Shown: positions 1-64,000 of the stretch, piece by piece | Layout of the letters: each line of letters opens with the position of its first letter | Numbering within the stretch: position 1 is the stretch's first letter | Source of the DNA: an uncultured Gemmatimonadales bacterium | GTDB lineage: Bacteria; Gemmatimonadota; Gemmatimonadetes; Longimicrobiales; RSA9 | DNA: 64,000 bases | Assembly: GCA_963708135.1 (NCBI GenBank) | Contig: OY970192.1 | Coordinates: 4,096,001-4,160,000 of the forward strand | Direction: 5' to 3' | Translations under genes and position numbers: made by a program | The notes under the pieces: generated by a model | Seen by the model: only the letters and a program-made list of their open reading frames with translations | The model's database searches: none | Told to the model about the DNA's origin: nothing

Positions 1-2
1 AC

Positions 3-1640
3 GCGCTCGCCCGCGACCTCTTCGGCGGCGTCCCGGCCTCGGCAAGGCAGGCGGAAGCGGAAGCAGCGGTCGCCGCACGGTGGATGGCGGAGGTCGAGGC
101 CACGCGAGCGTCGCTCGCGGACAAGGGCGCTCTCCCGTTCTTCAGCTTCGGGGTCCACTTCGCGGAGGGGGGAACCGGCGGCTTCGACCTGATCCTCTCG
201 AACCCGCCCTGGGTGCGGGCGCGCCGCTGGCCGGCCGCCGTGGGCCGGCTCGTGCGCACCCGCTACGAGGTCTGCCGCGCGCCCGGCTGGCGTCCCGGCG
301 CCGCGGCCGCGGGCGCTCCTGCGGCGGCGGGTGGGCAGATCGACCTGGCGCTGCTGTTCCTCGAGCGCGCGCTCGGGCTGCTCGCGCCGGGCGGGACGCT
401 CGGCATGGTGCTCCCCGCCAAGGCGCTCCGCTCGCTGTACGGCGCCGGCGGCCGCCGGCTCCTGGTCCGGGGCACGCGCCTCGTCGCCATCGAGGACCAC
501 AGCCTGGACCAGCGCTCGATCTTCCGCGCCGATGCGTTCGCGGCCACGGTGGTGGCGGTGCGGGCCGGGGCCGACACGGGCCGGGGTGGCGGAGCGCTGG
601 GCGCGGGCGGCCCCACCCGCGTCTCCGCCGTCCGCGTCACCATGGTCCGCCGGGATGTCGCGCCGCTCCGCTTCGCGGTCTCGCAGGACGAGCTGCCGCT
701 CGTTCCCGGCGACGTCGACGCGCCGTGGCTGCTGGCGCCGCCGGAGGCATTGGCGGCGCTGCGTCGCATGCAGGCGGCGGGACCGCCGCTCACGGCCGGG
801 ACCGGGCTGCGGGTGCGGCGCGGCATCGTGACGGGCGCGAACGACGTGCTGCTCGTCCCGCACGCGGAGGCCAAGCTCGGCGGGCTCGCGCGGATCCGGG
901 CGCTCGGGGCGAGGAACCAGGCGGCGCCGGCGTTCCAGGCGATGATCGAGGCCGACGCCCTGCGCCCGCTCGTGCGCGGCGCCGGCATCGAGGCATGGAG
1001 CTACCGGGCGGCCGGCCACCTCGTCTGGACGCACGACGACGAGAGCGCCGCGCCGCACCCTCCGCCGCCCCGTGCCGCGCGCTATCTGGCCCGCCACGAC
1101 GCGGCGCTGCGCGCGCGCTCCGGCTGGCACCCCGCCCTCCCCGACGGCGCCGTGTTCAGGGTCACGCCCGACACGCTGCGGCCCAAGGTGGCCTGGCACG
1201 ACCTCTCCGACACGCTGAAGGCGGTCGCGCTGCCGGCGCGGGTGCGGGGCGTGGACGGCCGCGAGCGCCCGCTCATCCCGCTGAACACGGTCTACTTCAT
1301 CCCGGTGGACGACGCGGCCACGGCCCAACTCCTGGCGGCCTACATGAACTCGCTGCCCGTCCGGACCTTCGCCCGGGCCGTGGCGGAGCGCGCCAAGGAC
1401 GCGCGCTTCCGTTTCTTCGCGTGGTGCGTTGCGATGATTCCCCTTCCGGACCGCTGGAGCCGGGGCCCCGCCGCTGCCCGGCTGCTCGCCCTCTCGGCCG
1501 AGGCGCACCGCGCCGGCTGCCTCGCCCCGGAGCGCGCCGCCGAGCTGGACCGGCTCGTGGCGGCGTCCTACCGGCTGGAGCCCGAGCACGTGCAGGCGCT
1601 CGCCCATTTCGACGCCTGGCTTCGCGGGGTGGCGACGTGA
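3..1640 (+). CDS. N6-adenine DNA methyltransferase (Eco57I/TaqI-like, C-terminal part; 5' end outside window)
   Basis: Frame open from nt 3. Motif IV context 'HFAEGGTGGFDLILSNPPWVR', 'DLALLFLERALGLLAPGGTLGMVLP', and a TaqI-like specificity region ('RRGIVTGAND', 'PLNTVYFIP', 'YMNSLPVR'). Confidence 0.85.
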   Translation, partial: ALARDLFGGVPASARQAEAEAAVAARWMAEVEATRASLADKGALPFFSFGVHFAEGGTGGFDLILSNPPWVRARRWPAAVGRLVRTRYEVCRAPGWRPGAAAAGAPAAAGGQIDLALLFLERALGLLAPGGTLGMVLPAKALRSLYGAGGRRLLVRGTRLVAIEDHSLDQRSIFRADAFAATVVAVRAGADTGRGGGALGAGGPTRVSAVRVTMVRRDVAPLRFAVSQDELPLVPGDVDAPWLLAPPEALAALRRMQAAGPPLTAGTGLRVRRGIVTGANDVLLVPHAEAKLGGLARIRALGARNQAAPAFQAMIEADALRPLVRGAGIEAWSYRAAGHLVWTHDDESAAPHPPPPRAARYLARHDAALRARSGWHPALPDGAVFRVTPDTLRPKVAWHDLSDTLKAVALPARVRGVDGRERPLIPLNTVYFIPVDDAATAQLLAAYMNSLPVRTFARAVAERAKDARFRFFAWCVAMIPLPDRWSRGPAAARLLALSAEAHRAGCLAPERAAELDRLVAASYRLEPEHVQALAHFDAWLRGVAT

Positions 1641-4600
1641 ACGGCCCCGCGCCGCCGGTGCCCGCCATACCGCCGGTGCTCCTCCTGGACGAGCGCCGCG
1701 CACCCTCGCTGCGCGACTTCCTGGGCCCCGTGCTCGCCGGGGCGGCGGCGGCGGACTTCGCCATCACGCGCGTTCGGCTGGCCGCCGTCGATCTCGAGCC
1801 GGACGAACTCGCGGGGCTGGTGCGCTGCCGGCTGCTGCTCGGCCGCGTGGACGCGCAGACGCTGGCCGGCACGGAGCGCGACGCCGCCATCCGCCGGGAG
1901 CACGCCCGCCGCCTCCATGGCCTGCGCGCGCTGCTCGCCGCCGGCGCCATCGAGGTGCGCGCCGCCGGAACCGCTGCATGGAGCCCCGACTTCTCGGTTG
2001 TCCACGGCGGCGCGCGCGCCGCTCCCGAGCCGCGCCTCGCCCTGCTGGGCGCTCATTACTTCGCGCGCCCGTTCCCGGTCGGCGGGCCCGCGCTGACCTG
2101 CGTGCTCCGCGACGCCGGCGTGGCACGCTCGTTCGCGGACCGCTTCGAGGAGCTCTGGCGCCGCGGCTACGACATCGCCGCCGTGATCGATGATGCCCTG
2201 GCCCGCATGGCGCCGGGAGGGGAGACGCCGGCGGTGCGGGAGGCCGCGGCGCTCTACCGCGCCGGCGCCGGGAGCATAGCAGAGAAGGCCGGCAGCGAAC
2301 GCACCTTGAAGGACCCCGGCGCCGGACCCGGCGCGGCTCGCCCGCGCGCCGAGCGCACCGCCGGCCGGGGTCTGACACCGGGCGCGCAACCGGATGCCGG
2401 CGGGGGCGATGCCGCCGGGGGGGCGCCTGTCGCCCCGCGCGACGGGTCCGACCGCGGGAAGGGAGGCGCCGCGGCGGCCGTCCTCCGGTGTATGCTCCTG
2501 TCCCGGTTCGGCCCGCCGCCATCGGTCGGCGGGCCGCCGGGCGAGGCGCGCCCGCTGTTCGACCTGGCGGCGTTCCAGCACGAGGCGGTCGAGCGCGCTG
2601 CGACGGCGCTGGCGGCGTGGCGTGGCGTCGTCATCGCGGACGCCGTCGGGCTCGGCAAGACGTACGTCGCGCTAGCGCTGATCGAGCGCGCGGTGCGGGC
2701 CGGCCGGCGCGCCGCCGTGATCGGGCCGGCGGCGCTCCGGAACGAGTGGACGCGGCCGCTCCGGCGGCTGCGGGACGCGTGCGGCTGCGCCTCGATCGGT
2801 CTCGGCGGCGAGGATGGCGGAGGCGCGCCGGCGACGGGCGGCGGGCTCGTCGCCTGGCTGACGCACGCCCGACTCAGCCGCGGCTCCCACCGCCCGGAGC
2901 GCCTGCTCCCGCTGGACCTGGTGGTGGTGGACGAGGCGCACGCGTTCCGCTCGGAGCGCACGCGCCGCTACCACGCGCTGGCGGAGCTCTGCCGGGACGC
3001 GCGCGTCGTGCTGCTCACCGCCACGCCCGTGAACAACGCGCCCGGAGATCTCCGCGCGCTGCTGCGCCTGTTCGCCGCCGATGGCGCGTTCCGCGACGCC
3101 GGCGTGCCGTCGCTCGCGGAGGCGTTCGCGGCGGGGGCGGGCGGCGATGTGGGGCCCGTGCCCATCGCGCGGGTGCTCGAGCGCGTCATGATCCGGCGGA
3201 CGCGGCCGTTCGTGCGCGAGCGCCACGGCGGCGTGCTGCTGCCGGACGGCCGGCGGCTGGCGTTCCCGCGGCGCGCGCCGCCCGTGGCCGTGCGCTACAC
3301 GCTCGATGATGCCCTGCCGGGGTTCGCCGCCGAGGCCGTCGCGCGGATCGAGGCGCTGGCGTTCGCGCCGCTTCGCCTGGGCGCCTACGGCGACGATGCC
3401 GCCGAGGGCGCCGGCGCCGCCGACCTGCTGCGCGTCCACCTGCTCAAGCGGCTCGAGTCCAGCGCCGCCGCGTTCGAGGCGACGCTGCGCCACCAGATCC
3501 GCTTCCTGGAGGCGTTCCTCGATGCCCTCCATCGCGGACGGCTACTCGCCCCGCGCGAGCACGCCGGCCTCCATGCCGGAGACCGGGACGCCGTGCAGCT
3601 CTCGCTCGACACCCTCGTGCTCCGCCGCCTGCCGCCCCGCCTCGAGGTCGAGCGCCTCGATGGCGACGCCGGCGCCGACCTCCACGCCCTGCGCGGCCTC
3701 GCCCGCGCCCTGGCCGGGGCGCCGCCCGGGACGGATCCCAAGCTCGCGGCGCTGCGGACTCTGCTCGACGGCCCGCTCGCCGGCGAGAAGGTGCTCGTCT
3801 TCACCGAGTTCCGCGACACGGCCCGCCACCTCTGGCGCGCGCTGGCGGAGCGCGGTCACGTCGCCCTCATCGACGGCGGCGGCGCTTTCCTCGGCCGGAG
3901 CCCCGCCGGCCGGCGCGAGGTCATCGCCCGCTTCGCGCCGCGCGCGAACGGCCGCCCCGAGCCGCCGCCTCGCGAGCGCGTGGATCTCCTCATCGCCACC
4001 GACGTGCTCTCCGAAGGCCTCAACCTCCAGGACGCGCGCCGGGTGGTCAGCTACGACCTGCCCTGGAACCCCGTACGGCTCATCCAGCGGATCGGCCGGA
4101 TCGACCGCCTCGGCTCCTCCCACGAGACCGTCTACACCTACCATTTCCTCCCCGAGCACGGCCTCGAGCATGCGCTCCGCCTGCTCGAGCGCCTGCGCCG
4201 GAAGATCGTCGCCATCGGCCGGACCGTCGGCGGCGAGGACTCGCCGCTAGCGGGGAGAGGGGCCGGGGCGGCGTGGGCACGCCGCGGCGGGAAGGAGGAG
4301 GCCGGCGGCGGAGGGGTCGGGCAGCTCGAGCCCGGCGCCGGCGCCTCTCTCCTCGACCGCCTGGCCGCCGGCGACCCCGACGTCCTCGACGACATCGAGC
4401 GCGCCGACGCCGCGCCCTTCGAGGCGGAAGAGCGGCTGCGCGCGGCGTGGCGGGCGCTGGCCGCCGGGCAGGATCACAGCCGTGCGGAGATGCACGGCGC
4501 GCCGGAGGTGGCGAAAGGGACCGCAACAGAGCCGGGCGCGCGAGCGCCCGGGGGGGCGGACCGTGACACCGCGGCGGAGACCGGACAGGCGGCCGGTTTG

Positions 4601-5362
4601 GACGTCGCCATCCCGACCGCATCGATGACGCTGGAGGGAAGACACCGGCTGCTGCTGGCACTCGCCGCGGGCGAGGAGAAGCGCTGGCTGGTCTACGATG
4701 TGGCGGACGCGAGGATCGATGCCGACCCGAGGGCCGCGGACGTGCTCGCCGCGGTCGCGCTGGAGCGGGCGCCGTCCGCCGGACTGGAGCGCATGGAAGC
4801 CGCCCCACGCCCGGAAGGCGGGAGCACGGACCGCCTGCCGCCGGCGGGCCCCGCCTCGGACGTGCGGCCGCGCGCCAGCCGCGTCTCGTGGAGGGAGCCG
4901 GTGCCGGACCGGCGACTCCTGGATGGCGCCACCGCCGCGGCGGAGCGAGCGCTTCGAGCCGAGCCTCTCGCCCGGCGCCTGTCGCCGCCCGCCCATCGCT
5001 CGCCCGCCGCCCGCGCCGCACGCCGGGCGATCGGCCTCCTCGCGGCGCTGCCCGGCGGCCCGGACGCGGCGCTCTGCGCGCGGGCCGACGCTGCCCTCGG
5101 GGCCCTCGAGCGGGTCCGCGATGCGGGGACCGAGACCGCGATCGCCGCGCTGCTCGACGGTAAGCTCCGCGGGACCGAGGCCGAGGCCGCGGAGGCGTTC
5201 CTGGGCGGACTCGAAGCCGTCCTTCCGGCGCCGCCGGAGGACGGCGGGAGCGTCGCCTCGAAGGCCCTCCCGTGGCAGCTCATGGCCGCGCTCGAGGTGG
5301 TCCCGCCGGGCGGGCGGCGCGGGCCGTCGGGGGGCCACATCCGGGCATGTGCGTCCGGTTGA
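1637..5362 (+). CDS. SNF2-family helicase with degenerate N-terminal PLD-like domain
   Basis: GTG at 1637 overlaps the MTase TGA (GTGA). Motifs IADAVGLGKT, DEAH, LTATP, KVLVFTEFRDTA, ATDVLSEGLNLQ and YDLPWNPVRLIQRIGRIDR. Confidence 0.85.
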   Translation: MNGPAPPVPAIPPVLLLDERRAPSLRDFLGPVLAGAAAADFAITRVRLAAVDLEPDELAGLVRCRLLLGRVDAQTLAGTERDAAIRREHARRLHGLRALLAAGAIEVRAAGTAAWSPDFSVVHGGARAAPEPRLALLGAHYFARPFPVGGPALTCVLRDAGVARSFADRFEELWRRGYDIAAVIDDALARMAPGGETPAVREAAALYRAGAGSIAEKAGSERTLKDPGAGPGAARPRAERTAGRGLTPGAQPDAGGGDAAGGAPVAPRDGSDRGKGGAAAAVLRCMLLSRFGPPPSVGGPPGEARPLFDLAAFQHEAVERAATALAAWRGVVIADAVGLGKTYVALALIERAVRAGRRAAVIGPAALRNEWTRPLRRLRDACGCASIGLGGEDGGGAPATGGGLVAWLTHARLSRGSHRPERLLPLDLVVVDEAHAFRSERTRRYHALAELCRDARVVLLTATPVNNAPGDLRALLRLFAADGAFRDAGVPSLAEAFAAGAGGDVGPVPIARVLERVMIRRTRPFVRERHGGVLLPDGRRLAFPRRAPPVAVRYTLDDALPGFAAEAVARIEALAFAPLRLGAYGDDAAEGAGAADLLRVHLLKRLESSAAAFEATLRHQIRFLEAFLDALHRGRLLAPREHAGLHAGDRDAVQLSLDTLVLRRLPPRLEVERLDGDAGADLHALRGLARALAGAPPGTDPKLAALRTLLDGPLAGEKVLVFTEFRDTARHLWRALAERGHVALIDGGGAFLGRSPAGRREVIARFAPRANGRPEPPPRERVDLLIATDVLSEGLNLQDARRVVSYDLPWNPVRLIQRIGRIDRLGSSHETVYTYHFLPEHGLEHALRLLERLRRKIVAIGRTVGGEDSPLAGRGAGAAWARRGGKEEAGGGGVGQLEPGAGASLLDRLAAGDPDVLDDIERADAAPFEAEERLRAAWRALAAGQDHSRAEMHGAPEVAKGTATEPGARAPGGADRDTAAETGQAAGLDVAIPTASMTLEGRHRLLLALAAGEEKRWLVYDVADARIDADPRAADVLAAVALERAPSAGLERMEAAPRPEGGSTDRLPPAGPASDVRPRASRVSWREPVPDRRLLDGATAAAERALRAEPLARRLSPPAHRSPAARAARRAIGLLAALPGGPDAALCARADAALGALERVRDAGTETAIAALLDGKLRGTEAEAAEAFLGGLEAVLPAPPEDGGSVASKALPWQLMAALEVVPPGGRRGPSGGHIRACASG

Positions 5363-5387
5363 CCGAGGTGGCGGCCCCGGTTACATT
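5359..5387 (+). promoter_or_regulatory. sigma70-type promoter of tRNA-Asn
   Basis: TTGACC-17 nt-TACATT, 15 nt upstream of the tRNA. Confidence 0.7.
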
Positions 5388-5402
5388 TACCGTCTGAAAA
5401 AT

Positions 5403-5475
5403 TCCCGCGTAGCTCAGTTGGTAGAGCAGATGACTGTTAATCATCGGGTCGCAGGTTCGAGTCCTGCCGCGGGAG
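5403..5475 (+). tRNA. tRNA-Asn(GTT)
   Basis: Acceptor stem TCCCGCG/CGCGGGA, D arm AGCTCAGTTGGTAGAGC, anticodon arm GATGA-CTGTTAA-TCATC, T arm GCAGGTTCGAGTCCTGC. CCA is not encoded. Confidence 0.97.
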
Positions 5476-5480
5476 CTGAC

Positions 5481-5530
5481 GGCCTCAGGAACGCGTTGCG
5501 CCGCAACGGATCCTGAGGCCGTTGTGGTTT
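5481..5530 (+). terminator. hairpin downstream of tRNA-Asn
   Basis: GGCCTCAGGA...CGTTGCG-C-CGCAACG...TCCTGAGGCC followed by GTTGTGGTTT. Confidence 0.6.
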
Positions 5531-6315
5531 CGTTGCGATTTCCCGATGCCGCTCGCGGGCCCTCCGGGGGCAACGTTCCCCCCCAATGCGCGCGCGTCGC
5601 GCGCTCATTCTTCCCGCTCTTATCCGTCTCGTCGGCGCCACGGCTCATGTTCTCCTCCCGGATCGCACGGTATCGGAGCCGGCGGGCAACTGCAAGGCCC
5701 GCTTCGGATGGGACGCCGCACCGCCACCGCTCGCGGGCGCGACCGCATGAGCCGGTGCTCTCCGGCCCGACGCAGGAACGAAAAGTCGGGGCGACCGGCT
5801 CTCCCGGCCCCCGACCCCGTGGACTGCCCAAAGCTGGTTTCAGCGGGACGCGGGTCCGAGAGAGATCGGCAGACGGGGAGAGCGTCCCAGTTCTCGGCTG
5901 AAGCCACTTCACGCGCTGCCGTGACGGTCGGATTTCGGGCCCGTCGCGGGGTCGGGCAGGCGCACGTGCGGACCCCACGGACGGCGGGCTTGGTTTTGTT
6001 CATGGTCGTTACCCACGCTAGGACGCAGGTTGAATCGCTCAGCTCCTGAGGCTGAATCTAGGTCTGAGGCCCCGCCACAAGGCCCGGGTGGGCCTCGGAC
6101 GAGCGAGCATTCGTTCTCCGATCTCCCTGGTCAGAGCCGGCGCCGTGGTGAGCTCGCGCGTTGTGGAGCTGGCTGGCACCCCGCGGGGGGTGAAGATGGG
6201 GCAAGAGTCTCGGAGGCCCTCGTGTTGATTGGCCGGCGTGCGGAGTTCGTAGTGGCGCGCTCTCGGCGTCGACTCGGCGTCTGGTCCCCGGAGCCGCCCG
6301 ACCGGGGGGGAGGAC

Positions 6316-6597
6316 GTGATCGCACGGGTTCGAGCGCCGCCGCCCGGCGCCGAGGTATTCACGAGCGCCATCGCGGCGAACCTCCAGCTCCTGTGTCCCG
6401 AATGCCACATGAACAAGACACTGGCGTCACTCGCGCCCGTGAGTCCCGACGTGGAGGGGTTCGTAGCCATGAAGCTGAAGGCGCACGAGCTGCGACGGCG
6501 GTCCGAGGCCAAACGGCCCCTTCGGGAGTGCGACGATCAGGAGCGCTGGAATACGATCCAGCGTGGTTTAATGGACGAGAGGCGCGCGGGCTGCTGA
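6316..6597 (+). pseudogene. HNH endonuclease C-terminal fragment
   Basis: 'ANLQLLCPECHMNKT' matches the second half of an HNH motif. The first half (CxxC...DH) is not visible upstream. Confidence 0.45.
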
Positions 6598-6614
6598 GAG
6601 GCCGTGCGGCCGCG

Positions 6615-7100
6615 TCAGCGGAAGCGAATCTCTACGACCGGGTGCAGCTCGATCGCGTTCGGCGCGAGGCCGCGCTGGTAGTCGCGGAAATCGAAGAATG
6701 CGGCGCCCGTAACGCGGACGCTCGACGGCCGAATGAACTCGGCGTAGCCGGCCGGCGCCGGTCCGAGTGCCCGCTCGACGGCGTGGCGCGCGCCTGTGAA
6801 CGAAGCGTGAAGGCTCGCCAGCGCGCCGAAGGCGCAGTCCGCGCGCGGGATCTCGGCGATCAGCGTGGTCTTCCGCGTGCCGAGCGCGAGAACCAGGTGC
6901 AGGTCGCCATCCTCCAACGAGGTCCGCCTCGACGGTGCAGACGACGCGCTCCGCCGCGGCGCCCGCGCGCAGGCCGGCGGCGTCGGTCAGGAGCTCCAGG
7001 ACGGCGATCCGGAAATCAGAAAGCGCCGGGTGCGGTTCGATCCGAAGGAGATCCAGGCGGCGCTAGACCCAGACACTGCCGAGGTCCTCGACCGAGGCCC
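6615..7100 (-). pseudogene. degraded conserved hypothetical (OB-fold-like) protein
   Basis: 6615-6917 reads 'EDGDLHLVL..LIAEIP..C..VRVTGAAFFDF..QRGLAPNAIELHPV'. A protein-like upstream part ('ERVVCTVEADLVG') lies in another frame and contains a stop. The 5' boundary is approximate. Confidence 0.45.
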
Positions 7101-7552
7101 CGTCGTCTCCGAACGGCGCGAAAGTCCGCTCTGCGGCCGACACGAAGTCATCATGGTCCGCGCCCTCCGCCGCGTTCGTGATCAGATCGAGGAGAACCGG
7201 AGGTACGGGGCGGCGTGAGGGCGCCAAGCGCCGGCACGTCCGCACCGGGGTCGCGCAAGCGGGTCACGCACCCGTGTAGCCCGAACACCCGGGCATCAAC
7301 TGCGGCGCAAGCACCGGCACCGTGTTTCCCCCTCGGCGGGACGGGTCGGACCGACCGTCTGGCCTCCCTTCCGACGCGCCCCTCGACGAGAAGCCGCCGC
7401 CCCGGCGCCGCCCCTGAGCTTCGTCCAGCCGTTTTTCCGCTTCTACAGTTGATGGCACGGCCGACGGACGAGGGCGGAGCATGGCGCACCGCTGCCTGTC
7501 GGTTCGTCACCCAACCCGGGGAGCACGCTCCCGAAACCGAAGGGAGGTATCC

Positions 7553-8101
7553 ATGCCCGTCCATGCACGCGCCGCAACCGCGACGGTGGCCCTGGCACTC
7601 GCGCTGGTGGCCTGCAACGACACCGTCACGCCGGACGCACCCGCCGTACAGGCTCCCCGCGCCGACGTGGCCGCGAGCAGCGGCGGCGACCACGCGCTCG
7701 TCAACGGCAGCGAGATCCAGTGGGGGCCGGCGCTTCCCTGCTTCCCGGCGGGCGCGGAGCTGGCCGTGGTCGGGGGCAATCCGTTCGAGGCCGGGAAGGT
7801 CTGGACCGTCCGACTCCTCCTCCCGAGCGGTTCCGCGATCGACCCGCACTGGCATCCCACGGACGAGAACGTCACCGTGCTGAGCGGCACGCTCCTGTTC
7901 GGCCACGGGGAGCACTTCGACGAGACCACGATGACCGCGTACGGCAGGGGCGGGTTCTTCACGGCGCCCGCGGGCATGCCTCACTACGTGCAGGCGGTCG
8001 GTCGCACCGAGGTCCAGGTCCACGGGGTGGGACCCTTCGCCCTCGTGTACGTGGAGCATACCCACGGCAACATCCCGGACTGCCCGGTGCCTGCGTCCTG
8101 A
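7553..8101 (+). CDS. cupin-domain lipoprotein (DUF4437-like)
   Basis: RBS GGAGG, lipobox LALVAC, cupin motifs PHWHPTDENVTVLSG and PAGMPH. Confidence 0.8.
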   Translation: MPVHARAATATVALALALVACNDTVTPDAPAVQAPRADVAASSGGDHALVNGSEIQWGPALPCFPAGAELAVVGGNPFEAGKVWTVRLLLPSGSAIDPHWHPTDENVTVLSGTLLFGHGEHFDETTMTAYGRGGFFTAPAGMPHYVQAVGRTEVQVHGVGPFALVYVEHTHGNIPDCPVPAS

Positions 8102-8121
8102 AGGGGAGGAGCCCGGTGGGT

Positions 8122-8156
8122 CCCGGGGGGCGGCCGCCCATCGGCCGCCCCCCGGG
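8122..8156 (+). terminator. GC-rich hairpin after cupin gene
   Basis: 15-bp perfect inverted repeat CCCGGGGGGCGGCCG/CGGCCGCCCCCCGGG. No U-tract. Confidence 0.5.
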
Positions 8157-8368
8157 CTACGCAGCCCGCGGATCACGGCGGAGCCCCTCGAATCCCGGCT
8201 CGACCCGCGCACGCGGTACACATCGGTACACATCGGATGCCGCTGCCGCACCGACGCCGGTCCCCTCCGGTACGGCTCTTGATCAGAGGCCCGGCGTGAG
8301 GGCAGGCGGGGCTCGCGGCCGGCACGGCCGGCGCGGCTCCGCATGGCGATCTCCGACGCGAGGAGCCG

Positions 8369-9664
8369 ATGGCCACCGGGCAGCGCGGGGCGGAGCGGAA
8401 GTCGGTCTGGGAGCTGTTCACGGAGCGGCGCATGGTGGCGCTGCTGCTGCTCGGCTTCTCCTCGGGCATGCCGCTCTACCTCATGACGCGGACGCTCCAG
8501 GCGTGGATGACGGTGGCGAAGGTGGACCTCGGCACCATCGGCTTCTTCAGCCTGGCCGCGCTCCCCGTCTCGCTCAAGTTCCTGTGGGCGCCCGTCCTCG
8601 ACCGCTACGTGCCGCCGATCCTCGGGCGCCGGCGCGGCTGGCTGCTGATCACGCAGGTGGCGCTGCTCATCGCGATCGCGGCCATGGGGCTGCACGACCC
8701 GCGCATCGGGCTGGCGGCGCTGGCCGCGAACACGGTGCTGATCGCGTTCCTCAGCGCGTCGCAGGACATCGTGGGCGACGCGTACCGCACCGACCTGCTC
8801 GAGGAGCGGGCCATGGGCGCCGGCGCGGCCGTGTGGGTGCTCGGCTACCGCATCGCGCTCCTCGTCACCGGCTCGCTCGCCTTCGTGCTCGCCGACCACA
8901 TCGGCTGGCGGCTGACCTACGCGCTCATGTCGCTGCTCATGCTGGTGGGCATCGTCACGGACTTCTGGGCGCCGGAGCCCGCGGGCGAGAACCGGCCCCC
9001 GGCCAGCCTCTACCAGGCCGTGTGGCTGCCCTTCCGCGACTTCTTCCAGCGCGCCGGGACCTGGACCGCGATCCTCATCCTGGTCTTCGTCGTCCTCTAC
9101 AAGCTGCCCGACAACCTGGCCATCGGCATGTCCACGCCGTTCCTGCTCCAGATGGGGTTCACGGAGACGGAGATCGGCACGGTGGTGGGCGCGGTCGGGC
9201 TGGGCGCGACGATCGTGGGGTCGCTGGTGGGCGGCGGGGTGGTGGAGCGGCTGGCGCTGAACCGCTCGCTGTGGGTGGTGCTGGTGGGACAGGCGCTCAG
9301 CCAGCTCGGCTACCTCGCCCTCGCCCTGCGCGGCCACAGCTTCCCGTTCATGGTCGCGGCGGTCGTGCTCGAGAACTTCGTCTACGGCATGGTGACCACC
9401 GTCTTCATCGCCTACCTCATGAGCCTGTGCAGCAAGCGCTTCTCGGCCACGCAGTACGCCCTGCTGTCGAGCCTCATGGCGGTGAGCCGCGACCTCTTCA
9501 TCTCGCCGGCGGGAGAGCTGGCCAAGGCGACCGGCTGGTCCGGCTTCTTCCTGGTCGCGCTCGTCTCCGGCATCCCGCCGCTCCTCATGCTGCCCTGGCT
9601 CGCCCCCTGGCGCGGCGAGCACCCCACGGGCGCCGCGGAGCACACGGGGGCGCAGGCGGCCTGA
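8369..9664 (+). CDS. ampG: AmpG-family muropeptide MFS transporter
   Basis: LLGFSSGMP, LKFLWAPVLDRY, GRRRGW, SASQDIVGDAYR and FSATQYALLSSL. Confidence 0.88.
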   Translation: MATGQRGAERKSVWELFTERRMVALLLLGFSSGMPLYLMTRTLQAWMTVAKVDLGTIGFFSLAALPVSLKFLWAPVLDRYVPPILGRRRGWLLITQVALLIAIAAMGLHDPRIGLAALAANTVLIAFLSASQDIVGDAYRTDLLEERAMGAGAAVWVLGYRIALLVTGSLAFVLADHIGWRLTYALMSLLMLVGIVTDFWAPEPAGENRPPASLYQAVWLPFRDFFQRAGTWTAILILVFVVLYKLPDNLAIGMSTPFLLQMGFTETEIGTVVGAVGLGATIVGSLVGGGVVERLALNRSLWVVLVGQALSQLGYLALALRGHSFPFMVAAVVLENFVYGMVTTVFIAYLMSLCSKRFSATQYALLSSLMAVSRDLFISPAGELAKATGWSGFFLVALVSGIPPLLMLPWLAPWRGEHPTGAAEHTGAQAA

Positions 9665-9738
9665 GGCGAGGCGCCCCCGTGGCCCGCGCCCGCCGCGGGG
9701 GCGCGCGCGGGCGGCGAGGCGCGCGGCGGCGACGTCGC

Positions 9739-11175
9739 CTACGGCACCTTCTTCGCGGTGGCGTCCTGCCCGCCCTGGTGCAGCACCACGGCCGAGACGG
9801 CACCCGCCGAGTCGGTGACGAAAGTGAACTGCGCGTCCACCTCCTTCGCGAAGAAGTCCTTCTCGCCGTAGGGCCAGATGCGCAGCTTGCCCTGCCCGGT
9901 CGGCTGCACGTAGAGCGCGTCGCCCGCACGCGTGACCACGAGCTGGAAGCTCGGCGCGAGCTCGTACGTGCCGACGAAGCGCCCGAGCGCATCCGAGGAG
10001 AGCGCGATCACCGGGAACTGCCTGGCCGGGGCCGGCGCCGGCGCGAGCGGGATGGTCGGGTCCAGCAGGTGGAAGCCAATGTCGTCCGCGCCTGCCCCGC
10101 CGGTGTTCGTCAGCACCACCACGGCGACCTTCCGGACCGGGTCCATGCCGACGAAGCTGCGGTAGCCGCCGGTGCCGCCGTTGTGCCAGACGATGTCCAT
10201 GGCGCCCCGGTGCAGGATGAGCCAGTTCAGGCCGATGCCGGTGCCGGGGATCGTCGTCTTTGCGCGCTCCTGGTGGGAGAAGGCCATGGCCTTCCCCAGC
10301 GGCCCGCGCTCCGGATGCAGGCTGGCATCGAGGAACTTCAGCATGTCGCTCGCGGTCGAGCGGATGGCGCCCGCCCCCGCCAGCGTCGGGATGTCCCAGT
10401 TCGAGACCACCTTCCCCTGCTCGTCGTGGCCGAGCGCCAGGTGCTGCTTCATCCACGGCGTGAAGGTGATCGCGGTGTGCGACATGCCGAGCGGCTTCCA
10501 GACGCGCTCCCGCACCATCTCCTCGTACGACTTGCCGGCGCGCAGCGCCAGCGCGTGGCCGAGCAGGCCCACGCCGAGGTTCGAGTACTCGAACTTCTCG
10601 CCCGGGTCGCGCGTGAGCTGGTACCCCGACAGGAAGTCGTACAGCTGCTGGACCGTGTAGTCCCTGTACGGGTTCTGCGGGTCCTTCGGGTGGAAGTTGT
10701 CCGGCATCCGCGGCAGCCCCGAGTTCTGCTCCGAAAGCTCGCCGAGGGTGATCTGCCTCCCGTCCCGCGTCGGCATCGTTACGCCCGCCGGCAGGTACTT
10801 CTGCACCGGGTCGTCCAGCGCCACCTGACCCCTGCCCACCATGTCCGCCAGCACCGTGGCCGTGAACACCTTCGAGACCGAGCCGATCTCGAACACCGTG
10901 TTCGCGTCGAGCGCCGGCTGACCCTTGCCCGGGTCGCCCCAGGCGACGACGCGTGTCTTGCCGCCCGGCTCGAGCAGCCCCACCACGATCCCCGCGCTCC
11001 GCTTCTCCGCCACGCGCTGCTTGAGGATCGAGAGCACCGCCGAGTCGGGCGGAAAGCCCTCCACGGGCCCGACCTGCGCGCGGCCGGCCGAGGGGCCCAG
11101 CAGGCCGGCGGCGAGCAGCGAGAGGAGCGCGGCCAGCGGCGCGCGCCGGCATCGGCGGGTCGGGATACGGCTCAT
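9739..11175 (-). CDS. serine hydrolase (class C beta-lactamase/D-Ala-D-Ala carboxypeptidase fold) with C-terminal DUF3471-like domain
   Basis: Signal peptide, FEIGSVSK (SxxK), YSN and WHNGGTGG. Confidence 0.88.
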   Translation of the reverse strand: MSRIPTRRCRRAPLAALLSLLAAGLLGPSAGRAQVGPVEGFPPDSAVLSILKQRVAEKRSAGIVVGLLEPGGKTRVVAWGDPGKGQPALDANTVFEIGSVSKVFTATVLADMVGRGQVALDDPVQKYLPAGVTMPTRDGRQITLGELSEQNSGLPRMPDNFHPKDPQNPYRDYTVQQLYDFLSGYQLTRDPGEKFEYSNLGVGLLGHALALRAGKSYEEMVRERVWKPLGMSHTAITFTPWMKQHLALGHDEQGKVVSNWDIPTLAGAGAIRSTASDMLKFLDASLHPERGPLGKAMAFSHQERAKTTIPGTGIGLNWLILHRGAMDIVWHNGGTGGYRSFVGMDPVRKVAVVVLTNTGGAGADDIGFHLLDPTIPLAPAPAPARQFPVIALSSDALGRFVGTYELAPSFQLVVTRAGDALYVQPTGQGKLRIWPYGEKDFFAKEVDAQFTFVTDSAGAVSAVVLHQGGQDATAKKVP

Positions 11176-11243
11176 GGGAGTCCTCCACGGCGGGGGCCCG
11201 GGACGCCTGGATGGACGGTCCCGGAGGTGCCTGCGTCCGGCTG

Positions 11244-11520
11244 TTGTATACAGAATAGCGGCGCGGGCCGAAGCCGGGCAACGCCCGCCGGCATGGAGGC
11301 TGTTGGTGCGCGCGCCGCCGCGCCCTATCTTGGGCCCTGGCCTCCGCGCCGCCGCGCGGCCGGCGGAGCAAGCCCCCGGTTCCCCCGCCGGCCGCGCCAC
11401 CACTCCCGACCAGACGCTCAGAGCACACCGCCGCAGATCGAGCAGCGTGCATCCGGGCCGGACGCCGACGCTCCCTGTCCCGCGCGCCGCCAGCGGTTCG
11501 GGATCGTCGGCTGTATACAG
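11244..11520. promoter_or_regulatory. two TGTATACA palindromes (GntR/FadR-type operator candidates)
   Basis: TTGTATACAG at 11244-11253 and CTGTATACAG at 11511-11520 in the divergent intergenic region. Confidence 0.55.
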
Positions 11521-11614
11521 AGGTGGCGCGGGGAGCCGGGCGCGACCGGCGGCCGCCGCGCACCGACGGACCCGCTGGTCCGTTCCCTGTGCGAGTCCGA
11601 CTCGAGGAGGTCCG

Positions 11615-12631
11615 ATGATCGTCGATGTCCACAACCACTACTTCCCTCCCGAGTTCCTGGACGCGGTCCGGCGCGGACCCAGCCGGTTCCGCGTCACGGA
11701 GGACGCGGATGGCAACCCGGTCCTCCACTCGCCCGGCGACTACAACGTGGCGGTGCGCGGGCACCGGGACATCGGCTACCGCGCGGGCGTGCTGGAGGCG
11801 GCGGGCGTGGACACGCAGCTGCTCAGCTTCACGGCTCCGGGGACGACGATCGAGACGCCGGAGCGGGCGGTCGAGCTGGCCGCGCTGGTGAACGACTGCC
11901 TGGCGGCCGTGGTCGCCGAGCGCTCGCCCCGCTTCGCGGCGCTGGCCACCCTGCCGCTCACGGTCCCCGAGGCCGCCGCCGCGGAGCTCGAGCGCGCGAT
12001 GGGCAGCCTCCACCTCCCGGGGGCGATGCTCTACGGCAACGCGGCCGGCGTGCCGCTCGCCGACGACCGATTCCGCCCGCTCTGGGAGTCCGCCGACGCC
12101 CGCGGCGCCGTGCTCTACATCCACCCGACCTACCCGCTCGGCGTCGAGGCGATGACCAGCTACATGCTGATGCCCCTCGTCGGCTTCCTCTTCGACACCA
12201 CCCTTGCCGCCGCTCACCTGGTCTTCGCCGGGATCCCCGAGCGCTACCCGCGCATCCGCTGGGTGCTCGGCCACCTCGGCGGCGCCATCCCCTACCTCGC
12301 CGAGCGCCTGGACCGCGGCTTCACGGCCTTTCCGGTCTGCCGCGCGCACCTCTCCCGACGGCCCAGCGAGGTGCTGCGCGAGTTCTACTACGACACCGTC
12401 AACTTCGACCCCGCCGCGCTGCGCCTTGCCCTCGGCTTCGCCGGGCCGCGCCAGATCCTGGCCGGCAGCGACTACCCGCACATGATCGGCAGCATCGAGG
12501 GCATGCTCTCGAGCATCCGCGGGCTCGACCTCCCCGCCGATCAGCAGATGGCCGTCCTCGGCGCAAACGCCGCGCGGCTGCTGGGGCTGGACGGGCGCGG
12601 CGCCGACGCGCGGCCACTACCGGCCCGCTGA
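11615..12631 (+). CDS. amidohydrolase_2 family protein (ACMSD/aromatic decarboxylase-like)
   Basis: IVDVHNH, LYIHP, GHLGG and AGSDYPH. Confidence 0.88.
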   Translation: MIVDVHNHYFPPEFLDAVRRGPSRFRVTEDADGNPVLHSPGDYNVAVRGHRDIGYRAGVLEAAGVDTQLLSFTAPGTTIETPERAVELAALVNDCLAAVVAERSPRFAALATLPLTVPEAAAAELERAMGSLHLPGAMLYGNAAGVPLADDRFRPLWESADARGAVLYIHPTYPLGVEAMTSYMLMPLVGFLFDTTLAAAHLVFAGIPERYPRIRWVLGHLGGAIPYLAERLDRGFTAFPVCRAHLSRRPSEVLREFYYDTVNFDPAALRLALGFAGPRQILAGSDYPHMIGSIEGMLSSIRGLDLPADQQMAVLGANAARLLGLDGRGADARPLPAR

Positions 12632-12894
12632 GGCATGCCCGGCGCGCGTCTGTTCGACCGGCACTTCGTCCCGCTCAGCAGGGGCAGCCGGTCAGCCGAA
12701 TAGGCAACCAGGCCTTCCTCGTAGCGTCGATGTTCCGGACCATGCGCGCCGCCGGGTCCGCGCGCGGCTTCCTGGCCGTCGAGCCCGCACCAAAGCCGGG
12801 GCCGGCCGCCTCCGAGCCGGCCCCGCCCGCCCCCGTCGAAAGCGTATCAATTTCCTGAGGAGCGGGAGGTCTGCGACACTCCGGCCGCCGCCCC

Positions 12895-12924
12895 TTGACG
12901 GTGCACGAGCAGTCCCGTTACGTT
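12895..12924 (+). promoter_or_regulatory. putative sigma70 promoter upstream of susC
   Basis: TTGACG-18 nt-TACGTT. Palindrome CGTTAT-N4-ATAACG lies downstream at 13000-13015. Confidence 0.4.
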
Positions 12925-13485
12925 CGCACGACCCAGCCACCCACAGGCCGTTCCGCGGGCGAGCCCCACGAGGGGGCGTCACGATCTCGCCTGCTGCCAC
13001 GTTATCGCCATAACGGGCCTGTGGCCGGGCCGCATTCCTCCCTCAACGCAGTGCATTCGACAGGCGGGCCCCGCGGTTCCGACCGCGGGTTGAGCACGCC
13101 GGACGTCCCCCATCCGTCCGGCAACCCCTGACGACCGAGCGACGGCATCACGACCCGTCGTGAGCGGCGCGGCAGCGAGCGTCGCATACAGTGTTGGTTT
13201 CGCCGCTGTCGGCAGGACCACACGCGAGGCTGGACCCCGACGTCACGACTCCGCCCGGACCGGCCGGGCGGGCGGCGATCCCCGGACGCCGCAGCGCACG
13301 AAGCACTCGACACGAAGGAACAAGGACACCTCTCGCGCGGCGCCCGGCCCGGAGGCCGGTCGTGCGCGTGCCCCGCGCCCCTTCCGGGTCGCGGGCAGCG
13401 GGTGGCCGGCGCTGGCCGCGCTGCAGCGCCGCGTTCCGGCACGAGTCTTCGGGCGGCAGCACTCGTATCCACCTCAGGAGGAACA

Positions 13486-16400
13486 ATGGCTCCACCCACA
13501 GTCCACGGTGCGCGCCTGGCGCTCGCACTGGCGGCCGCGGCGGTGATGGCCGCCGCGGGAGGCGGTCCCGCGCTCGCGCAGGGGACCGGCGTCGTTCGCG
13601 GTCACGTCACCGATGCGGCGACCGGCCGATCCCTCACGGGGGCGCAGGTCGCGCTGCAGGGGACGCGGCGCGGCGCTCTGGCCGATGATCAGGGCGCCTA
13701 CATCATCCGGGATGTGCCGCCCGGGACCTACACGGTCCACGTCGAGAACCTCGGGTTCAAAGCCGTGGACAAGCAAGCGACGGTGCAGTCGGACGCGACG
13801 GCGACGGTCAACTTCACGATGGCGCAGGAGGCCATCGCGATGAACGAGCTGGTGGTGACCGGCACCGTCGGGCGGACGACCAAGCGCGCGATCGGCAACA
13901 GCGTCTCGACGGTCCAGGCGTCGAAGATCACGGAGGCGGCGCCGATCCAGAACGTGCAGGAGCTGCTGACGGCGCGGACGCCGGGTGTCACGATCATGTC
14001 GAACTCGGGGCAGGCGGGCTCGGCCTCGAAGATCCGGATCCGCGGCGCGGGCTCGCTGTCGGCGGGCCTGGAGCCGGTGATCTACGTGGATGGCATCCGC
14101 GTCTCGAACGGCGTGCAGGATGGCTACAACACCGGGGGCGGGCTGGTCCAGGGGACGAGCGCGCTGGACGCGATCAACCCCGAGGACATCGAGTCGATCC
14201 AGGTGATCAAGGGGCCCGCGGCCGCGACGCTTTACGGCGCGGACGCGGCGCCGGGCGTGATCCAGATCATCACGAAGAAGGGCCGCATGTCGGGCGGCGG
14301 CGTGAAGTGGACGGCCGCCTACGAGCAGGGCCAGACGGCCTGGCACGTGGGCAATCCGATCAACTACTGGCTGTGCACGCCGTCCGAGATCGCGAACACG
14401 GCGACCTATCCCGGCTGCTCGCAGTTCGACCCGAATTCGGCGCCGGAGCAGCGGCTGCTGGTGGACAACCCGCTCCGGCGCAACACGAACGCGCTGCGCA
14501 CGGGCGGCCAGTACGACCTGAACCTGTCGGCGCGCGGCGGCGGCGAGAACTACAACTTCTACCTCTCGGGCGAGCGCTCGAACGAGGAAGGCGTCTTCTA
14601 CAACAACTACGCGCGCCGCACCTCGGGCCGGGCGAACTTCGGCTTCGTTCCCTCGGAGAAGCTGAACTTCAACGCGAGCGTGGCCTACGCGCAGACGCAC
14701 GAGCGCGAGCCACTGGCCAACAACGCGTCGAACAGCGTGCTGCGCAACGGGCTGCGCGGCCGCGCGGGCGCCGCGGACGATCCGTACGAGTTCGGCTTCA
14801 AGGGTTTCGGGCCGGAGCTCGCGAACCAGTACGACAACCAGACCTTCGGCGAGCGCACGACGATCGGGCTGACCACGAACTACAATACCTTCCCGTGGCT
14901 GCAGCAGAAGCTGACCGTCGGGCTGGACAAGCAGGACCGGCTCAACCGCGAGCTGTACACGATCGACCAGACGGGCAAGAAGCCGTGGGGCTCGACCGTC
15001 GCGAACGGCGCGGTCTACCGCTACATCCCGACCACCCACGTCTGGACCGTCGATTACAACGCCACGGCCACGGCCCGGATCAACGCCAACTACAACTCGG
15101 CGACGTCCTTCGGGATGCAGTACAACGACAAGAAGTACGAGTGGGACGAGACGATCGGCGAGGGCTTCGTCGCCGACAAGCTGAACCTGGTCAGCTCCGC
15201 CGCCACGACGCGCGCCGGACAGGGGCTCGTGCAGCAGACCTCGCTCGGCTTCTTCGGGCAGGAGCAGCTCAGCTTCAAGGACCGCCTCTACGGCACCGCG
15301 GCCGTCCGCATCGACAACAACTCGGCCTTCGGTGACAACTTCTCGCTCGTGGTCTACCCGAAGGCCTCGCTCTCGTACGTGATCTCCGACGAGAAGTGGT
15401 TCCACCTGCCGGCGGTGAACGAGCTGAAGCTGCGCGCCGCGTGGGGCGAGGCGGGCAACGCGCCCGACCCGTTCACGGCGGACCGCACCTACACCTCCGC
15501 GATCACGACCATCAGCGAGGTGCCGGCCAACCAGCTCACCTCCGCCTCCTACGGCAACCCCGACCTCCAGGCGGAGACGGGGCAGGAGGTCGAGCTCGGC
15601 TTCGACGGCTCGCTCCTGAACGGCCGCGCCGGCATCGAATTCACCTACTACAATCAGCAGACGAAGGACGCGCTGGTGCAGGTGCCCGATCCGCGCTCCG
15701 TCGGCTTCACGGGCAGCCACTACATCAACATCGGGCAGATCGCCAACAACGGTCTCGAGCTGGCGCTCACGGGCACGCCGATCCACACGCGGGCCGTGTC
15801 CTGGGATGCCCACCTCTCCCTCAGCACCAACCACAACAAGCTGGTCTCCTTCGGGCGCAACCCCGACGGCACTCCGGTCCTGGACGAGATCACCTTCGGT
15901 GCGTTCGCCTCGGTGCAGCGCCACCGCGAGGGGTATCCCCTGGGCGGCTTCTGGGCCACCGACGTGCAGCGCGACGCCAGCGGCAACCCGGTGCTCGACG
16001 CCAACGGCAGGGCGATCGTGCAGGACCACTGCGTGTGGCCGCCGCAGAGCGCGGGCGACTGCCAGGAAATCTACATGGGCCCGATGCTGCCCACCCGAGA
16101 GGCGTCGTTCGCGAACACCGTGACACTGTTCGGCAACCTGCAGCTGTTCGCCAACCTCGACTACAAGGGTGGCAACTACCAGTGGTGCGCCATCTGCTCG
16201 ATCCGCAGCCGTATCGACCGCAACACGTACGAGCTGAACGATCCGAGCGCCGGCACGAGCGACGCACAGAAGGCGGTGCTGCTCAGCCTGCAGACCAAGA
16301 CCTGGATCATGCCGGCCGACTTCCTGAAGCTGCGCGAGCTGTCGGCCACCTACACGCTGCCGAATTCGTGGGCGCACATGCTGCGCGTCGAGCGCGCCGC

Positions 16401-16560
16401 GTTCACCCTCTCCGCACGCAATTTCTGGATGTGGACCAAGTACAAGGGCACGGCGGACCCGGAGGTCACCTTCTACAGCCGGTCGAACTTCACCCAGCTC
16501 GACTACGCCTCGACGCCGATGACCCGGCGCCTGATGGCCTCCCTGCGCGTCTCCTTCTGA
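13486..16560 (+). CDS. SusC/RagA-family TonB-dependent outer membrane receptor
   Basis: RBS AGGAGG, carboxypeptidase-regulatory-like N-domain, plug 'INPEDIESIQVIKGPAAATLYG', C-terminal 'LRVSF'. Confidence 0.93.
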   Translation: MAPPTVHGARLALALAAAAVMAAAGGGPALAQGTGVVRGHVTDAATGRSLTGAQVALQGTRRGALADDQGAYIIRDVPPGTYTVHVENLGFKAVDKQATVQSDATATVNFTMAQEAIAMNELVVTGTVGRTTKRAIGNSVSTVQASKITEAAPIQNVQELLTARTPGVTIMSNSGQAGSASKIRIRGAGSLSAGLEPVIYVDGIRVSNGVQDGYNTGGGLVQGTSALDAINPEDIESIQVIKGPAAATLYGADAAPGVIQIITKKGRMSGGGVKWTAAYEQGQTAWHVGNPINYWLCTPSEIANTATYPGCSQFDPNSAPEQRLLVDNPLRRNTNALRTGGQYDLNLSARGGGENYNFYLSGERSNEEGVFYNNYARRTSGRANFGFVPSEKLNFNASVAYAQTHEREPLANNASNSVLRNGLRGRAGAADDPYEFGFKGFGPELANQYDNQTFGERTTIGLTTNYNTFPWLQQKLTVGLDKQDRLNRELYTIDQTGKKPWGSTVANGAVYRYIPTTHVWTVDYNATATARINANYNSATSFGMQYNDKKYEWDETIGEGFVADKLNLVSSAATTRAGQGLVQQTSLGFFGQEQLSFKDRLYGTAAVRIDNNSAFGDNFSLVVYPKASLSYVISDEKWFHLPAVNELKLRAAWGEAGNAPDPFTADRTYTSAITTISEVPANQLTSASYGNPDLQAETGQEVELGFDGSLLNGRAGIEFTYYNQQTKDALVQVPDPRSVGFTGSHYINIGQIANNGLELALTGTPIHTRAVSWDAHLSLSTNHNKLVSFGRNPDGTPVLDEITFGAFASVQRHREGYPLGGFWATDVQRDASGNPVLDANGRAIVQDHCVWPPQSAGDCQEIYMGPMLPTREASFANTVTLFGNLQLFANLDYKGGNYQWCAICSIRSRIDRNTYELNDPSAGTSDAQKAVLLSLQTKTWIMPADFLKLRELSATYTLPNSWAHMLRVERAAFTLSARNFWMWTKYKGTADPEVTFYSRSNFTQLDYASTPMTRRLMASLRVSF

Positions 16561-16599
16561 CGCCGCGTCCCGAACTGAAGGCCTAGAGAGGAAACCGAA

Positions 16600-17937
16600 A
16601 TGATCGGAATGCCAACCATCCGGCGCACGATCGCCCTCGCCGCGCTCGCGGGCGGGGCGGCGCTCGTCGGCGCGTGCGGCGTGGGGGACAAGCTGCTCAA
16701 GGTGGAGAACCCGGAGCAGCTCCCGGAAAGCGCCCTCAACGACCCCAAGCTCATCAACACGCTGGTCAACAGCGTGGTGGGCGACTTCCAGAACATGTAC
16801 TCCGACCCCGTCATCTGGCGCGGCAGCATGCTCACGGACGAGCAGGTGACCGGGATCAACTGGGAGCAGACGGCGCGCATCAACCTGCGCGTCATCAAGT
16901 ACAACGAGGGCGACGCCGACCTGATGTTCCGTGACATCAGCAAGGCGCGCGGGATGGCCGACAGCACGGCCGGCCGCTTCCGCACGCTGCTCGACAACCC
17001 GGACAGCGACGCGCGCCTGGCCAAGGTCCTCGCCTACGCCGGCTACGACTACATCCTGCTGGCGGAGGTGATGTGCCAGTCCACGGTGAACGAAGGGGCG
17101 ATCCAGCAGCCCAGCGACATGTTCGCCGCGGCGGTCACCCGGCTCACGGAGGCGCTCAAGATCGCGCAGGCCGCGGGCGCGGATGACATCGCCAACCTGG
17201 CCCGTGTGGGCCTCGCTCGCGCGAACCTCGGGCTCGGCAACAACGACCAGGTGAAGCTCTACGCCGCGCAGGTGCCGGCAGACTTCCACTACTGGGTCCA
17301 GTATGCGGCCGACCCGCCGGACCTGAACAACGTGATGTGGGACCGCGAGCAGGGGCAGAACCACGCGCTCGGCGTGCACCCCCACTTCCTGGACGGCGGC
17401 GCGTTCGGCGACCAGGACCTGACGAACCAGATGGACCCGCGGGTGCAGCACACCGTGGACTGGACCCACGGCCACAACGGTCTCACCAAGCTGTACAAGC
17501 CGTACCAGAGCATGCTGTACAGCGGCTACAACGGCCAGGCGATCGGCGAGGGAGGCAGCCCGGCAACCTACACGGCGGACATGAACATCGCGCTCGCCTC
17601 CGGAATCGAGGCGCAGCACGACTACGCCGAGGCCGACGGCCCGACGGCGGCGACGCTCGCCTTCGTGAACGAGCGCCGCGCGGTGGGCAACATGCCGCCC
17701 GTCACGCTTTCGGGTCACGACCTGATGCTCGAGCTGCACGAGCAACGCGGGCGGGACCTCTATCTGGCCGGCTTCCGGCTGGGCGACCTGCGCCGCTGGA
17801 AGGCACAGGGCGACGACCTCTTCCCGACCGGGCAGCACCCGAACGCGGAGTGGGGCGCCTACGGAGACGCTACCTGCTTCCCGCTGCCGAGCACCGAGTA
17901 CGAGTCGAACCCGAACATCTCGAAGCCCGGGAGCTGA
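16600..17937 (+). CDS. RagB/SusD-family nutrient-binding lipoprotein
   Basis: Lipobox LVGAC, follows susC, C-terminal 'EQRGRDLYLAGFRLGDLRRW...PLPSTEYESNPN'. Confidence 0.9.
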   Translation: MIGMPTIRRTIALAALAGGAALVGACGVGDKLLKVENPEQLPESALNDPKLINTLVNSVVGDFQNMYSDPVIWRGSMLTDEQVTGINWEQTARINLRVIKYNEGDADLMFRDISKARGMADSTAGRFRTLLDNPDSDARLAKVLAYAGYDYILLAEVMCQSTVNEGAIQQPSDMFAAAVTRLTEALKIAQAAGADDIANLARVGLARANLGLGNNDQVKLYAAQVPADFHYWVQYAADPPDLNNVMWDREQGQNHALGVHPHFLDGGAFGDQDLTNQMDPRVQHTVDWTHGHNGLTKLYKPYQSMLYSGYNGQAIGEGGSPATYTADMNIALASGIEAQHDYAEADGPTAATLAFVNERRAVGNMPPVTLSGHDLMLELHEQRGRDLYLAGFRLGDLRRWKAQGDDLFPTGQHPNAEWGAYGDATCFPLPSTEYESNPNISKPGS

Positions 17938-18105
17938 GGCGCCCCACTTCACGCGGGAGGTCGGCGCGGCCGGCCTCCCGTTCCGGGGGCGCGGCGGGTA
18001 ACCGTCGCGCCCCCGTTCTTCGGCCCCGGGATGCCCCCGGGGCCCAAGGCCGAGCGGCCCTTGCGCCTGCCGGCCGCGAAGTCGCCCCCTGGACAGGAGC
18101 AGACC

Positions 18106-21100
18106 GTGCGACGCGCAGGCACCCCCCTCCCGATGGCGATCCCCGTCGCTTTCGCCCTCGCGCTGGCGGCGGCTCCGCCGCGCGCCGCGGCACAGCAGCC
18201 GACGGCCGAGTCCCGCACCCGGACGACCGCCGGTGCCGCCGGTGCGGCCGCGGCCCGCCCGGCCCTGCCGGCCGAGGAATGGGACGTGACGAAGGCCCGC
18301 GGCCAGACCCGTGACATCGACTTCACCACCAGCGAGGGCACCTGGCTCTCCGTGGACCTGTCGCCCGACGGACGGACCCTCCTCTTCGACCTGCTCGGCC
18401 ATATCTGGCGTCTGCCCGCCACGGGCGGCGAGGCGGTGGCGCTGACGGAGAACAGTGGCGTCGCCACCAACTACCACCCGCGCTGGTCGCCGGACGGCCG
18501 TCTCATCGCGTTCGTCTCGGACCGCAAGGGGCAGAACAACCTGTGGATCATGAACGCGGACGGCTCCGATCCGCGCCCGGTTTTCCTCGACCGGGACGTC
18601 CGCGTGCGGACCCCCGTGTGGACGCCCGATGGCCAGTACATCATCGTGCGCCGCGACTGGGTCGGCGCCGGCTCCTCGGAGGGGAAGAGCGGGCTCTGGA
18701 TGTACCACCGGGACGGCGGCAGTGGTGTGCCGCTCGTCACCAAGGGCGACGTCGAATGGCCCACGGTCTCGCCCGACGGCCGCTACGTCTACTTCCAGCT
18801 CCGCAGCGGCGGCAGCGACGCGCTCACCGGCGACTACCAGATCCAGCGGCTCGAGCTCGAGAGCGGCGAGATCATCGACATCACGGCGGGCAACTCGCAC
18901 GGAGTGGCCGCCTCGCGCGCCACGAGCGGCGGAGCGTTCGCGCCGGAGGTGTCGCCTGACGGTCACTGGCTGGCCTTCGGCCGCCAGATCGGGGATGGCC
19001 TCATCTCCTTCAAGGGCCACACGTACGGTCCGCGCACGGCGCTCTGGCTGCGCAACCTGGACACGGGCGAGGAGCGGCTCGCCATGGACCCGATCTCGGT
19101 CGCCATCGAGAGCGGCGCCAAGTCGCTGCGCATCCTGCCGGGCTACGGCTGGTCCCGGGACGGCAAGTCCATCGTGATCGCGGAGGGCGGCAAGGTGCGC
19201 CGCCTCGATGTGGCCACCGGCCGGGTGGCGACGATCCCCTTCACCGCCCACGTGCACCGCACCATCTCGGAGATGGCCTACGCACCGTTTCGCATCTCGG
19301 ACGGCGCGTTCGAGGCGAAGTACCTGCGCTGGCACACGCTCTCGCCCGACGGCAGGCGCCTGGCCTTCCAGGCGGTCGGCCGCGTGTGGGTCATGGACCT
19401 GCCGGATGGAACGCCGCGCCGCGTGACGCCGCGCAGCTTCGACCCGCTCGAGTACGGCCCCACGTGGTCGCCGGACGGCCGCTGGCTGGCCTTCACGTCC
19501 CACGACGACCGCGGCCTCGGCTACGTCTGGAAGGTGCCGCCCGCCGGGGGCGCGCCGGTCCGGGTCACGGCGGACTCGGGGGAGTACGTGCACCCGGCAT
19601 GGAGCCGGGATGGCCGGGAGATCGCCGTCGCGCGCGGCTCGGGCGCCACGCTGCGCGGCCGCACGCTGACGCACGACCCCTGGTGGGACGTGGTGCGCGT
19701 TCCGGCGACGGGAGGCCGGGCGACGCTCGTCGCCCGCGTCGCGCTGCCGGCCGGGACCAACCCGACCAGCGTGGCCCGGCGCGCCATCCTCACGCCCAGC
19801 TACGGGCCGGATGGCCGCATCTTCTTTCCGGTGTTCCAGCGAGACGAGAAGGCGCGCGAGATGAAGACCGCGCTCGTCTCGGTGAAGCCCGATGGCGGCG
19901 ACCGCCGCGTGCACGTGATCCTGCCCTACGCCGACGAGGCCACGCCCTCGCCCGACGGCCGCTGGCTCGCGTTCCAGGAGGGCGACAACGTCTATTTGAC
20001 CGCGTTGCCCTACGAGGGGACGGGGGCGGCGCCGATCGAGCTGGACAAGCGCCACGGGCGGCTGCCCGTCCGGCAGCTCAGCCTCGAGGGCGGGATGTTC
20101 CCGCACTGGCACGACTCGCTGACCGTGGAGTTTGGCAGCGCGAACCGCCACGTCACCTACCACGTGGCCACCGAGAAGGCCGAGACGACGACCGTGCGCC
20201 TCATGGTGCCGCGCGGCTCCGTGGCGCCTGGCACGATCGCGCTCACGGGTGCCCGCATCGTGAGCCTCGGGAACCCGGAGGTGATCGAGAAGGGCACGAT
20301 CGTGGTGAAGGACGGCCGCATCACCTGCGTCGGGACGTGCTCGACGGCCGGGGCGGACCGCGTGCTGGACGAGACCGGCAAGACCATCATTCCGGGCTTC
20401 GTGGACATGCACTCGCACCACTACCGCGAGTGGCGGGGCTACCGTCCGCGTCACGACTACGAGGTCTCCATCTATCTCGCGTACGGGGTGACCACGGACC
20501 TCGACCCGTCCATGTGGTCGCAGAACATCTTCCCCTCCGCCGAGCTGATCGAGTCGGGCGAGATGATCGGGCCACGCACATTCAGCACGGGGGACCCGCT
20601 CTACAAGGGCGATGCCGCGCGCAACAACGACCTGTCCAGCTACGCCGCCACCGAGCACGACATCGCGAAGCTGCAGTCGTGGGGCGCGGTCTCCATGAAG
20701 CAGTACCTGCAGCCGCGGCGCGACCAGCGGCAGTGGGTGAGCGACGTCGCGCGCAAGCGCGGCCTCATGGTCACCGCCGAGGGCGGCGACCTCTTCTACA
20801 ATCTCGGCATGATCATGGACGGCCAGACCGGCTGGGAGCACCCGCTCAGCTACGTGCCGCTCTACTCCGACGTGACGAAGTTCTTCGGGCTCGCCCACGC
20901 CACGTACTCGCCGACCCTGGTCGTGGCCGGGCCGGGCCCCTGGAACATCGAGTACTTCTTCGGCGCGAGCAATGTCTGGAAGGATCCCAAGCAGCGCCGC
21001 TGGATGCCGTGGCGCATGGACATGGGCCACCTGCGGCGGCGCACGCTCCGCCCCGAGACCGACTACAGCTTCCCGCTGCTGGCGCAGGGGCTCGCCGACA

Positions 21101-21498
21101 TCATCGCCGAGGGCGGCCACGGCGCGCTCGGCTCGCACGGCGAGCACCACGGCACCAACGCGCAATGGGAGGTGTGGATGGAGGCCTCCGCGCTCGGCCC
21201 GCTCGGCGCGCTGCGCGTCGCCTCGCTGGACGGGGCCCACTTCCTGGGCGTGGACCGCGACGTCGGCTCCCTCGAGGTCGGCAAGCTCGGGGACCTGATC
21301 GTCCTCGATGCCAACCCGCTCGAGGACATCCACAACACCGCCGACATGCAGTACGTCATGAAGGGCGGCGTCCTCTACGACGCCGACACGCTGGACGAGG
21401 TCTGGCCCCAGAAGAAGCCGTACGGGCCCTACTACTGGAACGACGCCGACGCGCAGCGGCAGGACACGCGGCCCATGGACTACTGGGACAGGCACTGA
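18106..21498 (+). CDS. secreted amidohydrolase with TolB-like PD40 beta-propellers
   Basis: Repeated (W/V)SPDG motifs, PGFVDMHSH and GSLEVGKLGDLIVLDANPLEDI. GTG start chosen after AGGAG. Confidence 0.9.
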   Translation: MRRAGTPLPMAIPVAFALALAAAPPRAAAQQPTAESRTRTTAGAAGAAAARPALPAEEWDVTKARGQTRDIDFTTSEGTWLSVDLSPDGRTLLFDLLGHIWRLPATGGEAVALTENSGVATNYHPRWSPDGRLIAFVSDRKGQNNLWIMNADGSDPRPVFLDRDVRVRTPVWTPDGQYIIVRRDWVGAGSSEGKSGLWMYHRDGGSGVPLVTKGDVEWPTVSPDGRYVYFQLRSGGSDALTGDYQIQRLELESGEIIDITAGNSHGVAASRATSGGAFAPEVSPDGHWLAFGRQIGDGLISFKGHTYGPRTALWLRNLDTGEERLAMDPISVAIESGAKSLRILPGYGWSRDGKSIVIAEGGKVRRLDVATGRVATIPFTAHVHRTISEMAYAPFRISDGAFEAKYLRWHTLSPDGRRLAFQAVGRVWVMDLPDGTPRRVTPRSFDPLEYGPTWSPDGRWLAFTSHDDRGLGYVWKVPPAGGAPVRVTADSGEYVHPAWSRDGREIAVARGSGATLRGRTLTHDPWWDVVRVPATGGRATLVARVALPAGTNPTSVARRAILTPSYGPDGRIFFPVFQRDEKAREMKTALVSVKPDGGDRRVHVILPYADEATPSPDGRWLAFQEGDNVYLTALPYEGTGAAPIELDKRHGRLPVRQLSLEGGMFPHWHDSLTVEFGSANRHVTYHVATEKAETTTVRLMVPRGSVAPGTIALTGARIVSLGNPEVIEKGTIVVKDGRITCVGTCSTAGADRVLDETGKTIIPGFVDMHSHHYREWRGYRPRHDYEVSIYLAYGVTTDLDPSMWSQNIFPSAELIESGEMIGPRTFSTGDPLYKGDAARNNDLSSYAATEHDIAKLQSWGAVSMKQYLQPRRDQRQWVSDVARKRGLMVTAEGGDLFYNLGMIMDGQTGWEHPLSYVPLYSDVTKFFGLAHATYSPTLVVAGPGPWNIEYFFGASNVWKDPKQRRWMPWRMDMGHLRRRTLRPETDYSFPLLAQGLADIIAEGGHGALGSHGEHHGTNAQWEVWMEASALGPLGALRVASLDGAHFLGVDRDVGSLEVGKLGDLIVLDANPLEDIHNTADMQYVMKGGVLYDADTLDEVWPQKKPYGPYYWNDADAQRQDTRPMDYWDRH

Positions 21499-21513
21499 GC
21501 AGCGTCCGGCCGC

Positions 21514-21762
21514 GGGAGTGGGGGAGTGGGAGACGGGCTCGCGTCCTGGTGCGCGCCCGTTGCCGTGCCGGGAGCCGATCCCGGCGCACGCGGCAGCCCG
21601 CGCCCGCGGCTCCGTGGCGCCGGTCACCCCGGAAGGGCGCCGGTCGCGTCGGAAGGGCGCCGGTCGGGTCGGAGGGGCGCCGGCCGGGTCGCGAGGCCCG
21701 GCATCCCGCCGGGCGAGGAGAGGCGGCCCGGGGTCTCCCACTCTCCCACTCCCCCACTCTCC
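21514..21762. repeat. intergenic element with octamer-based inverted ends and internal 20-bp tandem repeats
   Basis: GGGAGTGGGGGAGTGGGAGAC (21514-21534) pairs with GTCTCCCACTCTCCCACTCCCCCACTCTCC (21733-21762). Three copies of about GGAAGGGCGCCGGTCGGGTC at 21631-21690. Confidence 0.75.
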
Positions 21763-22971
21763 TCACAGCGTCTTCAGGAACCGCAGCAGCGGCTGCCATC
21801 CCAGAGTTCCCAGGCGAGCGAAGGCGTCGCGGGAGGCCTTCGCCTCGCCGGCGTGTAGCAGGATCGCGTCCTCCAGCCGCCCCGCCCGCCCGTCGTGCAG
21901 ATAGCGGCGCCGGTAGCTCAACCCCATCAGCAGTCCCGTCCTCAGCTCGGCGGGAGTCGCCGCCGCCCCGCAGACGTCCGCCAGGCCGGGGCCCATGTCG
22001 TGGAGCAGGAGGTCGGAGTAGAGCGGCACCGTCCTCCCGTCGAGCGCCGGGATGGCGCTCGGGCCCGTGCGCATCTCCGGGATGTGGCAGGCGGCACAGC
22101 CGAGGGAGTGGAAGAGCCGCTCCCCCGCCTGGAGCGTGTCGAGATCCGCGCCCTTCGCCGGCGGGCGGCCCGACAGCGGCGGGGCGAGGAAGCGGACGTA
22201 GTCCGCGAGCAGGTCGAGCCGCGCGGCCGTGATCTCGGGATCGGGGGCGGGGTCGGTTCCGGGAGGGAACGGCCGCCCGCCGAGTCGCTCCTCCTCCGGG
22301 TGCAGCACCGTGGTGAGCCCCATCTCGAAGCGCAGCGCGGTATCGATGAAGCGCCGCAGCGTGGGCTCTTCCGCCTTGCGCGAGAACCGGCCGATCGTGC
22401 CGTCGGGGAGGCGGCTCACGCGGCCGGAGATCCCGTCCCCATCCTTGTCCGCCGGGTCGGCGTGTGCCACGATGGCGGAGTCCGGGATCGCCTCCACCAG
22501 CCCCAGGCCGTAGAGGAACGGCACGGTGAAGGCGGCGCGCGCGGTGGCCCGGGCCGGAATCGTCTCCCGCTCGATGCCGCGCGCGCGGAGCAGCGGTGTG
22601 GCCTGCTTGCGCACGTTGACGCCGCCGTCGGCCTCGAGCTCGTCACACCGGTCGGGGGGCGTGAAGCGCGTGGCCTTGACTGCCGTCTGCTCGCCCGTGC
22701 CGCCGTCTGCGGGGTCGGTGTGGCAGGCGTTGCAGGCGTTCTCGTTGAAGAACGGGCCGAGGCCCTCGGCGGGCGTGAAGCGGTGGTCGAAGAGCGCCTT
22801 GCCGGCCTCGAAGCGGGCGCGGTCCTCGGGACGCAGCCCGGGCAGCGGCTCGCCCGGCGCCGCGCGGGGCGGAGGCGGCAGCCGCTCGTCACCAGCGCGG
22901 GAGCAGCCGGCGGCGAGCGCCAGGAACGAGGCGAGCAGGGCGGCCTCGCCGGCGCAGCGGATGCGGGTCAT
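21763..22971 (-). CDS. di-heme oxidoreductase (DHOR-family) lipoprotein
   Basis: Lipobox LAAGC, CNACH and CAACH heme motifs, GLGP.FN, YSDLLLHDMG and YLHDGRA. Confidence 0.88.
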   Translation of the reverse strand: MTRIRCAGEAALLASFLALAAGCSRAGDERLPPPPRAAPGEPLPGLRPEDRARFEAGKALFDHRFTPAEGLGPFFNENACNACHTDPADGGTGEQTAVKATRFTPPDRCDELEADGGVNVRKQATPLLRARGIERETIPARATARAAFTVPFLYGLGLVEAIPDSAIVAHADPADKDGDGISGRVSRLPDGTIGRFSRKAEEPTLRRFIDTALRFEMGLTTVLHPEEERLGGRPFPPGTDPAPDPEITAARLDLLADYVRFLAPPLSGRPPAKGADLDTLQAGERLFHSLGCAACHIPEMRTGPSAIPALDGRTVPLYSDLLLHDMGPGLADVCGAAATPAELRTGLLMGLSYRRRYLHDGRAGRLEDAILLHAGEAKASRDAFARLGTLGWQPLLRFLKTL

Positions 22972-23109
22972 GCGCGCGGAGTCTCTCGAGTGTCGGGCGG
23001 GGGCGGAGGATGGTGCCCGCACGGCGCCGCCGCCGCAGGATCGCGGAACGGAATCTCGGCCGGGGCGCGGTCGCACGCAAACGGAGCCCGAACGAACAGG
23101 GGGAACGCG

Positions 23110-25095
23110 ATGAAATCCGACGGCAGGGGGATCCACTGCGCGATGCTCGCGCTGGCCGCGACGCTCGCCACCGCGGTGCTGCCCGGTTCCGCCGGCGCGC
23201 AGCGCGCCGGGAGCGGCGGACAGGCGCTCGCGCCCCTGCGGCTCGTCACCCCGGCCACCTTCGACAGCGCGGTGGCCCACGGCACGCGCACGCGCACCGG
23301 CGTCCCCGGCCGACGGTACTGGCAGAACTCCGCCGACTACACCATCGCGGCCACGGTCACCCCGGCGGACTCCATGCTGCGGGGCGAGGAGGCGATCACG
23401 TACCGCAACGAGTCGCCGGATACGCTACGGCACGTAGTCTTTCATTTGTACCAGAACCTGATGGCGGCGGAGGCGGCGCGGGAGAGCCCGGCCCCCGCCG
23501 CCACCGGCGGAATGCGCATCGAGCTGCTCCAGATTGGCGATCGGTCGCTGGCCGTGCCGGAGAACAGGGTCGGACAGGCGCCGGACAGCGCGGCGCCGCG
23601 CGTGTACGGCACCCTGATGCTCGTGGCGCTGCCCCGGCCGATCCCGCCCGGCGCGAGCGAGCGCTTCCACTTGAAGTGGAGCTTCACGATTCCCGGGGAC
23701 TGGGCGCCGCGGATGGGCATGGTCAACACGACCACCGCCCAGATCGCGCAGTGGTATCCGCAGATCGCCGTCTACGACGACCTGCACGGCTGGGACCTGC
23801 AGCAGTACACCGGGACGGGCGAGTTCTATCTGGACTACGGCCATTTCCGCTACTCGGTGACGATCCCCGCGGGCTACATCGTGGGCGGCAGCGGCACGCT
23901 CACCAACGCGGACCAGGTGCTCACGCAGGCCGAGCGCGCCGCGCTCGCGCGGGCCGCCGGCTCGGACGACGTACAGCACGTGGTCACCGCCGCCGGCTTC
24001 GGCGCCGGCCGCGCGACGGCGGGCGCCGCCGGCTCCAGTCTGACCTGGAGCTTCGATGCCGACAGCGTACGCGACGTCGCCTTCTCCTTCTCCGACCACT
24101 ACCTCTGGGACGCGACCAGCGCGGTTGTGGACTCCGCGACCGGGCGGCGCGCGCTCGTGAACGTCATGTACCGGGAGGGTGCGCCACTCTTCGACCAGGT
24201 CTGGAAGATGGCCCGGGCGGCGCTCGAGACGCATTCCAGCCGCATGGTGCCCTACCCCTGGCCGCAGCTCACGGAGACGGAGGGCGGCTCCGGCGGCATG
24301 GAGTACCCGATGACCGTCTTCGTCCAGGCCTATCCCGACCTCTACCGCGAGGACGAGGTCTCCGCTCACGAGATCGGCCACGAGTGGTTCCCCATGCTCG
24401 TCGGCAGCAACGAGACCCGCTACGGCTGGCAGGACGAGGGGCTCAACACCTTCGATACGTTCTTCGCCACGGACGCCTTCCTGCCGGACTCGCTGCAGCG
24501 CAGGGGCGTCGAGGAGAACGCCACCGAGTACCTCGACTTCATCCGCACCGAGGACGAGGACCTGCCGATGATGTCGCCCGCCAACGCCTTCGGCGTGCTG
24601 AACGCCGGCTACGGCGTGGAGGCGTACGCCAAGCCGTCCACCGCCCTCTGGGTCCTGTACAAGACTCTCGGACACGACGCCTTCTACAAGGCCTACCGTG
24701 CCTACATCCATGCGTGGGAGTACCGGCACCCGACGCCGTGGGACTTCTTCGATACCTTCGACCACGTCACAGGACAGGACCTCGACCCGTTCTGGCACCA
24801 GTGGTTCTTTACCCGCGACCGGCTGGACCAGGCCATCACCGGCGTCACGCAGGCGGCTGGCTCGGTGCGCGTGACAGTGGCCAACGCCGGCCGCATATAC
24901 GCACCCATCGACATCACGGCCACGCTGGCAGGCGGGAAGAAGGTGAGCTGGCGGGTGCCGGTGACGGTCTGGTACGACGGCAGGGCGAGGACCACGCCCT
25001 CGCATGAAGTGAGCGGGCGCGTCACGCGGGTCGAGCTCGACGCCGCCCACGACTTCCCTGACGTGGACCGCGCCAACAACGTGTGGCCCCGCTGA
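23110..25095 (+). CDS. M1-family zinc aminopeptidase
   Basis: Signal peptide, YWQN, GGMEYP and HEIGHEW...DEGLN. Confidence 0.9.
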   Translation: MKSDGRGIHCAMLALAATLATAVLPGSAGAQRAGSGGQALAPLRLVTPATFDSAVAHGTRTRTGVPGRRYWQNSADYTIAATVTPADSMLRGEEAITYRNESPDTLRHVVFHLYQNLMAAEAARESPAPAATGGMRIELLQIGDRSLAVPENRVGQAPDSAAPRVYGTLMLVALPRPIPPGASERFHLKWSFTIPGDWAPRMGMVNTTTAQIAQWYPQIAVYDDLHGWDLQQYTGTGEFYLDYGHFRYSVTIPAGYIVGGSGTLTNADQVLTQAERAALARAAGSDDVQHVVTAAGFGAGRATAGAAGSSLTWSFDADSVRDVAFSFSDHYLWDATSAVVDSATGRRALVNVMYREGAPLFDQVWKMARAALETHSSRMVPYPWPQLTETEGGSGGMEYPMTVFVQAYPDLYREDEVSAHEIGHEWFPMLVGSNETRYGWQDEGLNTFDTFFATDAFLPDSLQRRGVEENATEYLDFIRTEDEDLPMMSPANAFGVLNAGYGVEAYAKPSTALWVLYKTLGHDAFYKAYRAYIHAWEYRHPTPWDFFDTFDHVTGQDLDPFWHQWFFTRDRLDQAITGVTQAAGSVRVTVANAGRIYAPIDITATLAGGKKVSWRVPVTVWYDGRARTTPSHEVSGRVTRVELDAAHDFPDVDRANNVWPR

Positions 25096-25128
25096 GCGAG
25101 AGGGGGGCGCGGCGCGGGCCCGCCCCCC

Positions 25129-26037
25129 TCACCCCGCCGCCCGCCCGTGGTGGGCCAGCGCCCAGGTGCTGCCCAGCACCAGGACGGCGCCGCCGGCGGC
25201 CCAGAGGTCGGGACGCTCGCCGAAGAAGAGGATCCCCCACAACGCGGCGAAGAGGACCTGCACGTACGCCACGGACATCGCCCGTCCCGCTCGCTCCATC
25301 CCCAGGCCGCGCGTCATGTAAAGCTGCGCGATCTGCGCCGAGACGCCAACGCCCAGGAGCACGAGCCACTCGAGTGGCGTGGGCCAGCGCGCGTTCCTGC
25401 CGAGGAGCGGCAGCGAGCCGAGGACGCTGACCAGCGCGAAGTAGAAGATGATGACCAGTGGGGGCTCCGTGGCTCCCAGCTTGCGCACGAACACGTACGC
25501 CGCGCCGCTGAACACCGCGCCCGCGAGGGCTATGCCGACGGCCAGGAGCGGGAGCCGGCTCATCCCGGCGCCGAACAGGAAGGATGGCCGTGCGATGAGC
25601 ACCACGCCGGCGAGGCTGGTCAGCATGCACGCCAGCTCGCCGCCCGTCATCGCCTCGCCGAGCACCCAGATGGCGAAGATCCCGGTGAACGCCGGGTTCG
25701 TGTACTGGATGACCGTGGCGTCCGCCAGCGGCAGGTGGATGAGCGCGTAGTAGAAGCAGAGCAGCGCCGCGAACCCGAGCGTGCCCCGGACCACGAGCAG
25801 CCGGCGGCGGCGCCCCCAGAGCCCCACGCCCGCCCGCCTCAGCGCGCCCGCGCTGAGGATCATCATCGCGAGCGACCGCACCAGCACCACCTCCTGGCTC
25901 GGCAGCCGCCGCCCCGCCAGCTTCACGAGCAGGCTCATGATGCTGAAGAAGAAGCCTGCCGCCGCCATGTAGCGCAGCCCGCGCGAGAAGCGGGGCGGAG
26001 GAGCGGGGGGCGCGGCCGAGGTGGGCTCCTGGGTCAT
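25129..26037 (-). CDS. DMT/EamA-family transporter
   Basis: About 10 hydrophobic segments in two EamA-like repeats; 'LPLADATVIQYTNPAF'. Confidence 0.88.
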   Translation of the reverse strand: MTQEPTSAAPPAPPPRFSRGLRYMAAAGFFFSIMSLLVKLAGRRLPSQEVVLVRSLAMMILSAGALRRAGVGLWGRRRRLLVVRGTLGFAALLCFYYALIHLPLADATVIQYTNPAFTGIFAIWVLGEAMTGGELACMLTSLAGVVLIARPSFLFGAGMSRLPLLAVGIALAGAVFSGAAYVFVRKLGATEPPLVIIFYFALVSVLGSLPLLGRNARWPTPLEWLVLLGVGVSAQIAQLYMTRGLGMERAGRAMSVAYVQVLFAALWGILFFGERPDLWAAGGAVLVLGSTWALAHHGRAAG

Positions 26038-26184
26038 CGTGCCGGCAATCTACGTACGCCAGAACGGCGCACCACCCCGCCAGCGCGGGAACGATCCTTG
26101 AAGGTGAATCAGGTGAGGAGACGTCCCCCGGCGGCGGCCGCCGGCGGCGGGACTTGCGCGATGGACGGCAGCAGGAGGCGAACC

Positions 26185-26472
26185 GTGGCCATGATCCAGG
26201 ACCCCGTCTGCCACACCACGCTGGACGAGGAAGACTCGGCGGCCAGCCGGTCGTTCGGCGGCCATTCCTTCCATTTCTGCTCCACGGACTGCGCGCGCCG
26301 CTTCGACACGGCGCCCGAGCGCTACAGCGCGGCGGCCAACGTGGAGATGGAGCGGCACGAGCCGCCCTTCACCACGAAGGGCAAGTTCACGGCGCCCAAG
26401 TTCGGCGCGGCCGGGAGCGGAGGGGCGGAGTACGAGCCGATCCCCGAGCAGCACGACCGGGAGCCGGAGTAG
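26185..26472 (+). CDS. YHS-domain protein
   Basis: DPVC...FHFCSTDCARRF...PERY. RBS AGGAGG; start is GTG 26185 or ATG 26191. Confidence 0.85.
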   Translation: MAMIQDPVCHTTLDEEDSAASRSFGGHSFHFCSTDCARRFDTAPERYSAAANVEMERHEPPFTTKGKFTAPKFGAAGSGGAEYEPIPEQHDREPE

Positions 26473-26479
26473 CGCCTCC

Positions 26480-26890
26480 GTGAGCGACGCGGACGGGCAG
26501 GACATCGCCATCATCGACGGCTCCAACGTGGCCTACTCGAGCGAGGGCGGCGAGCCCCGCCTGGCCAACATCGAGGCTGTCTCGCACAAGCTCGAGGTGG
26601 AGGGGCTCAAGCCGATCGTCGTCGTCGATGCGGCACTGCGCCATAGGATCGATGACCCGACGGGATACGAGAAGCTCGTGGACCGCGGCGTGATCAAGCA
26701 GGCGCCTGCCGGAACCGACGCCGACTACTTCATCCTCTCCTTCGCCCGCGAGCTCGACGCCAGCGTCGTGTCCAACGACTGCTTCCGCGACCGCGAGGAG
26801 CACTTCCCCGACGCGCTCGAACGCGTCATCCGCTTCATGATCGTGGACGGCGAGGTCGTCCTCGAGCGGCGCGCGCACCGCCGCGGCTGA
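26480..26890 (+). CDS. NYN/PIN-fold ribonuclease (Zc3h12a/Regnase-like)
   Basis: IIDGSNVA, IVVVDAALR, PAGTDADYFIL and VVSNDCFRD provide the acidic catalytic set. Confidence 0.8.
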   Translation: MSDADGQDIAIIDGSNVAYSSEGGEPRLANIEAVSHKLEVEGLKPIVVVDAALRHRIDDPTGYEKLVDRGVIKQAPAGTDADYFILSFARELDASVVSNDCFRDREEHFPDALERVIRFMIVDGEVVLERRAHRRG

Positions 26891-26896
26891 GCGGGA

Positions 26897-28165
26897 TCAC
26901 CCCGCATCGGCCGCGAGCACGTCATCCGCCGGCGAGCGCCCCCGCTCCGCGTAGCAGCCGCCATACGCCCGCGCTATCTCGAGATCTCGTCCCGAGAACA
27001 CCGCCTCCCCCACCCGCCGACAGCCCTCCAGCGCGATCCGGTAGACCTCGGCCGCACGCGGCCCGACCACCGGGTGGGCCATCCCCAGCCTCGCCGCGGG
27101 CTCGAGAAGGTCGGGGTCCGGCGCGCCCAGCAGCTCCGCCGCGGCCTGCCCCGCCTCCGCGTCCAGGAACAGCCCGCACGCCACCGCGAGCGCCGCGGGA
27201 AGCCACTCTGGCGGCAGCGCATCGATCGACCGGACCTCGAGATAGCCCTTCGGTCGGACCTCCGGGAACAGCGTCGTCAGATGCGTCCGCCAATCCGCCT
27301 CGCCCAGCTCCCCAGACTCCAGCCACGCCCCGAAGGGGTGGTAGCCGCCCCCCGCATCCGTGTGGAAGATCGCCCCGGCGCCGAGCGCGAATGCGGTGTA
27401 CTCCTCCGCGCTGCCGGGGCTCCCGGCCCCGGTGAGCAGCCCGGTCCGTGAAGGATCGAGCCGCCGCCAGGCAACGGAGCGGACGCTGCGCGCCCCGCCC
27501 TCTTCGCCGCCGTAGCGCGGGGAGTTGGCGAAGAGTGCGACCAGAAAGGGTGCGAGCGCGTTGGCGAGCTGCCAGTCGTCGAGCGGTGTGGGCCCGAAGT
27601 CGATGTTCAGCTGGACGGCCGCGGTCTGGCGCATCATCCGGGCGCCCCACGGGCCGATGGATCGTAAATAGCGGTCCATCAACGAGTACCGCGAAGAGTC
27701 AACCTGCAGCGGCACGCGCTCCAGTGGCGTCAGTGGATCGATGCCCGCCCCCAACACTGCGATTCCCTCGCCGGCCGCCTCGCGGACCAGGTCGGTGGTG
27801 AGCCGGCGCAGCCGGTCGAGCGCGGCCGAGGCGCTTCGCTCCGGCGGCGTCCGGATCTCGATCTGCCCCCCGGGCTCGTAGGTCAGGGCGGTCCCGTCCG
27901 GAAGCAGGAAGGCGGGCGCCCCCTTCCCCGAGGCGTCCTTGGCCCATCCCCTCCGCGCGCCGAAGCGGCACAGGAACGGAAAGCTGGCCCGTCCCGCGGG
28001 GGCGGTGATCGGCACGGCGAGGCGCGTGTCCGCATCCACGAGCAGGAACTCGACTTCGGCCCCGATTCGGCGCGCGCCATGGAAGCCTCCGGGCAGCAGC
28101 AGCTCGTGCTCCGCGATGCCGCGGGCCAGGGTGGCCGGGTCGCCGAGCGGCCGATCCGCGCTCAC
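26897..28165 (-). CDS. egtA: glutamate-cysteine ligase family (GCS2/EgtA)
   Basis: IGAEVEF, TYEPGGQIE, MMRQTAAVQLNID, LFANSP and HLTTLFPEVRPKGYLEVRSID; lies downstream of egtD. Confidence 0.8.
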   Translation of the reverse strand: MSADRPLGDPATLARGIAEHELLLPGGFHGARRIGAEVEFLLVDADTRLAVPITAPAGRASFPFLCRFGARRGWAKDASGKGAPAFLLPDGTALTYEPGGQIEIRTPPERSASAALDRLRRLTTDLVREAAGEGIAVLGAGIDPLTPLERVPLQVDSSRYSLMDRYLRSIGPWGARMMRQTAAVQLNIDFGPTPLDDWQLANALAPFLVALFANSPRYGGEEGGARSVRSVAWRRLDPSRTGLLTGAGSPGSAEEYTAFALGAGAIFHTDAGGGYHPFGAWLESGELGEADWRTHLTTLFPEVRPKGYLEVRSIDALPPEWLPAALAVACGLFLDAEAGQAAAELLGAPDPDLLEPAARLGMAHPVVGPRAAEVYRIALEGCRRVGEAVFSGRDLEIARAYGGCYAERGRSPADDVLAADAG

Positions 28166-28223
28166 GGCCCCTCGCTCCGGCGCTCCGGCATGGCCCGATC
28201 GGCGGGGCCGCAGGGTCCCGCGC

Positions 28224-29180
28224 TCACGCCGTCCGGGCGCCAAAGGCGAGCGCGAAGAGGTCGTCCGGGTCGGTCTCCCATGCGACCAGCTCGAGCCCCG
28301 CGCCCGCGAACAGCGATTGCACGGCGTGGCGATCGTACTTGGCGCTGATCTCGGTCCGGATGCTCTCGCCGCGGGCGAGCCGGAATCGGCCGACGCACGG
28401 GATCGCGACCTCCATGGCCCTGCGGGCGACGAGGTGCATCTCGATGCGCCCGGCGGCCTCATCGTAGACGGCGCGGTGCTCGAACGCGTCGAGGTCGAAC
28501 GCCGCGGCGAGCTCACGGTTGAGGACGCGCAGCATGTTGAGGTTGAACTCGGCGGTGACGCCGCGGCTGTCGTTGTAGGCCCGCTCGAGGATCGCCGCAT
28601 CCTTGCGCAGGTCGGCCCCGAGGAGGAAGCGGTCGGGCTCGTCCATCTGCGCGGCCACCCGGGCGAGGAGGCGCAGGGCGGCGTCGGGCTCGAAGTTGCC
28701 GATGGTGCTGCCGAGGAAGCCGAAGAGGCGCGGCCGCGGCGCATCCTCGGGGAGGGGGACGCTCACGCTGATGTCCGAGACGACGGGAGCAACGCGCAGC
28801 CCCGGCCGATGCTCGCCGAACCAGGACTGGATGCGGTCGAGGTAGGTGCGGCTCACATCCACGGGGACGTAGAGCTCGGCGGCGCGCATCGCGTCCAGCA
28901 CGATCTCGGCCTTGTCCGGGCCGCCCGGCCCGAGCTCGATGAAGCTGTGCGGCGCTGGAGCCGCCACCCAGCCGGGCACCACATCCCGCAGCAGCGCGCG
29001 CTCGGTTCGCGTCGGGTAGTACTCCGGCAGGCGGGTGATCTCGTCGAACAGCCGCGAGCCGCGCGCGTCGTAGAAGTACTTGGGCGGCAGTGTCTTCTGC
29101 GGCGTGGAGAGCCCCGCCCGCACCTCTTCGCGCATGCGGGCGAGCTCCGGTGGCGCCGGCGCCTGGACCCCCTCAGACAT
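28224..29180 (-). CDS. egtD: L-histidine N-alpha-methyltransferase
   Basis: KTLPPKYFYDARGSRLFDEITRLPEYYPTRTE, FLGSTIGNF, AYNDSRGVTAEFNLN and IRTEISAKY. Confidence 0.93.
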   Translation of the reverse strand: MSEGVQAPAPPELARMREEVRAGLSTPQKTLPPKYFYDARGSRLFDEITRLPEYYPTRTERALLRDVVPGWVAAPAPHSFIELGPGGPDKAEIVLDAMRAAELYVPVDVSRTYLDRIQSWFGEHRPGLRVAPVVSDISVSVPLPEDAPRPRLFGFLGSTIGNFEPDAALRLLARVAAQMDEPDRFLLGADLRKDAAILERAYNDSRGVTAEFNLNMLRVLNRELAAAFDLDAFEHRAVYDEAAGRIEMHLVARRAMEVAIPCVGRFRLARGESIRTEISAKYDRHAVQSLFAGAGLELVAWETDPDDLFALAFGARTA

Positions 29181-30468
29181 CACGGGCGCACCGGAATCCG
29201 CTGAAGATCTGGCGCCGGATCGGGAAATCCCAGTTGCGGAAGGTGTTGCGGATGGCGCCCGAGCGCGTCGCCCACGAGCCACCCCGCAGCACCCGGTACT
29301 CGGCCCCGAAGAACGCCTCGGAGTACTCGCGGTAGGGGAAGCTCTGGAACCCCGGGTAGCCGCGGAACTCGCTGGCGGTCCACTCCCAGACGTCGCCGAT
29401 CATGCCGTGGCAGCCGATGGGGGAGACGCCACGCGGGTAGGCGCCGACAGGCGCGGTATCGAAGGCGAGCTGGTCGAGGTTGGCGCGAAGCGGAGTCGGT
29501 GCCGCGTCGCCCCACGGGTAGGCGCGCTTCTCCCCACGCTCCGGGTCCCACGAGGCCGCGGCCTCCCACTCGAGCTCCGTCGGGAGCCGCTTGCGCGCAA
29601 AGCGCGCATACGCCTCCGCCTCGTGGAAGCAGACGTGGCAGACGGGGCGCAGCGGGTCCAGCGGCCGACTCCGGTCCATGAAGCGCTCCCTCCAGCCGTC
29701 GGACGCATCGGTCCACCCCTTCGGCGCGCGGACCCCCGCCTCCTGCAGCCAGCCCCAGCCCGCCTCCGACCACAGCTCCCGGCGCCCGTAGCCGTCCGTG
29801 TCCATGAACTCCAGGTACTCGCCGTTGCTGACCGGAGCGGCATCGATCCAGAACGGGGGCAGCTCCACGCTGTGGCGCGGGCGCTCGTTGTCGTAGGCTG
29901 CCGTGCGGTCGTCGGTACCGATCTCGACCACGCCGCCCGGGAAGCGCACCATGGCACCGGACTCGAGAGAGAGGCGCCGGCCGGGCACGTCGCGCGTGCG
30001 GGGCGCGGCGTAGGGGATGCCCTGCTTCAGCTGGAGCGTCTGAAGGATCGTCTCGTCGTGCTGGTACTCGTGCTGCAGCACCATCTCGTAGACGTAGCCG
30101 CCGCGAAGCAGGGGCTCATCGGCCGCGAGGTCCACCGCGTCCAGCGCGTCGAGCACACGGCCGCGGATCTCCGCGAGAAGCGCCACCATCTCGACCTTTC
30201 CGGGCAGCGGCAGGCCGCCTCGGACGGCGCGCGGGTTCTCGAACGGGTTGTAGACGCCGGGCATCTCCACGAACTCGACCGGTCCGGCGAGGTTCCGCAC
30301 GAGCCAGAGCTCCTCGAAGTGCGCGATGTGACCGAGATCCCACAGGATCGGGCTCATGAGCACGTCGTGCTGGAGCCGCAGGTCCGGCTCCGTGAGGGCG
30401 GACACCAGCAGCAGGGTGCGCGTTCGCGCCTCCGTCAGGCGCTCTGCGATCCGGTCCCGCAGCTCCAT
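29173..30468 (-). CDS. egtB: ergothioneine sulfoxide synthase
   Basis: [19 protein letters not shown] (iron ligands), FGE-sulfatase domain, [19 protein letters not shown]. Confidence 0.92.
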
Positions 30469-30670
30469 GCTCCTCCCCGTTCCACTGGTCGGCTCCGGAC
30501 CGGCAACCTACCCCGGTCCGCCGCCCGCGCAAACGCTTCGAGGCGTCGGGCGTCCCGAGCGGAACGCGCGGGCGCCGATGGCCGGTTCCCGCCCGACGCA
30601 ACCTTGGCGCCGGGCTGCGCGTGGCCCATCATGGACGCGTCCGGCAGCCCTCCCGAGGAGCGACACGCGC

Positions 30671-31432
30671 ATGGCCGAGCAGCCCGAGAACGGCGGTACC
30701 CCCGTGCTGGAGGCGCGGGGCGTCTCCCGCACGTACGGGAGAGTAGCCGCGCTCGACGGCGTGTCCCTCTCCGTCTCGCGGGGCGAGAGCGTCGCGCTCG
30801 TCGGGGAGAGCGGCGCGGGCAAGAGCACGCTTCTGCGCTGCTTCAACCGCATGGTCGAGCCGGACGCCGGCCAGGTGTTCGTGGACGGCACCGACGTCCG
30901 GGAGGCCGACCCGGTCGCGCTCCGTCGCCGCATCGGATACGTGCAGCAGGAGGGTGGGCTGCTCCCTCACTGGCGCGTGGGGCGGAACGTCGCACTGGTG
31001 CCCTGGCTCCGCCACGATCCCGCAGGCGCCGCCGCCGCCGCGCGCGCCCTCGACCTCGTCGGGCTGCCGGCCGCCGAGTTCGCCCGGCGCTGGCCCGCCG
31101 AGCTCTCCGGTGGGCAGCGGCAGCGGGTCGCGATCGCCCGCGCGCTCGCGGCCGAGCCGCGCATCGTGCTGCTCGACGAGCCGTTCGGCGCGCTGGACGC
31201 GCTCACCCGCGCCGAGCTGCAGGAGGCCTTCGCCGCGCTCCGCCGCGCCCTGGGCGTCACCACGCTGCTCGTCACCCACGACCTCCGCGAGGCCTTCCTG
31301 CTGGCCGACCGCATCGCCGTCCTGCGCGCCGGCCGGCTCGAGCAGGTGGGTACGCCGGAGGCGCTCCGGGCCGCGCCCGCAACGGACTACGTCCGCCGCC
31401 TGCTCGCCATGACGCGCGTGGGGGGCGCGTGA
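30671..31432 (+). CDS. ABC transporter ATPase (ProV/OpuBA family)
   Basis: [27 protein letters not shown] and [10 protein letters not shown]. Confidence 0.9.
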
Positions 31433-33162
31433 GGGGTCGGCCCCGCCGCATGCTCACCGGCGCCGTGCTCGCCGCAGCGGCGGCCCTCGCCCCACGGCCC
31501 GCCGCGCCGGCCGCCTCCCGGCCGCCCACCGCCAGCCGCCCCACCGCGCGGACGCGGCCGCCAGGGGGACACGCGTCCGGCGCGCGCCGGCTCCAGGAGC
31601 CGGCGCCACCCGCGCGGGCGGCGGACCGTCCGATCGTGGTGGCCTCCAAGCCGTTCGGCGAGTCGTACCTGCTCGCTGAGATGTTCGCCCAGCTCCTGGA
31701 GCGGCGCGGCTTCACCGTGGACCGCCGGCCGGGGCTCGGCGCCACGGAGATCGCTTTCGGCGCGCTCCGCTCCGGCGCGATCAATGTATACCCGGAGTAC
31801 ACGGGCACGGGTCTCGTCGCCATCCTCGGCGAGCAGCCGGAGGGCGGGGCCACGGCCGTCTACCGCCGCGTAGCCACCGTCTTCCGCCGGCGCTGGGGCG
31901 TGCGCTGGCTGCCGCCGCTCGGCTTCGAGAACACCTACGCGATCGCCGTCCGCCGCGAGACGGCCGACCGCTTCGGGCTGCGCACGCTCTCCGACCTGGC
32001 GCGCGTGGCGCCCCGCCTCACCGCCGGCTTCACGCCCGACTTCATCGGCCGCGACGACGGGCTGCCCGGGCTCCGGCGCGCCTACGGCCTGCACTTCGGC
32101 GCCGTGCACTCGCTGCTTCAGGCGGTCAAGTACCGCGCGCTCGCGACGGGCAAGGTGGACGTCATCGACGGCTACTCCACGGACGGGCTCATCGCGCGCT
32201 ACCACCTGGTGGTGCTCGCCGACGACCGCCACTTCTTCCCGCCCTACCAGGCCGCCGCGCTCGTCGGCCGCGGGCTGGCCGCGAATGCCCGCGCCGTGGC
32301 GGCCCTGACCGAGCTCAGCGGCCGGCTCGACGAGGCCCGCGTCCGGGCGTGGAACGAGCGCATCGAGGTCCGCGGCGAGCCCGCCTCGCGGGTGGCGGCC
32401 GACGCACTCGCCGAGGCGGGGGTGTGGGGCTTCCTCGCTGCCGCGCCGCCCGCGGCGGGCGCGACCCCGCCCGGCGGAACGCCCGGCCCGGCGGCCGCAG
32501 CGAGACCGGCGGAGCGCGAGAGGGGCGCGGCGGGATTCGTCGCATACCTGTGGGAGCGCCGGGCAACGCTCCTCCGGCTGGCGCTGCGCCACCTCCTGCT
32601 CGTGGCGATCTCTCTCGCCGCGGCGATCGCGGTGGCGGTGCCGCTCGGACTGGCGCTCGAGCGGGCCCGGCGCGGCGCGGAAGCGGTGATCCGGGCGGCC
32701 GCGGCGCTGGAGACCGTGCCGGGCATCGCGCTGCTCGCCTTCATGATCCCGCTGCTCGGAATCGGCGTCGTGCCCGCGCTCGTCGCGCTGTTCCTCTACT
32801 CGATCTACCCGATCCTGCGCAACACCTACACCGGCGTGCGGGACGCGGCGCCGGAAGCGGTGCGCGCCGCCGAGGCCCTCGGCATGACGCCGCTCCAGCG
32901 CCTCCGCTACGTGCGGCTGCCGCTCGCCGCCCCCGTGATCATGGCGGGCATCCGCACCGCCGCCGTGCTGGACGTCGGGACCGCCACGCTCGCGGCCTTC
33001 ATCGGCGCGGGCGGCCTCGGCGATCCGATCGTGGCGGGACTCGCGCTCTCCGACACGCGCATGATCCTGTCCGGCGCGATCCCTGCGGCGCTGCTCGCGC
33101 TGCTCGTCGATGCCGTGCTCGCGCTGTGCGAGCGTGCCACGCGGCCAGGCGGGCTGGCGTGA
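31429..33162 (+). CDS. fused substrate-binding protein and permease, quaternary-ammonium (OpuBC/OpuBB-type) ABC importer
   Basis: [27 protein letters not shown] and DDRHFFPPY, followed by a permease with an EAA loop and [11 protein letters not shown]. Confidence 0.9.
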
Positions 33163-33287
33163 CCCCGGGAAGCCGCGCCGTTGCTGCCGGCCCCCGGCCC
33201 CGGCAGATTCTTCGCCGGTGGGGCGTCGGCCCCGCTATCGACCATTTCGCGGCCCGAGCAGCGCGGCCGCTCCCCGGGGAGGATGAC

Positions 33288-34133
33288 GTGGAGGACCAGG
33301 ACCTGTTCCAGGAGGGCGTCCCCTACGGCCGTACCGTGGCCGAGCGCTTCGAGCGGCGCGTGCAGATGAACGTGCCGGACCGCCGCAACCCGAAGCTGCG
33401 CGGGTTCGTCGAGCGCGCCAACACGGATGACGAGCTGTACGCGCTCTGGCTCGCGGTCAACGTGAACGCGATCGAGCGGCTCGGGATGACCGACCACGGC
33501 CCCGTGCACGTGAAGATCGTCATGAACATCGCCGTGAAGCTGCTACGGCTGCTCGTGGATGCCGGCATCGAGCCGTCCGTGGTGAAGAACTACGGCCTCT
33601 CGAGCGGCGATGGCGAGGTGATCGTGGCCGCCGCCTCGCTGCTCCACGACCTCGGCATGTCCATCCACCGCGCCGACCACGAGGGCTACTCGCTCTTCAT
33701 CGCGCAGGAGAAGCTGCGCGGGCTCCTCAATGGTCTCTACGACGTGCCCACCGCCACGATCGTCCGCTCCGAGATCCTGCACGCGATCATCGCCCACCGC
33801 TCGGGCGGCAAGCCGCTCACCATCGAGGCGGGCGTAGTGCGGGTCGCCGATGCGCTCGACATGGCCAAGGGGCGCTCGCGCATCCCCTTCGAGGCCGGCT
33901 CGACCAGCATCCACTCGATCTCCGCCTCCGCCATCGAGGCGGTCCACATCGAGGCGGGCGAGTCGAAGCCCGTCCGCCTGCGCGTGGACATGTCGAACTC
34001 CGCCGGCGTCTTCCAGCTCGACCAGCTCTTCCGCGACAAGCTCGCCGGCAGCGGCCTCGAGGACTTCATCGAGCTCGAGGCCAAGCTCGAGGGCGAGGGC
34101 GAGCGCCGCCTGTTTCACGAGTTCCGGCTCTAG
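33288..34133 (+). CDS. HD-domain metal-dependent phosphohydrolase
   Basis: DHGPVH, LLHDLG, HAIIAH and VADALDM. Confidence 0.85.
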   Translation: MEDQDLFQEGVPYGRTVAERFERRVQMNVPDRRNPKLRGFVERANTDDELYALWLAVNVNAIERLGMTDHGPVHVKIVMNIAVKLLRLLVDAGIEPSVVKNYGLSSGDGEVIVAAASLLHDLGMSIHRADHEGYSLFIAQEKLRGLLNGLYDVPTATIVRSEILHAIIAHRSGGKPLTIEAGVVRVADALDMAKGRSRIPFEAGSTSIHSISASAIEAVHIEAGESKPVRLRVDMSNSAGVFQLDQLFRDKLAGSGLEDFIELEAKLEGEGERRLFHEFRL

Positions 34134-34232
34134 CCGCCACCCAACGCTGCCGGCGTCCCGCTTGTAGGATGCGTATCCGGCCGTGCGGCTCCCGTCGCCC
34201 GGCCCGCAGCACCGTGTCTCCGGAGAACGACC

Positions 34233-37200
34233 ATGCCCGCCGCCCCGGCGAGGTCCCGCTGGTCCGCCGCAGCCAGGTCCGGCCTCGCCCTCGCCGGCTG
34301 TACCGCCCTGCTGCTCCTTGCAGCCACCGGCACGCTGAGCGCCCAGAACGCGGACCTGATCACCGGCCGCATCGTCGATGACGCCGGACGCCCGGTGCCC
34401 GGGGCCCGCGTCACGGCGATGTCCATCGAGTCCGAGATCACCCGCTCGGTCCTGACCGACGCCAGCGGCCGCTACGTCATCGACTTCCCCGACGGCGGCG
34501 GGCGCTACGTGCTCCGCGTCTCCTTCCTCGGCATGGCCGACGTCACGCGTACCCTCGTCCGCGAGGGCAGCGAGGAGCTGCTGCTCGCCAACATCACCCT
34601 CTCCTCGGAGCCGATCACGCTCGACTCCCTCCGCGTCACGGCGCGCCGGCCCCCGCCCGGCCGAGGGAACGCCGGCGAGCGGTCCACGAGCCTCACGCAG
34701 GACATGCTCAACCGGCTGCCGCTGCCCGACCTGGATCCCAACACCCTCGCGCAGCTCGCCGCCGGCGTGGTCTCGACGCAGCTCGATTCGCTGAGCGGTC
34801 AGATGGGCTTCTCGGTGGCGGGCATGAGCGACATGCTGAACCAGGTCCTGCTCGACGGCATGATCCTCGGCGAGAGCGGGCTCCAGGTGCCGCAGGAGGG
34901 GATCCGCCGAACGCAGGTAACCACCAGCACCTTCGACGCATCGCGCGGCGGGTTCGCCGGCGGGCAGGTCTCGATGACCTCCGCCCGCGGCAACAACCGG
35001 CCCGGTGGCGCGCTCTCCTACCAGCTGAACAACAGCGCGCTGCAGCTCGGCTCCTCCTCCACCGTCAACGCCTTCACGCGCCAGAACCTCGGCGGCGCGT
35101 TCGGCGGGCCGGCGCTGCGCGATCGCCTCTTCTACAACGTCGCCTTCGGGCTCCAGCGAAACGTGGACCACCGGTTCGCCATCGCGCCCGGCGACCCGAC
35201 CGCCGCGCTGCGGGCCGGCGTGGCGCTCGACTCGATCGACCGCTTCATCACCGCGCTCGAGAGCTTCCAGGTCCCCGTCGCGCCCGACGGACGCTACGAC
35301 CAGCTGCGCGACCAGCTCTCGCTGCAGCTGCGCGCCGACTGGAACGCCGTCGAGCGGCAGTCTCAGGCGCATACCCTCTCGCTGCGCCTGAACACCTCGT
35401 CCAACGACCAGGACAGCACCCGCATCAACACCCTCGACCTCGCGCAGCACGGAGGCGACACCGGGGCGCACAACCGCGCCGCCGCCCTGACGCTCGACTC
35501 CCGCCTCGGCTCCACCCTCACGAGCGAGCTCGCCGCCTCCTACAACGAGGGTTGGAACGACGCCGTACCTTACGTTGCCATGCCCGAGGGGCGGGTCCGC
35601 GTCACGTCCCAGCTCCCGGACGCCACGGCCGGCACGCAGACGCTCGTCTTCGGCGGCAACCGCAACATGCCGACGGACGCGTACCGCAGGAACCTGCAGC
35701 TCTCCGAGGACCTCTCCTTCCTGCTGCCAATGGGCGCGGAGCTGCACCGGATCAAGCTCGGCGGGACGCTCCAGAAGAGCCGCAGCATCCAGCGCTCGAC
35801 GACCGATCTGCTCGGCTCCTTCACCTTCAACTCGATCGCGGACTTCGAGGCCGACCGGCCCGCGCGCTACGACCGCTCGCTCGCGCCACAGGACACGCGC
35901 ACGGGCACGTTCACCGGCGGGCTCTACCTCGGGGACACCTGGCGCGTGAGCGAGCCGCTCGAGATCACCGCCGGGCTGCGCTGGGACTACTCGCGCCTGG
36001 ACGACCGGCCGGCCCGGAACCCCGCTGTCGAGCAGGCCTTCCGCCGCCGTACGGACGTGGCGCCCGTCGCCTCCACGCTCAGCCCGCGCCTCGGCTTCAA
36101 CTACGTGCTCGGCAGCGGGGGCGGCCTGCGCAGCGGCCGCGTGCTGAGCGGCGGGATCGGGCTCTTCGCCGGGCAGCCGCCCACGAGCCTCTTCGCGACC
36201 GCCGTCCGCCAGACCGGGCTGCCGGGCACGGATGCCGTCCTGAGCTGCGTCGGCGGCGCCACGCCGATCCCGGACTGGGCCGCCTACATCACCGATCCGG
36301 CGACGATTCACACCGGCTGCGCCGGCGCCGCGAGCGATCCCGGGCCGCTCTCCTCCGTCGCGCCCACGGTGACGCTCATCGACCCCGCCCAGAAGCTCCC
36401 CACCTCGTTCCGCGCGCAGCTCGGTTACCTGGCGCCGCTGCCGCTGCGCATGACGGGCAGCCTGCAGTATGGCTACGCGCGCGGCCTCGGGCTCTGGGGC
36501 TTTCACGATCTCAACCTCGACGAGGGCCGCAGGTTCACGCTCGCCGACGAGGGACGCCCGTTCTTCGGCCAGCCGGCCGACATCGTGCCGGCTACGGGAC
36601 AGAGCATCCTCGCCGGCTCCCGCGTCGATGATGCGTTCGGCAACGTCTGGGATCTCCGCGCCGACCGCGCCTCCAGCGCGCACCAGCTCATCGCCCAGGT
36701 CTCCGGGATGCTGCCGCACGGCATCACGCTCGTCACGAACTACACGCTCGGCTTCGTGCGCGACCAGGGCTCCGGTTTCCGGCCGCCACCCACCGCCGGC
36801 GACCCGAACGCCGTCCAGTGGGCGCCGGCCGACAACGACCGCCGCCACACCCTCAACGTCACGCTCGCGAAAGCGCTCTCTCCCGAGGTCGAGATCGCCG
36901 CGCTCGGGCGCTTCTTCTCGGGCGCACCCTTCACGCCGATGGTCGGCAGCGACGTGAATGGCGACGGGGCCGCGGACGACCGCGCCTTCGTCTTCGACCC
37001 CGCCGCCGCGCGGGACACCGCGCTGGCCAACGGGATGAGCCGACTCCTCACCTCGCTGCCGGGGCGCACCCATGACTGCCTCGCCTCGCAGCTCGGCCGC
37101 ATCGCCGACCGCAACAGCTGCCGCGGCCCCTGGTCGGCCTCGCTCAACCTGCGCGCCAGCCTCCGGCCCGACCTGCCCCGGCTCCAGCGCCGCCTCACCG

Positions 37201-38450
37201 TCTCCGTCAATGCGCAGAACGTGCTGCAAGGGCTGGATCAGCTCCTCCACGGCGCCAACGGGCTCGCCGGCTGGGGCGAGACGCTCCGCCCCGACACCCG
37301 CCTGCTCAATGTGCGCGGGTTCGATCCCGCGGCGGGCGCCTTCCTCTACCAGGTGAACGAGGACTTCGGCCAGACGCGCCGCGGTCCCAGCGCGATCCGC
37401 AGCCCGTTCACCCTCCGGATCAACGCCCGCCTCACCGTCGGCGGAATCCCCTTCCTCAGCAACCGGGGCTTCGGCAACCCGCCGATGATCGCCTCCGACA
37501 TGGGCGGGGGAGAGGGCAGGCGCGGCGGCTTCGGCGGGCGGGGATTCGGCGCCGGCGGCCTCCCGGGCGGCGGCTTCGCCGGGGGCTTCGGGAGGTTCGG
37601 GGCCGCAGACACCGCCGCGATCAACCCGGACACGATTGCGGCGCACATGCTGTCGAACCCGCTCCGCGGCATCCTGGCGCTGCGTGATTCCCTCGAGCTT
37701 ACGCCCGTGCAGCTCGCCGGCATCACGGCCGTCTCGGACTCCCTCGAGACGCGACTCGACCTGCTGCGCGACAACCTCGCCCGAGCGCTCGCCCGCATCG
37801 ACCTCTCACCGCTGCGCCGGCAGGCCGCCGCCCGCGCCGTGGCTTCCCCGCTCGGCCGCGACTTCGGCGGCCGCGGGCCGGGCGGGCCGGGCGGGCCGGG
37901 TGCCGCGGCCCGAGAGACCATGCAGCGGCTCCAGCGCGCCGCGGCCCCCGCGCTCGACTCGGCACGCGCCGACATCGCGAGCGCCCTCGCCGCCACCCGC
38001 AAGCTGCTTCAGCCGGCACAGTGGGATGCGCTGCCGTTCGCCCTGCGCCTGCCCGCCGCGTCCGGAGCCGCTGCCGGCGGCCGCGGCTTCAATGCGCTCG
38101 GCCTCATCGACCGCATGCTGGCCAACCCGATCCCCGTGCTGCTCGAGCTCCGGGACACGATCGGGCTGAACACGGAACAGGTCGCCCGCATCCAGGCCAT
38201 CTCGGCGAAGCTCGATGCGAAGCTCGCCCGACAGCGGGAAGCACTCGGCCGCCGCTTCGACAACACCGCCGCTGCCGACCAGGGACGGCTCTTCTCCGAG
38301 ATCCAGCCCGCCATCCAGGCCACCCGTCAGGATGTCCTGAACGCGCTCCAGGACGTGCGGAAGGTGCTGACCCCGAAGCAGTGGCTCGAGCTGCCGCCCG
38401 AGGTGACGGCGCCCTTCCAGCGCCGGCCCGGCGGCCGCCGCGCCGGTTGA
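34233..38450 (+). CDS. TonB-dependent-receptor-like (Oar-type) outer membrane protein with C-terminal helical repeats
   Basis: Signal peptide, carboxypeptidase-regulatory-like domain, plug-like 'NQVLLDG...TSTFDASRGGFAGGQV', barrel strands 'YLGDTWRV..LEITAGLRWDY' and 'LSPRLGFNY', then a Gly-rich linker and two helical repeats. Confidence 0.8.
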   Translation: MPAAPARSRWSAAARSGLALAGCTALLLLAATGTLSAQNADLITGRIVDDAGRPVPGARVTAMSIESEITRSVLTDASGRYVIDFPDGGGRYVLRVSFLGMADVTRTLVREGSEELLLANITLSSEPITLDSLRVTARRPPPGRGNAGERSTSLTQDMLNRLPLPDLDPNTLAQLAAGVVSTQLDSLSGQMGFSVAGMSDMLNQVLLDGMILGESGLQVPQEGIRRTQVTTSTFDASRGGFAGGQVSMTSARGNNRPGGALSYQLNNSALQLGSSSTVNAFTRQNLGGAFGGPALRDRLFYNVAFGLQRNVDHRFAIAPGDPTAALRAGVALDSIDRFITALESFQVPVAPDGRYDQLRDQLSLQLRADWNAVERQSQAHTLSLRLNTSSNDQDSTRINTLDLAQHGGDTGAHNRAAALTLDSRLGSTLTSELAASYNEGWNDAVPYVAMPEGRVRVTSQLPDATAGTQTLVFGGNRNMPTDAYRRNLQLSEDLSFLLPMGAELHRIKLGGTLQKSRSIQRSTTDLLGSFTFNSIADFEADRPARYDRSLAPQDTRTGTFTGGLYLGDTWRVSEPLEITAGLRWDYSRLDDRPARNPAVEQAFRRRTDVAPVASTLSPRLGFNYVLGSGGGLRSGRVLSGGIGLFAGQPPTSLFATAVRQTGLPGTDAVLSCVGGATPIPDWAAYITDPATIHTGCAGAASDPGPLSSVAPTVTLIDPAQKLPTSFRAQLGYLAPLPLRMTGSLQYGYARGLGLWGFHDLNLDEGRRFTLADEGRPFFGQPADIVPATGQSILAGSRVDDAFGNVWDLRADRASSAHQLIAQVSGMLPHGITLVTNYTLGFVRDQGSGFRPPPTAGDPNAVQWAPADNDRRHTLNVTLAKALSPEVEIAALGRFFSGAPFTPMVGSDVNGDGAADDRAFVFDPAAARDTALANGMSRLLTSLPGRTHDCLASQLGRIADRNSCRGPWSASLNLRASLRPDLPRLQRRLTVSVNAQNVLQGLDQLLHGANGLAGWGETLRPDTRLLNVRGFDPAAGAFLYQVNEDFGQTRRGPSAIRSPFTLRINARLTVGGIPFLSNRGFGNPPMIASDMGGGEGRRGGFGGRGFGAGGLPGGGFAGGFGRFGAADTAAINPDTIAAHMLSNPLRGILALRDSLELTPVQLAGITAVSDSLETRLDLLRDNLARALARIDLSPLRRQAAARAVASPLGRDFGGRGPGGPGGPGAAARETMQRLQRAAAPALDSARADIASALAATRKLLQPAQWDALPFALRLPAASGAAAGGRGFNALGLIDRMLANPIPVLLELRDTIGLNTEQVARIQAISAKLDAKLARQREALGRRFDNTAAADQGRLFSEIQPAIQATRQDVLNALQDVRKVLTPKQWLELPPEVTAPFQRRPGGRRAG

Positions 38451-38600
38451 ACGGGACGCAGAGACCGGCGCGGCCGTTTCGTCCGGGCAACGCTCGGCGG
38501 GGCCGCCCCTCCGGGCGCGCGCGCCAACACCAACCACGGCTCGGCGCGCCCCCGGCGCGGACGGAGCGGCCGCGGCCGTTCTGCCGCGGCGCCCGCTGCG

Positions 38601-38629
38601 TTGCATTTCACCGCTCGTTTGAGTATCTT
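38601..38629 (+). promoter_or_regulatory. putative sigma70 promoter of DEAD-box helicase
   Basis: TTGCAT-17 nt-TATCTT. Confidence 0.5.
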
Positions 38630-38771
38630 TTCATCTGGGACAATGTGAGGCCGGGCAGCCGTATCGACCTGGATCCCGGGCGCCACTGGCGCCGGCCGGT
38701 CGGACGCGGTTCCCGGCCTCACGCGTGATGGCCACCTCGGATGGCGGCCGATACTCGTTTCAGGAGAACGT

Positions 38772-40010
38772 ATGACATTCAGGGAGCTCACGACGGCTCC
38801 GCATCTGCTGGAGGCGATCGAGGACCTGGGTTGGACGGAGCCGACGCCGATCCAGGAGAAGGCGATTCCGCTGGCACGGACCGGAAGAGACGTGGTCGGG
38901 ATCGCGCAGACGGGGACGGGCAAGACGGCGGCGTTTCTGCTTCCGGCGCTGGAGAAGCAGCTCGGCGCGGACGGCCTGTGCACTCTGGTGATCTGTCCCA
39001 CACGCGAGCTCGCGCAGCAGGTCGCGGCCGATGCGCGCGATCTCACGCGCCACACCGACCTCTGGGTCGGCGAGGTGATGGGCGGGATGCCGATGCGGCG
39101 GGAGGTCAGGGACCTGCGGGCCGGATTCGATGTGCTCGTCGCCACGCCCGGCCGGCTGCTGGATCACCTCGAGCGAGGCAACGTCCGGCTCGACGAGCTG
39201 CAGACGCTCGTGCTGGACGAGGCGGACCGGATGCTCGACATGGGGTTCCGCCCGCAGATCGAGGCGATCCTCGGATACGTGCCGAAGGTGCGCCAGACGC
39301 TGTTCTTCTCCGCCACGATGCCCAATGGTGTGCACGCGCTCGCGCTACGGATCCTGAACGATCCCGAATGGATCGCGGTGACGCCGCAGGCCACGGCGGC
39401 GGACGGGATCGAGCAGGTCGTGTACTCCGTGCGGCGCGAGCGGAAGCGGGATCTGCTGCTCGACCTGCTCTCCCAGCCCGACTGGGACCAGGTGCTCGTC
39501 TTCACGCGCACGAAGCACGGCGCCGACGTGCTGGGCGCGCAGCTCGCGGCGGCCGGCATCGAGGTCACGGTACTTCACGGGGACCGTGACATGCGGCAGC
39601 GGAAGGGCGCGCTGCACGAGTTTGCTGAGCGCAACGTGCGCGTGCTCGTGGCCACGGATGTGGCACAGCGCGGGCTGGACATCGAGGGGATCAGCCACGT
39701 CGTCAACTACGACACGCCGCGCGACCCCGAGGACTACATCCACCGCATCGGCCGGACCGGCCGGGCGGGCGCGACGGGAACGGCCGTCACGTTCATGACC
39801 GGCGGAGAGCTGGCGCAGGTACACGACATCGAGCGCCTGCTCGGCGAGCGCATCCAGCGCGTGTCGCTGCCGGAGTACGACTACGCGGGTGGCGGCGATG
39901 CTCCGATCCGCCCGTCGGTGCAGGTCAACCGGACCGGCAGCCGGCTCGGCTCGCGCCGGGCCGAGGAGCTCACGCCGGAGCAGCTCAAGGAGCTGCTGAA
40001 GGTCGGCTGA
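38772..40010 (+). CDS. DEAD-box RNA helicase (RhlE-like)
   Basis: Q motif PTPIQ, AQTGTGKT, PTRELA, TPGRL, DEAD, SAT and HRIGRTGR. Confidence 0.95.
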   Translation: MTFRELTTAPHLLEAIEDLGWTEPTPIQEKAIPLARTGRDVVGIAQTGTGKTAAFLLPALEKQLGADGLCTLVICPTRELAQQVAADARDLTRHTDLWVGEVMGGMPMRREVRDLRAGFDVLVATPGRLLDHLERGNVRLDELQTLVLDEADRMLDMGFRPQIEAILGYVPKVRQTLFFSATMPNGVHALALRILNDPEWIAVTPQATAADGIEQVVYSVRRERKRDLLLDLLSQPDWDQVLVFTRTKHGADVLGAQLAAAGIEVTVLHGDRDMRQRKGALHEFAERNVRVLVATDVAQRGLDIEGISHVVNYDTPRDPEDYIHRIGRTGRAGATGTAVTFMTGGELAQVHDIERLLGERIQRVSLPEYDYAGGGDAPIRPSVQVNRTGSRLGSRRAEELTPEQLKELLKVG

Positions 40011-40019
40011 GGCACCCCA

Positions 40020-43000
40020 TCACCCCGGCGGCGCCCGGACCGCGTCCGGAGCCGCCGGCCGGCCCAGGGCGGCGCGTACGGCCAGGGTCAGCCCTTCCGG
40101 CGTGAAGGGTTTCTGCAGGAAACCAGCCTCCGCCTCGATCGGATCCTGTCGGCTCGCCTCGTCGGTGTACCCGGACATGTAGAGCACTCGCATCTCGGGC
40201 CGGTGCGGCCGCAGCCGCTGGGCCAGCTCGCGGCCGCCCACGTGCGGCATGATGATGTCCGTCAGCAGCAGATGGATCGGCCCCTCGTGGCCATCCGCGA
40301 TGCGCAACGCCGTCACCCCGTCGTCGGCCACCAGCACCTGGTAGCCGTCGCGCTCCATCAGCTTCCGCACGAGCGCGCGCACCGCCGGCTCGTCCTCCGC
40401 CACGAGCACGGTCTCCCCGCCTCGCGGCCTGGTCGCCGGTCCGCTGGCGTCCGTCGGCGCCGCTGCCTCCTCGACCCGCGGGAGCCAGATGGTGAACGTC
40501 GAGCCACGCCCCGGCACACTGTCCACGTCGATCACGCCATCGCTCTGCTTCACGATCCCGTAGACGGTCGACAGGCCGAGCCCGGTGCCCTTTCCCTGCT
40601 CCTTGGTGGTGAAGAACGGCTCGAACGCCCTCCGCTGCACCTCCTCCGACATCCCGCTCCCGGTGTCGCTGACCTGGAGCCGCACGTACGGTCCGGGGGC
40701 GATCGGCGGCGCGAGCCGCGCCGCCTCCGCCGCGTCGACCTCCACCGCCTCCGTCCGGATACGCAGCACACCGCCGGTCGGCATGGCGTCTCGCGCGTTC
40801 ACCGCCAGATTCAGGAGCACCTGCTCGAGCTGGCTCCGGTCCGCCCTCACCCGCCCCGCGTCCACCCCCTCGGTCACCAGCCGGATCTGCTCGCCGATCA
40901 GTCGGCCGAGCATCCGCTCCATCTCGGCCACCACGTGGTGGGGGTCGAGCACGCGCGGCTGCAGCACCTGTCGTCGGCTGAAGGCGAGAAGTTGCCGCGT
41001 GAGCGACGCCGCCCGTTCCGCCGCCTTCACGACCTCCTGCAGGTCCGGCTGGACCGGGCTGTCCTCCGGCAGCGTCTCGCGCACGAGGTCGGCGTGGCCC
41101 TGGATCGCCGTGAGCAAATTGTTGAAGTCGTGCGCCACGCCGCCCGCGAGCTGGCCGACCGCCTCCATCTTCTGGGCCTGCCGGAGCTGCTCCTCGCTCG
41201 AGCGCAGCGCCGCCTCGGCCTCCAGCCGCTCCGAGATGTCGCGGCCATGGGACACGACCCCAGCCACGGAGGGGACGTGCAGCAGGTTGTGGCGCACCAC
41301 CTCCATGGTGCGCCAGCCGCCGTCGCCGTGGCGGTAGCGCGCGACCACCGTCAGCTTCCGTCCCGGCTCCTCCATGACGCGGCGGAAGCTCGCCGCCGCG
41401 TGCTCTCGGTCGTCCGGGTGCACGAACTCGCGGAAATTGGCGCCGATCCATGCCGAGGCGGGCACCTCGAGCACGCGCTCGATCGCCGGGCCGACGTAGC
41501 GCAGCCGGCCTTCCGCGTCGCTGACCGTGATCATGTCCGAGGTGTTGTCGATCAGCGAGCGGAAGTACTCCTCGCTCTGGCGCAGCGCCGCCTCCATGCG
41601 CTTGCGCTCCGTGATGTCGTGGAGGATCCCCTGATAGCCGGCCAGCCGCCCGTCCCGGCGGACCGCCGTGGCCGTGAGCAGGCAATGGACCGTCTCGCCG
41701 TCCTTGCGCCGCAGCTCGACCTCCATGTCCCGGACGAAGCCCGGCCCGGCAATGGCGGCCTGGAACAGCTGGCGCGCCTCCGGATCGACGTAGAGATCGG
41801 GCGTCCGCACCGGCGCGGCGTCGGCCCGGCTATAGCCGAGCAGCTCGTAAGCGGCGTCGTTCGCCTCGAGGACCCGCCCTTCCTCATCCGAGAAGAAGAT
41901 CGCGTCGCGCGAGCTCATGAACAGCGCCGCGAAGCGCTCCTCGCTCTCCCGCAGCCGCTTCTCCGCCTCCCGGCGCTCGCTCACGTCGCGCGAGTTCAGC
42001 ACGATCCCGTGCACCACCGGGTCGTGGAGCAGATTCGTGGACGTGACCTCCAGGATCCGGTAGGCGCCGTCGGCGCCGCGCGCGCGCAACTCGACCGTCA
42101 CCGCCGCGCCCGGCGAGGCCAGGATCGTCCGGAACGCCTCGCCCACCCGCGGCAGATCTTCGGGATGCACTACATCGAAGGCCGGCCGGCCCTTCCGCGA
42201 CGCGGGGTCCCATCCGAGCATCCGCTCCATCGCGGGGCTCGAGTACTGGACCGTGCCGTCTTCGTCCAGGATGCTGACCAGGTCCGACGCGTTCTCGATC
42301 AGCGAGCGGAAATACTGCTCGCTCCGCCGCAGCGCCGTCTCCGCCCGCTTCCGCTCCGTCACGTCCCGCACGATGAACTGCAGCTCGCCGGTGGCCAGCC
42401 GGGTCGCGCCGATCTCGGCGGGGAAGCGCGTACCGTCCTTCCGCACCAGGGGCCGCTCCACCACCACCGCCTCGACGCCGATCGACGGCAGGTCCAGGGG
42501 CGCCTGCTCAAGGCTCTCCGGCGCCACCACATCCCCCAGCGTACGGCCGCTCACCTCGTCGCGGCCGAGCCCCAGCATCTCGGCGCCACGCCGGTTCGCC
42601 GCGCGGAACCGCCCGGCGGGATCCGTCAGGAAGATGCCGTCCGAGGCCTGCTCCAGCACCATCCGGTAGCGCGCCTCGCTCTCGCGGAGCGCTTCTTCCG
42701 TCCGGTCCCGTTCCGTCACGTCGCGGATGATGCCCTGATAGCCGAGCACGCCGCCGTCCGCTCCGCGCCGAAGCGTGGACGTGAGAAGGCAGCGCATGAC
42801 GCTCCCGTCCTTCTTCCGGAGCTCCACCGGGAAATCGCGCACCGAGCCGGTCCGCTCGACCGCCTCCTGGAAGCGCGCCCGCTCCTCTTCGCGCACGTAC
42901 AGGCTGGCCGCGCCGCCCGCGATCTGCTCGGGGCTGAACAGCTCCAGCGCCGCGTCGTTCATCTCGAGGATGCCGCCGTCCCGCGAGGTGATGTAGACCG

Positions 43001-43451
43001 CGTCCCGGCAGTCCTGGAAGAGGATCCTGTACCTCGCCTCCAGCTCGCGCAGCGCCTCGCGGGCGCCGCGCCGCTCGAGTGCATCCCGGACGGCTCGCTC
43101 GATCAGCTCCACGGCCGCATGGTCGGTGCGGACGTAGTCGTCCGCGCCCCGCCGCAGCGCGGCGACCAGGGCGCCATCATCGGCGCCCCGGGCGAGCACC
43201 AGGATGGGCGTGTCCGGCGCAGCCGCGCGCAGCCGCGCGCAGCCCCGGTCGCCGCCCTCCTCGCCGAGAACGCTCACGTCCAGCAGGATCAGCGCGTACC
43301 GGCGCGCGGAGAGTGCCTTCAGCGCTGTTTCGACGGACGTCGCGCGAAAGCGCGGAGACGGGGCGCCGTCCGCGGCGAGCGCAGCATCCACCGTCGGATC
43401 GTGGACGCCCGGTGCCCGGATCAGCAGGATCTGGATCGGTTGGACTGCCAT
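40020..43451 (-). CDS. hybrid sensor histidine kinase (REC-5xPAS-HisKA-HATPase-REC)
   Basis: AHDFNNLL, LNLAVNARDAM, FEPFFTTK..GKGTGLGL, five PAS repeats, C-terminal REC (EDE, TD, QKPF). Confidence 0.93.
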   Translation of the reverse strand: MAVQPIQILLIRAPGVHDPTVDAALAADGAPSPRFRATSVETALKALSARRYALILLDVSVLGEEGGDRGCARLRAAAPDTPILVLARGADDGALVAALRRGADDYVRTDHAAVELIERAVRDALERRGAREALRELEARYRILFQDCRDAVYITSRDGGILEMNDAALELFSPEQIAGGAASLYVREEERARFQEAVERTGSVRDFPVELRKKDGSVMRCLLTSTLRRGADGGVLGYQGIIRDVTERDRTEEALRESEARYRMVLEQASDGIFLTDPAGRFRAANRRGAEMLGLGRDEVSGRTLGDVVAPESLEQAPLDLPSIGVEAVVVERPLVRKDGTRFPAEIGATRLATGELQFIVRDVTERKRAETALRRSEQYFRSLIENASDLVSILDEDGTVQYSSPAMERMLGWDPASRKGRPAFDVVHPEDLPRVGEAFRTILASPGAAVTVELRARGADGAYRILEVTSTNLLHDPVVHGIVLNSRDVSERREAEKRLRESEERFAALFMSSRDAIFFSDEEGRVLEANDAAYELLGYSRADAAPVRTPDLYVDPEARQLFQAAIAGPGFVRDMEVELRRKDGETVHCLLTATAVRRDGRLAGYQGILHDITERKRMEAALRQSEEYFRSLIDNTSDMITVSDAEGRLRYVGPAIERVLEVPASAWIGANFREFVHPDDREHAAASFRRVMEEPGRKLTVVARYRHGDGGWRTMEVVRHNLLHVPSVAGVVSHGRDISERLEAEAALRSSEEQLRQAQKMEAVGQLAGGVAHDFNNLLTAIQGHADLVRETLPEDSPVQPDLQEVVKAAERAASLTRQLLAFSRRQVLQPRVLDPHHVVAEMERMLGRLIGEQIRLVTEGVDAGRVRADRSQLEQVLLNLAVNARDAMPTGGVLRIRTEAVEVDAAEAARLAPPIAPGPYVRLQVSDTGSGMSEEVQRRAFEPFFTTKEQGKGTGLGLSTVYGIVKQSDGVIDVDSVPGRGSTFTIWLPRVEEAAAPTDASGPATRPRGGETVLVAEDEPAVRALVRKLMERDGYQVLVADDGVTALRIADGHEGPIHLLLTDIIMPHVGGRELAQRLRPHRPEMRVLYMSGYTDEASRQDPIEAEAGFLQKPFTPEGLTLAVRAALGRPAAPDAVRAPPG

Positions 43452-43643
43452 TGAGGGTGTGCCGCCGCTCGGCGCCGCCGCGCGAGTACGGGTGCTGTTG
43501 GGATCGATGAGTGCCGCGGGCGTCCGGGGTCGGTCAGCGGAGTGATTCGATTCCCAAGATCGCACCGCCCGCACCGGCAGGCAAGCGTTCGGCGCCGCGG
43601 TTCCTCCCGCTGCGCGCCCTGCCCTCCTTTCGCGGCGGCCGGG

Positions 43644-44489
43644 CTACTCCAGCGCGGGCATGCCCGGGTTGGCAGCCGCGGCGGCCTCGGCGGCCGCCTG
43701 TGCCGCGCGGCCGTAGTACTTCTCGGCGAACTCGCGGGCGCCCGTCGTGCGCGCGTACAGCACGCGCGCCAGCCGCACGATCGAGAGGGCGCGGATGTAG
43801 ATCCAGCCGATGTCGAACTCCCACCAGTGCGCCTTGAACTTGGCGGAGCGCGGGTCCGCGTGGTGGTTGTTGTGGAGCTCCTCGCCCACGATCCAGAAGC
43901 CGAACGGGTAGATGTTGTGGCTCTCGTCGCGCGTGTCGAAGTTGCGGTAGCCGAGCGCGTGGCCGATACCGTTGATGATGTTGCCCATGATCGGCACCCA
44001 GACCGCCGTTCCCGTCCACGCGAGTGCCCCGACCAGGGGGCCGAAGAGCAGGATGTCGAGCCCGAGAAGGAGCACGAGCCCGGTGAAGGGGTGTGCCGAG
44101 TAGACGTGCCTCTCGATCCGGTCGTCCGGACAGTCCTTGCCGTACTTCTCGATCATCGCATGGTCGGCCGTGGCCTTCCTGTAGAAGAAGACCCCGCCGA
44201 GCACGATGGCCCAGAACCCCTCCTCCGCCGGCGAGTGCGGATCGCCCGGGCGGTCCGCGAAGGCATGGTGCTTCCGGTGCACCGCCACCCACTCGCGCGT
44301 CTTCATCCCGGTCGTCAGCCAGAGCCACGCCCGCATGGCGTGCGCGACGATGGGGTGGAAGACGACCCCCTGGTGCGTCATGGAGCGGTGCAGGTAGAGC
44401 GTCACGCATACGTTCGTCAGGTGCCCGACCACCGCCACGTACAGGACGGGCAGCCACCAGGTGTGCGCGAGGGAGCCGAGCAGGGGCAT
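43644..44489 (-). CDS. acyl-lipid/acyl-CoA delta-9-type fatty acid desaturase
   Basis: His boxes HRSMTH, HRKHH and HNNHH. Confidence 0.92.
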   Translation of the reverse strand: MPLLGSLAHTWWLPVLYVAVVGHLTNVCVTLYLHRSMTHQGVVFHPIVAHAMRAWLWLTTGMKTREWVAVHRKHHAFADRPGDPHSPAEEGFWAIVLGGVFFYRKATADHAMIEKYGKDCPDDRIERHVYSAHPFTGLVLLLGLDILLFGPLVGALAWTGTAVWVPIMGNIINGIGHALGYRNFDTRDESHNIYPFGFWIVGEELHNNHHADPRSAKFKAHWWEFDIGWIYIRALSIVRLARVLYARTTGAREFAEKYYGRAAQAAAEAAAAANPGMPALE

Positions 44490-44615
44490 GCGGGTGTCCT
44501 CCTGTTGAACAACGACGGCCCGGCGCGACTCCGCGCACGGGCCTTTGACTCTGAAGTATCGCGGCGCCGCGCAGGGCCCGCAACCCGCGCACCCGAACCG
44601 ACGAACGCGCGCCTT

Positions 44616-45374
44616 CTAGCGGCCGCCAGCCACGCTCACCACCTCGCCCGTGATCCAGCCGGCATAATCGGAGGCCAGAAACAGGACCGCGTGGGCAATG
44701 TCCGCCGGACTGCCGAGCCGCCGCAGCGCGATCCGCTCCACCAGCGCGCGCTGGCCCTCCGGCCCGTAGGATTCCCACTGCCGCTCGGTGGTCGGGTTCG
44801 AGCGGACGAACCCCGGGGCGACACTGTTGACCGTGATCCCGAACGGCCCGAGCTCGTGCGCGAGCTGCCGGGTGAGCCCGATCTGCGCCGCCTTGGCCGC
44901 CGCGTACGCCTGGATCCCGGTGAGGCTCACCCCTAGACCGGCGCCGCTCGAGACGTTCACGATGCGGCCGTAGCCCGCCCGCTTCATGCCCCGCGCCACC
45001 GCCTGCGAGAGGTGGAAGGAGCCCGTGACGTTGACGTCGAAGATCGCCTGCCACTCCGCGGACACGACGTCCTCCAGCGGGCGACCGACCTGCCCCAGCA
45101 CCCCGCCCGCGTCGTTCACCAGCACGTCCACGGGACCCGCCTCCGCTTCCGCTTCAGCGACGAGCGCGCCCACCGCCTCGCGGTCCGTCACGTCCGCCAC
45201 CCGGGCGCGGCACGCTGCACCGCACAGCGCCCGGGTCTCCTCGAGCTCGTCGGCGAGGATGTCGCATGCCCAGACGCGCGCGCCCAGCGCCGCGAGCTGC
45301 CGCGCGATCTCCCGGCCGAAGCCGTGCGCCGCCCCCGTCACGATCGCGCTGCGCCCGTCGAAGCGGACGTTCAT
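44616..45374 (-). CDS. SDR-family oxidoreductase
   Basis: TGAAHGFG, NDAG, YAAAK and APG. Confidence 0.92.
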   Translation of the reverse strand: MNVRFDGRSAIVTGAAHGFGREIARQLAALGARVWACDILADELEETRALCGAACRARVADVTDREAVGALVAEAEAEAGPVDVLVNDAGGVLGQVGRPLEDVVSAEWQAIFDVNVTGSFHLSQAVARGMKRAGYGRIVNVSSGAGLGVSLTGIQAYAAAKAAQIGLTRQLAHELGPFGITVNSVAPGFVRSNPTTERQWESYGPEGQRALVERIALRRLGSPADIAHAVLFLASDYAGWITGEVVSVAGGR

Positions 45375-46408
45375 GGCCGCGCCTCCTCCACTTCGAGATG
45401 CCGGCGCAAAACCTCTACCGTGGCCACCGCCTGCGGCCGCGAGCCGGCCTCGACCTCGTGGATCAGCGCCACCAGCCGCGCGTTCAGCGGCGTCGGCACG
45501 CCGGCGCTCGCGCCCCGCGCCACGACGGGCCCGAGCTGCGCGTCCACCTCGGTGCTGCGGTGGCGCACGGCCAGATCGCGCCAGATCCCGCTGTGCGTCT
45601 TGGCGGAGCCGCGGTTGTGCCGCACCAGGCCGTCCAGCGACCGCTCCGCCGCGTCCGGCGGTGCCTCCGCCGCGAAGGCGGCCGGCTCGAAGCCGTCGAA
45701 GGACTCGAGGCGAACTCCCTCGGCCACGGCGACCGCCAGCACCTCGCGGGCGAGGGCGGTGTAGAGCGCGCGGTGCTCGGGGCGCGCCAGCGCGTCGGCG
45801 ATCCCCTCGTCGCTCAGCGCCGTGCAGAAGAGCATCGATGCATAGGCCAGCTTGCTCCACAGGTAGCCCTGGACGTTCTGGCTGAGCAGGGCGCGCGGCT
45901 CGAGGGCCCGGAACAGCGCATGGATCCGCCGCGCCCGTGCCGTCAGTCCCCCATCGACCTCGCCTACCACGACCGTGCCCCGGCCGCCGTGGTGGATCAC
46001 CCCCGGCTCGAGGTAGTCCGCGCCGAAGTTGACGAAGCAGCCGAAGGTCCGCTCCGGCCCGACCACCTCCGCGATGACCGGCTCGTTGAGCCCGTTCTGC
46101 ACGGAGACGACGACGCCGTCCGCCGCGAGATGCGGCGCGATCTGGCGCGCGGCCGCGGAGGTGTGGTGCGCTTTCACGCACAGCAGCACGGTCCCGAGCG
46201 GCCCTTCCACCTCGCCCGGGAGCGCCGCGGCCGCGGGCACCGTGTACGCCTCGACGGGACCCGTGATGCGCAGCCCCCGCTCCCGCATCGCCGCCACGTG
46301 CTCCGGCACCGAGTCGACGAACAGCACGTCGTGGCCGGCGCGGACGAGGGCCGCGCCGAGCGTGCCGCCGATCGCGCCCGCGCCCCAGACGACGAGCTGC
46401 GCGCTCAT
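45371..46408 (-). CDS. ketopantoate reductase (PanE/ApbA) family protein
   Basis: GAGAIGG, LCVKA, SVQNGL, LWSKL and SGIWRDL...TEVD. Confidence 0.88.
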   Translation of the reverse strand: MSAQLVVWGAGAIGGTLGAALVRAGHDVLFVDSVPEHVAAMRERGLRITGPVEAYTVPAAAALPGEVEGPLGTVLLCVKAHHTSAAARQIAPHLAADGVVVSVQNGLNEPVIAEVVGPERTFGCFVNFGADYLEPGVIHHGGRGTVVVGEVDGGLTARARRIHALFRALEPRALLSQNVQGYLWSKLAYASMLFCTALSDEGIADALARPEHRALYTALAREVLAVAVAEGVRLESFDGFEPAAFAAEAPPDAAERSLDGLVRHNRGSAKTHSGIWRDLAVRHRSTEVDAQLGPVVARGASAGVPTPLNARLVALIHEVEAGSRPQAVATVEVLRRHLEVEEARP

Positions 46409-47106
46409 GCCCACGGCCCCTCGATCACCCGCCGCGTCTCGGCCACGGCGGTCTCCCAGAGGGCCAGCATCTCCTCGTCGCTGCGCTGGTAGACGCCCGC
46501 GAAGTTGCCGTCCCCGAGGTAGTCTCGGACCTCGGCCGGCGTCATGAGCGCCATGCGCTCGCGCTCGATCGGGGCCTTGCCGACCGCCGGCATCTCGACG
46601 CCGGTCAGCCTCGTCCACGGGAAGTTCTCCATCCAGGAAGCGTGCGAGGCCACGGGATCGATCGCCTGCACCTTCGCCCAGGTCTCGGGCGCGTTCCACC
46701 AGTTGTGCACCTTCACCCGGACGCCCGGACGGTCTGCCATCCACTCCACCGCCCGCGCGGCGCCCGGCGCGTTGCCGCCGTGGCCGTTCACGAGCACGAT
46801 GCGGCGGAACCCGGCGCCCGCCAGACTGTCGAGGATGTCCGCGATGATCCGGACGTAGGTCTCCACCCGCAGCGCGACCGTGCCGGGGTAGCCCAGGAAG
46901 TACGGCGAGATCCCGAACGGTAGGACGGGGAACACCGGGACGCCGAGCGGCTCGGCCGCCTCCACCGCGACCCGCTCCGGCAGGATGCTGTCCACGAGCA
47001 GGCTCAGATAGCCGTGCTGCTCGGTGCTTCCCAGCGGCACGACCGCGCGGTCGTCGCCCTCGAGGTACGCCTCGACCCCCATCCAGCTCATGTCCCGGAT
47101 CCTCAC
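46405..47106 (-). CDS. creatininase-family amidohydrolase
   Basis: PLGSTEQHGYLSL.VD, NGHGGN and HASWME. Confidence 0.9.
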   Translation of the reverse strand: MRIRDMSWMGVEAYLEGDDRAVVPLGSTEQHGYLSLLVDSILPERVAVEAAEPLGVPVFPVLPFGISPYFLGYPGTVALRVETYVRIIADILDSLAGAGFRRIVLVNGHGGNAPGAARAVEWMADRPGVRVKVHNWWNAPETWAKVQAIDPVASHASWMENFPWTRLTGVEMPAVGKAPIERERMALMTPAEVRDYLGDGNFAGVYQRSDEEMLALWETAVAETRRVIEGPWA

Positions 47107-48467
47107 GGCTCGCCTCCCAGCAGCATGTAAAGCCGGCTCATGACGCGCATCCCCTTCTGCAGGTGATCGATCGGGAACCACTCGTTTGGCGCGTGCATGT
47201 TCGCCCCCGGCAGCGCGAGGCCGAGCACCGCCACCGGCGCGCCCAGCGCGTCGCGCAGCTCGGGCGCGATCGGCAGCGTGCCGCCATGGGCGACGAGGAC
47301 CGGCGCCACGCCGAAGACCTCCTCGAGCGCACGCCCGGCGGCACGGAACAGCGGCGCGTCGGGATCCTCCCTCCACGGCCGGTTCCCCTGGAGCGTTCTG
47401 AGAGCGACGCTCACGCCCTCCGGCTTCACCCGCTCAATGTGTGCCCCGAGCAGCGCGCCGATCCGCTCCGGCTCCTGTTCCGGCACCAGCCGGCAGCTGA
47501 GCTTGGCCACGGCTCTCGCCGGCAGCACCGTCTTCTTGCCCGGGCCGGTGTAGCCGGAAACCAGCCCGTTGACGTCCAGGGTCGGCCGGATCCACAGGCG
47601 CTCCGGCGTGCTGTAGCCGGCCTCTCCCACCAGCGCGGCGCCCCCGGCCGTGGCGCGGAATGCGGACTCATCGAAACCCAGCGCCGCCCACCCCTCGCGC
47701 ACCCCGGCGGGCGGGGGGGCCACGTGGTCGTAGAAGCCCTCGATCGCCACGTGTCCCGGGGCGTCGTGGAGTGAGGCGATGATCGCCGCGAGGGCGTTGG
47801 CCGGGTTCGGCACGGCGCCGCCGTACTGTCCCGAGTGCAGGTCGATGGTGCCGATCCGCACCTCCAGCTCGAAGTAGGCGATGCCGCGCATCCCGAAGAT
47901 CAGCGAGGGCCGGCCGGGCGCGAACATCATTGAATCCGCGATCAGCGCGTGATCCGCGCCGAGCAGCGCGGCATGGCGATGGACGTACGGCACCAGGTTC
48001 GGCGAGCCGATCTCCTCCTCGCCCTCGAGGAGCAGGATCAGATTGAGCGGCACCGCTCCCGTCGCCAGCGCGGCCTCGGCCGCCGCGACCTGCACCAGAA
48101 CCTGCGTCTTGTCGTCGGCCGCGCCCCGGCCGAGCAGCCGTCCATCCCGCACCTCCGGCTCGAAGGGGGACGTGTGCCACTCCGCCAGCGGGTCCGCCGG
48201 CTGCACGTCGTAATGGCCGTAGACGAGGAGCGTTGGAGCGTCAGGTCCGGCGAGGTGCCGGGCCAGCACGAGCGGGTGGCCGCCGGTTTCCTCGACCGAC
48301 GCGCTCAGCCCCGCGCGGGCCGCCCGCGCCGCCAGCCATTCCGCGGTCCGTCGGACCTCGCCTGCGCAGCCGGGGTCGGTGCTGATGCTGCGCAGCCGCA
48401 GGAGCTCGAGCAGCTCCTGGCGGAAGCGTGGCAGCTCCCTCGCGATATAGGCATCGGCGTCGGTCAT
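47103..48467 (-). CDS. M20-family dipeptidase/amidohydrolase
   Basis: YGHYDVQP, GRGAADDK, EGEEEIGS and HAPNE. Confidence 0.92.
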   Translation of the reverse strand: MTDADAYIARELPRFRQELLELLRLRSISTDPGCAGEVRRTAEWLAARAARAGLSASVEETGGHPLVLARHLAGPDAPTLLVYGHYDVQPADPLAEWHTSPFEPEVRDGRLLGRGAADDKTQVLVQVAAAEAALATGAVPLNLILLLEGEEEIGSPNLVPYVHRHAALLGADHALIADSMMFAPGRPSLIFGMRGIAYFELEVRIGTIDLHSGQYGGAVPNPANALAAIIASLHDAPGHVAIEGFYDHVAPPPAGVREGWAALGFDESAFRATAGGAALVGEAGYSTPERLWIRPTLDVNGLVSGYTGPGKKTVLPARAVAKLSCRLVPEQEPERIGALLGAHIERVKPEGVSVALRTLQGNRPWREDPDAPLFRAAGRALEEVFGVAPVLVAHGGTLPIAPELRDALGAPVAVLGLALPGANMHAPNEWFPIDHLQKGMRVMSRLYMLLGGEP

Positions 48468-48590
48468 GGCCGCGGGCTCGGCGGATCCGGGATCGGACGG
48501 GATAGCGCGGCTAAAGCTCGGCCTTCGGGCGCACCGCCGCAAGCGAGCGGTCCGGCTTGACGCTCCGGAGCCGCTGCGCTATTCCACAGC

Positions 48591-48887
48591 ATGAGCCGTC
48601 GCCTTCTCACCACCCGTCGGCGTATCCCGCTCGACCGCCTGGAGGAGTACCTGGCCGACTGGCGCGAGGTGCGCCGCGCCGTGCGCGCCGCGGGCGGACA
48701 CGCCTGGCTGTTCCGCGGCGAGGAGCGCGAGGATCGCTTTCTCGAGTTCGTCGAGTCGGATGTGTCTATCGAGCTGGCTGCGGAGCCGCGGGTGGCCGAG
48801 GCGCGCGAGACGCTGGAGGACGGGTTCGGCCAGGAGTGGAGCGACGTGTGGACCGAGGCCCCGGAGGGAGCCGACGATGGAGAATGA
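48591..48887 (+). CDS. hypothetical protein (possible ferredoxin-like/ABM fold)
   Basis: Protein-like composition; overlaps the pyrE start; preceded by TTGACG-17-TATTCC. Confidence 0.6.
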   Translation: MSRRLLTTRRRIPLDRLEEYLADWREVRRAVRAAGGHAWLFRGEEREDRFLEFVESDVSIELAAEPRVAEARETLEDGFGQEWSDVWTEAPEGADDGE

Positions 48888-49455
48888 GCGCGCTCGACTG
48901 CTGCGCCTCCTGATCGATCGATCGCTGCGCCGGGGCAGCTTCGTCCTGGCGAGTGGCGCGCACTCGGACTACTACATCGACGCGCGCCGAACGACGATGG
49001 CGGGACTCGGACAGTTGCTGATCGGGATCCTCGGCCTCGAGGCGATCGATGCGCAGGGCTGGGCGCCCGCGGCCGTCGGCGGGCTCACGCTCGGCGCCGA
49101 CCCCGTCGCCTACGCGATCGCGCACGCCGCCGCGCGCGCCGGCCGCACGCTCGATGCCTTCACCGTCCGGAAGCAGCCGAAGGGGCACGGCGCCGGGCGG
49201 CTGATCGAGGGGGCCTTCGAGCCGGGGATGCCGGTCGTCGCCATCGAGGACACGGTCACGACGGGCGAGAGCGCCCTCCGCGCGGTGGCCGCCGTCGAGG
49301 CGGCGCGCGGATCCGTCGCGGGAGTGCTGGCCGTCGTGGACCGCGAGGGTGGTGGACGGGAGCGGATCGAGGCGGCCGGCTACCCGCTGCATGCGCTGTT
49401 CACCTCGGCCGAGCTGCTTGCCGCCCCGGCCACCGGGGGTTCGAGCCCCGGCTGA
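48877..49455 (+). CDS. pyrE: orotate phosphoribosyltransferase
   Basis: FVLASG.HSDYYIDAR, VRKQPKGHG and the PRPP-binding motif IEDTVTTGES. Confidence 0.93.
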   Translation: MENERARLLRLLIDRSLRRGSFVLASGAHSDYYIDARRTTMAGLGQLLIGILGLEAIDAQGWAPAAVGGLTLGADPVAYAIAHAAARAGRTLDAFTVRKQPKGHGAGRLIEGAFEPGMPVVAIEDTVTTGESALRAVAAVEAARGSVAGVLAVVDREGGGRERIEAAGYPLHALFTSAELLAAPATGGSSPG

Positions 49456-49459
49456 GAGG

Positions 49460-50029
49460 CTAGGGCGCGCTGGTGGGTCCCGGCCAGATCAGCTCCCGAT
49501 CGATCTGGCGCGTCAGCGGCAGCAGCTCCTCCTGTGCCGCTTCCAGCCGCCCCTCGTAGACCCGCTTCCGCTCCGGGTCCATGTGGGCGCGAAAGTACTC
49601 GCTCGTCATGACCGGCCCGGGTCTTCCCTCCACCACTCCGACGACCTCCCCCAGAAAGAAGGTGGCCGCGCCGGTGTCCATGGCGTTGACGACGCGGCAG
49701 TCGAAGCCGGCCACGCAGTCCGCGAGGAGAGGGCAGCCGGTCTCGGAAGTCACGACGTCGATCCCGGCCAGCTTGTCCACGTCGCGACCGCTCTGCAGCC
49801 CCAGGTGCCAGATCAGCTCCCACTGGTCGGCCCGGAGCAGGTGTGCGCCGAAGACGCCGCTACCCCAGATGAGGTCGTGCGTCAGGTTCGTCTTGGACAC
49901 GTACATCGAGACCCGAGGGATCGACGGAACGAGCGAGGCGCGCTGGGCGCTGTTCACGATCATGCCGTTCGTCCGCCCCCCCGCCGAGCTCGTGATGGCG
50001 ACGACGGGCAGTGTCAGGTTGCGGAGCAT
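49460..50029 (-). CDS. flavin reductase family protein
   Basis: NGMIV, SLVP, NLTHDLI, GLQSGRDVDK and FFLGEVV. The true start may be GTG at 50051, out of frame by one base. Confidence 0.85.
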   Translation of the reverse strand: MLRNLTLPVVAITSSAGGRTNGMIVNSAQRASLVPSIPRVSMYVSKTNLTHDLIWGSGVFGAHLLRADQWELIWHLGLQSGRDVDKLAGIDVVTSETGCPLLADCVAGFDCRVVNAMDTGAATFFLGEVVGVVEGRPGPVMTSEYFRAHMDPERKRVYEGRLEAAQEELLPLTRQIDRELIWPGPTSAP

Positions 50030-50113
50030 TCTGATAGAGCGGATCCAGCACGGTCCCTTCCTTCCCTGGTCTCGTCCCGGCTGGCGACGCCGGATCGGGC
50101 GGCGATGATGCCT

Positions 50114-51226
50114 CTAGTCGAGCAGCCGGAGCGGCATGACGAGGCACAGGTAGTCGGGCGCCGCCCCGCCCTCCCCCACCGGCACCACCGTCGCCGCCCG
50201 CTCCGGCGCCTTGAAGCCCATCTTCACTTCATCCGTCGGCATGTAGCGGAGCACCTCGAGCAGGTAGCTGGCATTGAAGCCGATGTCGAGAGGCTCGCCC
50301 TCGTACTGCACCTCGATCTCCTCCTGGGCTTCGCCCAGGTCCGGAGTCTCGACCGCGAAGCGGAGCACACCGTTGTTGAAGGAGAGCCGAACCCGGTGCG
50401 TCTGCTCGCTCGCCACCACGGCCATGCGGCGCAGCGCCTGCGAGAGCACTCCCTTGTCCACGACCGCGAACCGGTCGTTGTCCTTCGGGATCACCCCCTC
50501 GTAGTTCGGATACGGGCCCTCGATGAGGCGGGTGAAGACGCGCGTGCCGCCGCGGCGGAAGCCGAGGTGGTTCTCGCTCCGCGCCACCTCGATCTCCTCC
50601 TCATCGCCGAACAGCCGGTCCACCTGGGCCAGCGCCTTGGGCGGCACGATCAGCTCGGCCTTCGGCGCGCCGGGCGTCGTGAGCTCGACCGACATGAGCG
50701 CCAGGCGGTGCCCGTTCGTGGCCGCCATGCGCATGTCCTTGTCCCCCAGCTGCCAGTAGACGCCATTCAGGATCGGCCGGCTCTCCTCGGTCGACACCGC
50801 GAACGAAGTCTGCCGGATCAGGTTGCCGAGCGTGCCGCCGGGAATCCTCCAGCGCTCCGAGAAATCCACCGCCGGGAAGGTCGGAAACTCGTCCTTCGGC
50901 ATGCCGTTGAGCTTGAAGCTCGCACGGCCGCAGCTCAACTCGAACCGGTCCCCCCGGGTAGAGATCTTGACCGGGTTCTCCGGCAGCTCGCGGGCGAGCT
51001 CCTGGAGCTTCTTGGCGGGCACCGTCAGGGCGCCCTCCTCCTGCACCTCGGCCGGAACCTCGAGGCCGACCGCGATGTCCAGGTCGGTCCCGCTCATCCG
51101 GACCCCCTCGCCATTGGCCTCGATGAGGATGTTGGAGAGGACGGGCAGGGTGGTCCGCGTCGGGATGCTCGCGCCCACCGAGGCCAGGCCCTGCTGCAGG
51201 TTGTCTCGTGTGATCGTGAATTTCAT
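50114..51226 (-). CDS. dnaN: DNA polymerase III beta sliding clamp
   Basis: TLPVLSNIL, SGTDLD, ESRPILNG, ATNGHRL, RLIEGPYPNY and LVMPLRL. Confidence 0.97.
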   Translation of the reverse strand: MKFTITRDNLQQGLASVGASIPTRTTLPVLSNILIEANGEGVRMSGTDLDIAVGLEVPAEVQEEGALTVPAKKLQELARELPENPVKISTRGDRFELSCGRASFKLNGMPKDEFPTFPAVDFSERWRIPGGTLGNLIRQTSFAVSTEESRPILNGVYWQLGDKDMRMAATNGHRLALMSVELTTPGAPKAELIVPPKALAQVDRLFGDEEEIEVARSENHLGFRRGGTRVFTRLIEGPYPNYEGVIPKDNDRFAVVDKGVLSQALRRMAVVASEQTHRVRLSFNNGVLRFAVETPDLGEAQEEIEVQYEGEPLDIGFNASYLLEVLRYMPTDEVKMGFKAPERAATVVPVGEGGAAPDYLCLVMPLRLLD

Positions 51227-51518
51227 GGACCCCTCACGCTCCGGTTCCCGGCCAGGACTTCTGCACACCCAAGGGAGAAGACTTCAATGGTAAATCTATT
51301 TCCCGTAGTAGTAATAGGCGGTGTGGACTCGTGGATATCCCGATCGGCCGTCCCGGAGCGCTTCTCCCCCACCGCATCGCGCGGCGGGAGGCGATGTGGA
51401 TTCGAGGTGGACGGCGCCACCACTTCCCGCCGGATACCCACATTCCGGGGCCCGCTGTGGAAAGCGGCCCCGTCGTCCACACTCCCTCCACGGGGATATC
51501 CAGCGCTCGCCGGACCCA
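51227..51518. other. oriC: chromosomal replication origin (oriC) candidate
   Basis: dnaA-dnaN intergenic region with an AT-rich stretch, trio tract GTAGTAGTAATAG (51305-51317), GC spacer, tandem degenerate DnaA boxes (51322-51338) and more at 51395, 51434, 51456 and 51473. Confidence 0.8.
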
Positions 51519-52934
51519 TCATCCCAGCAGCTCCCGGCGCACCCCGTCCACCTTCTCGCGGAAGCGGGGATCGGCGGCCATGTCCTCCTCCACCTTCTGG
51601 ACCGAGTGGATCACCGTCGAATGGTCGCGGCCGCCGAACAGCCTGCCGATCTCGACCAGCGGCAGGTCGAGCATCTCGCGGATCAGGTACATGGACACCT
51701 GCCGCGGCACCGTCAGCTCCTTCGTTCGCTTCTTCGAGACGAGGCCCTCTACCGCCACCTTCCACCGCTCTGCGACGCGCGCGCGAATCCCCTCCCCGGT
51801 CAGCTCGGCCGCGGCGCCGCCGCCACTCAGCACCTGGCCGAGAGCGTCGCGCGCCAGCTCGATCGTGATCTCGCGCCGGGTCAGCGAGGAGTAGGCGAGC
51901 AGCTTGATGATCGCCCCCTCCAGCTCGCGCACGTTCGACCGGCAGTTGCGCGCGATGAACTGCAGCACCTCATCCGCCAGCACCAGCTGGTCCTCCTCCG
52001 CCTTCTTGCGGAGGATCGCCTCGCGCGTCTCGAGGTCCGGCGGCTTGATATCGGTGACGAGACCCCACTCGAAGCGCGAGACCAGGCGCTCCTCCAGGCC
52101 AGGGATCTCCTTCGGCGGCCGGTCGCTCGTCAGCACGATCTGGCGCTGCGCATCGTGCAGCGCGTTGAACGTGTGGAAGAACTCCTCCTGCGTGCGCTCC
52201 TTCTCGCCCAGGAAGTGGATGTCGTCGATCAGCAGCAGGTCGATCTCCCGGTAGCGACGCCGGAAATCCGCCGTCGTCCCCTCCTGGATCGCCGAGATCA
52301 TGTCGTTCGTGAACCGCTCGCTCGAGACGTACGCTACCCGCTTCGACGGATCGCGCCGCAGGATGTCGTGGCCGATCGCGTGCATGAGGTGCGTCTTCCC
52401 CAGCCCCACGCCGCCGTAGATGAAGAGCGGGTTGTACATCCGTGCCGGCGCATCCGCCACCGCCCGGCAGGCGGCCGCCGAGAGCTGGTTGTTGCTCCCC
52501 ACCACGAAGCGCTCGAAGCTGTAGCGCTCGTTCAGTGGCGAGCCGATCACCGTGCGCGCCGGGCGCAGTCCCGTGGCCGCTGGCCTCGCCGCCGCCGTTG
52601 CCGCTTCGGCCGCCATCGGCGCGTGCTCGCCGGCATATCCGGTCGGCCGCTCGCCTGGAAGCGGCCGCCGCGCCGCCGCCTCCCGCGGCCGGTGCTGGAA
52701 CGACAGCATGAGCCGCCTGCCGAGGACCTGCTCCGCCAGCTCCGTCAACAGCCTGCCGTACTTGTCCTCGATCCACTCCGCCGCGAACTCGCTGTGCACC
52801 GCCACGGCCAGCAGGTCCTGCGAGAGCGCCACCGGCTCCGAGTTGCCGAGGAACGTGCGGAAGCTCTGGTCCGGCAGCGTCGTGCGAGCACGCTCCAGAA
52901 TGCGGGACCAGGCTTCTTCGGCGGTGAACTCCAT
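51519..52934 (-). CDS. dnaA: chromosomal replication initiator DnaA
   Basis: [44 protein letters not shown] and GGRDHSTV. Confidence 0.98.
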
Positions 52935-52985
52935 TGGCGTCTTCGAATCAGGAGGCCGGGTGGGCTGTGCAATGGCGCGGGGCGG

Positions 52986-53014
52986 AAGCTAGAGATCGGA
53001 TGTGGATAAGTCAA
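52986..53014 (-). promoter_or_regulatory. dnaA promoter containing a perfect DnaA box
   Basis: Minus strand TTGACT-17-TAGCTT; TGTGGATAA at 53001-53009. Confidence 0.7.
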
Positions 53015-53072
53015 CGCCGCCCGGATGCGATCTGCACGCCGGCGGGCGCGCGTCCGGGCGGGTGGCGCGTGC

Positions 53073-53102
53073 TTGACCAGGAGACGCAAAACGGGTTATA
53101 GT
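53073..53102 (+). promoter_or_regulatory. rpmH operon promoter
   Basis: TTGACC-18-TATAGT. Confidence 0.6.
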
Positions 53103-53144
53103 GTAAGGCTCTGGAACACCGGCAAACGATCCCTGGAGTGACTC

Positions 53145-53297
53145 ATGGGCCAGCCCACCTACCGGCCGCACAACCGCAAGCGCAAGAACAAGCACGGGTT
53201 CCGCGCGCGCATGAGCACGCGTGGCGGACGCGACGTGCTGAACCGGCGGCGCAAGAAGGGGCGGAAGCGGCTCGTCGTCACGATCGGGACGAAGTAG
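53145..53297 (+). CDS. rpmH: 50S ribosomal protein L34
   Basis: Manual translation: [50 protein letters not shown]. Confidence 0.97.
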
Positions 53298-53311
53298 CCG
53301 GCGCGAGGCGT

Positions 53312-53701
53312 GTGCCGGCGCCGGGGGAGAGCGCGGGGGAGGCGCGGCGCCTGCCCAGGGCGCGCAGGATCACCCGGAGCCGAGAGATCCGCACCCTCTT
53401 TCAACGGGGGAGGAGGAGCAGGACGGCCCACCTGGACGTCTTCGACTCCGCTTCCCCCGTGGCGCATCCGCGGGTGGGGGTTGTGGTAGGCAAGCACCGG
53501 CACGGCTCGGTCGAGCGAAACCGCGTGAAGCGGCGGCTGCGCGAGGCGCTCCGGAACGAGGTGCTGCCGCGGCTCGGAGACGCCGGGCTCGTGCTGGACG
53601 TGCTGGTGCGGGCGCGGCGCGAGGCGTACGATGCGGGGTACGCGGAACTGAGGGACGAGCTGACGGCGTGGGTGGAGGGGCGATGCTCGCGCGTCTCATG
53701 A
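53312..53701 (+). CDS. rnpA: ribonuclease P protein component
   Basis: RVGVVVGK and [13 protein letters not shown] (RNR motif); position after rpmH. Confidence 0.93.
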
Positions 53702-53895
53702 TCGGCATGCTGCGAGGCTACAAGCGCTGGATCTCGCCCGCGCTTCCGCCGTCGTGCCGCTATACGCCGACCTGCTCGGAGTACGCCATGGAGGCCATCG
53801 AGAGGCACGGGGCGGCCCGCGGTGCCTGGCTCGGCTTCCGTCGCCTCATGCGCTGTCACCCGTGGGGTGGCAAGGGCTACGACCCGGTTCCGTAG
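53683..53895 (+). CDS. yidD: membrane protein insertion efficiency factor
   Basis: [28 protein letters not shown]. Confidence 0.95.
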
Positions 53896-53955
53896 CGGAC
53901 GGAGCGGCACCCGCGGGCGCCGACGCATCCACTCAGCGCGGACGGACTGCAGTCG

Positions 53956-55695
53956 ATGGACAGCGCACGATTCATCCTGGCGATCGTCCTCATGATCGCC
54001 GTGATCTTCTTGACGAACCTGCTCTTCCCGCCGCCGAAGCGGCCGGCGAAGGGGCCGGCGGAGGCCACGGCCCCGTCCGCCGTGCCGGCGGGATCCGTCG
54101 CCGCCACCGCCTCCCGGGCCACGGCGCCGCCGCCCGCGCCGCCCGCGCCGCAGGAGAGCACCGCCACCGCCGCGCCGGCATCGACGCCCGCGGCCCCTGC
54201 GGCGCAGCCGGTGCTCAGGGCAGCGCCGGCGGTCATCGTCGAATCCCCGCTCTACCGCTACGCCATCAGCCGCCTCGGCGGGGCCATCACCTCGGCCGAG
54301 CTGCTGGAGTACAAGTCCTTCACGCGCGAGGGGCCGGTCCAGCTGGTGGCGGATGACATGGGCCCGCTCGTGAGCTACAGGGTGCGGGTCGGCACGCGCG
54401 TGGTCGATCTCCGGAACGCGGATTTCCAGGTGCAGGGCCGCAACCCGGCGGCGGATTCGCCGGCGGTGTCGCCTCTGACGCTGGAGGTGGCGGGCGGCCA
54501 GGCGCCGGTGACCGTTCGGATGGTGCACCGCGACACGGCGTATTCCGCGGAGCTCGACTACACCTTCGCCCCGGACCGCTACCTGGTGCAGGTGCGGGGA
54601 CGGATCCAGGTAGCGGGGGAGAGCGGCCCCGAGGTGCTGATAGATCTCGGACCCACCCTGGCCACCAACGAGGCGGAGCCGGCCGAGGACTACCGGAGCC
54701 TGGCCTACGTCGTGGACAACACGCTCAACGGGATCGACAGCCGGTCGCTCGACAAGGTGAAGGAGCAGCAGATCGAGGAAGGCCCGCTTGCCTGGGTGGC
54801 CGTCAAGAACAAGTACTTCCTGCTCGCTGCGCTGGCGCCGTCCGACTCAGCGAGCCACGCCTTCGGCGGACTCATCGCGCGCCCTTTCGGCGCGCCGCAC
54901 GCGGCGCTCCTCACGGCGACGATCCCCGCTTCGGCCGGCGGCGGCTTCGCGTACGACCTGTACATGGGCCCCCAGGAGTACAACCGGCTGGCCGCGATCG
55001 ACCGCGACATCCAGGACGTCAACCCGTACGGCTGGCGCTTCCTGCGCCCCGTGATCCGGCCGCTCGCGCACGTCATCACCTGGGCGGTGCTCGCGATGCA
55101 CCGCATTCTCGCCGTCGGCTACGGCTGGATCCTGATCCTGTTCGGGGTCCTCGTGCGCCTGCTGCTCTGGCCGCTGAATGCGAAGGCGATGCGCTCCCAG
55201 CTCAAGAACATGGAGCTGCAGCCGCGGATCAAGGAGATCCAGGAGAAGTACAAGAACGAGCCCGAGAAGCTGCAGAAGGAGATGCTCCGGCTCTACAAGG
55301 AAGAGGGCTTCAACCCCCTCGGCGGCTGCCTGCCGATGCTGATCCCCTTCCCGGTGCTCATCACGCTGTACTACGTCTTCCAGGCGACAATCGAGTTCCG
55401 CGGGGTCCCGTTCCTGTGGCTGCCCGACCTCGCGCGCGCCGACCCGCTCTACATCCTGCCGATCCTGCTCGGCGTCAGCATGTTCGCGCTGCAGTGGCTG
55501 GGGACGCGCACGACGCAGCAGTCGAACCCGCAGATGAAGATGATGATGTACTTCATGCCCATCTTCATGACCGTCATCTTCCTCAAGCTGGCCTCGGGAT
55601 TGAACCTCTACTACGCGGCCTCCAACATCGCGTCCATCCCGCAGCAGATCCAGATCGTGCGCGAGAGGGCGGCCATCCAGAACCGGCGCACCTGA
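53956..55695 (+). CDS. yidC: membrane protein insertase
   Basis: N-terminal TM, periplasmic domain, LLLWPL, NPLGGCLP and FLWLPDL..DP.YILP. Confidence 0.96.
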   Translation: MDSARFILAIVLMIAVIFLTNLLFPPPKRPAKGPAEATAPSAVPAGSVAATASRATAPPPAPPAPQESTATAAPASTPAAPAAQPVLRAAPAVIVESPLYRYAISRLGGAITSAELLEYKSFTREGPVQLVADDMGPLVSYRVRVGTRVVDLRNADFQVQGRNPAADSPAVSPLTLEVAGGQAPVTVRMVHRDTAYSAELDYTFAPDRYLVQVRGRIQVAGESGPEVLIDLGPTLATNEAEPAEDYRSLAYVVDNTLNGIDSRSLDKVKEQQIEEGPLAWVAVKNKYFLLAALAPSDSASHAFGGLIARPFGAPHAALLTATIPASAGGGFAYDLYMGPQEYNRLAAIDRDIQDVNPYGWRFLRPVIRPLAHVITWAVLAMHRILAVGYGWILILFGVLVRLLLWPLNAKAMRSQLKNMELQPRIKEIQEKYKNEPEKLQKEMLRLYKEEGFNPLGGCLPMLIPFPVLITLYYVFQATIEFRGVPFLWLPDLARADPLYILPILLGVSMFALQWLGTRTTQQSNPQMKMMMYFMPIFMTVIFLKLASGLNLYYAASNIASIPQQIQIVRERAAIQNRRT

Positions 55696-55723
55696 GCCGC
55701 AGGGGGTCCGGCCTTCTTCTAGA

Positions 55724-56065
55724 CTAGCCCACGATCCGGAACGGCCACGGTAGGTCGCCCCCGGAGGCCGGGACCTCCTCCACCCGCACGACGGCTGCGG
55801 CCGGCGGGCCGGCCCGGAGCCGCTCGCGCAGCTCCGCGATCGCTTCGTCGCTCCCACCCACCTCCAGCTCCACGCTGCCATCGGCGGCGTTCCGCACGGT
55901 GCCGGAAAGGCGCAGCTCCCGCGCCTGCTGGCTCGCCCACCATCGGAAGCCCACTCCCTGCACGCGCCCCGTCACCCGGAACCTCTGCCGCACCGCTCCC
56001 CCTTGCGGCGCCCGCTCACCGCGGATCGCGCCGGCACGGCCGGAGCTCTCGCGGCGCGCGGGCAC
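55724..56065 (-). CDS. acyP: acylphosphatase
   Basis: VTGRVQGVGFR, GTVRN.DGSVE and GPPAA. Start uncertain. Confidence 0.88.
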   Translation of the reverse strand: MPARRESSGRAGAIRGERAPQGGAVRQRFRVTGRVQGVGFRWWASQQARELRLSGTVRNAADGSVELEVGGSDEAIAELRERLRAGPPAAAVVRVEEVPASGGDLPWPFRIVG

Positions 56066-56069
56066 CGGA

Positions 56070-56558
56070 TCAGGCCGTCAGCTCGCGCCGGAAGTCACGC
56101 ACCTCGCGTTTCGCCCAGCGCGAGTCGGCTCGCAGCGTTCGGATCGTGGACTCCGGGCGCAATGCGTTGCGCTTCAGGTCCTTCGCCGCCGCGAGCGCCA
56201 GGAAGCCGCCGCACAGCGTGAGGAGTGCCCCGATGATGAGCGCGCTGAGCCAGTAGTTGTCGCCGAGCAGCTCGCCGAAGATGATGATCGCGAATGTCGT
56301 GAGCGCCAGCCCGCCAACGGCGAGAAGGCTCACTGCAATGGCGAGTTTCACGACGTCCGTGACGGCCGCGCCCGCCATCTCCCGCACCTCGAGCTTCGCC
56401 AGCGCGACCTCCTGCCGCAACAGGCGCGTGCTCTGCTCTCCCAGGTCGCGGATCAGGTCCGCGATCGTCTCGCCCGCGCGGTCGCGTCCGCTCGGGGCCG
56501 CGCGCCCGTCCCCGGCCGCTCCGGCCGAGGCAGTGGATGTGCTCGTTTCCGTGGCCAT
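56070..56558 (-). CDS. phage-holin-like membrane protein (DUF1469/YhjD-like)
   Basis: LLRQEVALAKLE followed by two TM helices, then PESTIRTLRAD. Confidence 0.8.
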   Translation of the reverse strand: MATETSTSTASAGAAGDGRAAPSGRDRAGETIADLIRDLGEQSTRLLRQEVALAKLEVREMAGAAVTDVVKLAIAVSLLAVGGLALTTFAIIIFGELLGDNYWLSALIIGALLTLCGGFLALAAAKDLKRNALRPESTIRTLRADSRWAKREVRDFRRELTA

Positions 56559-56769
56559 GGTCCTCCGGCTCCGTCGATTCAGGGGCGGCGCCTCGCGCCC
56601 TGTGCGCCGCGGTCGCGGTCGGGCGGAACGCCGGGGGAGAGGGGTGCAACGCGTGTGCCGGGAGCGCGGCTGCACCTCCTCAGTCGCGCGCGGTTCCGTG
56701 GCCGCGGGGTCGGACCGGGCGGTTTGCGGTGGGGGGGCAGCTGGCGGTAACCCGAATAAAACCCGAATA

Positions 56770-56785
56770 TGTTTCACGTGGAACG
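56770..56785. promoter_or_regulatory. parS: parS site 1
   Basis: TGTTTCACGTGGAACG, close to the consensus TGTTTCACGTGAAACA. Confidence 0.85.
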
Positions 56786-56891
56786 CGTCCCCGGCGCGCC
56801 TGGCTTGCCGCGAGAGGAAAGGGCCGGAGAAGCGCCCGGGGCATTCCCTCGGCGCCCGCGCCTCCGGGCGGGGGAGGCGAGAGGCGGGGGA

Positions 56892-57017
56892 GGCGAGAGG
56901 CGAGAGGCGAGAGGCGAGAGGCGAGAGGCGAGAGGCGAGGGGCGAGGGGCGAGGGGCGAGGGGCGAGGGGCGAGGGGCGAGGGGCGAGGGGCGAGGGGCG
57001 AGGGGCGAGGGGCGAGG
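56892..57017 (+). repeat. heptamer tandem array (GGCGAGA)6(GGCGAGG)12
   Basis: Read directly from the sequence; 18 contiguous units. Confidence 0.95.
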
Positions 57018-57382
57018 AGAGCGCGGCGGAGGGCGCACCGACAGCCAGCCCGCGGGTGTAGGGACCAGTGGAGGCGGAGCACCCGGGCCCACGGGTCGGG
57101 CTGCTGCCGGCAAAGATGCGGACAGGGGAGCGGACGGCGCGGAGGGAATTGAGTGCGAGGCGGACGCGGCGGAGGTCGCGCTATCCGCGGTCGGCAGCCC
57201 GTGCTTCCGATGTTCGCGGTTCGCGCGCGGAAGGAAGGCCGCCGGCGCGGCGAGGATCGACCCGCCCTGTCACTCCCGCACCCGCCGCTGGCGCCTGCGT
57301 CTGGCATTTCCGCATGGGCGCCGCCGCCCCTCCCTTGCGCCGGGGCCGTGCTTCCTGCGCCGCAGGGCAGAGCGGCGGCATC

Positions 57383-57398
57383 TGTTTCACGTGAAACA
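57383..57398. promoter_or_regulatory. parS: parS site 2
   Basis: Perfect palindrome TGTTTCACGTGAAACA. Confidence 0.93.
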
Positions 57399-57411
57399 CG
57401 TCGCGTCGCTC

Positions 57412-57897
57412 TCAGCGCTTCTCGAGCGCCGCCGTCACCGTTGCCGGCACCGTCGTGCCGTGGAACGACCACGCGGACTCCTCCCGGAACGAGAGGCGCA
57501 GCAGGCTGCCGTCCAGAACGTAGCCCACCGTGTCCGCGGCCCCTCCGCCGGAAATGATCAGGTTGCCGCTCTCGGCGCGCGCCGTGCCCGCGACGGTCGT
57601 GTCGTTCACCGGGCTGAGCAGTTGCAGCTGCGCCGCCCCGTTTCCTGACAGGGTGAGGTACACGGAGGCAAGGCCCTGCGCGACCAGGTTGATCGTGTCG
57701 GCGGCGTTCGAGGTCGAGTGCAGCGTCAGGCCGCAGCCGTCCGCCACACAGTTGCCATCCGCCGCCCAGGAGCCGACCAGCTCCGCCGGCACCCCCGAGG
57801 TCGGGCCCGTCCCATCGCCGCCTCCGCAGGCGGCGAGGAGCAGGGCGCCGAGGCAGCCGGCGACGGCGGACACGGAGAAGCGAACGGCAAAGCGCAT
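57412..57897 (-). CDS. hypothetical lipoprotein (lipocalin-like beta-rich)
   Basis: RBS AGGAG, lipobox LLAAC and 'LVGSW'. Confidence 0.7.
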
Positions 57898-58192
57898 GGC
57901 GGCTCCTGAAAGAGGTGGACGTCACAATCTCCGCGTCCACGGCGGCAGGGTCAAGGCGCCACTCGCCCCATCCCGCTATCGCGGCGCCCCCGCCGGGCGC
58001 GCACGAACGCGCCTGCCCGTCACGCGCCGCGTGGACCCAATTGGCGAACCCGCTCGAGGTCAGGGCGGCAAACCTGGTCAGGGAGGCCACCGTCGAATGC
58101 GGTCGCGCGCGCGAGGGCACGGCCGGGACGTTTTGCGAGCGGCAAGCCGCGGAGGCCGAGGTCGCGCGGGCGGTCGTTGCGGCCGCGCGTTC

Positions 58193-58221
58193 TTTACCGG
58201 CCCCTCCAGCGGGGATATATT
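58193..58221 (+). promoter_or_regulatory. parAB promoter candidate
   Basis: TTTACC-17-TATATT. Confidence 0.55.
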
Positions 58222-58259
58222 GGGCCTCCCGCGACGGTCTCACTGAAGCGCCGAGGCGC

Positions 58260-59085
58260 ATGTCCCGCATCATCGCGATCGCGAACCAGAAGGGCGGAGT
58301 GGGCAAGACCACGACCGCGATCAACCTCGGCGCCTGCCTGGCGGTCGCCGAGAAGCGTACGCTCCTGATCGACATGGACCCGCAGGGGAACGCCACCAGC
58401 GGGGTCGGCGTGGACAAGGCTTCGGTCGCCCGGACGGTCTACGATGTCCTGGTTGACGGGGCACCGCTCGATTCGGCCATCGTGTCGGAGGTCCATTTCC
58501 CGTACCTGGACGTGGTGCCCTCGAGCCAGGACCTGGTGGGCGCGGAGGTCGAGCTCGTGGACCGGCCGGAACGCGAGATGATGCTGAGGCGGGCCCTGCG
58601 GTCGGTTCGGGACCAGTACGACTTCGTACTCGTGGACTGTCCCCCTTCGCTGGGGCTGCTGACGCTCAACACGCTGTCGGCCGCGGACGCGGTGCTGATC
58701 CCGATCCAGTGCGAGTTCTACGCGCTCGAGGGGCTGTCACAGCTTCTGAACACGGTGCGGCTGGTCCAGCGTAACCTCAATCCTCGCTTACAGATAGACG
58801 GTGTTCTGCTGACCATGTACGATCAGCGCCTGAATCTGTCGAAGCAGGTGGCGGACGAGGCGAAGGAGTACTTCGGCAGTCGGGTCTACCGGACGGCGAT
58901 CCCGCGAAACGTGAGGCTGGCGGAGGCGCCGAGCTTCGGGAAGCCGATCGTCCTGTACGACATTCTGTTCAACGGGGGCGCAGAGCTACCTCGCCCTGGC
59001 GCGAGAGGTGATCGCGCGGGGCAAGGCACCGCAGGTGAACCCCGCGTCCGGGCACGACGGCGACCGTCGTGCGACGGCGGACTGA
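58260..59085 (+). CDS. parA: chromosome partitioning ATPase ParA/Soj (one-base frameshift near 58968)
   Basis: [26 protein letters not shown] and [12 protein letters not shown]. The conserved tail '[14 protein letters not shown]' continues in the +1 frame to TGA at 59085. Confidence 0.93.
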
Positions 59086-59089
59086 ATCA

Positions 59090-59983
59090 ATGGCGCGGCG
59101 AGACCGGCTCGGGAAGGGGCTCGGCGCCCTGCTGGGGGAATACCTCGGCGAGGACGGCCCGGGAGAGGCGGGCTCCTCGCGAAAGATCGCGGTGTCCGCG
59201 ATCGCGCCGAACCCGTTCCAGCCGCGGCGCGAGTTCTCGGACGAGGAGTTGTCGGAGCTGGCGGCGTCGATCCGGGAGAACGGGCTGCTGCAGCCGATCG
59301 TGGTGCGTCCTGCGCCGGAGGGGACGGGGAGCGAATGGGAGCTGGTGGCGGGAGAGCGGCGCTGGCGCGCCGTGACGCGGCTGGGCTGGCGAGAGGTTCC
59401 GGCGATCACGCGAGAGGTGGACGACCGGACGCTCCTGGTGCTCGCGCTGGTGGAGAACCTGCAGCGCTCGGGGCTGAACGCACTGGAGGAGGCCGAGGGC
59501 TACCAACGTCTACAGGAGGAGTTCAAGCTGTCGCACCAGAGCATCGCCGAGGCGGTCGGGAAGGACCGCTCGACGGTGACGAACACGCTGCGCCTGCTGC
59601 AGCTTCCGTCCTCCGTCCGCCGCCTGGTGGCGGCGGGGCGGCTCAGCGCGGGGCACGCGCGTGCGCTGCTGGGGGCGGGGAACGAGCATCGCATGGCGGA
59701 TCTGGCCCGGAAGGCGGCGGAGGAGGGGTGGAGCGTCCGCGACATGGAAGCGCGCGTGCAGGGCGCCCGTCCGGCCGCCCGGGGTCGGCGTGCCGCGCGG
59801 CCGCGGCCGGCGGCGGAGCAGCAGCTGGAGGATGAGCTCCAGCGCAGGCTAGGCACGCCTGCGCGGATCCGGCCAAGCAGGGGCGGCAAGGGTCGAATCG
59901 AGATTCCGTACTACAGCGCGGATGATTTCGAGCGGCTGTTCGAGCTGCTGGTCGGGAAGGCCGCCACCGACGTGGTTTCCTGA
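59090..59983 (+). CDS. parB: chromosome partitioning protein ParB/Spo0J
   Basis: [29 protein letters not shown] and HTH '[13 protein letters not shown]'. Confidence 0.97.
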
Positions 59984-59995
59984 AGCGGGCGGGGC

Positions 59996-60460
59996 ATGGA
60001 CGACCGGAAGCTCACGTTTATCGTCGTGCCGCACGGGGACCTCGAGACCCGCACGTTCGGCATCAGCTATGGCAAGCTGAAGATGCTGCTGGGGGCGGGC
60101 GTGCTGGTGCTCGTGCTCTTCGTCGTCATGGTCTCGTCCTGGTGGTACGTGGCCGCGCAGGCGTCGCGAGTAGCGGGCCTGGAGCGGGAGGTGCACCGGC
60201 TCGAGCTCGAGCGCGCCCGGGTGGCCGAGCTGGCCAGGACGCTCGAGCAGGTGCAGGCGCAGTACCAGAAGGTCCGCCAGCTGCTCGGCGCCGATTCGAC
60301 CGCCCGACAGGGTCAGACGATCCTGCCCCCGCTCGACCGGGCGCCGGCAGACAGCCCGGCAGCCGCCCCGTCCGCGCGCGGGTCCACCTCCGCCGCTCCC
60401 ATTCGTCCCGAGGCGAGCGCGGCTCGCCGGGTGGCGCACGGGGCGAAGGGCAGCTCGTAG
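59996..60460 (+). CDS. membrane-anchored coiled-coil protein resembling the N-terminus of M23 peptidases (no M23 domain)
   Basis: LTFIVVPH..RTF, one TM helix, coiled coil and a low-complexity tail. Confidence 0.7.
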   Translation: MDDRKLTFIVVPHGDLETRTFGISYGKLKMLLGAGVLVLVLFVVMVSSWWYVAAQASRVAGLEREVHRLELERARVAELARTLEQVQAQYQKVRQLLGADSTARQGQTILPPLDRAPADSPAAAPSARGSTSAAPIRPEASAARRVAHGAKGSS

Positions 60461-60521
60461 CCGCGGCGGGCGCCGGCCGGCCGCCGGGGGCCGGCGTTGC
60501 CATCGCAAAGGAGAAACCCAC

Positions 60522-60998
60522 ATGGCCAGAGACAAGCAGACGGCGGAGGCGCCGCGCGAAGCGGCGATCTCGATCATAGGACCCGGTATGCGTGTCATCG
60601 GCGACTGTGAGACCGAGGGCACGCTCCGCATCGAGGGCACCGTCGAAGGGAAGGTCCGCGCCGGGAAGGCCGTCGTGATCGGGAAGGATGGCGTCGTCGA
60701 GGGCGACGTCTTCACCCAGGATGCCGTCGTCGGAGGACGCGTCAACGGCACCATCCTGGCCGAAAGCCGGCTCGAGCTGCAGGCAACCTGCCTCATCGAG
60801 GGGGAAGTTCGCGCCCGAAGGATCAAGCTCGATGAGGGCGGCCGGGTCAACGGACAGATCCAGACCGGCAATGTGCAGGTGCCGCCTGCGACCGCGCCCC
60901 GGCTCGAGCCCGGCGGACCCCGGCCCGCGCGCGGAGGGCAGGCGCTGCCGGAACACGGCCCGCCCACACACGCGGCGCCGGCCGGGCCGGCCGCCTGA
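60522..60998 (+). CDS. bactofilin (polymer-forming cytoskeletal protein)
   Basis: SIIGPGMRVIGD..LRIEG.VEG..V.IG..G.VEGD beta-helix pattern. Confidence 0.92.
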   Translation: MARDKQTAEAPREAAISIIGPGMRVIGDCETEGTLRIEGTVEGKVRAGKAVVIGKDGVVEGDVFTQDAVVGGRVNGTILAESRLELQATCLIEGEVRARRIKLDEGGRVNGQIQTGNVQVPPATAPRLEPGGPRPARGGQALPEHGPPTHAAPAGPAA

Positions 60999-61096
60999 GC
61001 CAGGGTTCGGCGCGTGCGCAGGGGCTCCCCCTTACCGTCTGCGAACTCTGCTTCCGTGCGGGGTTTCGCGCCCGAATACGTCGGCACCGAGAGGGA

Positions 61097-61205
61097 TTGT
61101 CCACATATCGTGGAAACGTCGCAACTCCTTGTGCGGCAATAGCTTGAATCATTAACGCCATTTTTTCACATCTGGCTGTGGATAACATCCCCCGCCTTTT
61201 CCACA
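61097..61205. promoter_or_regulatory. second DnaA-box cluster with AT-rich core
   Basis: TTGTCCACA (61097), TTTTTCACA (61162), perfect TGTGGATAA (61177) and TTTTCCACA (61197). Confidence 0.75.
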
Positions 61206-61248
61206 TCACCTGGACCGCCCGTGCGGGCGCCAGAACGGGGCCGCCGGA

Positions 61249-62004
61249 ATGGAACTCAGCGAGCTGACGTCGTACCTGAACGAGTACCTGAGCATCGACG
61301 CGCTGCCCGATTCGGCGGTGGCGCTGAACGGGCTGCAGGTGGAGAACGGGGGCGAGGTGAAGCGGATCGCGGTGGCGGTGGATGCGAGCGAGGCGGCGAT
61401 TGGGGGAGCGGCAGCGGGCGGCTGTGATCTGCTGCTGGTTCACCATGGGCTGTTCTGGGGAGGGCTGCAGCCGGTTCGGGGCCGCTCGTACCGCAAGCTC
61501 AAGCTGTTGCTGGACCGGGACATAGCGGTGTACAGCGCACACATTCCGCTGGACGTGCACCCGGAGGTTGGCAACAACGTGGTGCTCGCGCGGGAGCTGG
61601 GGGTGGAGGTGAGGGGGGCGTTCGGGCTCTACAAGGGGACGACGACGCTGGGTGTCTGGGGGGAGCTCGAGCTGCGCCGGGAAGCACTCGCCGCCCGTCT
61701 GGACGAGCTGCTCGGTGGCCGCGTCCGCCTTGTGGCCGGTGGCCCGGAGCGCGTGCATCGGGTGGGGATCATCTCGGGGGCGGCGGCCGGAATGATTGCG
61801 GACGCGGTGGCGCTCGGGCTGGACGCCTTCGTGACGGGGGAGGGCGCGCACCACACGTACTTCGACGCCATGGAGGAGCGGGTGAACGTGTACTACGGGG
61901 GTCACTACGCGACGGAGACCTGGGGAGTGAAGGCGCTTGCGGCGCACCTGGAGGCGCGGTTCGGAATTTCGTGGGAGTTCCTGGACCTCCCGACTGGGAT
62001 GTAG
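61249..62004 (+). CDS. Nif3-like dinuclear metal-center protein (YbgI family)
   Basis: NGLQV, LVHHG, HIPLDVHPEVGNN, TGE and GHYATE. Confidence 0.93.
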   Translation: MELSELTSYLNEYLSIDALPDSAVALNGLQVENGGEVKRIAVAVDASEAAIGGAAAGGCDLLLVHHGLFWGGLQPVRGRSYRKLKLLLDRDIAVYSAHIPLDVHPEVGNNVVLARELGVEVRGAFGLYKGTTTLGVWGELELRREALAARLDELLGGRVRLVAGGPERVHRVGIISGAAAGMIADAVALGLDAFVTGEGAHHTYFDAMEERVNVYYGGHYATETWGVKALAAHLEARFGISWEFLDLPTGM

Positions 62005-62082
62005 AGAGCGGGGCGCATCGGGGGGCCAGCGGAGGGCGGAGAAGGCTCGGAAACCAGCAATCACGAGGGGCGAATGGGAGCG

Positions 62083-64000
62083 ATGGCGCGCAGGACCGTC
62101 TGGATGGCGGCGGCCGGGCTGCTGGCGTGGGCTCCGGGGGCGGCTGCGCAGGCGACGAGGGTGGATTCCCGGGCGGAGCGTGCGCCGGCCGCGTCGCCTT
62201 CAGCGATTCCGGATCCCGACGGCTATCTGGGGTTCACGCTGGGATCGGACCGTCACCTCGCGGACTGGAAGCAGATCAGCGGGTACTTCGAGGCGCTGGC
62301 GGAGGCGAGCGCGCGAGTTCGGCTGGACACGCTGGGCAAGACGACGCTCGGGCGGCCGTTCATCATGCTAACGATCGCGGAGCCGGGGACGCTCGCGCAC
62401 CTGGAGCGGTACCGGGAGATTCAGCGGAAGCTGGCCGATCCGCGGCTCGTGCAGGGAGAGGCGGAGGCGGAGCGGCTGATCTCGGAGGACAAGGCGGTCG
62501 TGCTGATCACGGCGGCGATCCATTCCACGGAGGTGGGCGGCTCGCAGGTGCCGCTACGGATCGCGTACCGCCTGGCCACGTCCAACACGCCGGAGGACCT
62601 TGCGATCCTGCACGACGTGATCCTGCTGCTGATCCCGAACCTGAATCCGGACGGCACGCAGATGGTGGTGGACTGGTACCGGAGCACGCTCGGGCAGCCG
62701 TGGGAGGGTGCCTCGCCGCCGTTCCTGTACCACTGGTACACGGGACACGACGACAACCGGGACTGGTACGCGTTCACGCAGACGGAGACGCGGCTGACGG
62801 TGGAGAAGGCGTACAACGTCTGGCATCCGCAGATCGTGCACGACATCCACCAGCAGGGCTCCGAGGGATCGCGCTTCTTCCTCCCGCCGTTCATGGATCC
62901 TTGGGAGCCGAACGTGGACCCGATCCTGACGGAGGGGGTGAACCAGCTCGGCAGCTACATGGCGTGGCGGGTCGGGCAGGAGGGCCTTCCGGGGGTGGTG
63001 ATCAACAGCACGTACGACGCCTGGACGCCGGCGCGCGCCTACCAGCACTACCACGGTGCGGTGCGCATCCTGAGCGAGACCGCGTCCGCCGACATGGCGA
63101 CGCCGATCACGGTGCCGTTCGACTCGCTGCGTCGCGGGCGCGGCTTCGATGCGCGCGAGGCGACGTGGAACTTCCCCGACCCGTGGCCTGGCGGGGAGTG
63201 GCACCTCTCCGACATCCTGCGCTACCAGGAGGCGGGCGCGTTCGCGCTGCTGGACAACGCGGCCGAGAACCGGGAGTACTGGCTGCGCTCGTTCTATCGC
63301 GTGGGCCGAAAAGCGGTCGCCGGGTGGAAGCGGTGGCCGGAGGCGTGGGTGGTGCCGGCGGTGCAGGCGGACTCGACAGCGGTCGCCGAGCTGCTGCGCA
63401 TCCTGACCACCGCGCAGGTGGAGGTGCGGCGGGCGGAGTCGCCGTTCACGGCCGGGGGCCGACGCTATCCGGCAGGGACGTACGTGATCCCGATGCGGCA
63501 GCCGTACGCCTCCTTCGCGCAGGCGGTGCTCGAGCGGCAGGACTACCCGGACCTCCGGCTCTACCCGGGCGGCCCGCCAAAGCCGCCATACGACGTGACG
63601 GCCCAGACGCTGCCGCTGCTCCTCGGGGTGGAGGCGGTGCAGGCGCGCGACCTGGAGCCGGGGCCGGACGCGCTCTCGCTCTCCGCCCCGATCGCCACGC
63701 CGGAGGTGCGGACGGTGGCGGAGGGGCTGTCGAGGGGAACGACGCCCCGGCCGCCGCGCATCGCGGTCTACCAGAGCTACGCGCCTTCCATGGACGAGGG
63801 CTGGACGCGCTGGGTGCTGGACCGCTACCGGATCCCGTTCACGACGGTCCACGATGGCGATGTCCGGGCGGGCGGCCTGGCGGGCAAATACGATGCGGTG
63901 ATCCTGCCGTCGGAGTCGTCCGTGGCGCTGTATTCCGGCCGGCGCCCGGGCACGCTCCCGGAGAAGTACACCGGGGGACTCGGCGAGGCCGGAACCAGCG
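62083..64000 (+). CDS. M14-family zinc carboxypeptidase (runs off window end)
   Basis: Manual translation: signal peptide, AIHSTE, NPDG, DNRD and HDIHQ, with a C-terminal 'MDEGWTRWVLD' glutamine-amidotransferase-like region. Confidence 0.9.
   Translation, partial: MARRTVWMAAAGLLAWAPGAAAQATRVDSRAERAPAASPSAIPDPDGYLGFTLGSDRHLADWKQISGYFEALAEASARVRLDTLGKTTLGRPFIMLTIAEPGTLAHLERYREIQRKLADPRLVQGEAEAERLISEDKAVVLITAAIHSTEVGGSQVPLRIAYRLATSNTPEDLAILHDVILLLIPNLNPDGTQMVVDWYRSTLGQPWEGASPPFLYHWYTGHDDNRDWYAFTQTETRLTVEKAYNVWHPQIVHDIHQQGSEGSRFFLPPFMDPWEPNVDPILTEGVNQLGSYMAWRVGQEGLPGVVINSTYDAWTPARAYQHYHGAVRILSETASADMATPITVPFDSLRRGRGFDAREATWNFPDPWPGGEWHLSDILRYQEAGAFALLDNAAENREYWLRSFYRVGRKAVAGWKRWPEAWVVPAVQADSTAVAELLRILTTAQVEVRRAESPFTAGGRRYPAGTYVIPMRQPYASFAQAVLERQDYPDLRLYPGGPPKPPYDVTAQTLPLLLGVEAVQARDLEPGPDALSLSAPIATPEVRTVAEGLSRGTTPRPPRIAVYQSYAPSMDEGWTRWVLDRYRIPFTTVHDGDVRAGGLAGKYDAVILPSESSVALYSGRRPGTLPEKYTGGLGEAGTS

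Follow-up and report, generated by a model that had tools for sequence, protein, structure and literature searches.

A Methylase and SNF2 Helicase Cassette of Gemmatimonadota Carries a PLD Fold from Which the Catalytic Residues Have Been Lost

Does a DNA methylase that is paired with a SNF2 helicase still belong to a system that cuts DNA when the nuclease-like domain of the helicase has no recognizable active site? This question is raised by a locus at the start of the window, the 64,000-nt stretch of an uncultured Gemmatimonadales genome analyzed here (GenBank assembly GCA_963708135.1, contig OY970192.1, positions 4,096,001 to 4,160,000).

Organization of the locus

A preliminary description had placed an N6-adenine methylase with an NPPW motif directly upstream of a SNF2 helicase and tRNA-Asn, the stop codon of the first gene overlapping the GTG start of the second, and this is the arrangement found. 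The features of the locus are as follows.

3..1640, + strand: N6-adenine DNA methylase of the Eco57I/MmeI type, C-terminal 545 aa (ORF open at its 5′ end), containing motif IV NPPW, a target-recognition region, and a C-terminal domain
201..212, + strand: NPPW, methylase catalytic motif IV (aa 67-70)
1637..1640, + strand: GTGA overlap of the methylase stop TGA (1638-1640) with the helicase GTG start, a translational-coupling layout
1637..5362 including the stop, + strand: fusion protein of 1241 aa, comprising a pseudo-PLD domain, an Ala/Gly/Pro-rich linker, a RapA-like SNF2 ATPase, and a C-terminal region
1637..2212, + strand: pseudo-PLD N-domain, aa 1-192, a PLD fold lacking HxK/SxN, encoded separately in most relatives
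1979..1996, + strand: WSPDFS, aa 115-120, the family signature where HxK was lost, at the predicted dimer interface
2048..2062, + strand: GAHYF, aa 138-142, where GSxN was lost; the Gly is invariant, the His common but not invariant
2219..2536, + strand: low-complexity linker, aa ~195-300, 45 of 106 residues A or G; the site of a gene boundary in most relatives
2561..4234, + strand: SNF2/SF2 ATPase core, aa 309-866, with GLGKT (Walker A), DEAH, TATP, and QRIGRIDRLG (motif VI) intact
4238..5359, + strand: C-terminal ~370 aa of the helicase, matching no family, with an acidic stretch (aa ~909-935) conserved and poor conservation after it
5403..5476, + strand: tRNA-Asn (GTT), 40 nt past the helicase stop, a conserved downstream neighbor

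A remnant of an HNH gene lies 3′ of the tRNA gene.

The methylase matched Pfam Eco57I (3.8e-11) and the PADLOC model REase_MTase_IIG (3.5e-26), the latter over model positions 602-1053 of 1100. Since this alignment starts at position 602, about 550-620 codons of the methylase N terminus should lie outside the window. Complete homologous ORFs from the group-A loci are 1029-1250 aa long in 24 of 28 cases, and the remaining four, measured stop to stop, are longer (1252-1670 aa). Full-length homologues consist of a helical spacer, an MmeI_Mtase/Eco57I catalytic domain, and a recognition region at the C terminus, and they matched REase_MTase_IIG at 7e-55 (L030), 1.2e-44 (L005), 1.1e-44 (L052), and 9.9e-36 (L007). 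NPPW and the SAM motif LDPACGSGAF, which, as read from the homologues, falls in the part outside the window, are each invariant in all 28 group-A methylases. The helicase matched Pfam SNF2-rel_dom (6.6e-12) and Helicase_C (2.1e-18), and of solved proteins RapA is its closest relative in sequence (2.5e-28). Its ATPase residues in Walker A, DEAH, TATP, and motif VI are invariant in 10 of 10 helicases. Since these methylase and ATPase motifs are preserved and do not vary within the clade, both proteins are, judging from their sequences, probably active enzymes.

The N-terminal domain keeps a PLD fold and has lost the HKD residues

The likeness of the helicase N-domain to PLD domains is far above chance, as the preliminary description had proposed from the layout of the segments IEVRAAG, WSPDFSVV, LALLGAHYF, and FADRFEELW in the translation. 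First, a profile of 30 N-domains was aligned by hhalign with the PLDc_2 domains at the N termini of 21 HKD-bearing, more distant homologues at a probability of 95.9% (E value of 5.5e-9, 165 columns). Second, the AF2 model of the domain (pLDDT 89.1, pTM 0.86) found 55 PDB matches with Foldseek at E values of ≤1e-3, and all 38 of the matches listed (38 of 55) are PLD-family folds, including FAM83 DUF1669/BJ-TSA-9, TrmBL2, Zucchini, F13, PPK, SauUSI, Nuc, NgoAVII, PLD3/4, and NucT. Among these listed matches, the best were FAM83 DUF1669 (5qhm; E value of 5.2e-6, TM score of 0.62) and the TrmBL2 C-terminal domain (5bpd; E value of 1.2e-5). The PLD-like domains of FAM83 and TrmBL2 are not known to be catalytic, their PLD folds being kept for binding. 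They have no detectable sequence relationship with the N-domain (11-13% identity in structural alignments), and their partners and biology differ.

Distant relatives that carry Pfam PLDc_2 retain the catalytic pattern FLHGKAY...SANLT at the matching place. In an ungapped comparison with these relatives, the His falls on S116, the Lys on D118, and SxN on A139/Y141, which agrees with the earlier reading of SPD and GAHY at these positions. A search for HxK/SxN (HxKxxxxD) found none in the window N-domain and none among the family representatives (0/150). W-x-P-[DE]-[FIL]-[SCA] is present in 133 of these 150, and the rest have near variants of it. The HKD His, Lys, and Asn have been lost throughout the family while the PLD fold has been kept, and their position is now occupied by WxPDF(S/T). 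The mean column identity of the N-domain (45%) equals that of the whole helicase (45%), and this equal conservation indicates purifying selection on the N-domain.

The dead PLD domain is a separate gene of ~190 aa in 24 of the 32 loci, so that the fusion seen in the window is the minority form; in 6 of the 24 split loci, the dead-PLD gene and the helicase gene are joined by the same kind of start/stop overlap. The N-domain is absent from a clade of 7 Gemmatimonadota loci and one Planctomycetota locus (L068) and is therefore not indispensable to the methylase-helicase pair.

The pseudo-PLD domain is predicted to form a homodimer

Structure prediction of the pseudo-PLD domain as a homodimer gave a passing score of 0.66 (0.61-0.68 in three runs), compared to 0.01 for the best of three controls, with at least 96% of contacts agreeing between the runs and a partner pLDDT of at least 79. 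Of proteins solved as same-chain pairs, 20 of 30 attained the passing mark, as did 1 of 23 solved as single chains; these counts are only a rough guide here because our own alignment was used. The predicted interface consists of residues 101-107 and 125-127 in the numbering of alignment A2, that is, the WxPDF and G(A) motifs (A2 101-107 corresponds to aa 113-119). The pass may reflect solved PLD dimers that the model remembers (Nuc, Zucchini, and SauUSI) and as such speaks for likeness and not for binding. In MANTIS, two PLD domains of MtsD are reported to join to build one active site atop two ATPase domains, and the window domain is predicted to dimerize via the same region.

The cassette occupies a fixed chromosomal position

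Among 79 related loci, all from genomes other than that of the window, 65 have the methylase gene immediately 5′ of the helicase gene in the same orientation, and most of the 14 loci counted as misses have no upstream sequence. The two genes are conserved together, but where the preliminary description speaks of a pair, the usual form is a trio in which the dead PLD is a gene of its own. Methylase and helicase identities covary closely (Spearman 0.90). A tRNA-Asn gene was found 3′ of the helicase in 18 of 32 loci scanned, in 17 of them at ~15-82 nt; counted over the loci with enough downstream sequence, this is 18 of 25, the other 7 being without it. The upstream genes of related loci encode either thymidine kinase together with a tRNA-binding protein and proline dehydrogenase or malic enzyme together with gamma-glutamyltranspeptidase. 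The thymidine kinase and/or tRNA-binding gene is upstream in 18 group-A loci, and one sub-clade adjoins malic enzyme and gamma-glutamyltranspeptidase instead of the usual neighbors. The cassette thus sits at a fixed chromosomal place amid housekeeping genes in many diverged Gemmatimonadota, and it has been kept in dozens of species-level genomes that are ~50% apart in protein identity. The family is small and essentially limited to one phylum, with 270 representatives at E values of ≤1e-3 among 1.84 billion proteins.

The identity of the neighboring thymidine kinase does not track that of the cassette (Spearman 0.15, P = 0.26, 11 loci), and the case for vertical descent therefore comes solely from synteny. 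The long residence proposed in the preliminary description is supported in this way and not by the host-like GC content from which it was deduced, which is only approximately so: no other part of the window is as GC-rich as the cassette (0.774-0.784 versus 0.676-0.752 elsewhere). Conservation of the methylase recognition region (0.37-0.75 per 40-aa block) is about equal to that of the catalytic core (0.5-0.6). Together with the conserved position, this suggests, as the part of our reading held with the least confidence, a host function passed on by vertical inheritance and not a mobile defense island.

Relationship to known systems

The HKD(PLD)-SNF2/SF2 helicase-nuclease effectors of methylase-linked, ATP-dependent restriction-like systems include MtsD from MANTIS/Gao_RL as well as the helicases found in "Type-2 BREX-related" (BR) systems; we infer from their component lists that MANTIS/Gao_RL and Type-2 BR are the same, which neither paper states. 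Like them, the window has an N-terminal PLD-fold domain followed by an SF2/SNF2 ATPase and adjoining an N6-adenine methylase, and its helicase core is RapA-like, as is described for BR helicases. Several differences are apparent. The HKD catalytic residues are absent from the window family (0/150), and the flanks hold neither a DUF499/AAA+ ATPase nor a gene of the DUF3780 or MtsB-like kind. Also unlike these systems, the PLD domain is mostly a separate gene, and the methylase is of the Eco57I/MmeI type with its own recognition domain, whereas BR methylases are described as of the DUF1156 type. An assignment to MANTIS/BR was rejected.

In Class 1 DISARM (DrmD, DrmMI, DrmA, DrmB, and DrmC), a SNF2-like helicase likewise occurs with a large N6-adenine methylase and a protein of the PLD family. 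The preliminary description gave DrmD/DrmMI/DrmC as the DISARM core, which is incorrect; the core is DrmA/DrmB/DrmC. DrmA and DrmB (DUF1998), the defining core, are absent from the flanks, and DrmD, the best NCBIfam match of the helicase, scored 164 bits, far under the family cut-off of 610. DISARM was therefore rejected.

Two-gene relatives with an intact HKD occur in other phyla. For instance, locus L078, from a Streptosporangiaceae MAG, encodes a 1312-aa Eco57I-type methylase and a 1061-aa PLDc_2-SNF2 helicase with its HKD residues intact. Relatives of this type have the gene order, adjacency, and both protein families in common with the window cassette. Their helicases are ~35-40% identical to that of the window over the ATPase core and, unlike it, keep FLHGKAY...SANLT. 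Cyanobacterial and Dehalococcoidia relatives differ in having a 1.8-kb stretch between the methylase and the helicase, which in L073, the one annotated, holds an extra AAA_15/DUF3226 ATPase gene. In a quick tree with midpoint rooting only and without L078 among its rows, 14 distant rows clustered beside the dead-PLD group with a support of 87; they comprise five proteins bearing Pfam PLDc_2 and nine distant loci, and among the nine a check for PLDc_2 covered L073 alone. A literature search found no experimental paper on the HKD-intact two-gene form.

A proposed nuclease-less descendant of a restriction-like system

Our preferred but tentative reading, to which we give a probability of roughly 45%, is that the locus descends, probably by vertical inheritance, from an ATP-dependent restriction-like two-gene system and no longer has a nuclease. 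The ancestor would have combined an N6-adenine methylase of the Eco57I/MmeI type, equipped with a target-recognition domain of its own, and an "HKD nuclease plus SNF2 motor" protein. The cutting domain appears to survive only as a pairing module: the pseudo-PLD domain would have been retained for the dimerization that PLD nucleases normally undergo, its former active-site residues making a two-fold contact that pairs or organizes the SNF2 motors. The set probably marks and tracks DNA without cleavage. The methylase would provide sequence recognition and mark adenines, and the SNF2 motor would work on DNA in a methylation-coupled manner, either loading or activating the methylase or tracking from unmodified sites.

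A possible but doubtful alternative is an antiphage or antiplasmid system that acts without cutting, in which the methylase would mark self DNA and the pseudo-PLD-paired SNF2 motor, guided by the methylase, would stall or strip replication or transcription machinery on unmodified DNA in a BREX-like exclusion. BREX is itself another case of nuclease-independent defense. The closest relatives are restriction-like, an HKD-SNF2 helicase adjoining an Eco57I-type methylase (L078, L073), and the top PADLOC matches of the window helicase are "HKD+Snf2" (7.4e-40) and DrmD (1.8e-37). Class 1 DISARM protects without its PLD gene drmC, whereas drmD and drmMI matter for one phage, and PbeABCD is reported to act without DNA cleavage (cited in PMC10853773). 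However, the cassette lies at its fixed position amid housekeeping genes without defense neighbors, its recognition domain is conserved and not diversified, and its small family hardly occurs outside one phylum.

Search for another nuclease

It is unlikely that the locus is an ordinary restriction system whose nuclease was overlooked, acting in trans, encoded upstream of the window, or hidden in the methylase N terminus or helicase C terminus. The window begins inside the methylase and its own upstream DNA lies outside it, and BR systems without a fused nuclease often have one nearby, according to PMC12839542. Further room is left by the ~160-aa methylase N-terminal domain, which folds confidently and matches nothing solved: its model (pLDDT 94) had no PDB match at E values of ≤1e-3 and thus no match to a nuclease fold. 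However, across 28 full-length homologues this domain has a single invariant column, a Gly, and six near-invariant columns, all Leu or Arg, and no conserved Asp, Glu, Lys, or His. A Type IIG enzyme was rejected on the same evidence. Type IIG/IIL enzymes (MmeI, Eco57I family) and BREX PglX do have the helical spacer, catalytic domain, and recognition region in common with the methylase homologues. Unlike in Type IIG/IIL enzymes, the first ~150-180 positions of the REase_MTase_IIG model, which we take to be their nuclease part, are unmatched by the homologues.

The C-terminal ~370 aa of the helicase, likewise a possible hiding place, matched no Pfam family at E values of ≤10 and gave only weak leads in the Atlas, among which RapA_C, at 0.86, ranked first of those assigned to a family; a conservation check found no nuclease-like motif or conserved catalytic pattern. 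The immediate flanks of homologous loci are housekeeping genes or tRNA-Asn, with no nuclease detected, and in the remainder of the window PADLOC matched two of 62 long ORFs, both at least 25 kb away. With the methylase N terminus and upstream genes judged from homologues, neither the cassette nor its flanks show a further detectable nuclease, and in this the impression of a module without a visible nuclease was correct. Moreover, loss of PLD catalysis in all 150 sampled representatives is hard to square with selection for cutting through this protein.

Still less probable is that the N-domain remains an enzyme with other residues, such as the WxPDF Asp and the GAHYF His, acting on DNA or a small phosphodiester substrate. 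Conservation is indeed concentrated at the old active site: the W, P, D, and F of WxPDF are invariant in 30 of 30 N-domain sequences, as are Gly126, Thr142, Trp162, and Asp167. However, the GAHYF His is replaced in several members (GAIYL, GSIYF, GALYF, GWLGL, and GNLGL), and where the catalytic His would align the family varies widely, with 19 different residues across the 133 motif matches. The conserved residues are also buried in the predicted dimer contact, and the top structural matches are the PLD-like domains named above, which are not known to be catalytic.

Finally, a decaying remnant of a defense system heading for loss, as the missing nuclease residues, the clade without the N-domain, and the HNH gene remnant might suggest, is close to refuted by long and intact reading frames, invariant methylase and ATPase motifs, an N-domain as conserved as the helicase, and retention of the cassette across dozens of diverged genomes.

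Composition of the cassette

The motifs of the methylase and of the SNF2 ATPase are intact in this cassette, and the PLD fold at the helicase's N terminus is conserved with the residues for catalysis gone. The genes are tightly coupled, no other nuclease is in view, and the locus is fixed. The reading that we favor, at a probability of roughly 45%, is a nuclease-less motor-methylase system with a host, vertically inherited role. In such a system, the methylase would give sequence recognition and mark adenines, the SNF2 motor would act without cleavage, either by helping the methylase onto DNA or by tracking from unmodified sites, and the pseudo-PLD would be a pairing or scaffold module. The features are as follows.

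Window edge to 1640 (TGA 1638-1640), + strand, frame 3: C-terminal 545 aa of the methylase, ORF open at the 5′ edge
Methylase fragment aa 67-70, + strand: NPPW, from the translation
1637-5362, + strand: helicase ORF, 1241 aa, start GTG 1637 overlapping the methylase TGA
Helicase aa ~195-300, + strand: Ala/Gly/Pro-rich linker, where split loci have a gene boundary
5403-5476, + strand: tRNA-Asn(GTT), after the helicase stop

Judged by its domains and motifs, the helicase is a RapA-like Swi2/Snf2 SF2 ATPase. Pfam detected an SNF2-related domain (6.6e-12) and Helicase_C (2.1e-18), and the closest solved relative by sequence was RapA (2.5e-28). GLGKT, DEAH, TATP, and QRIGRIDRLG are intact in the window helicase, and Walker A, DEAH, and motif VI were invariant in 10 of 10 helicases. 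No Pfam family matched the first ~200 or the last ~370 residues (aa 868-1241) at E ≤ 10, and PLDc_2 itself did not match aa 1-200.

A PLD fold without its catalytic motif

The preliminary description had read the helicase N terminus as PLD-like, with SPD and GAHY at the positions expected for HxK and GSxN, and both points were borne out. A word-indexed search found 405 relatives of the helicase at E ≤ 1e-3 among 8000 scored candidates. Close relatives (40-53% identity; Gemmatimonadota/Longimicrobiales where named) share the N-terminal ~190 aa, many relatives of ~850-900 aa have no such domain, and distant relatives of ~1060 aa (about 35-37% identity) bear Pfam PLDc_2, which in the five distant forms examined is N-terminal (residues ~11-200) and reads FLHGKAY...SANLT. 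In the alignment with these forms, their H-x-K and S-x-N positions correspond to S116-P117-D118 and A139-H140-Y141 of the window helicase. The N-domain (aa 1-192) has the PLD alpha/beta fold. An alignment of 30 N-domains (A2) matched 21 PLD-bearing N termini in hhalign with a probability of 95.9% (E 5.5e-9, 165 columns), and AlphaFold2 on A2 gave a model with a pLDDT of 89.1 and a pTM of 0.86. Foldseek returned 55 PDB matches to this model at E ≤ 1e-3, and the 38 matches listed at that threshold were all PLD-family folds (TM 0.46-0.62). For instance, FAM83 DUF1669 matched at 5.2e-6 (TM 0.62) and the PLD-helicase restriction enzyme SauUSI matched with a TM of 0.61; further fold matches were TrmBL2, Zucchini, vaccinia F13, PPK, Nuc, and NgoAVII. 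A sequence-profile search of the PDB with the N-domain gave nothing significant (best E 0.27), and a TIR-like alignment (E 0.46) was dropped as chance.

The loss of the motif extends through the family. A HMMER scan with the A2 profile over 1.84 billion cluster representatives matched 270 proteins at E ≤ 1e-3, 135 of them at E ≤ 1e-30, and HxKxxxxD occurred in 0 of the best 150 of these 270 representatives. The motif W-x-P-[DE]-[FIL]-[SCA] was found in 133 of the best 150, with near variants in the other 17. HxK(x)4D...GSxN, the catalytic motif that marks an active PLD nuclease, is absent, and the window helicase has WSPDFS and GAHY in its place. The ~190-aa WxPDF pseudo-PLD is a newly defined, unannotated family with 270 cluster representatives. 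Of 16 members inspected, the 4 that bore a name were all labeled "hypothetical protein," and our literature search found no description of a standalone WxPDF protein family.

Gene arrangement and relatives

A scan of species-representative genomes gave 599 candidate stretches, of which 231 were confirmed and the best 80 kept, yielding 79 loci, all from genomes other than that of the window. In 65 of the 79, tblastn placed a methylase homologue on the helicase strand, directly upstream, and in most of the other 14 the helicase is at the contig start; clustering turned up a more distant methylase in L065 and L078. The pair is therefore conserved together, and the reported overlap of the methylase stop with the helicase GTG is there in the form GTGA (GTG 1637, TGA 1638-1640). 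The N-domain was present in 32 of the 79 loci. It is a separate ORF between methylase and helicase in 24 of these and fused to the helicase in 6, as in the window, with the arrangement unassigned in 2. Start and stop codons of the helicase and N-domain genes overlap (ATGA, GTGA, or TTGA) in 6 of these 24 split loci, the same overlap coupling as at the methylase-helicase junction of the window. The lengths of the best 150 family representatives (125 of 160-299 aa, 9 of at least 900 aa) are consistent with the N-domain usually being a separate gene. The dead-PLD and helicase ORFs were in frame and split by a single TGA in 4 of the 24 split loci (L002, L006, L008, and L050), a coincidence of frame no more frequent than expected by chance.

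In a quick IQ-TREE of the ATPase core (62 rows, SH-aLRT supports, midpoint root), the 27 dead-PLD rows formed one cluster (support 91), which adjoined a cluster of 14 distant rows (support 100). The latter comprised 5 Pfam PLDc_2-bearing proteins and 9 loci, among which PLDc_2 was checked in L073 only. The fused state was scattered and requires 5 changes, of which well-supported branches make at least 2 unavoidable. Two further clades were distinct. One, without the N-domain, held 6 Gemmatimonadota rows and a Planctomycetota row (L068). The other, a second Gemmatimonadota clade (group B, 17 loci), has a fused helicase N-domain of ~170 aa (e.g., L030:9371-10100) with conserved motifs of its own, PEFLLFY, ALVFTG, and HRRPLVLHRLRERF. 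This domain aligned with the dead-PLD profile in register but weakly (hhalign probability 19.9%, E 1.1e-3) and may be a further-diverged pseudo-PLD. Across the sampled lineage, the methylase and the motor are strongly constrained, and the nuclease chemistry has been discarded in every member.

The nearest HKD-intact relatives, in other phyla, are a two-gene locus (L078, outside the tree) and a three-gene locus (L073) that adds an AAA_15/DUF3226 ATPase. In the cyanobacterial L073, this AAA_15/AAA_21 ATPase with DUF3226 lies between the methylase and the PLD-SNF2 helicase, with CoiA-nuclease-like and ParB-like genes upstream (L073:1836-3626, 731-1672, and 7479-9308); it looks like a larger defense locus. 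The L078 module comes from a Streptosporangiaceae MAG; its neighbors (L078:11685-16250 and 9483-10778, - strand) are a 1522-aa protein that weakly matches a Sacsin domain and another that carries NOV_C.

The methylase

By its motifs, the window methylase belongs to the gamma-type Eco57I-family N6-adenine DNA methyltransferases. The fragment is Eco57I-type by Pfam (3.8e-11) and aligned to positions 602-1053 of the 1100 in the PADLOC Type IIG model (3.5e-26), so that the full protein is much longer and the fragment is its C-terminal half. Among the 28 complete group-A methylase ORFs, 24 are ~1030-1250 aa and the other 4 are longer, up to 1670 aa from stop to stop; the SAM motif and NPPW were kept in all 28 homologues. 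Pfam assigned Eco57I, MmeI_Mtase, N6_Mtase, and MmeI_hel to 8 full-length homologues. The best REase_MTase_IIG scores per protein in PADLOC were 7e-55 (L030), 1.2e-44 (L005), 1.1e-44 (L052), and 9.9e-36 (L007), with alignments beginning only at model positions ~176-200. The Type IIG layout of a single-chain methylase, helical spacer, and recognition domain is present as judged on the homologues, and the window fragment spans it from NPPW through the C terminus. In the homologues, ~240 aa separate DPACGSGAF from NPPW (e.g., aa ~412-656 of L003:3726-7163); this spacer includes an Ala/Arg/Glu-rich, coiled-coil-like stretch, and the Eco57I Pfam model aligned across it.

Mean pairwise identity per 40-aa block was 0.37-0.75 in the recognition region of the homologues compared to 0.5-0.6 in the catalytic core, so that the recognition region is about as conserved as the core, and it is still alignable to other Gemmatimonadota clades. 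The specificity domains of defense methylases, in contrast, diversify rapidly.

Chromosomal address and descent

The cassette lies directly upstream of tRNA-Asn(GTT), as the preliminary description held, and is the most GC-rich part of the window (0.77-0.78 versus 0.68-0.75 elsewhere). Several trends were apparent in the related loci. First, of the 32 dead-PLD loci scanned, 18 have tRNA-Asn(GTT) after the helicase, within ~15-82 nt in 17 and at 1.4 kb in one; it was absent in 7 informative loci, and 7 others end too early. Second, 18 loci have a thymidine kinase and/or tRNA-binding gene upstream, at a distance of a few kb at most. Third, a sub-clade of 5 loci sat beside malic enzyme instead, with gamma-glutamyltranspeptidase upstream too in 4 of the 5. 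Finally, the genes that recur beside the cassette are housekeeping genes. Those upstream are thymidine kinase (3.4e-49), a tRNA-binding-domain protein, and proline dehydrogenase, others are malic enzyme and gamma-glutamyltranspeptidase, and sigma factors, an HAD phosphatase, an aminotransferase, and others were seen by eye. One chromosomal address has thus been kept across deeply diverged species. The synteny persists although the genomes differ by about 50% in cassette protein identity and by 20-35% in thymidine kinase identity, and the cassette arrangement is therefore old. Methylase and helicase identities co-varied (Spearman 0.90). Thymidine kinase and cassette pairwise identities did not track each other (Spearman 0.15, p 0.26, for 11 loci and a short protein, hence at low power), so it is synteny that speaks for vertical descent.

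A genomic island was considered and rejected: the cassette is found 5′ of tRNA-Asn, in an orientation that points to the tRNA, and the neighborhood is conserved on both sides. Integrases usually insert on the 3′ side of tRNA genes. ARAGORN also called a 93-nt tRNA-Gly within the methylase coding region of L002 (L002:8688-8780) and a 97-nt tRNA-Pro in L006 (3952-4048). Their unusual length makes these calls probable false positives, raised by GC-rich DNA.

Comparison with known systems

An HKD domain with an SF2/SNF2 helicase beside a methylase is an already known kind of restriction-like effector. Methylase and helicase-nuclease modules (DISARM, BREX-related, and MANTIS) form a growing class of bacterial immunity whose mechanism of telling self from non-self is being worked out. 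In the published accounts, Type-2 BREX-related systems consist of a DUF499 ATPase, an N6-methylase of the DUF1156 type, an HKD-Swi2/Snf2 helicase, and DUF3780 (PMC12839542); MANTIS/Gao_RL consists of MtsA-D, with ATPases that help the methylase onto DNA; PbeA is another HKD and helicase effector beside a methylase (PMC10853773); and DISARM class 1 has DrmD and DrmMI with a DrmA/B/C core in which drmC is dispensable.

The cassette differs from each of these. DISARM was rejected because the core genes DrmA (helicase) and DrmB (DUF1998) are lacking in the flanks of the related loci and on the downstream side of the window, and the window helicase scored 164.1 bits against the DrmD equivalog (NCBIfam NF038317), compared to a cut-off of 610. 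MANTIS and Type-2 BREX-related systems were rejected because neither the DUF499-type AAA+ ATPase (MtsA) nor DUF3780 (MtsB-like) was found in the flanks of the related loci, and because the methylase is of the Eco57I/MmeI type, with no DUF1156 found by Pfam in the 8 full-length homologues. DUF499 and DUF3780 genes were not found in L073 or L078 either. Ordinary Type IIG enzymes carry an N-terminal endonuclease in the same chain, whereas the homologue methylases have no detectable nuclease domain (28 N-terminal domains), and this assignment was rejected as well. No Gemmatimonadota-wide version that is HKD-dead and DUF499-less turned up in the literature search; the main text of PMC12839542 mentions neither an inactive HKD nor Gemmatimonadota.

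A defense role that blocks without cutting is a live but doubtful alternative. The kinship with these immune effectors is what speaks for it, and the conserved recognition region, the housekeeping neighbors, and the kept address are what it has to accommodate. The nuclease-less system with a host role can also be put in a stronger form, in which the dead PLD is a dimer module, the trio, once a restriction-like system, is a domesticated, vertically inherited Gemmatimonadota function, and the motor is needed for, or steered by, N6-adenine methylation. This form is tentative and rather unlikely. If it were true, the cassette would play no part in cutting foreign DNA and would parallel, in bacteria, the coupling of SNF2 remodellers to DNA methyltransferases seen in eukaryotes, and a host epigenetic device of this kind would be a clear case of defense-to-housekeeping domestication. 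The cassette is of interest mainly as a methylase-helicase immune module that lacks a nuclease by nature, and as one that may have been domesticated.

Search for another nuclease

That a nuclease was missed is improbable. The parts examined for one were the stretch of the methylase outside the PADLOC match, the helicase C terminus, and the flanks. The N-terminal ~160 aa of the methylase, aligned for 28 loci (A3), has one invariant column (Gly) and six nearly invariant ones, which are Leu or Arg; acidic residues and Lys are missing from them. AlphaFold2 modeled this domain with a pLDDT of 94.0; the model had no PDB match at E ≤ 1e-3 (best TM ~0.3), and a sequence-profile search of the PDB gave nothing significant (best E 0.18). 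The helicase C terminus has one conserved acidic stretch (aa ~909-935) and poor conservation beyond, and no nuclease pattern was found there from conservation across homologues. An Atlas search with it gave scores all below 0.9 (top 0.88; RapA_C 0.86), which serve as leads only. By eye or Pfam, the flank clusters of the related loci held no DrmA/DrmB, PglZ/BrxC, DUF499, or DUF3780, and DrmA/DrmB were not found on the downstream side of the window. The initial proposal of an RM/DISARM-like module with no visible nuclease is borne out as to the nuclease (no HxK in 150 family representatives; homologue methylases and flanks clear), but the module is not DISARM itself.

A predicted dimer at the old active site

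At the position of the old catalytic His, 19 different residues occurred across the 133 motif matches. The W, P, D, and F of WxPDF are invariant in A2, together with Gly126, Thr142, Trp162, and Asp167. A homodimer of the N-domain was predicted with a score of 0.66 (runs 0.66, 0.68, and 0.61) compared to 0.01 for the best of 3 controls. Of 30 proteins solved as same-chain pairs, 20 reached the pass mark, and of 23 solved as single chains, 1 did, counts that hold only roughly here because the N-domain was run with its own alignment. The runs share at least 96% of contacts, with a partner pLDDT of at least 79. The predicted interface consists of A2 residues 101-107 (aa 113-119 of the window helicase) and 125-127, that is, the WxPDF and G(A) motifs, and Pro105 meets Pro105 across the axis. 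In the model, this is the mode of pairing by which PLD nucleases join two half-sites. According to the MANTIS account, the effector MtsD has two PLD domains over two ATPase domains with one active site, as in BfiI, and resembles SauUSI. The prediction may have passed in part because the model has learned solved PLD dimers; what it shows is likeness, not binding.

The new invariant residues could suggest a re-tooled enzyme. This is very improbable, since the predicted interface offers a simple reason for such residues at the old active site, namely, holding the dimer. Decay of a defense system, for which the lost catalytic residues might be taken, is scarcely credible because mean column identity is 45% for the N-domain and 45% for the whole helicase, which means that the N-domain is held by selection and is not decaying. 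Under the favored nuclease-less reading, the cassette is a natural separation-of-function mutant, with motor and methylase but without cleavage. It can reveal how motor and methylase work when nothing is cut and what a PLD domain contributes besides catalysis, and for the latter the evidence points to pairing.

Other open reading frames in the window

No solid gene was found in the 2 kb past tRNA-Asn, a stretch of lower GC content (~0.70). It includes a short ORF (6253..6597, + strand) with the C-terminal end of an HNH motif only (NLQLLCPECH; Pfam HNH E 0.0037, 17.8 bits against a cut-off of 21.4, 15 residues), probably a gene remnant 3′ of tRNA-Asn. Next to it is a protein-like, non-repetitive ORF of 123 aa from stop to stop (6615..6986, - strand) with no Pfam match. 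In the rest of the window, 62 long ORFs were run through PADLOC, with only two hits, each at least 25 kb from the cassette (30332..31429 and 38649..40007, both + strand). One of them matched a mad3-like model in part (8.4e-30, residues 255-350), and the other is a DEAD-box-type helicase (DpdF/BrxHI models, ~1e-24). Both hits probably reflect generic domains, not proteins that act with the cassette. Two overlapping Arg/Gly/Ala/Pro-rich frames (7151..12481, - strand, 1776 aa; 7720..12858, + strand, 1712 aa) are probably shadow frames of a high-GC region and not genes. The likely real genes there are a cupin (7481..8101; Cupin_2 2.8e-8) and, by eye, a permease-like ORF (8369..9664).
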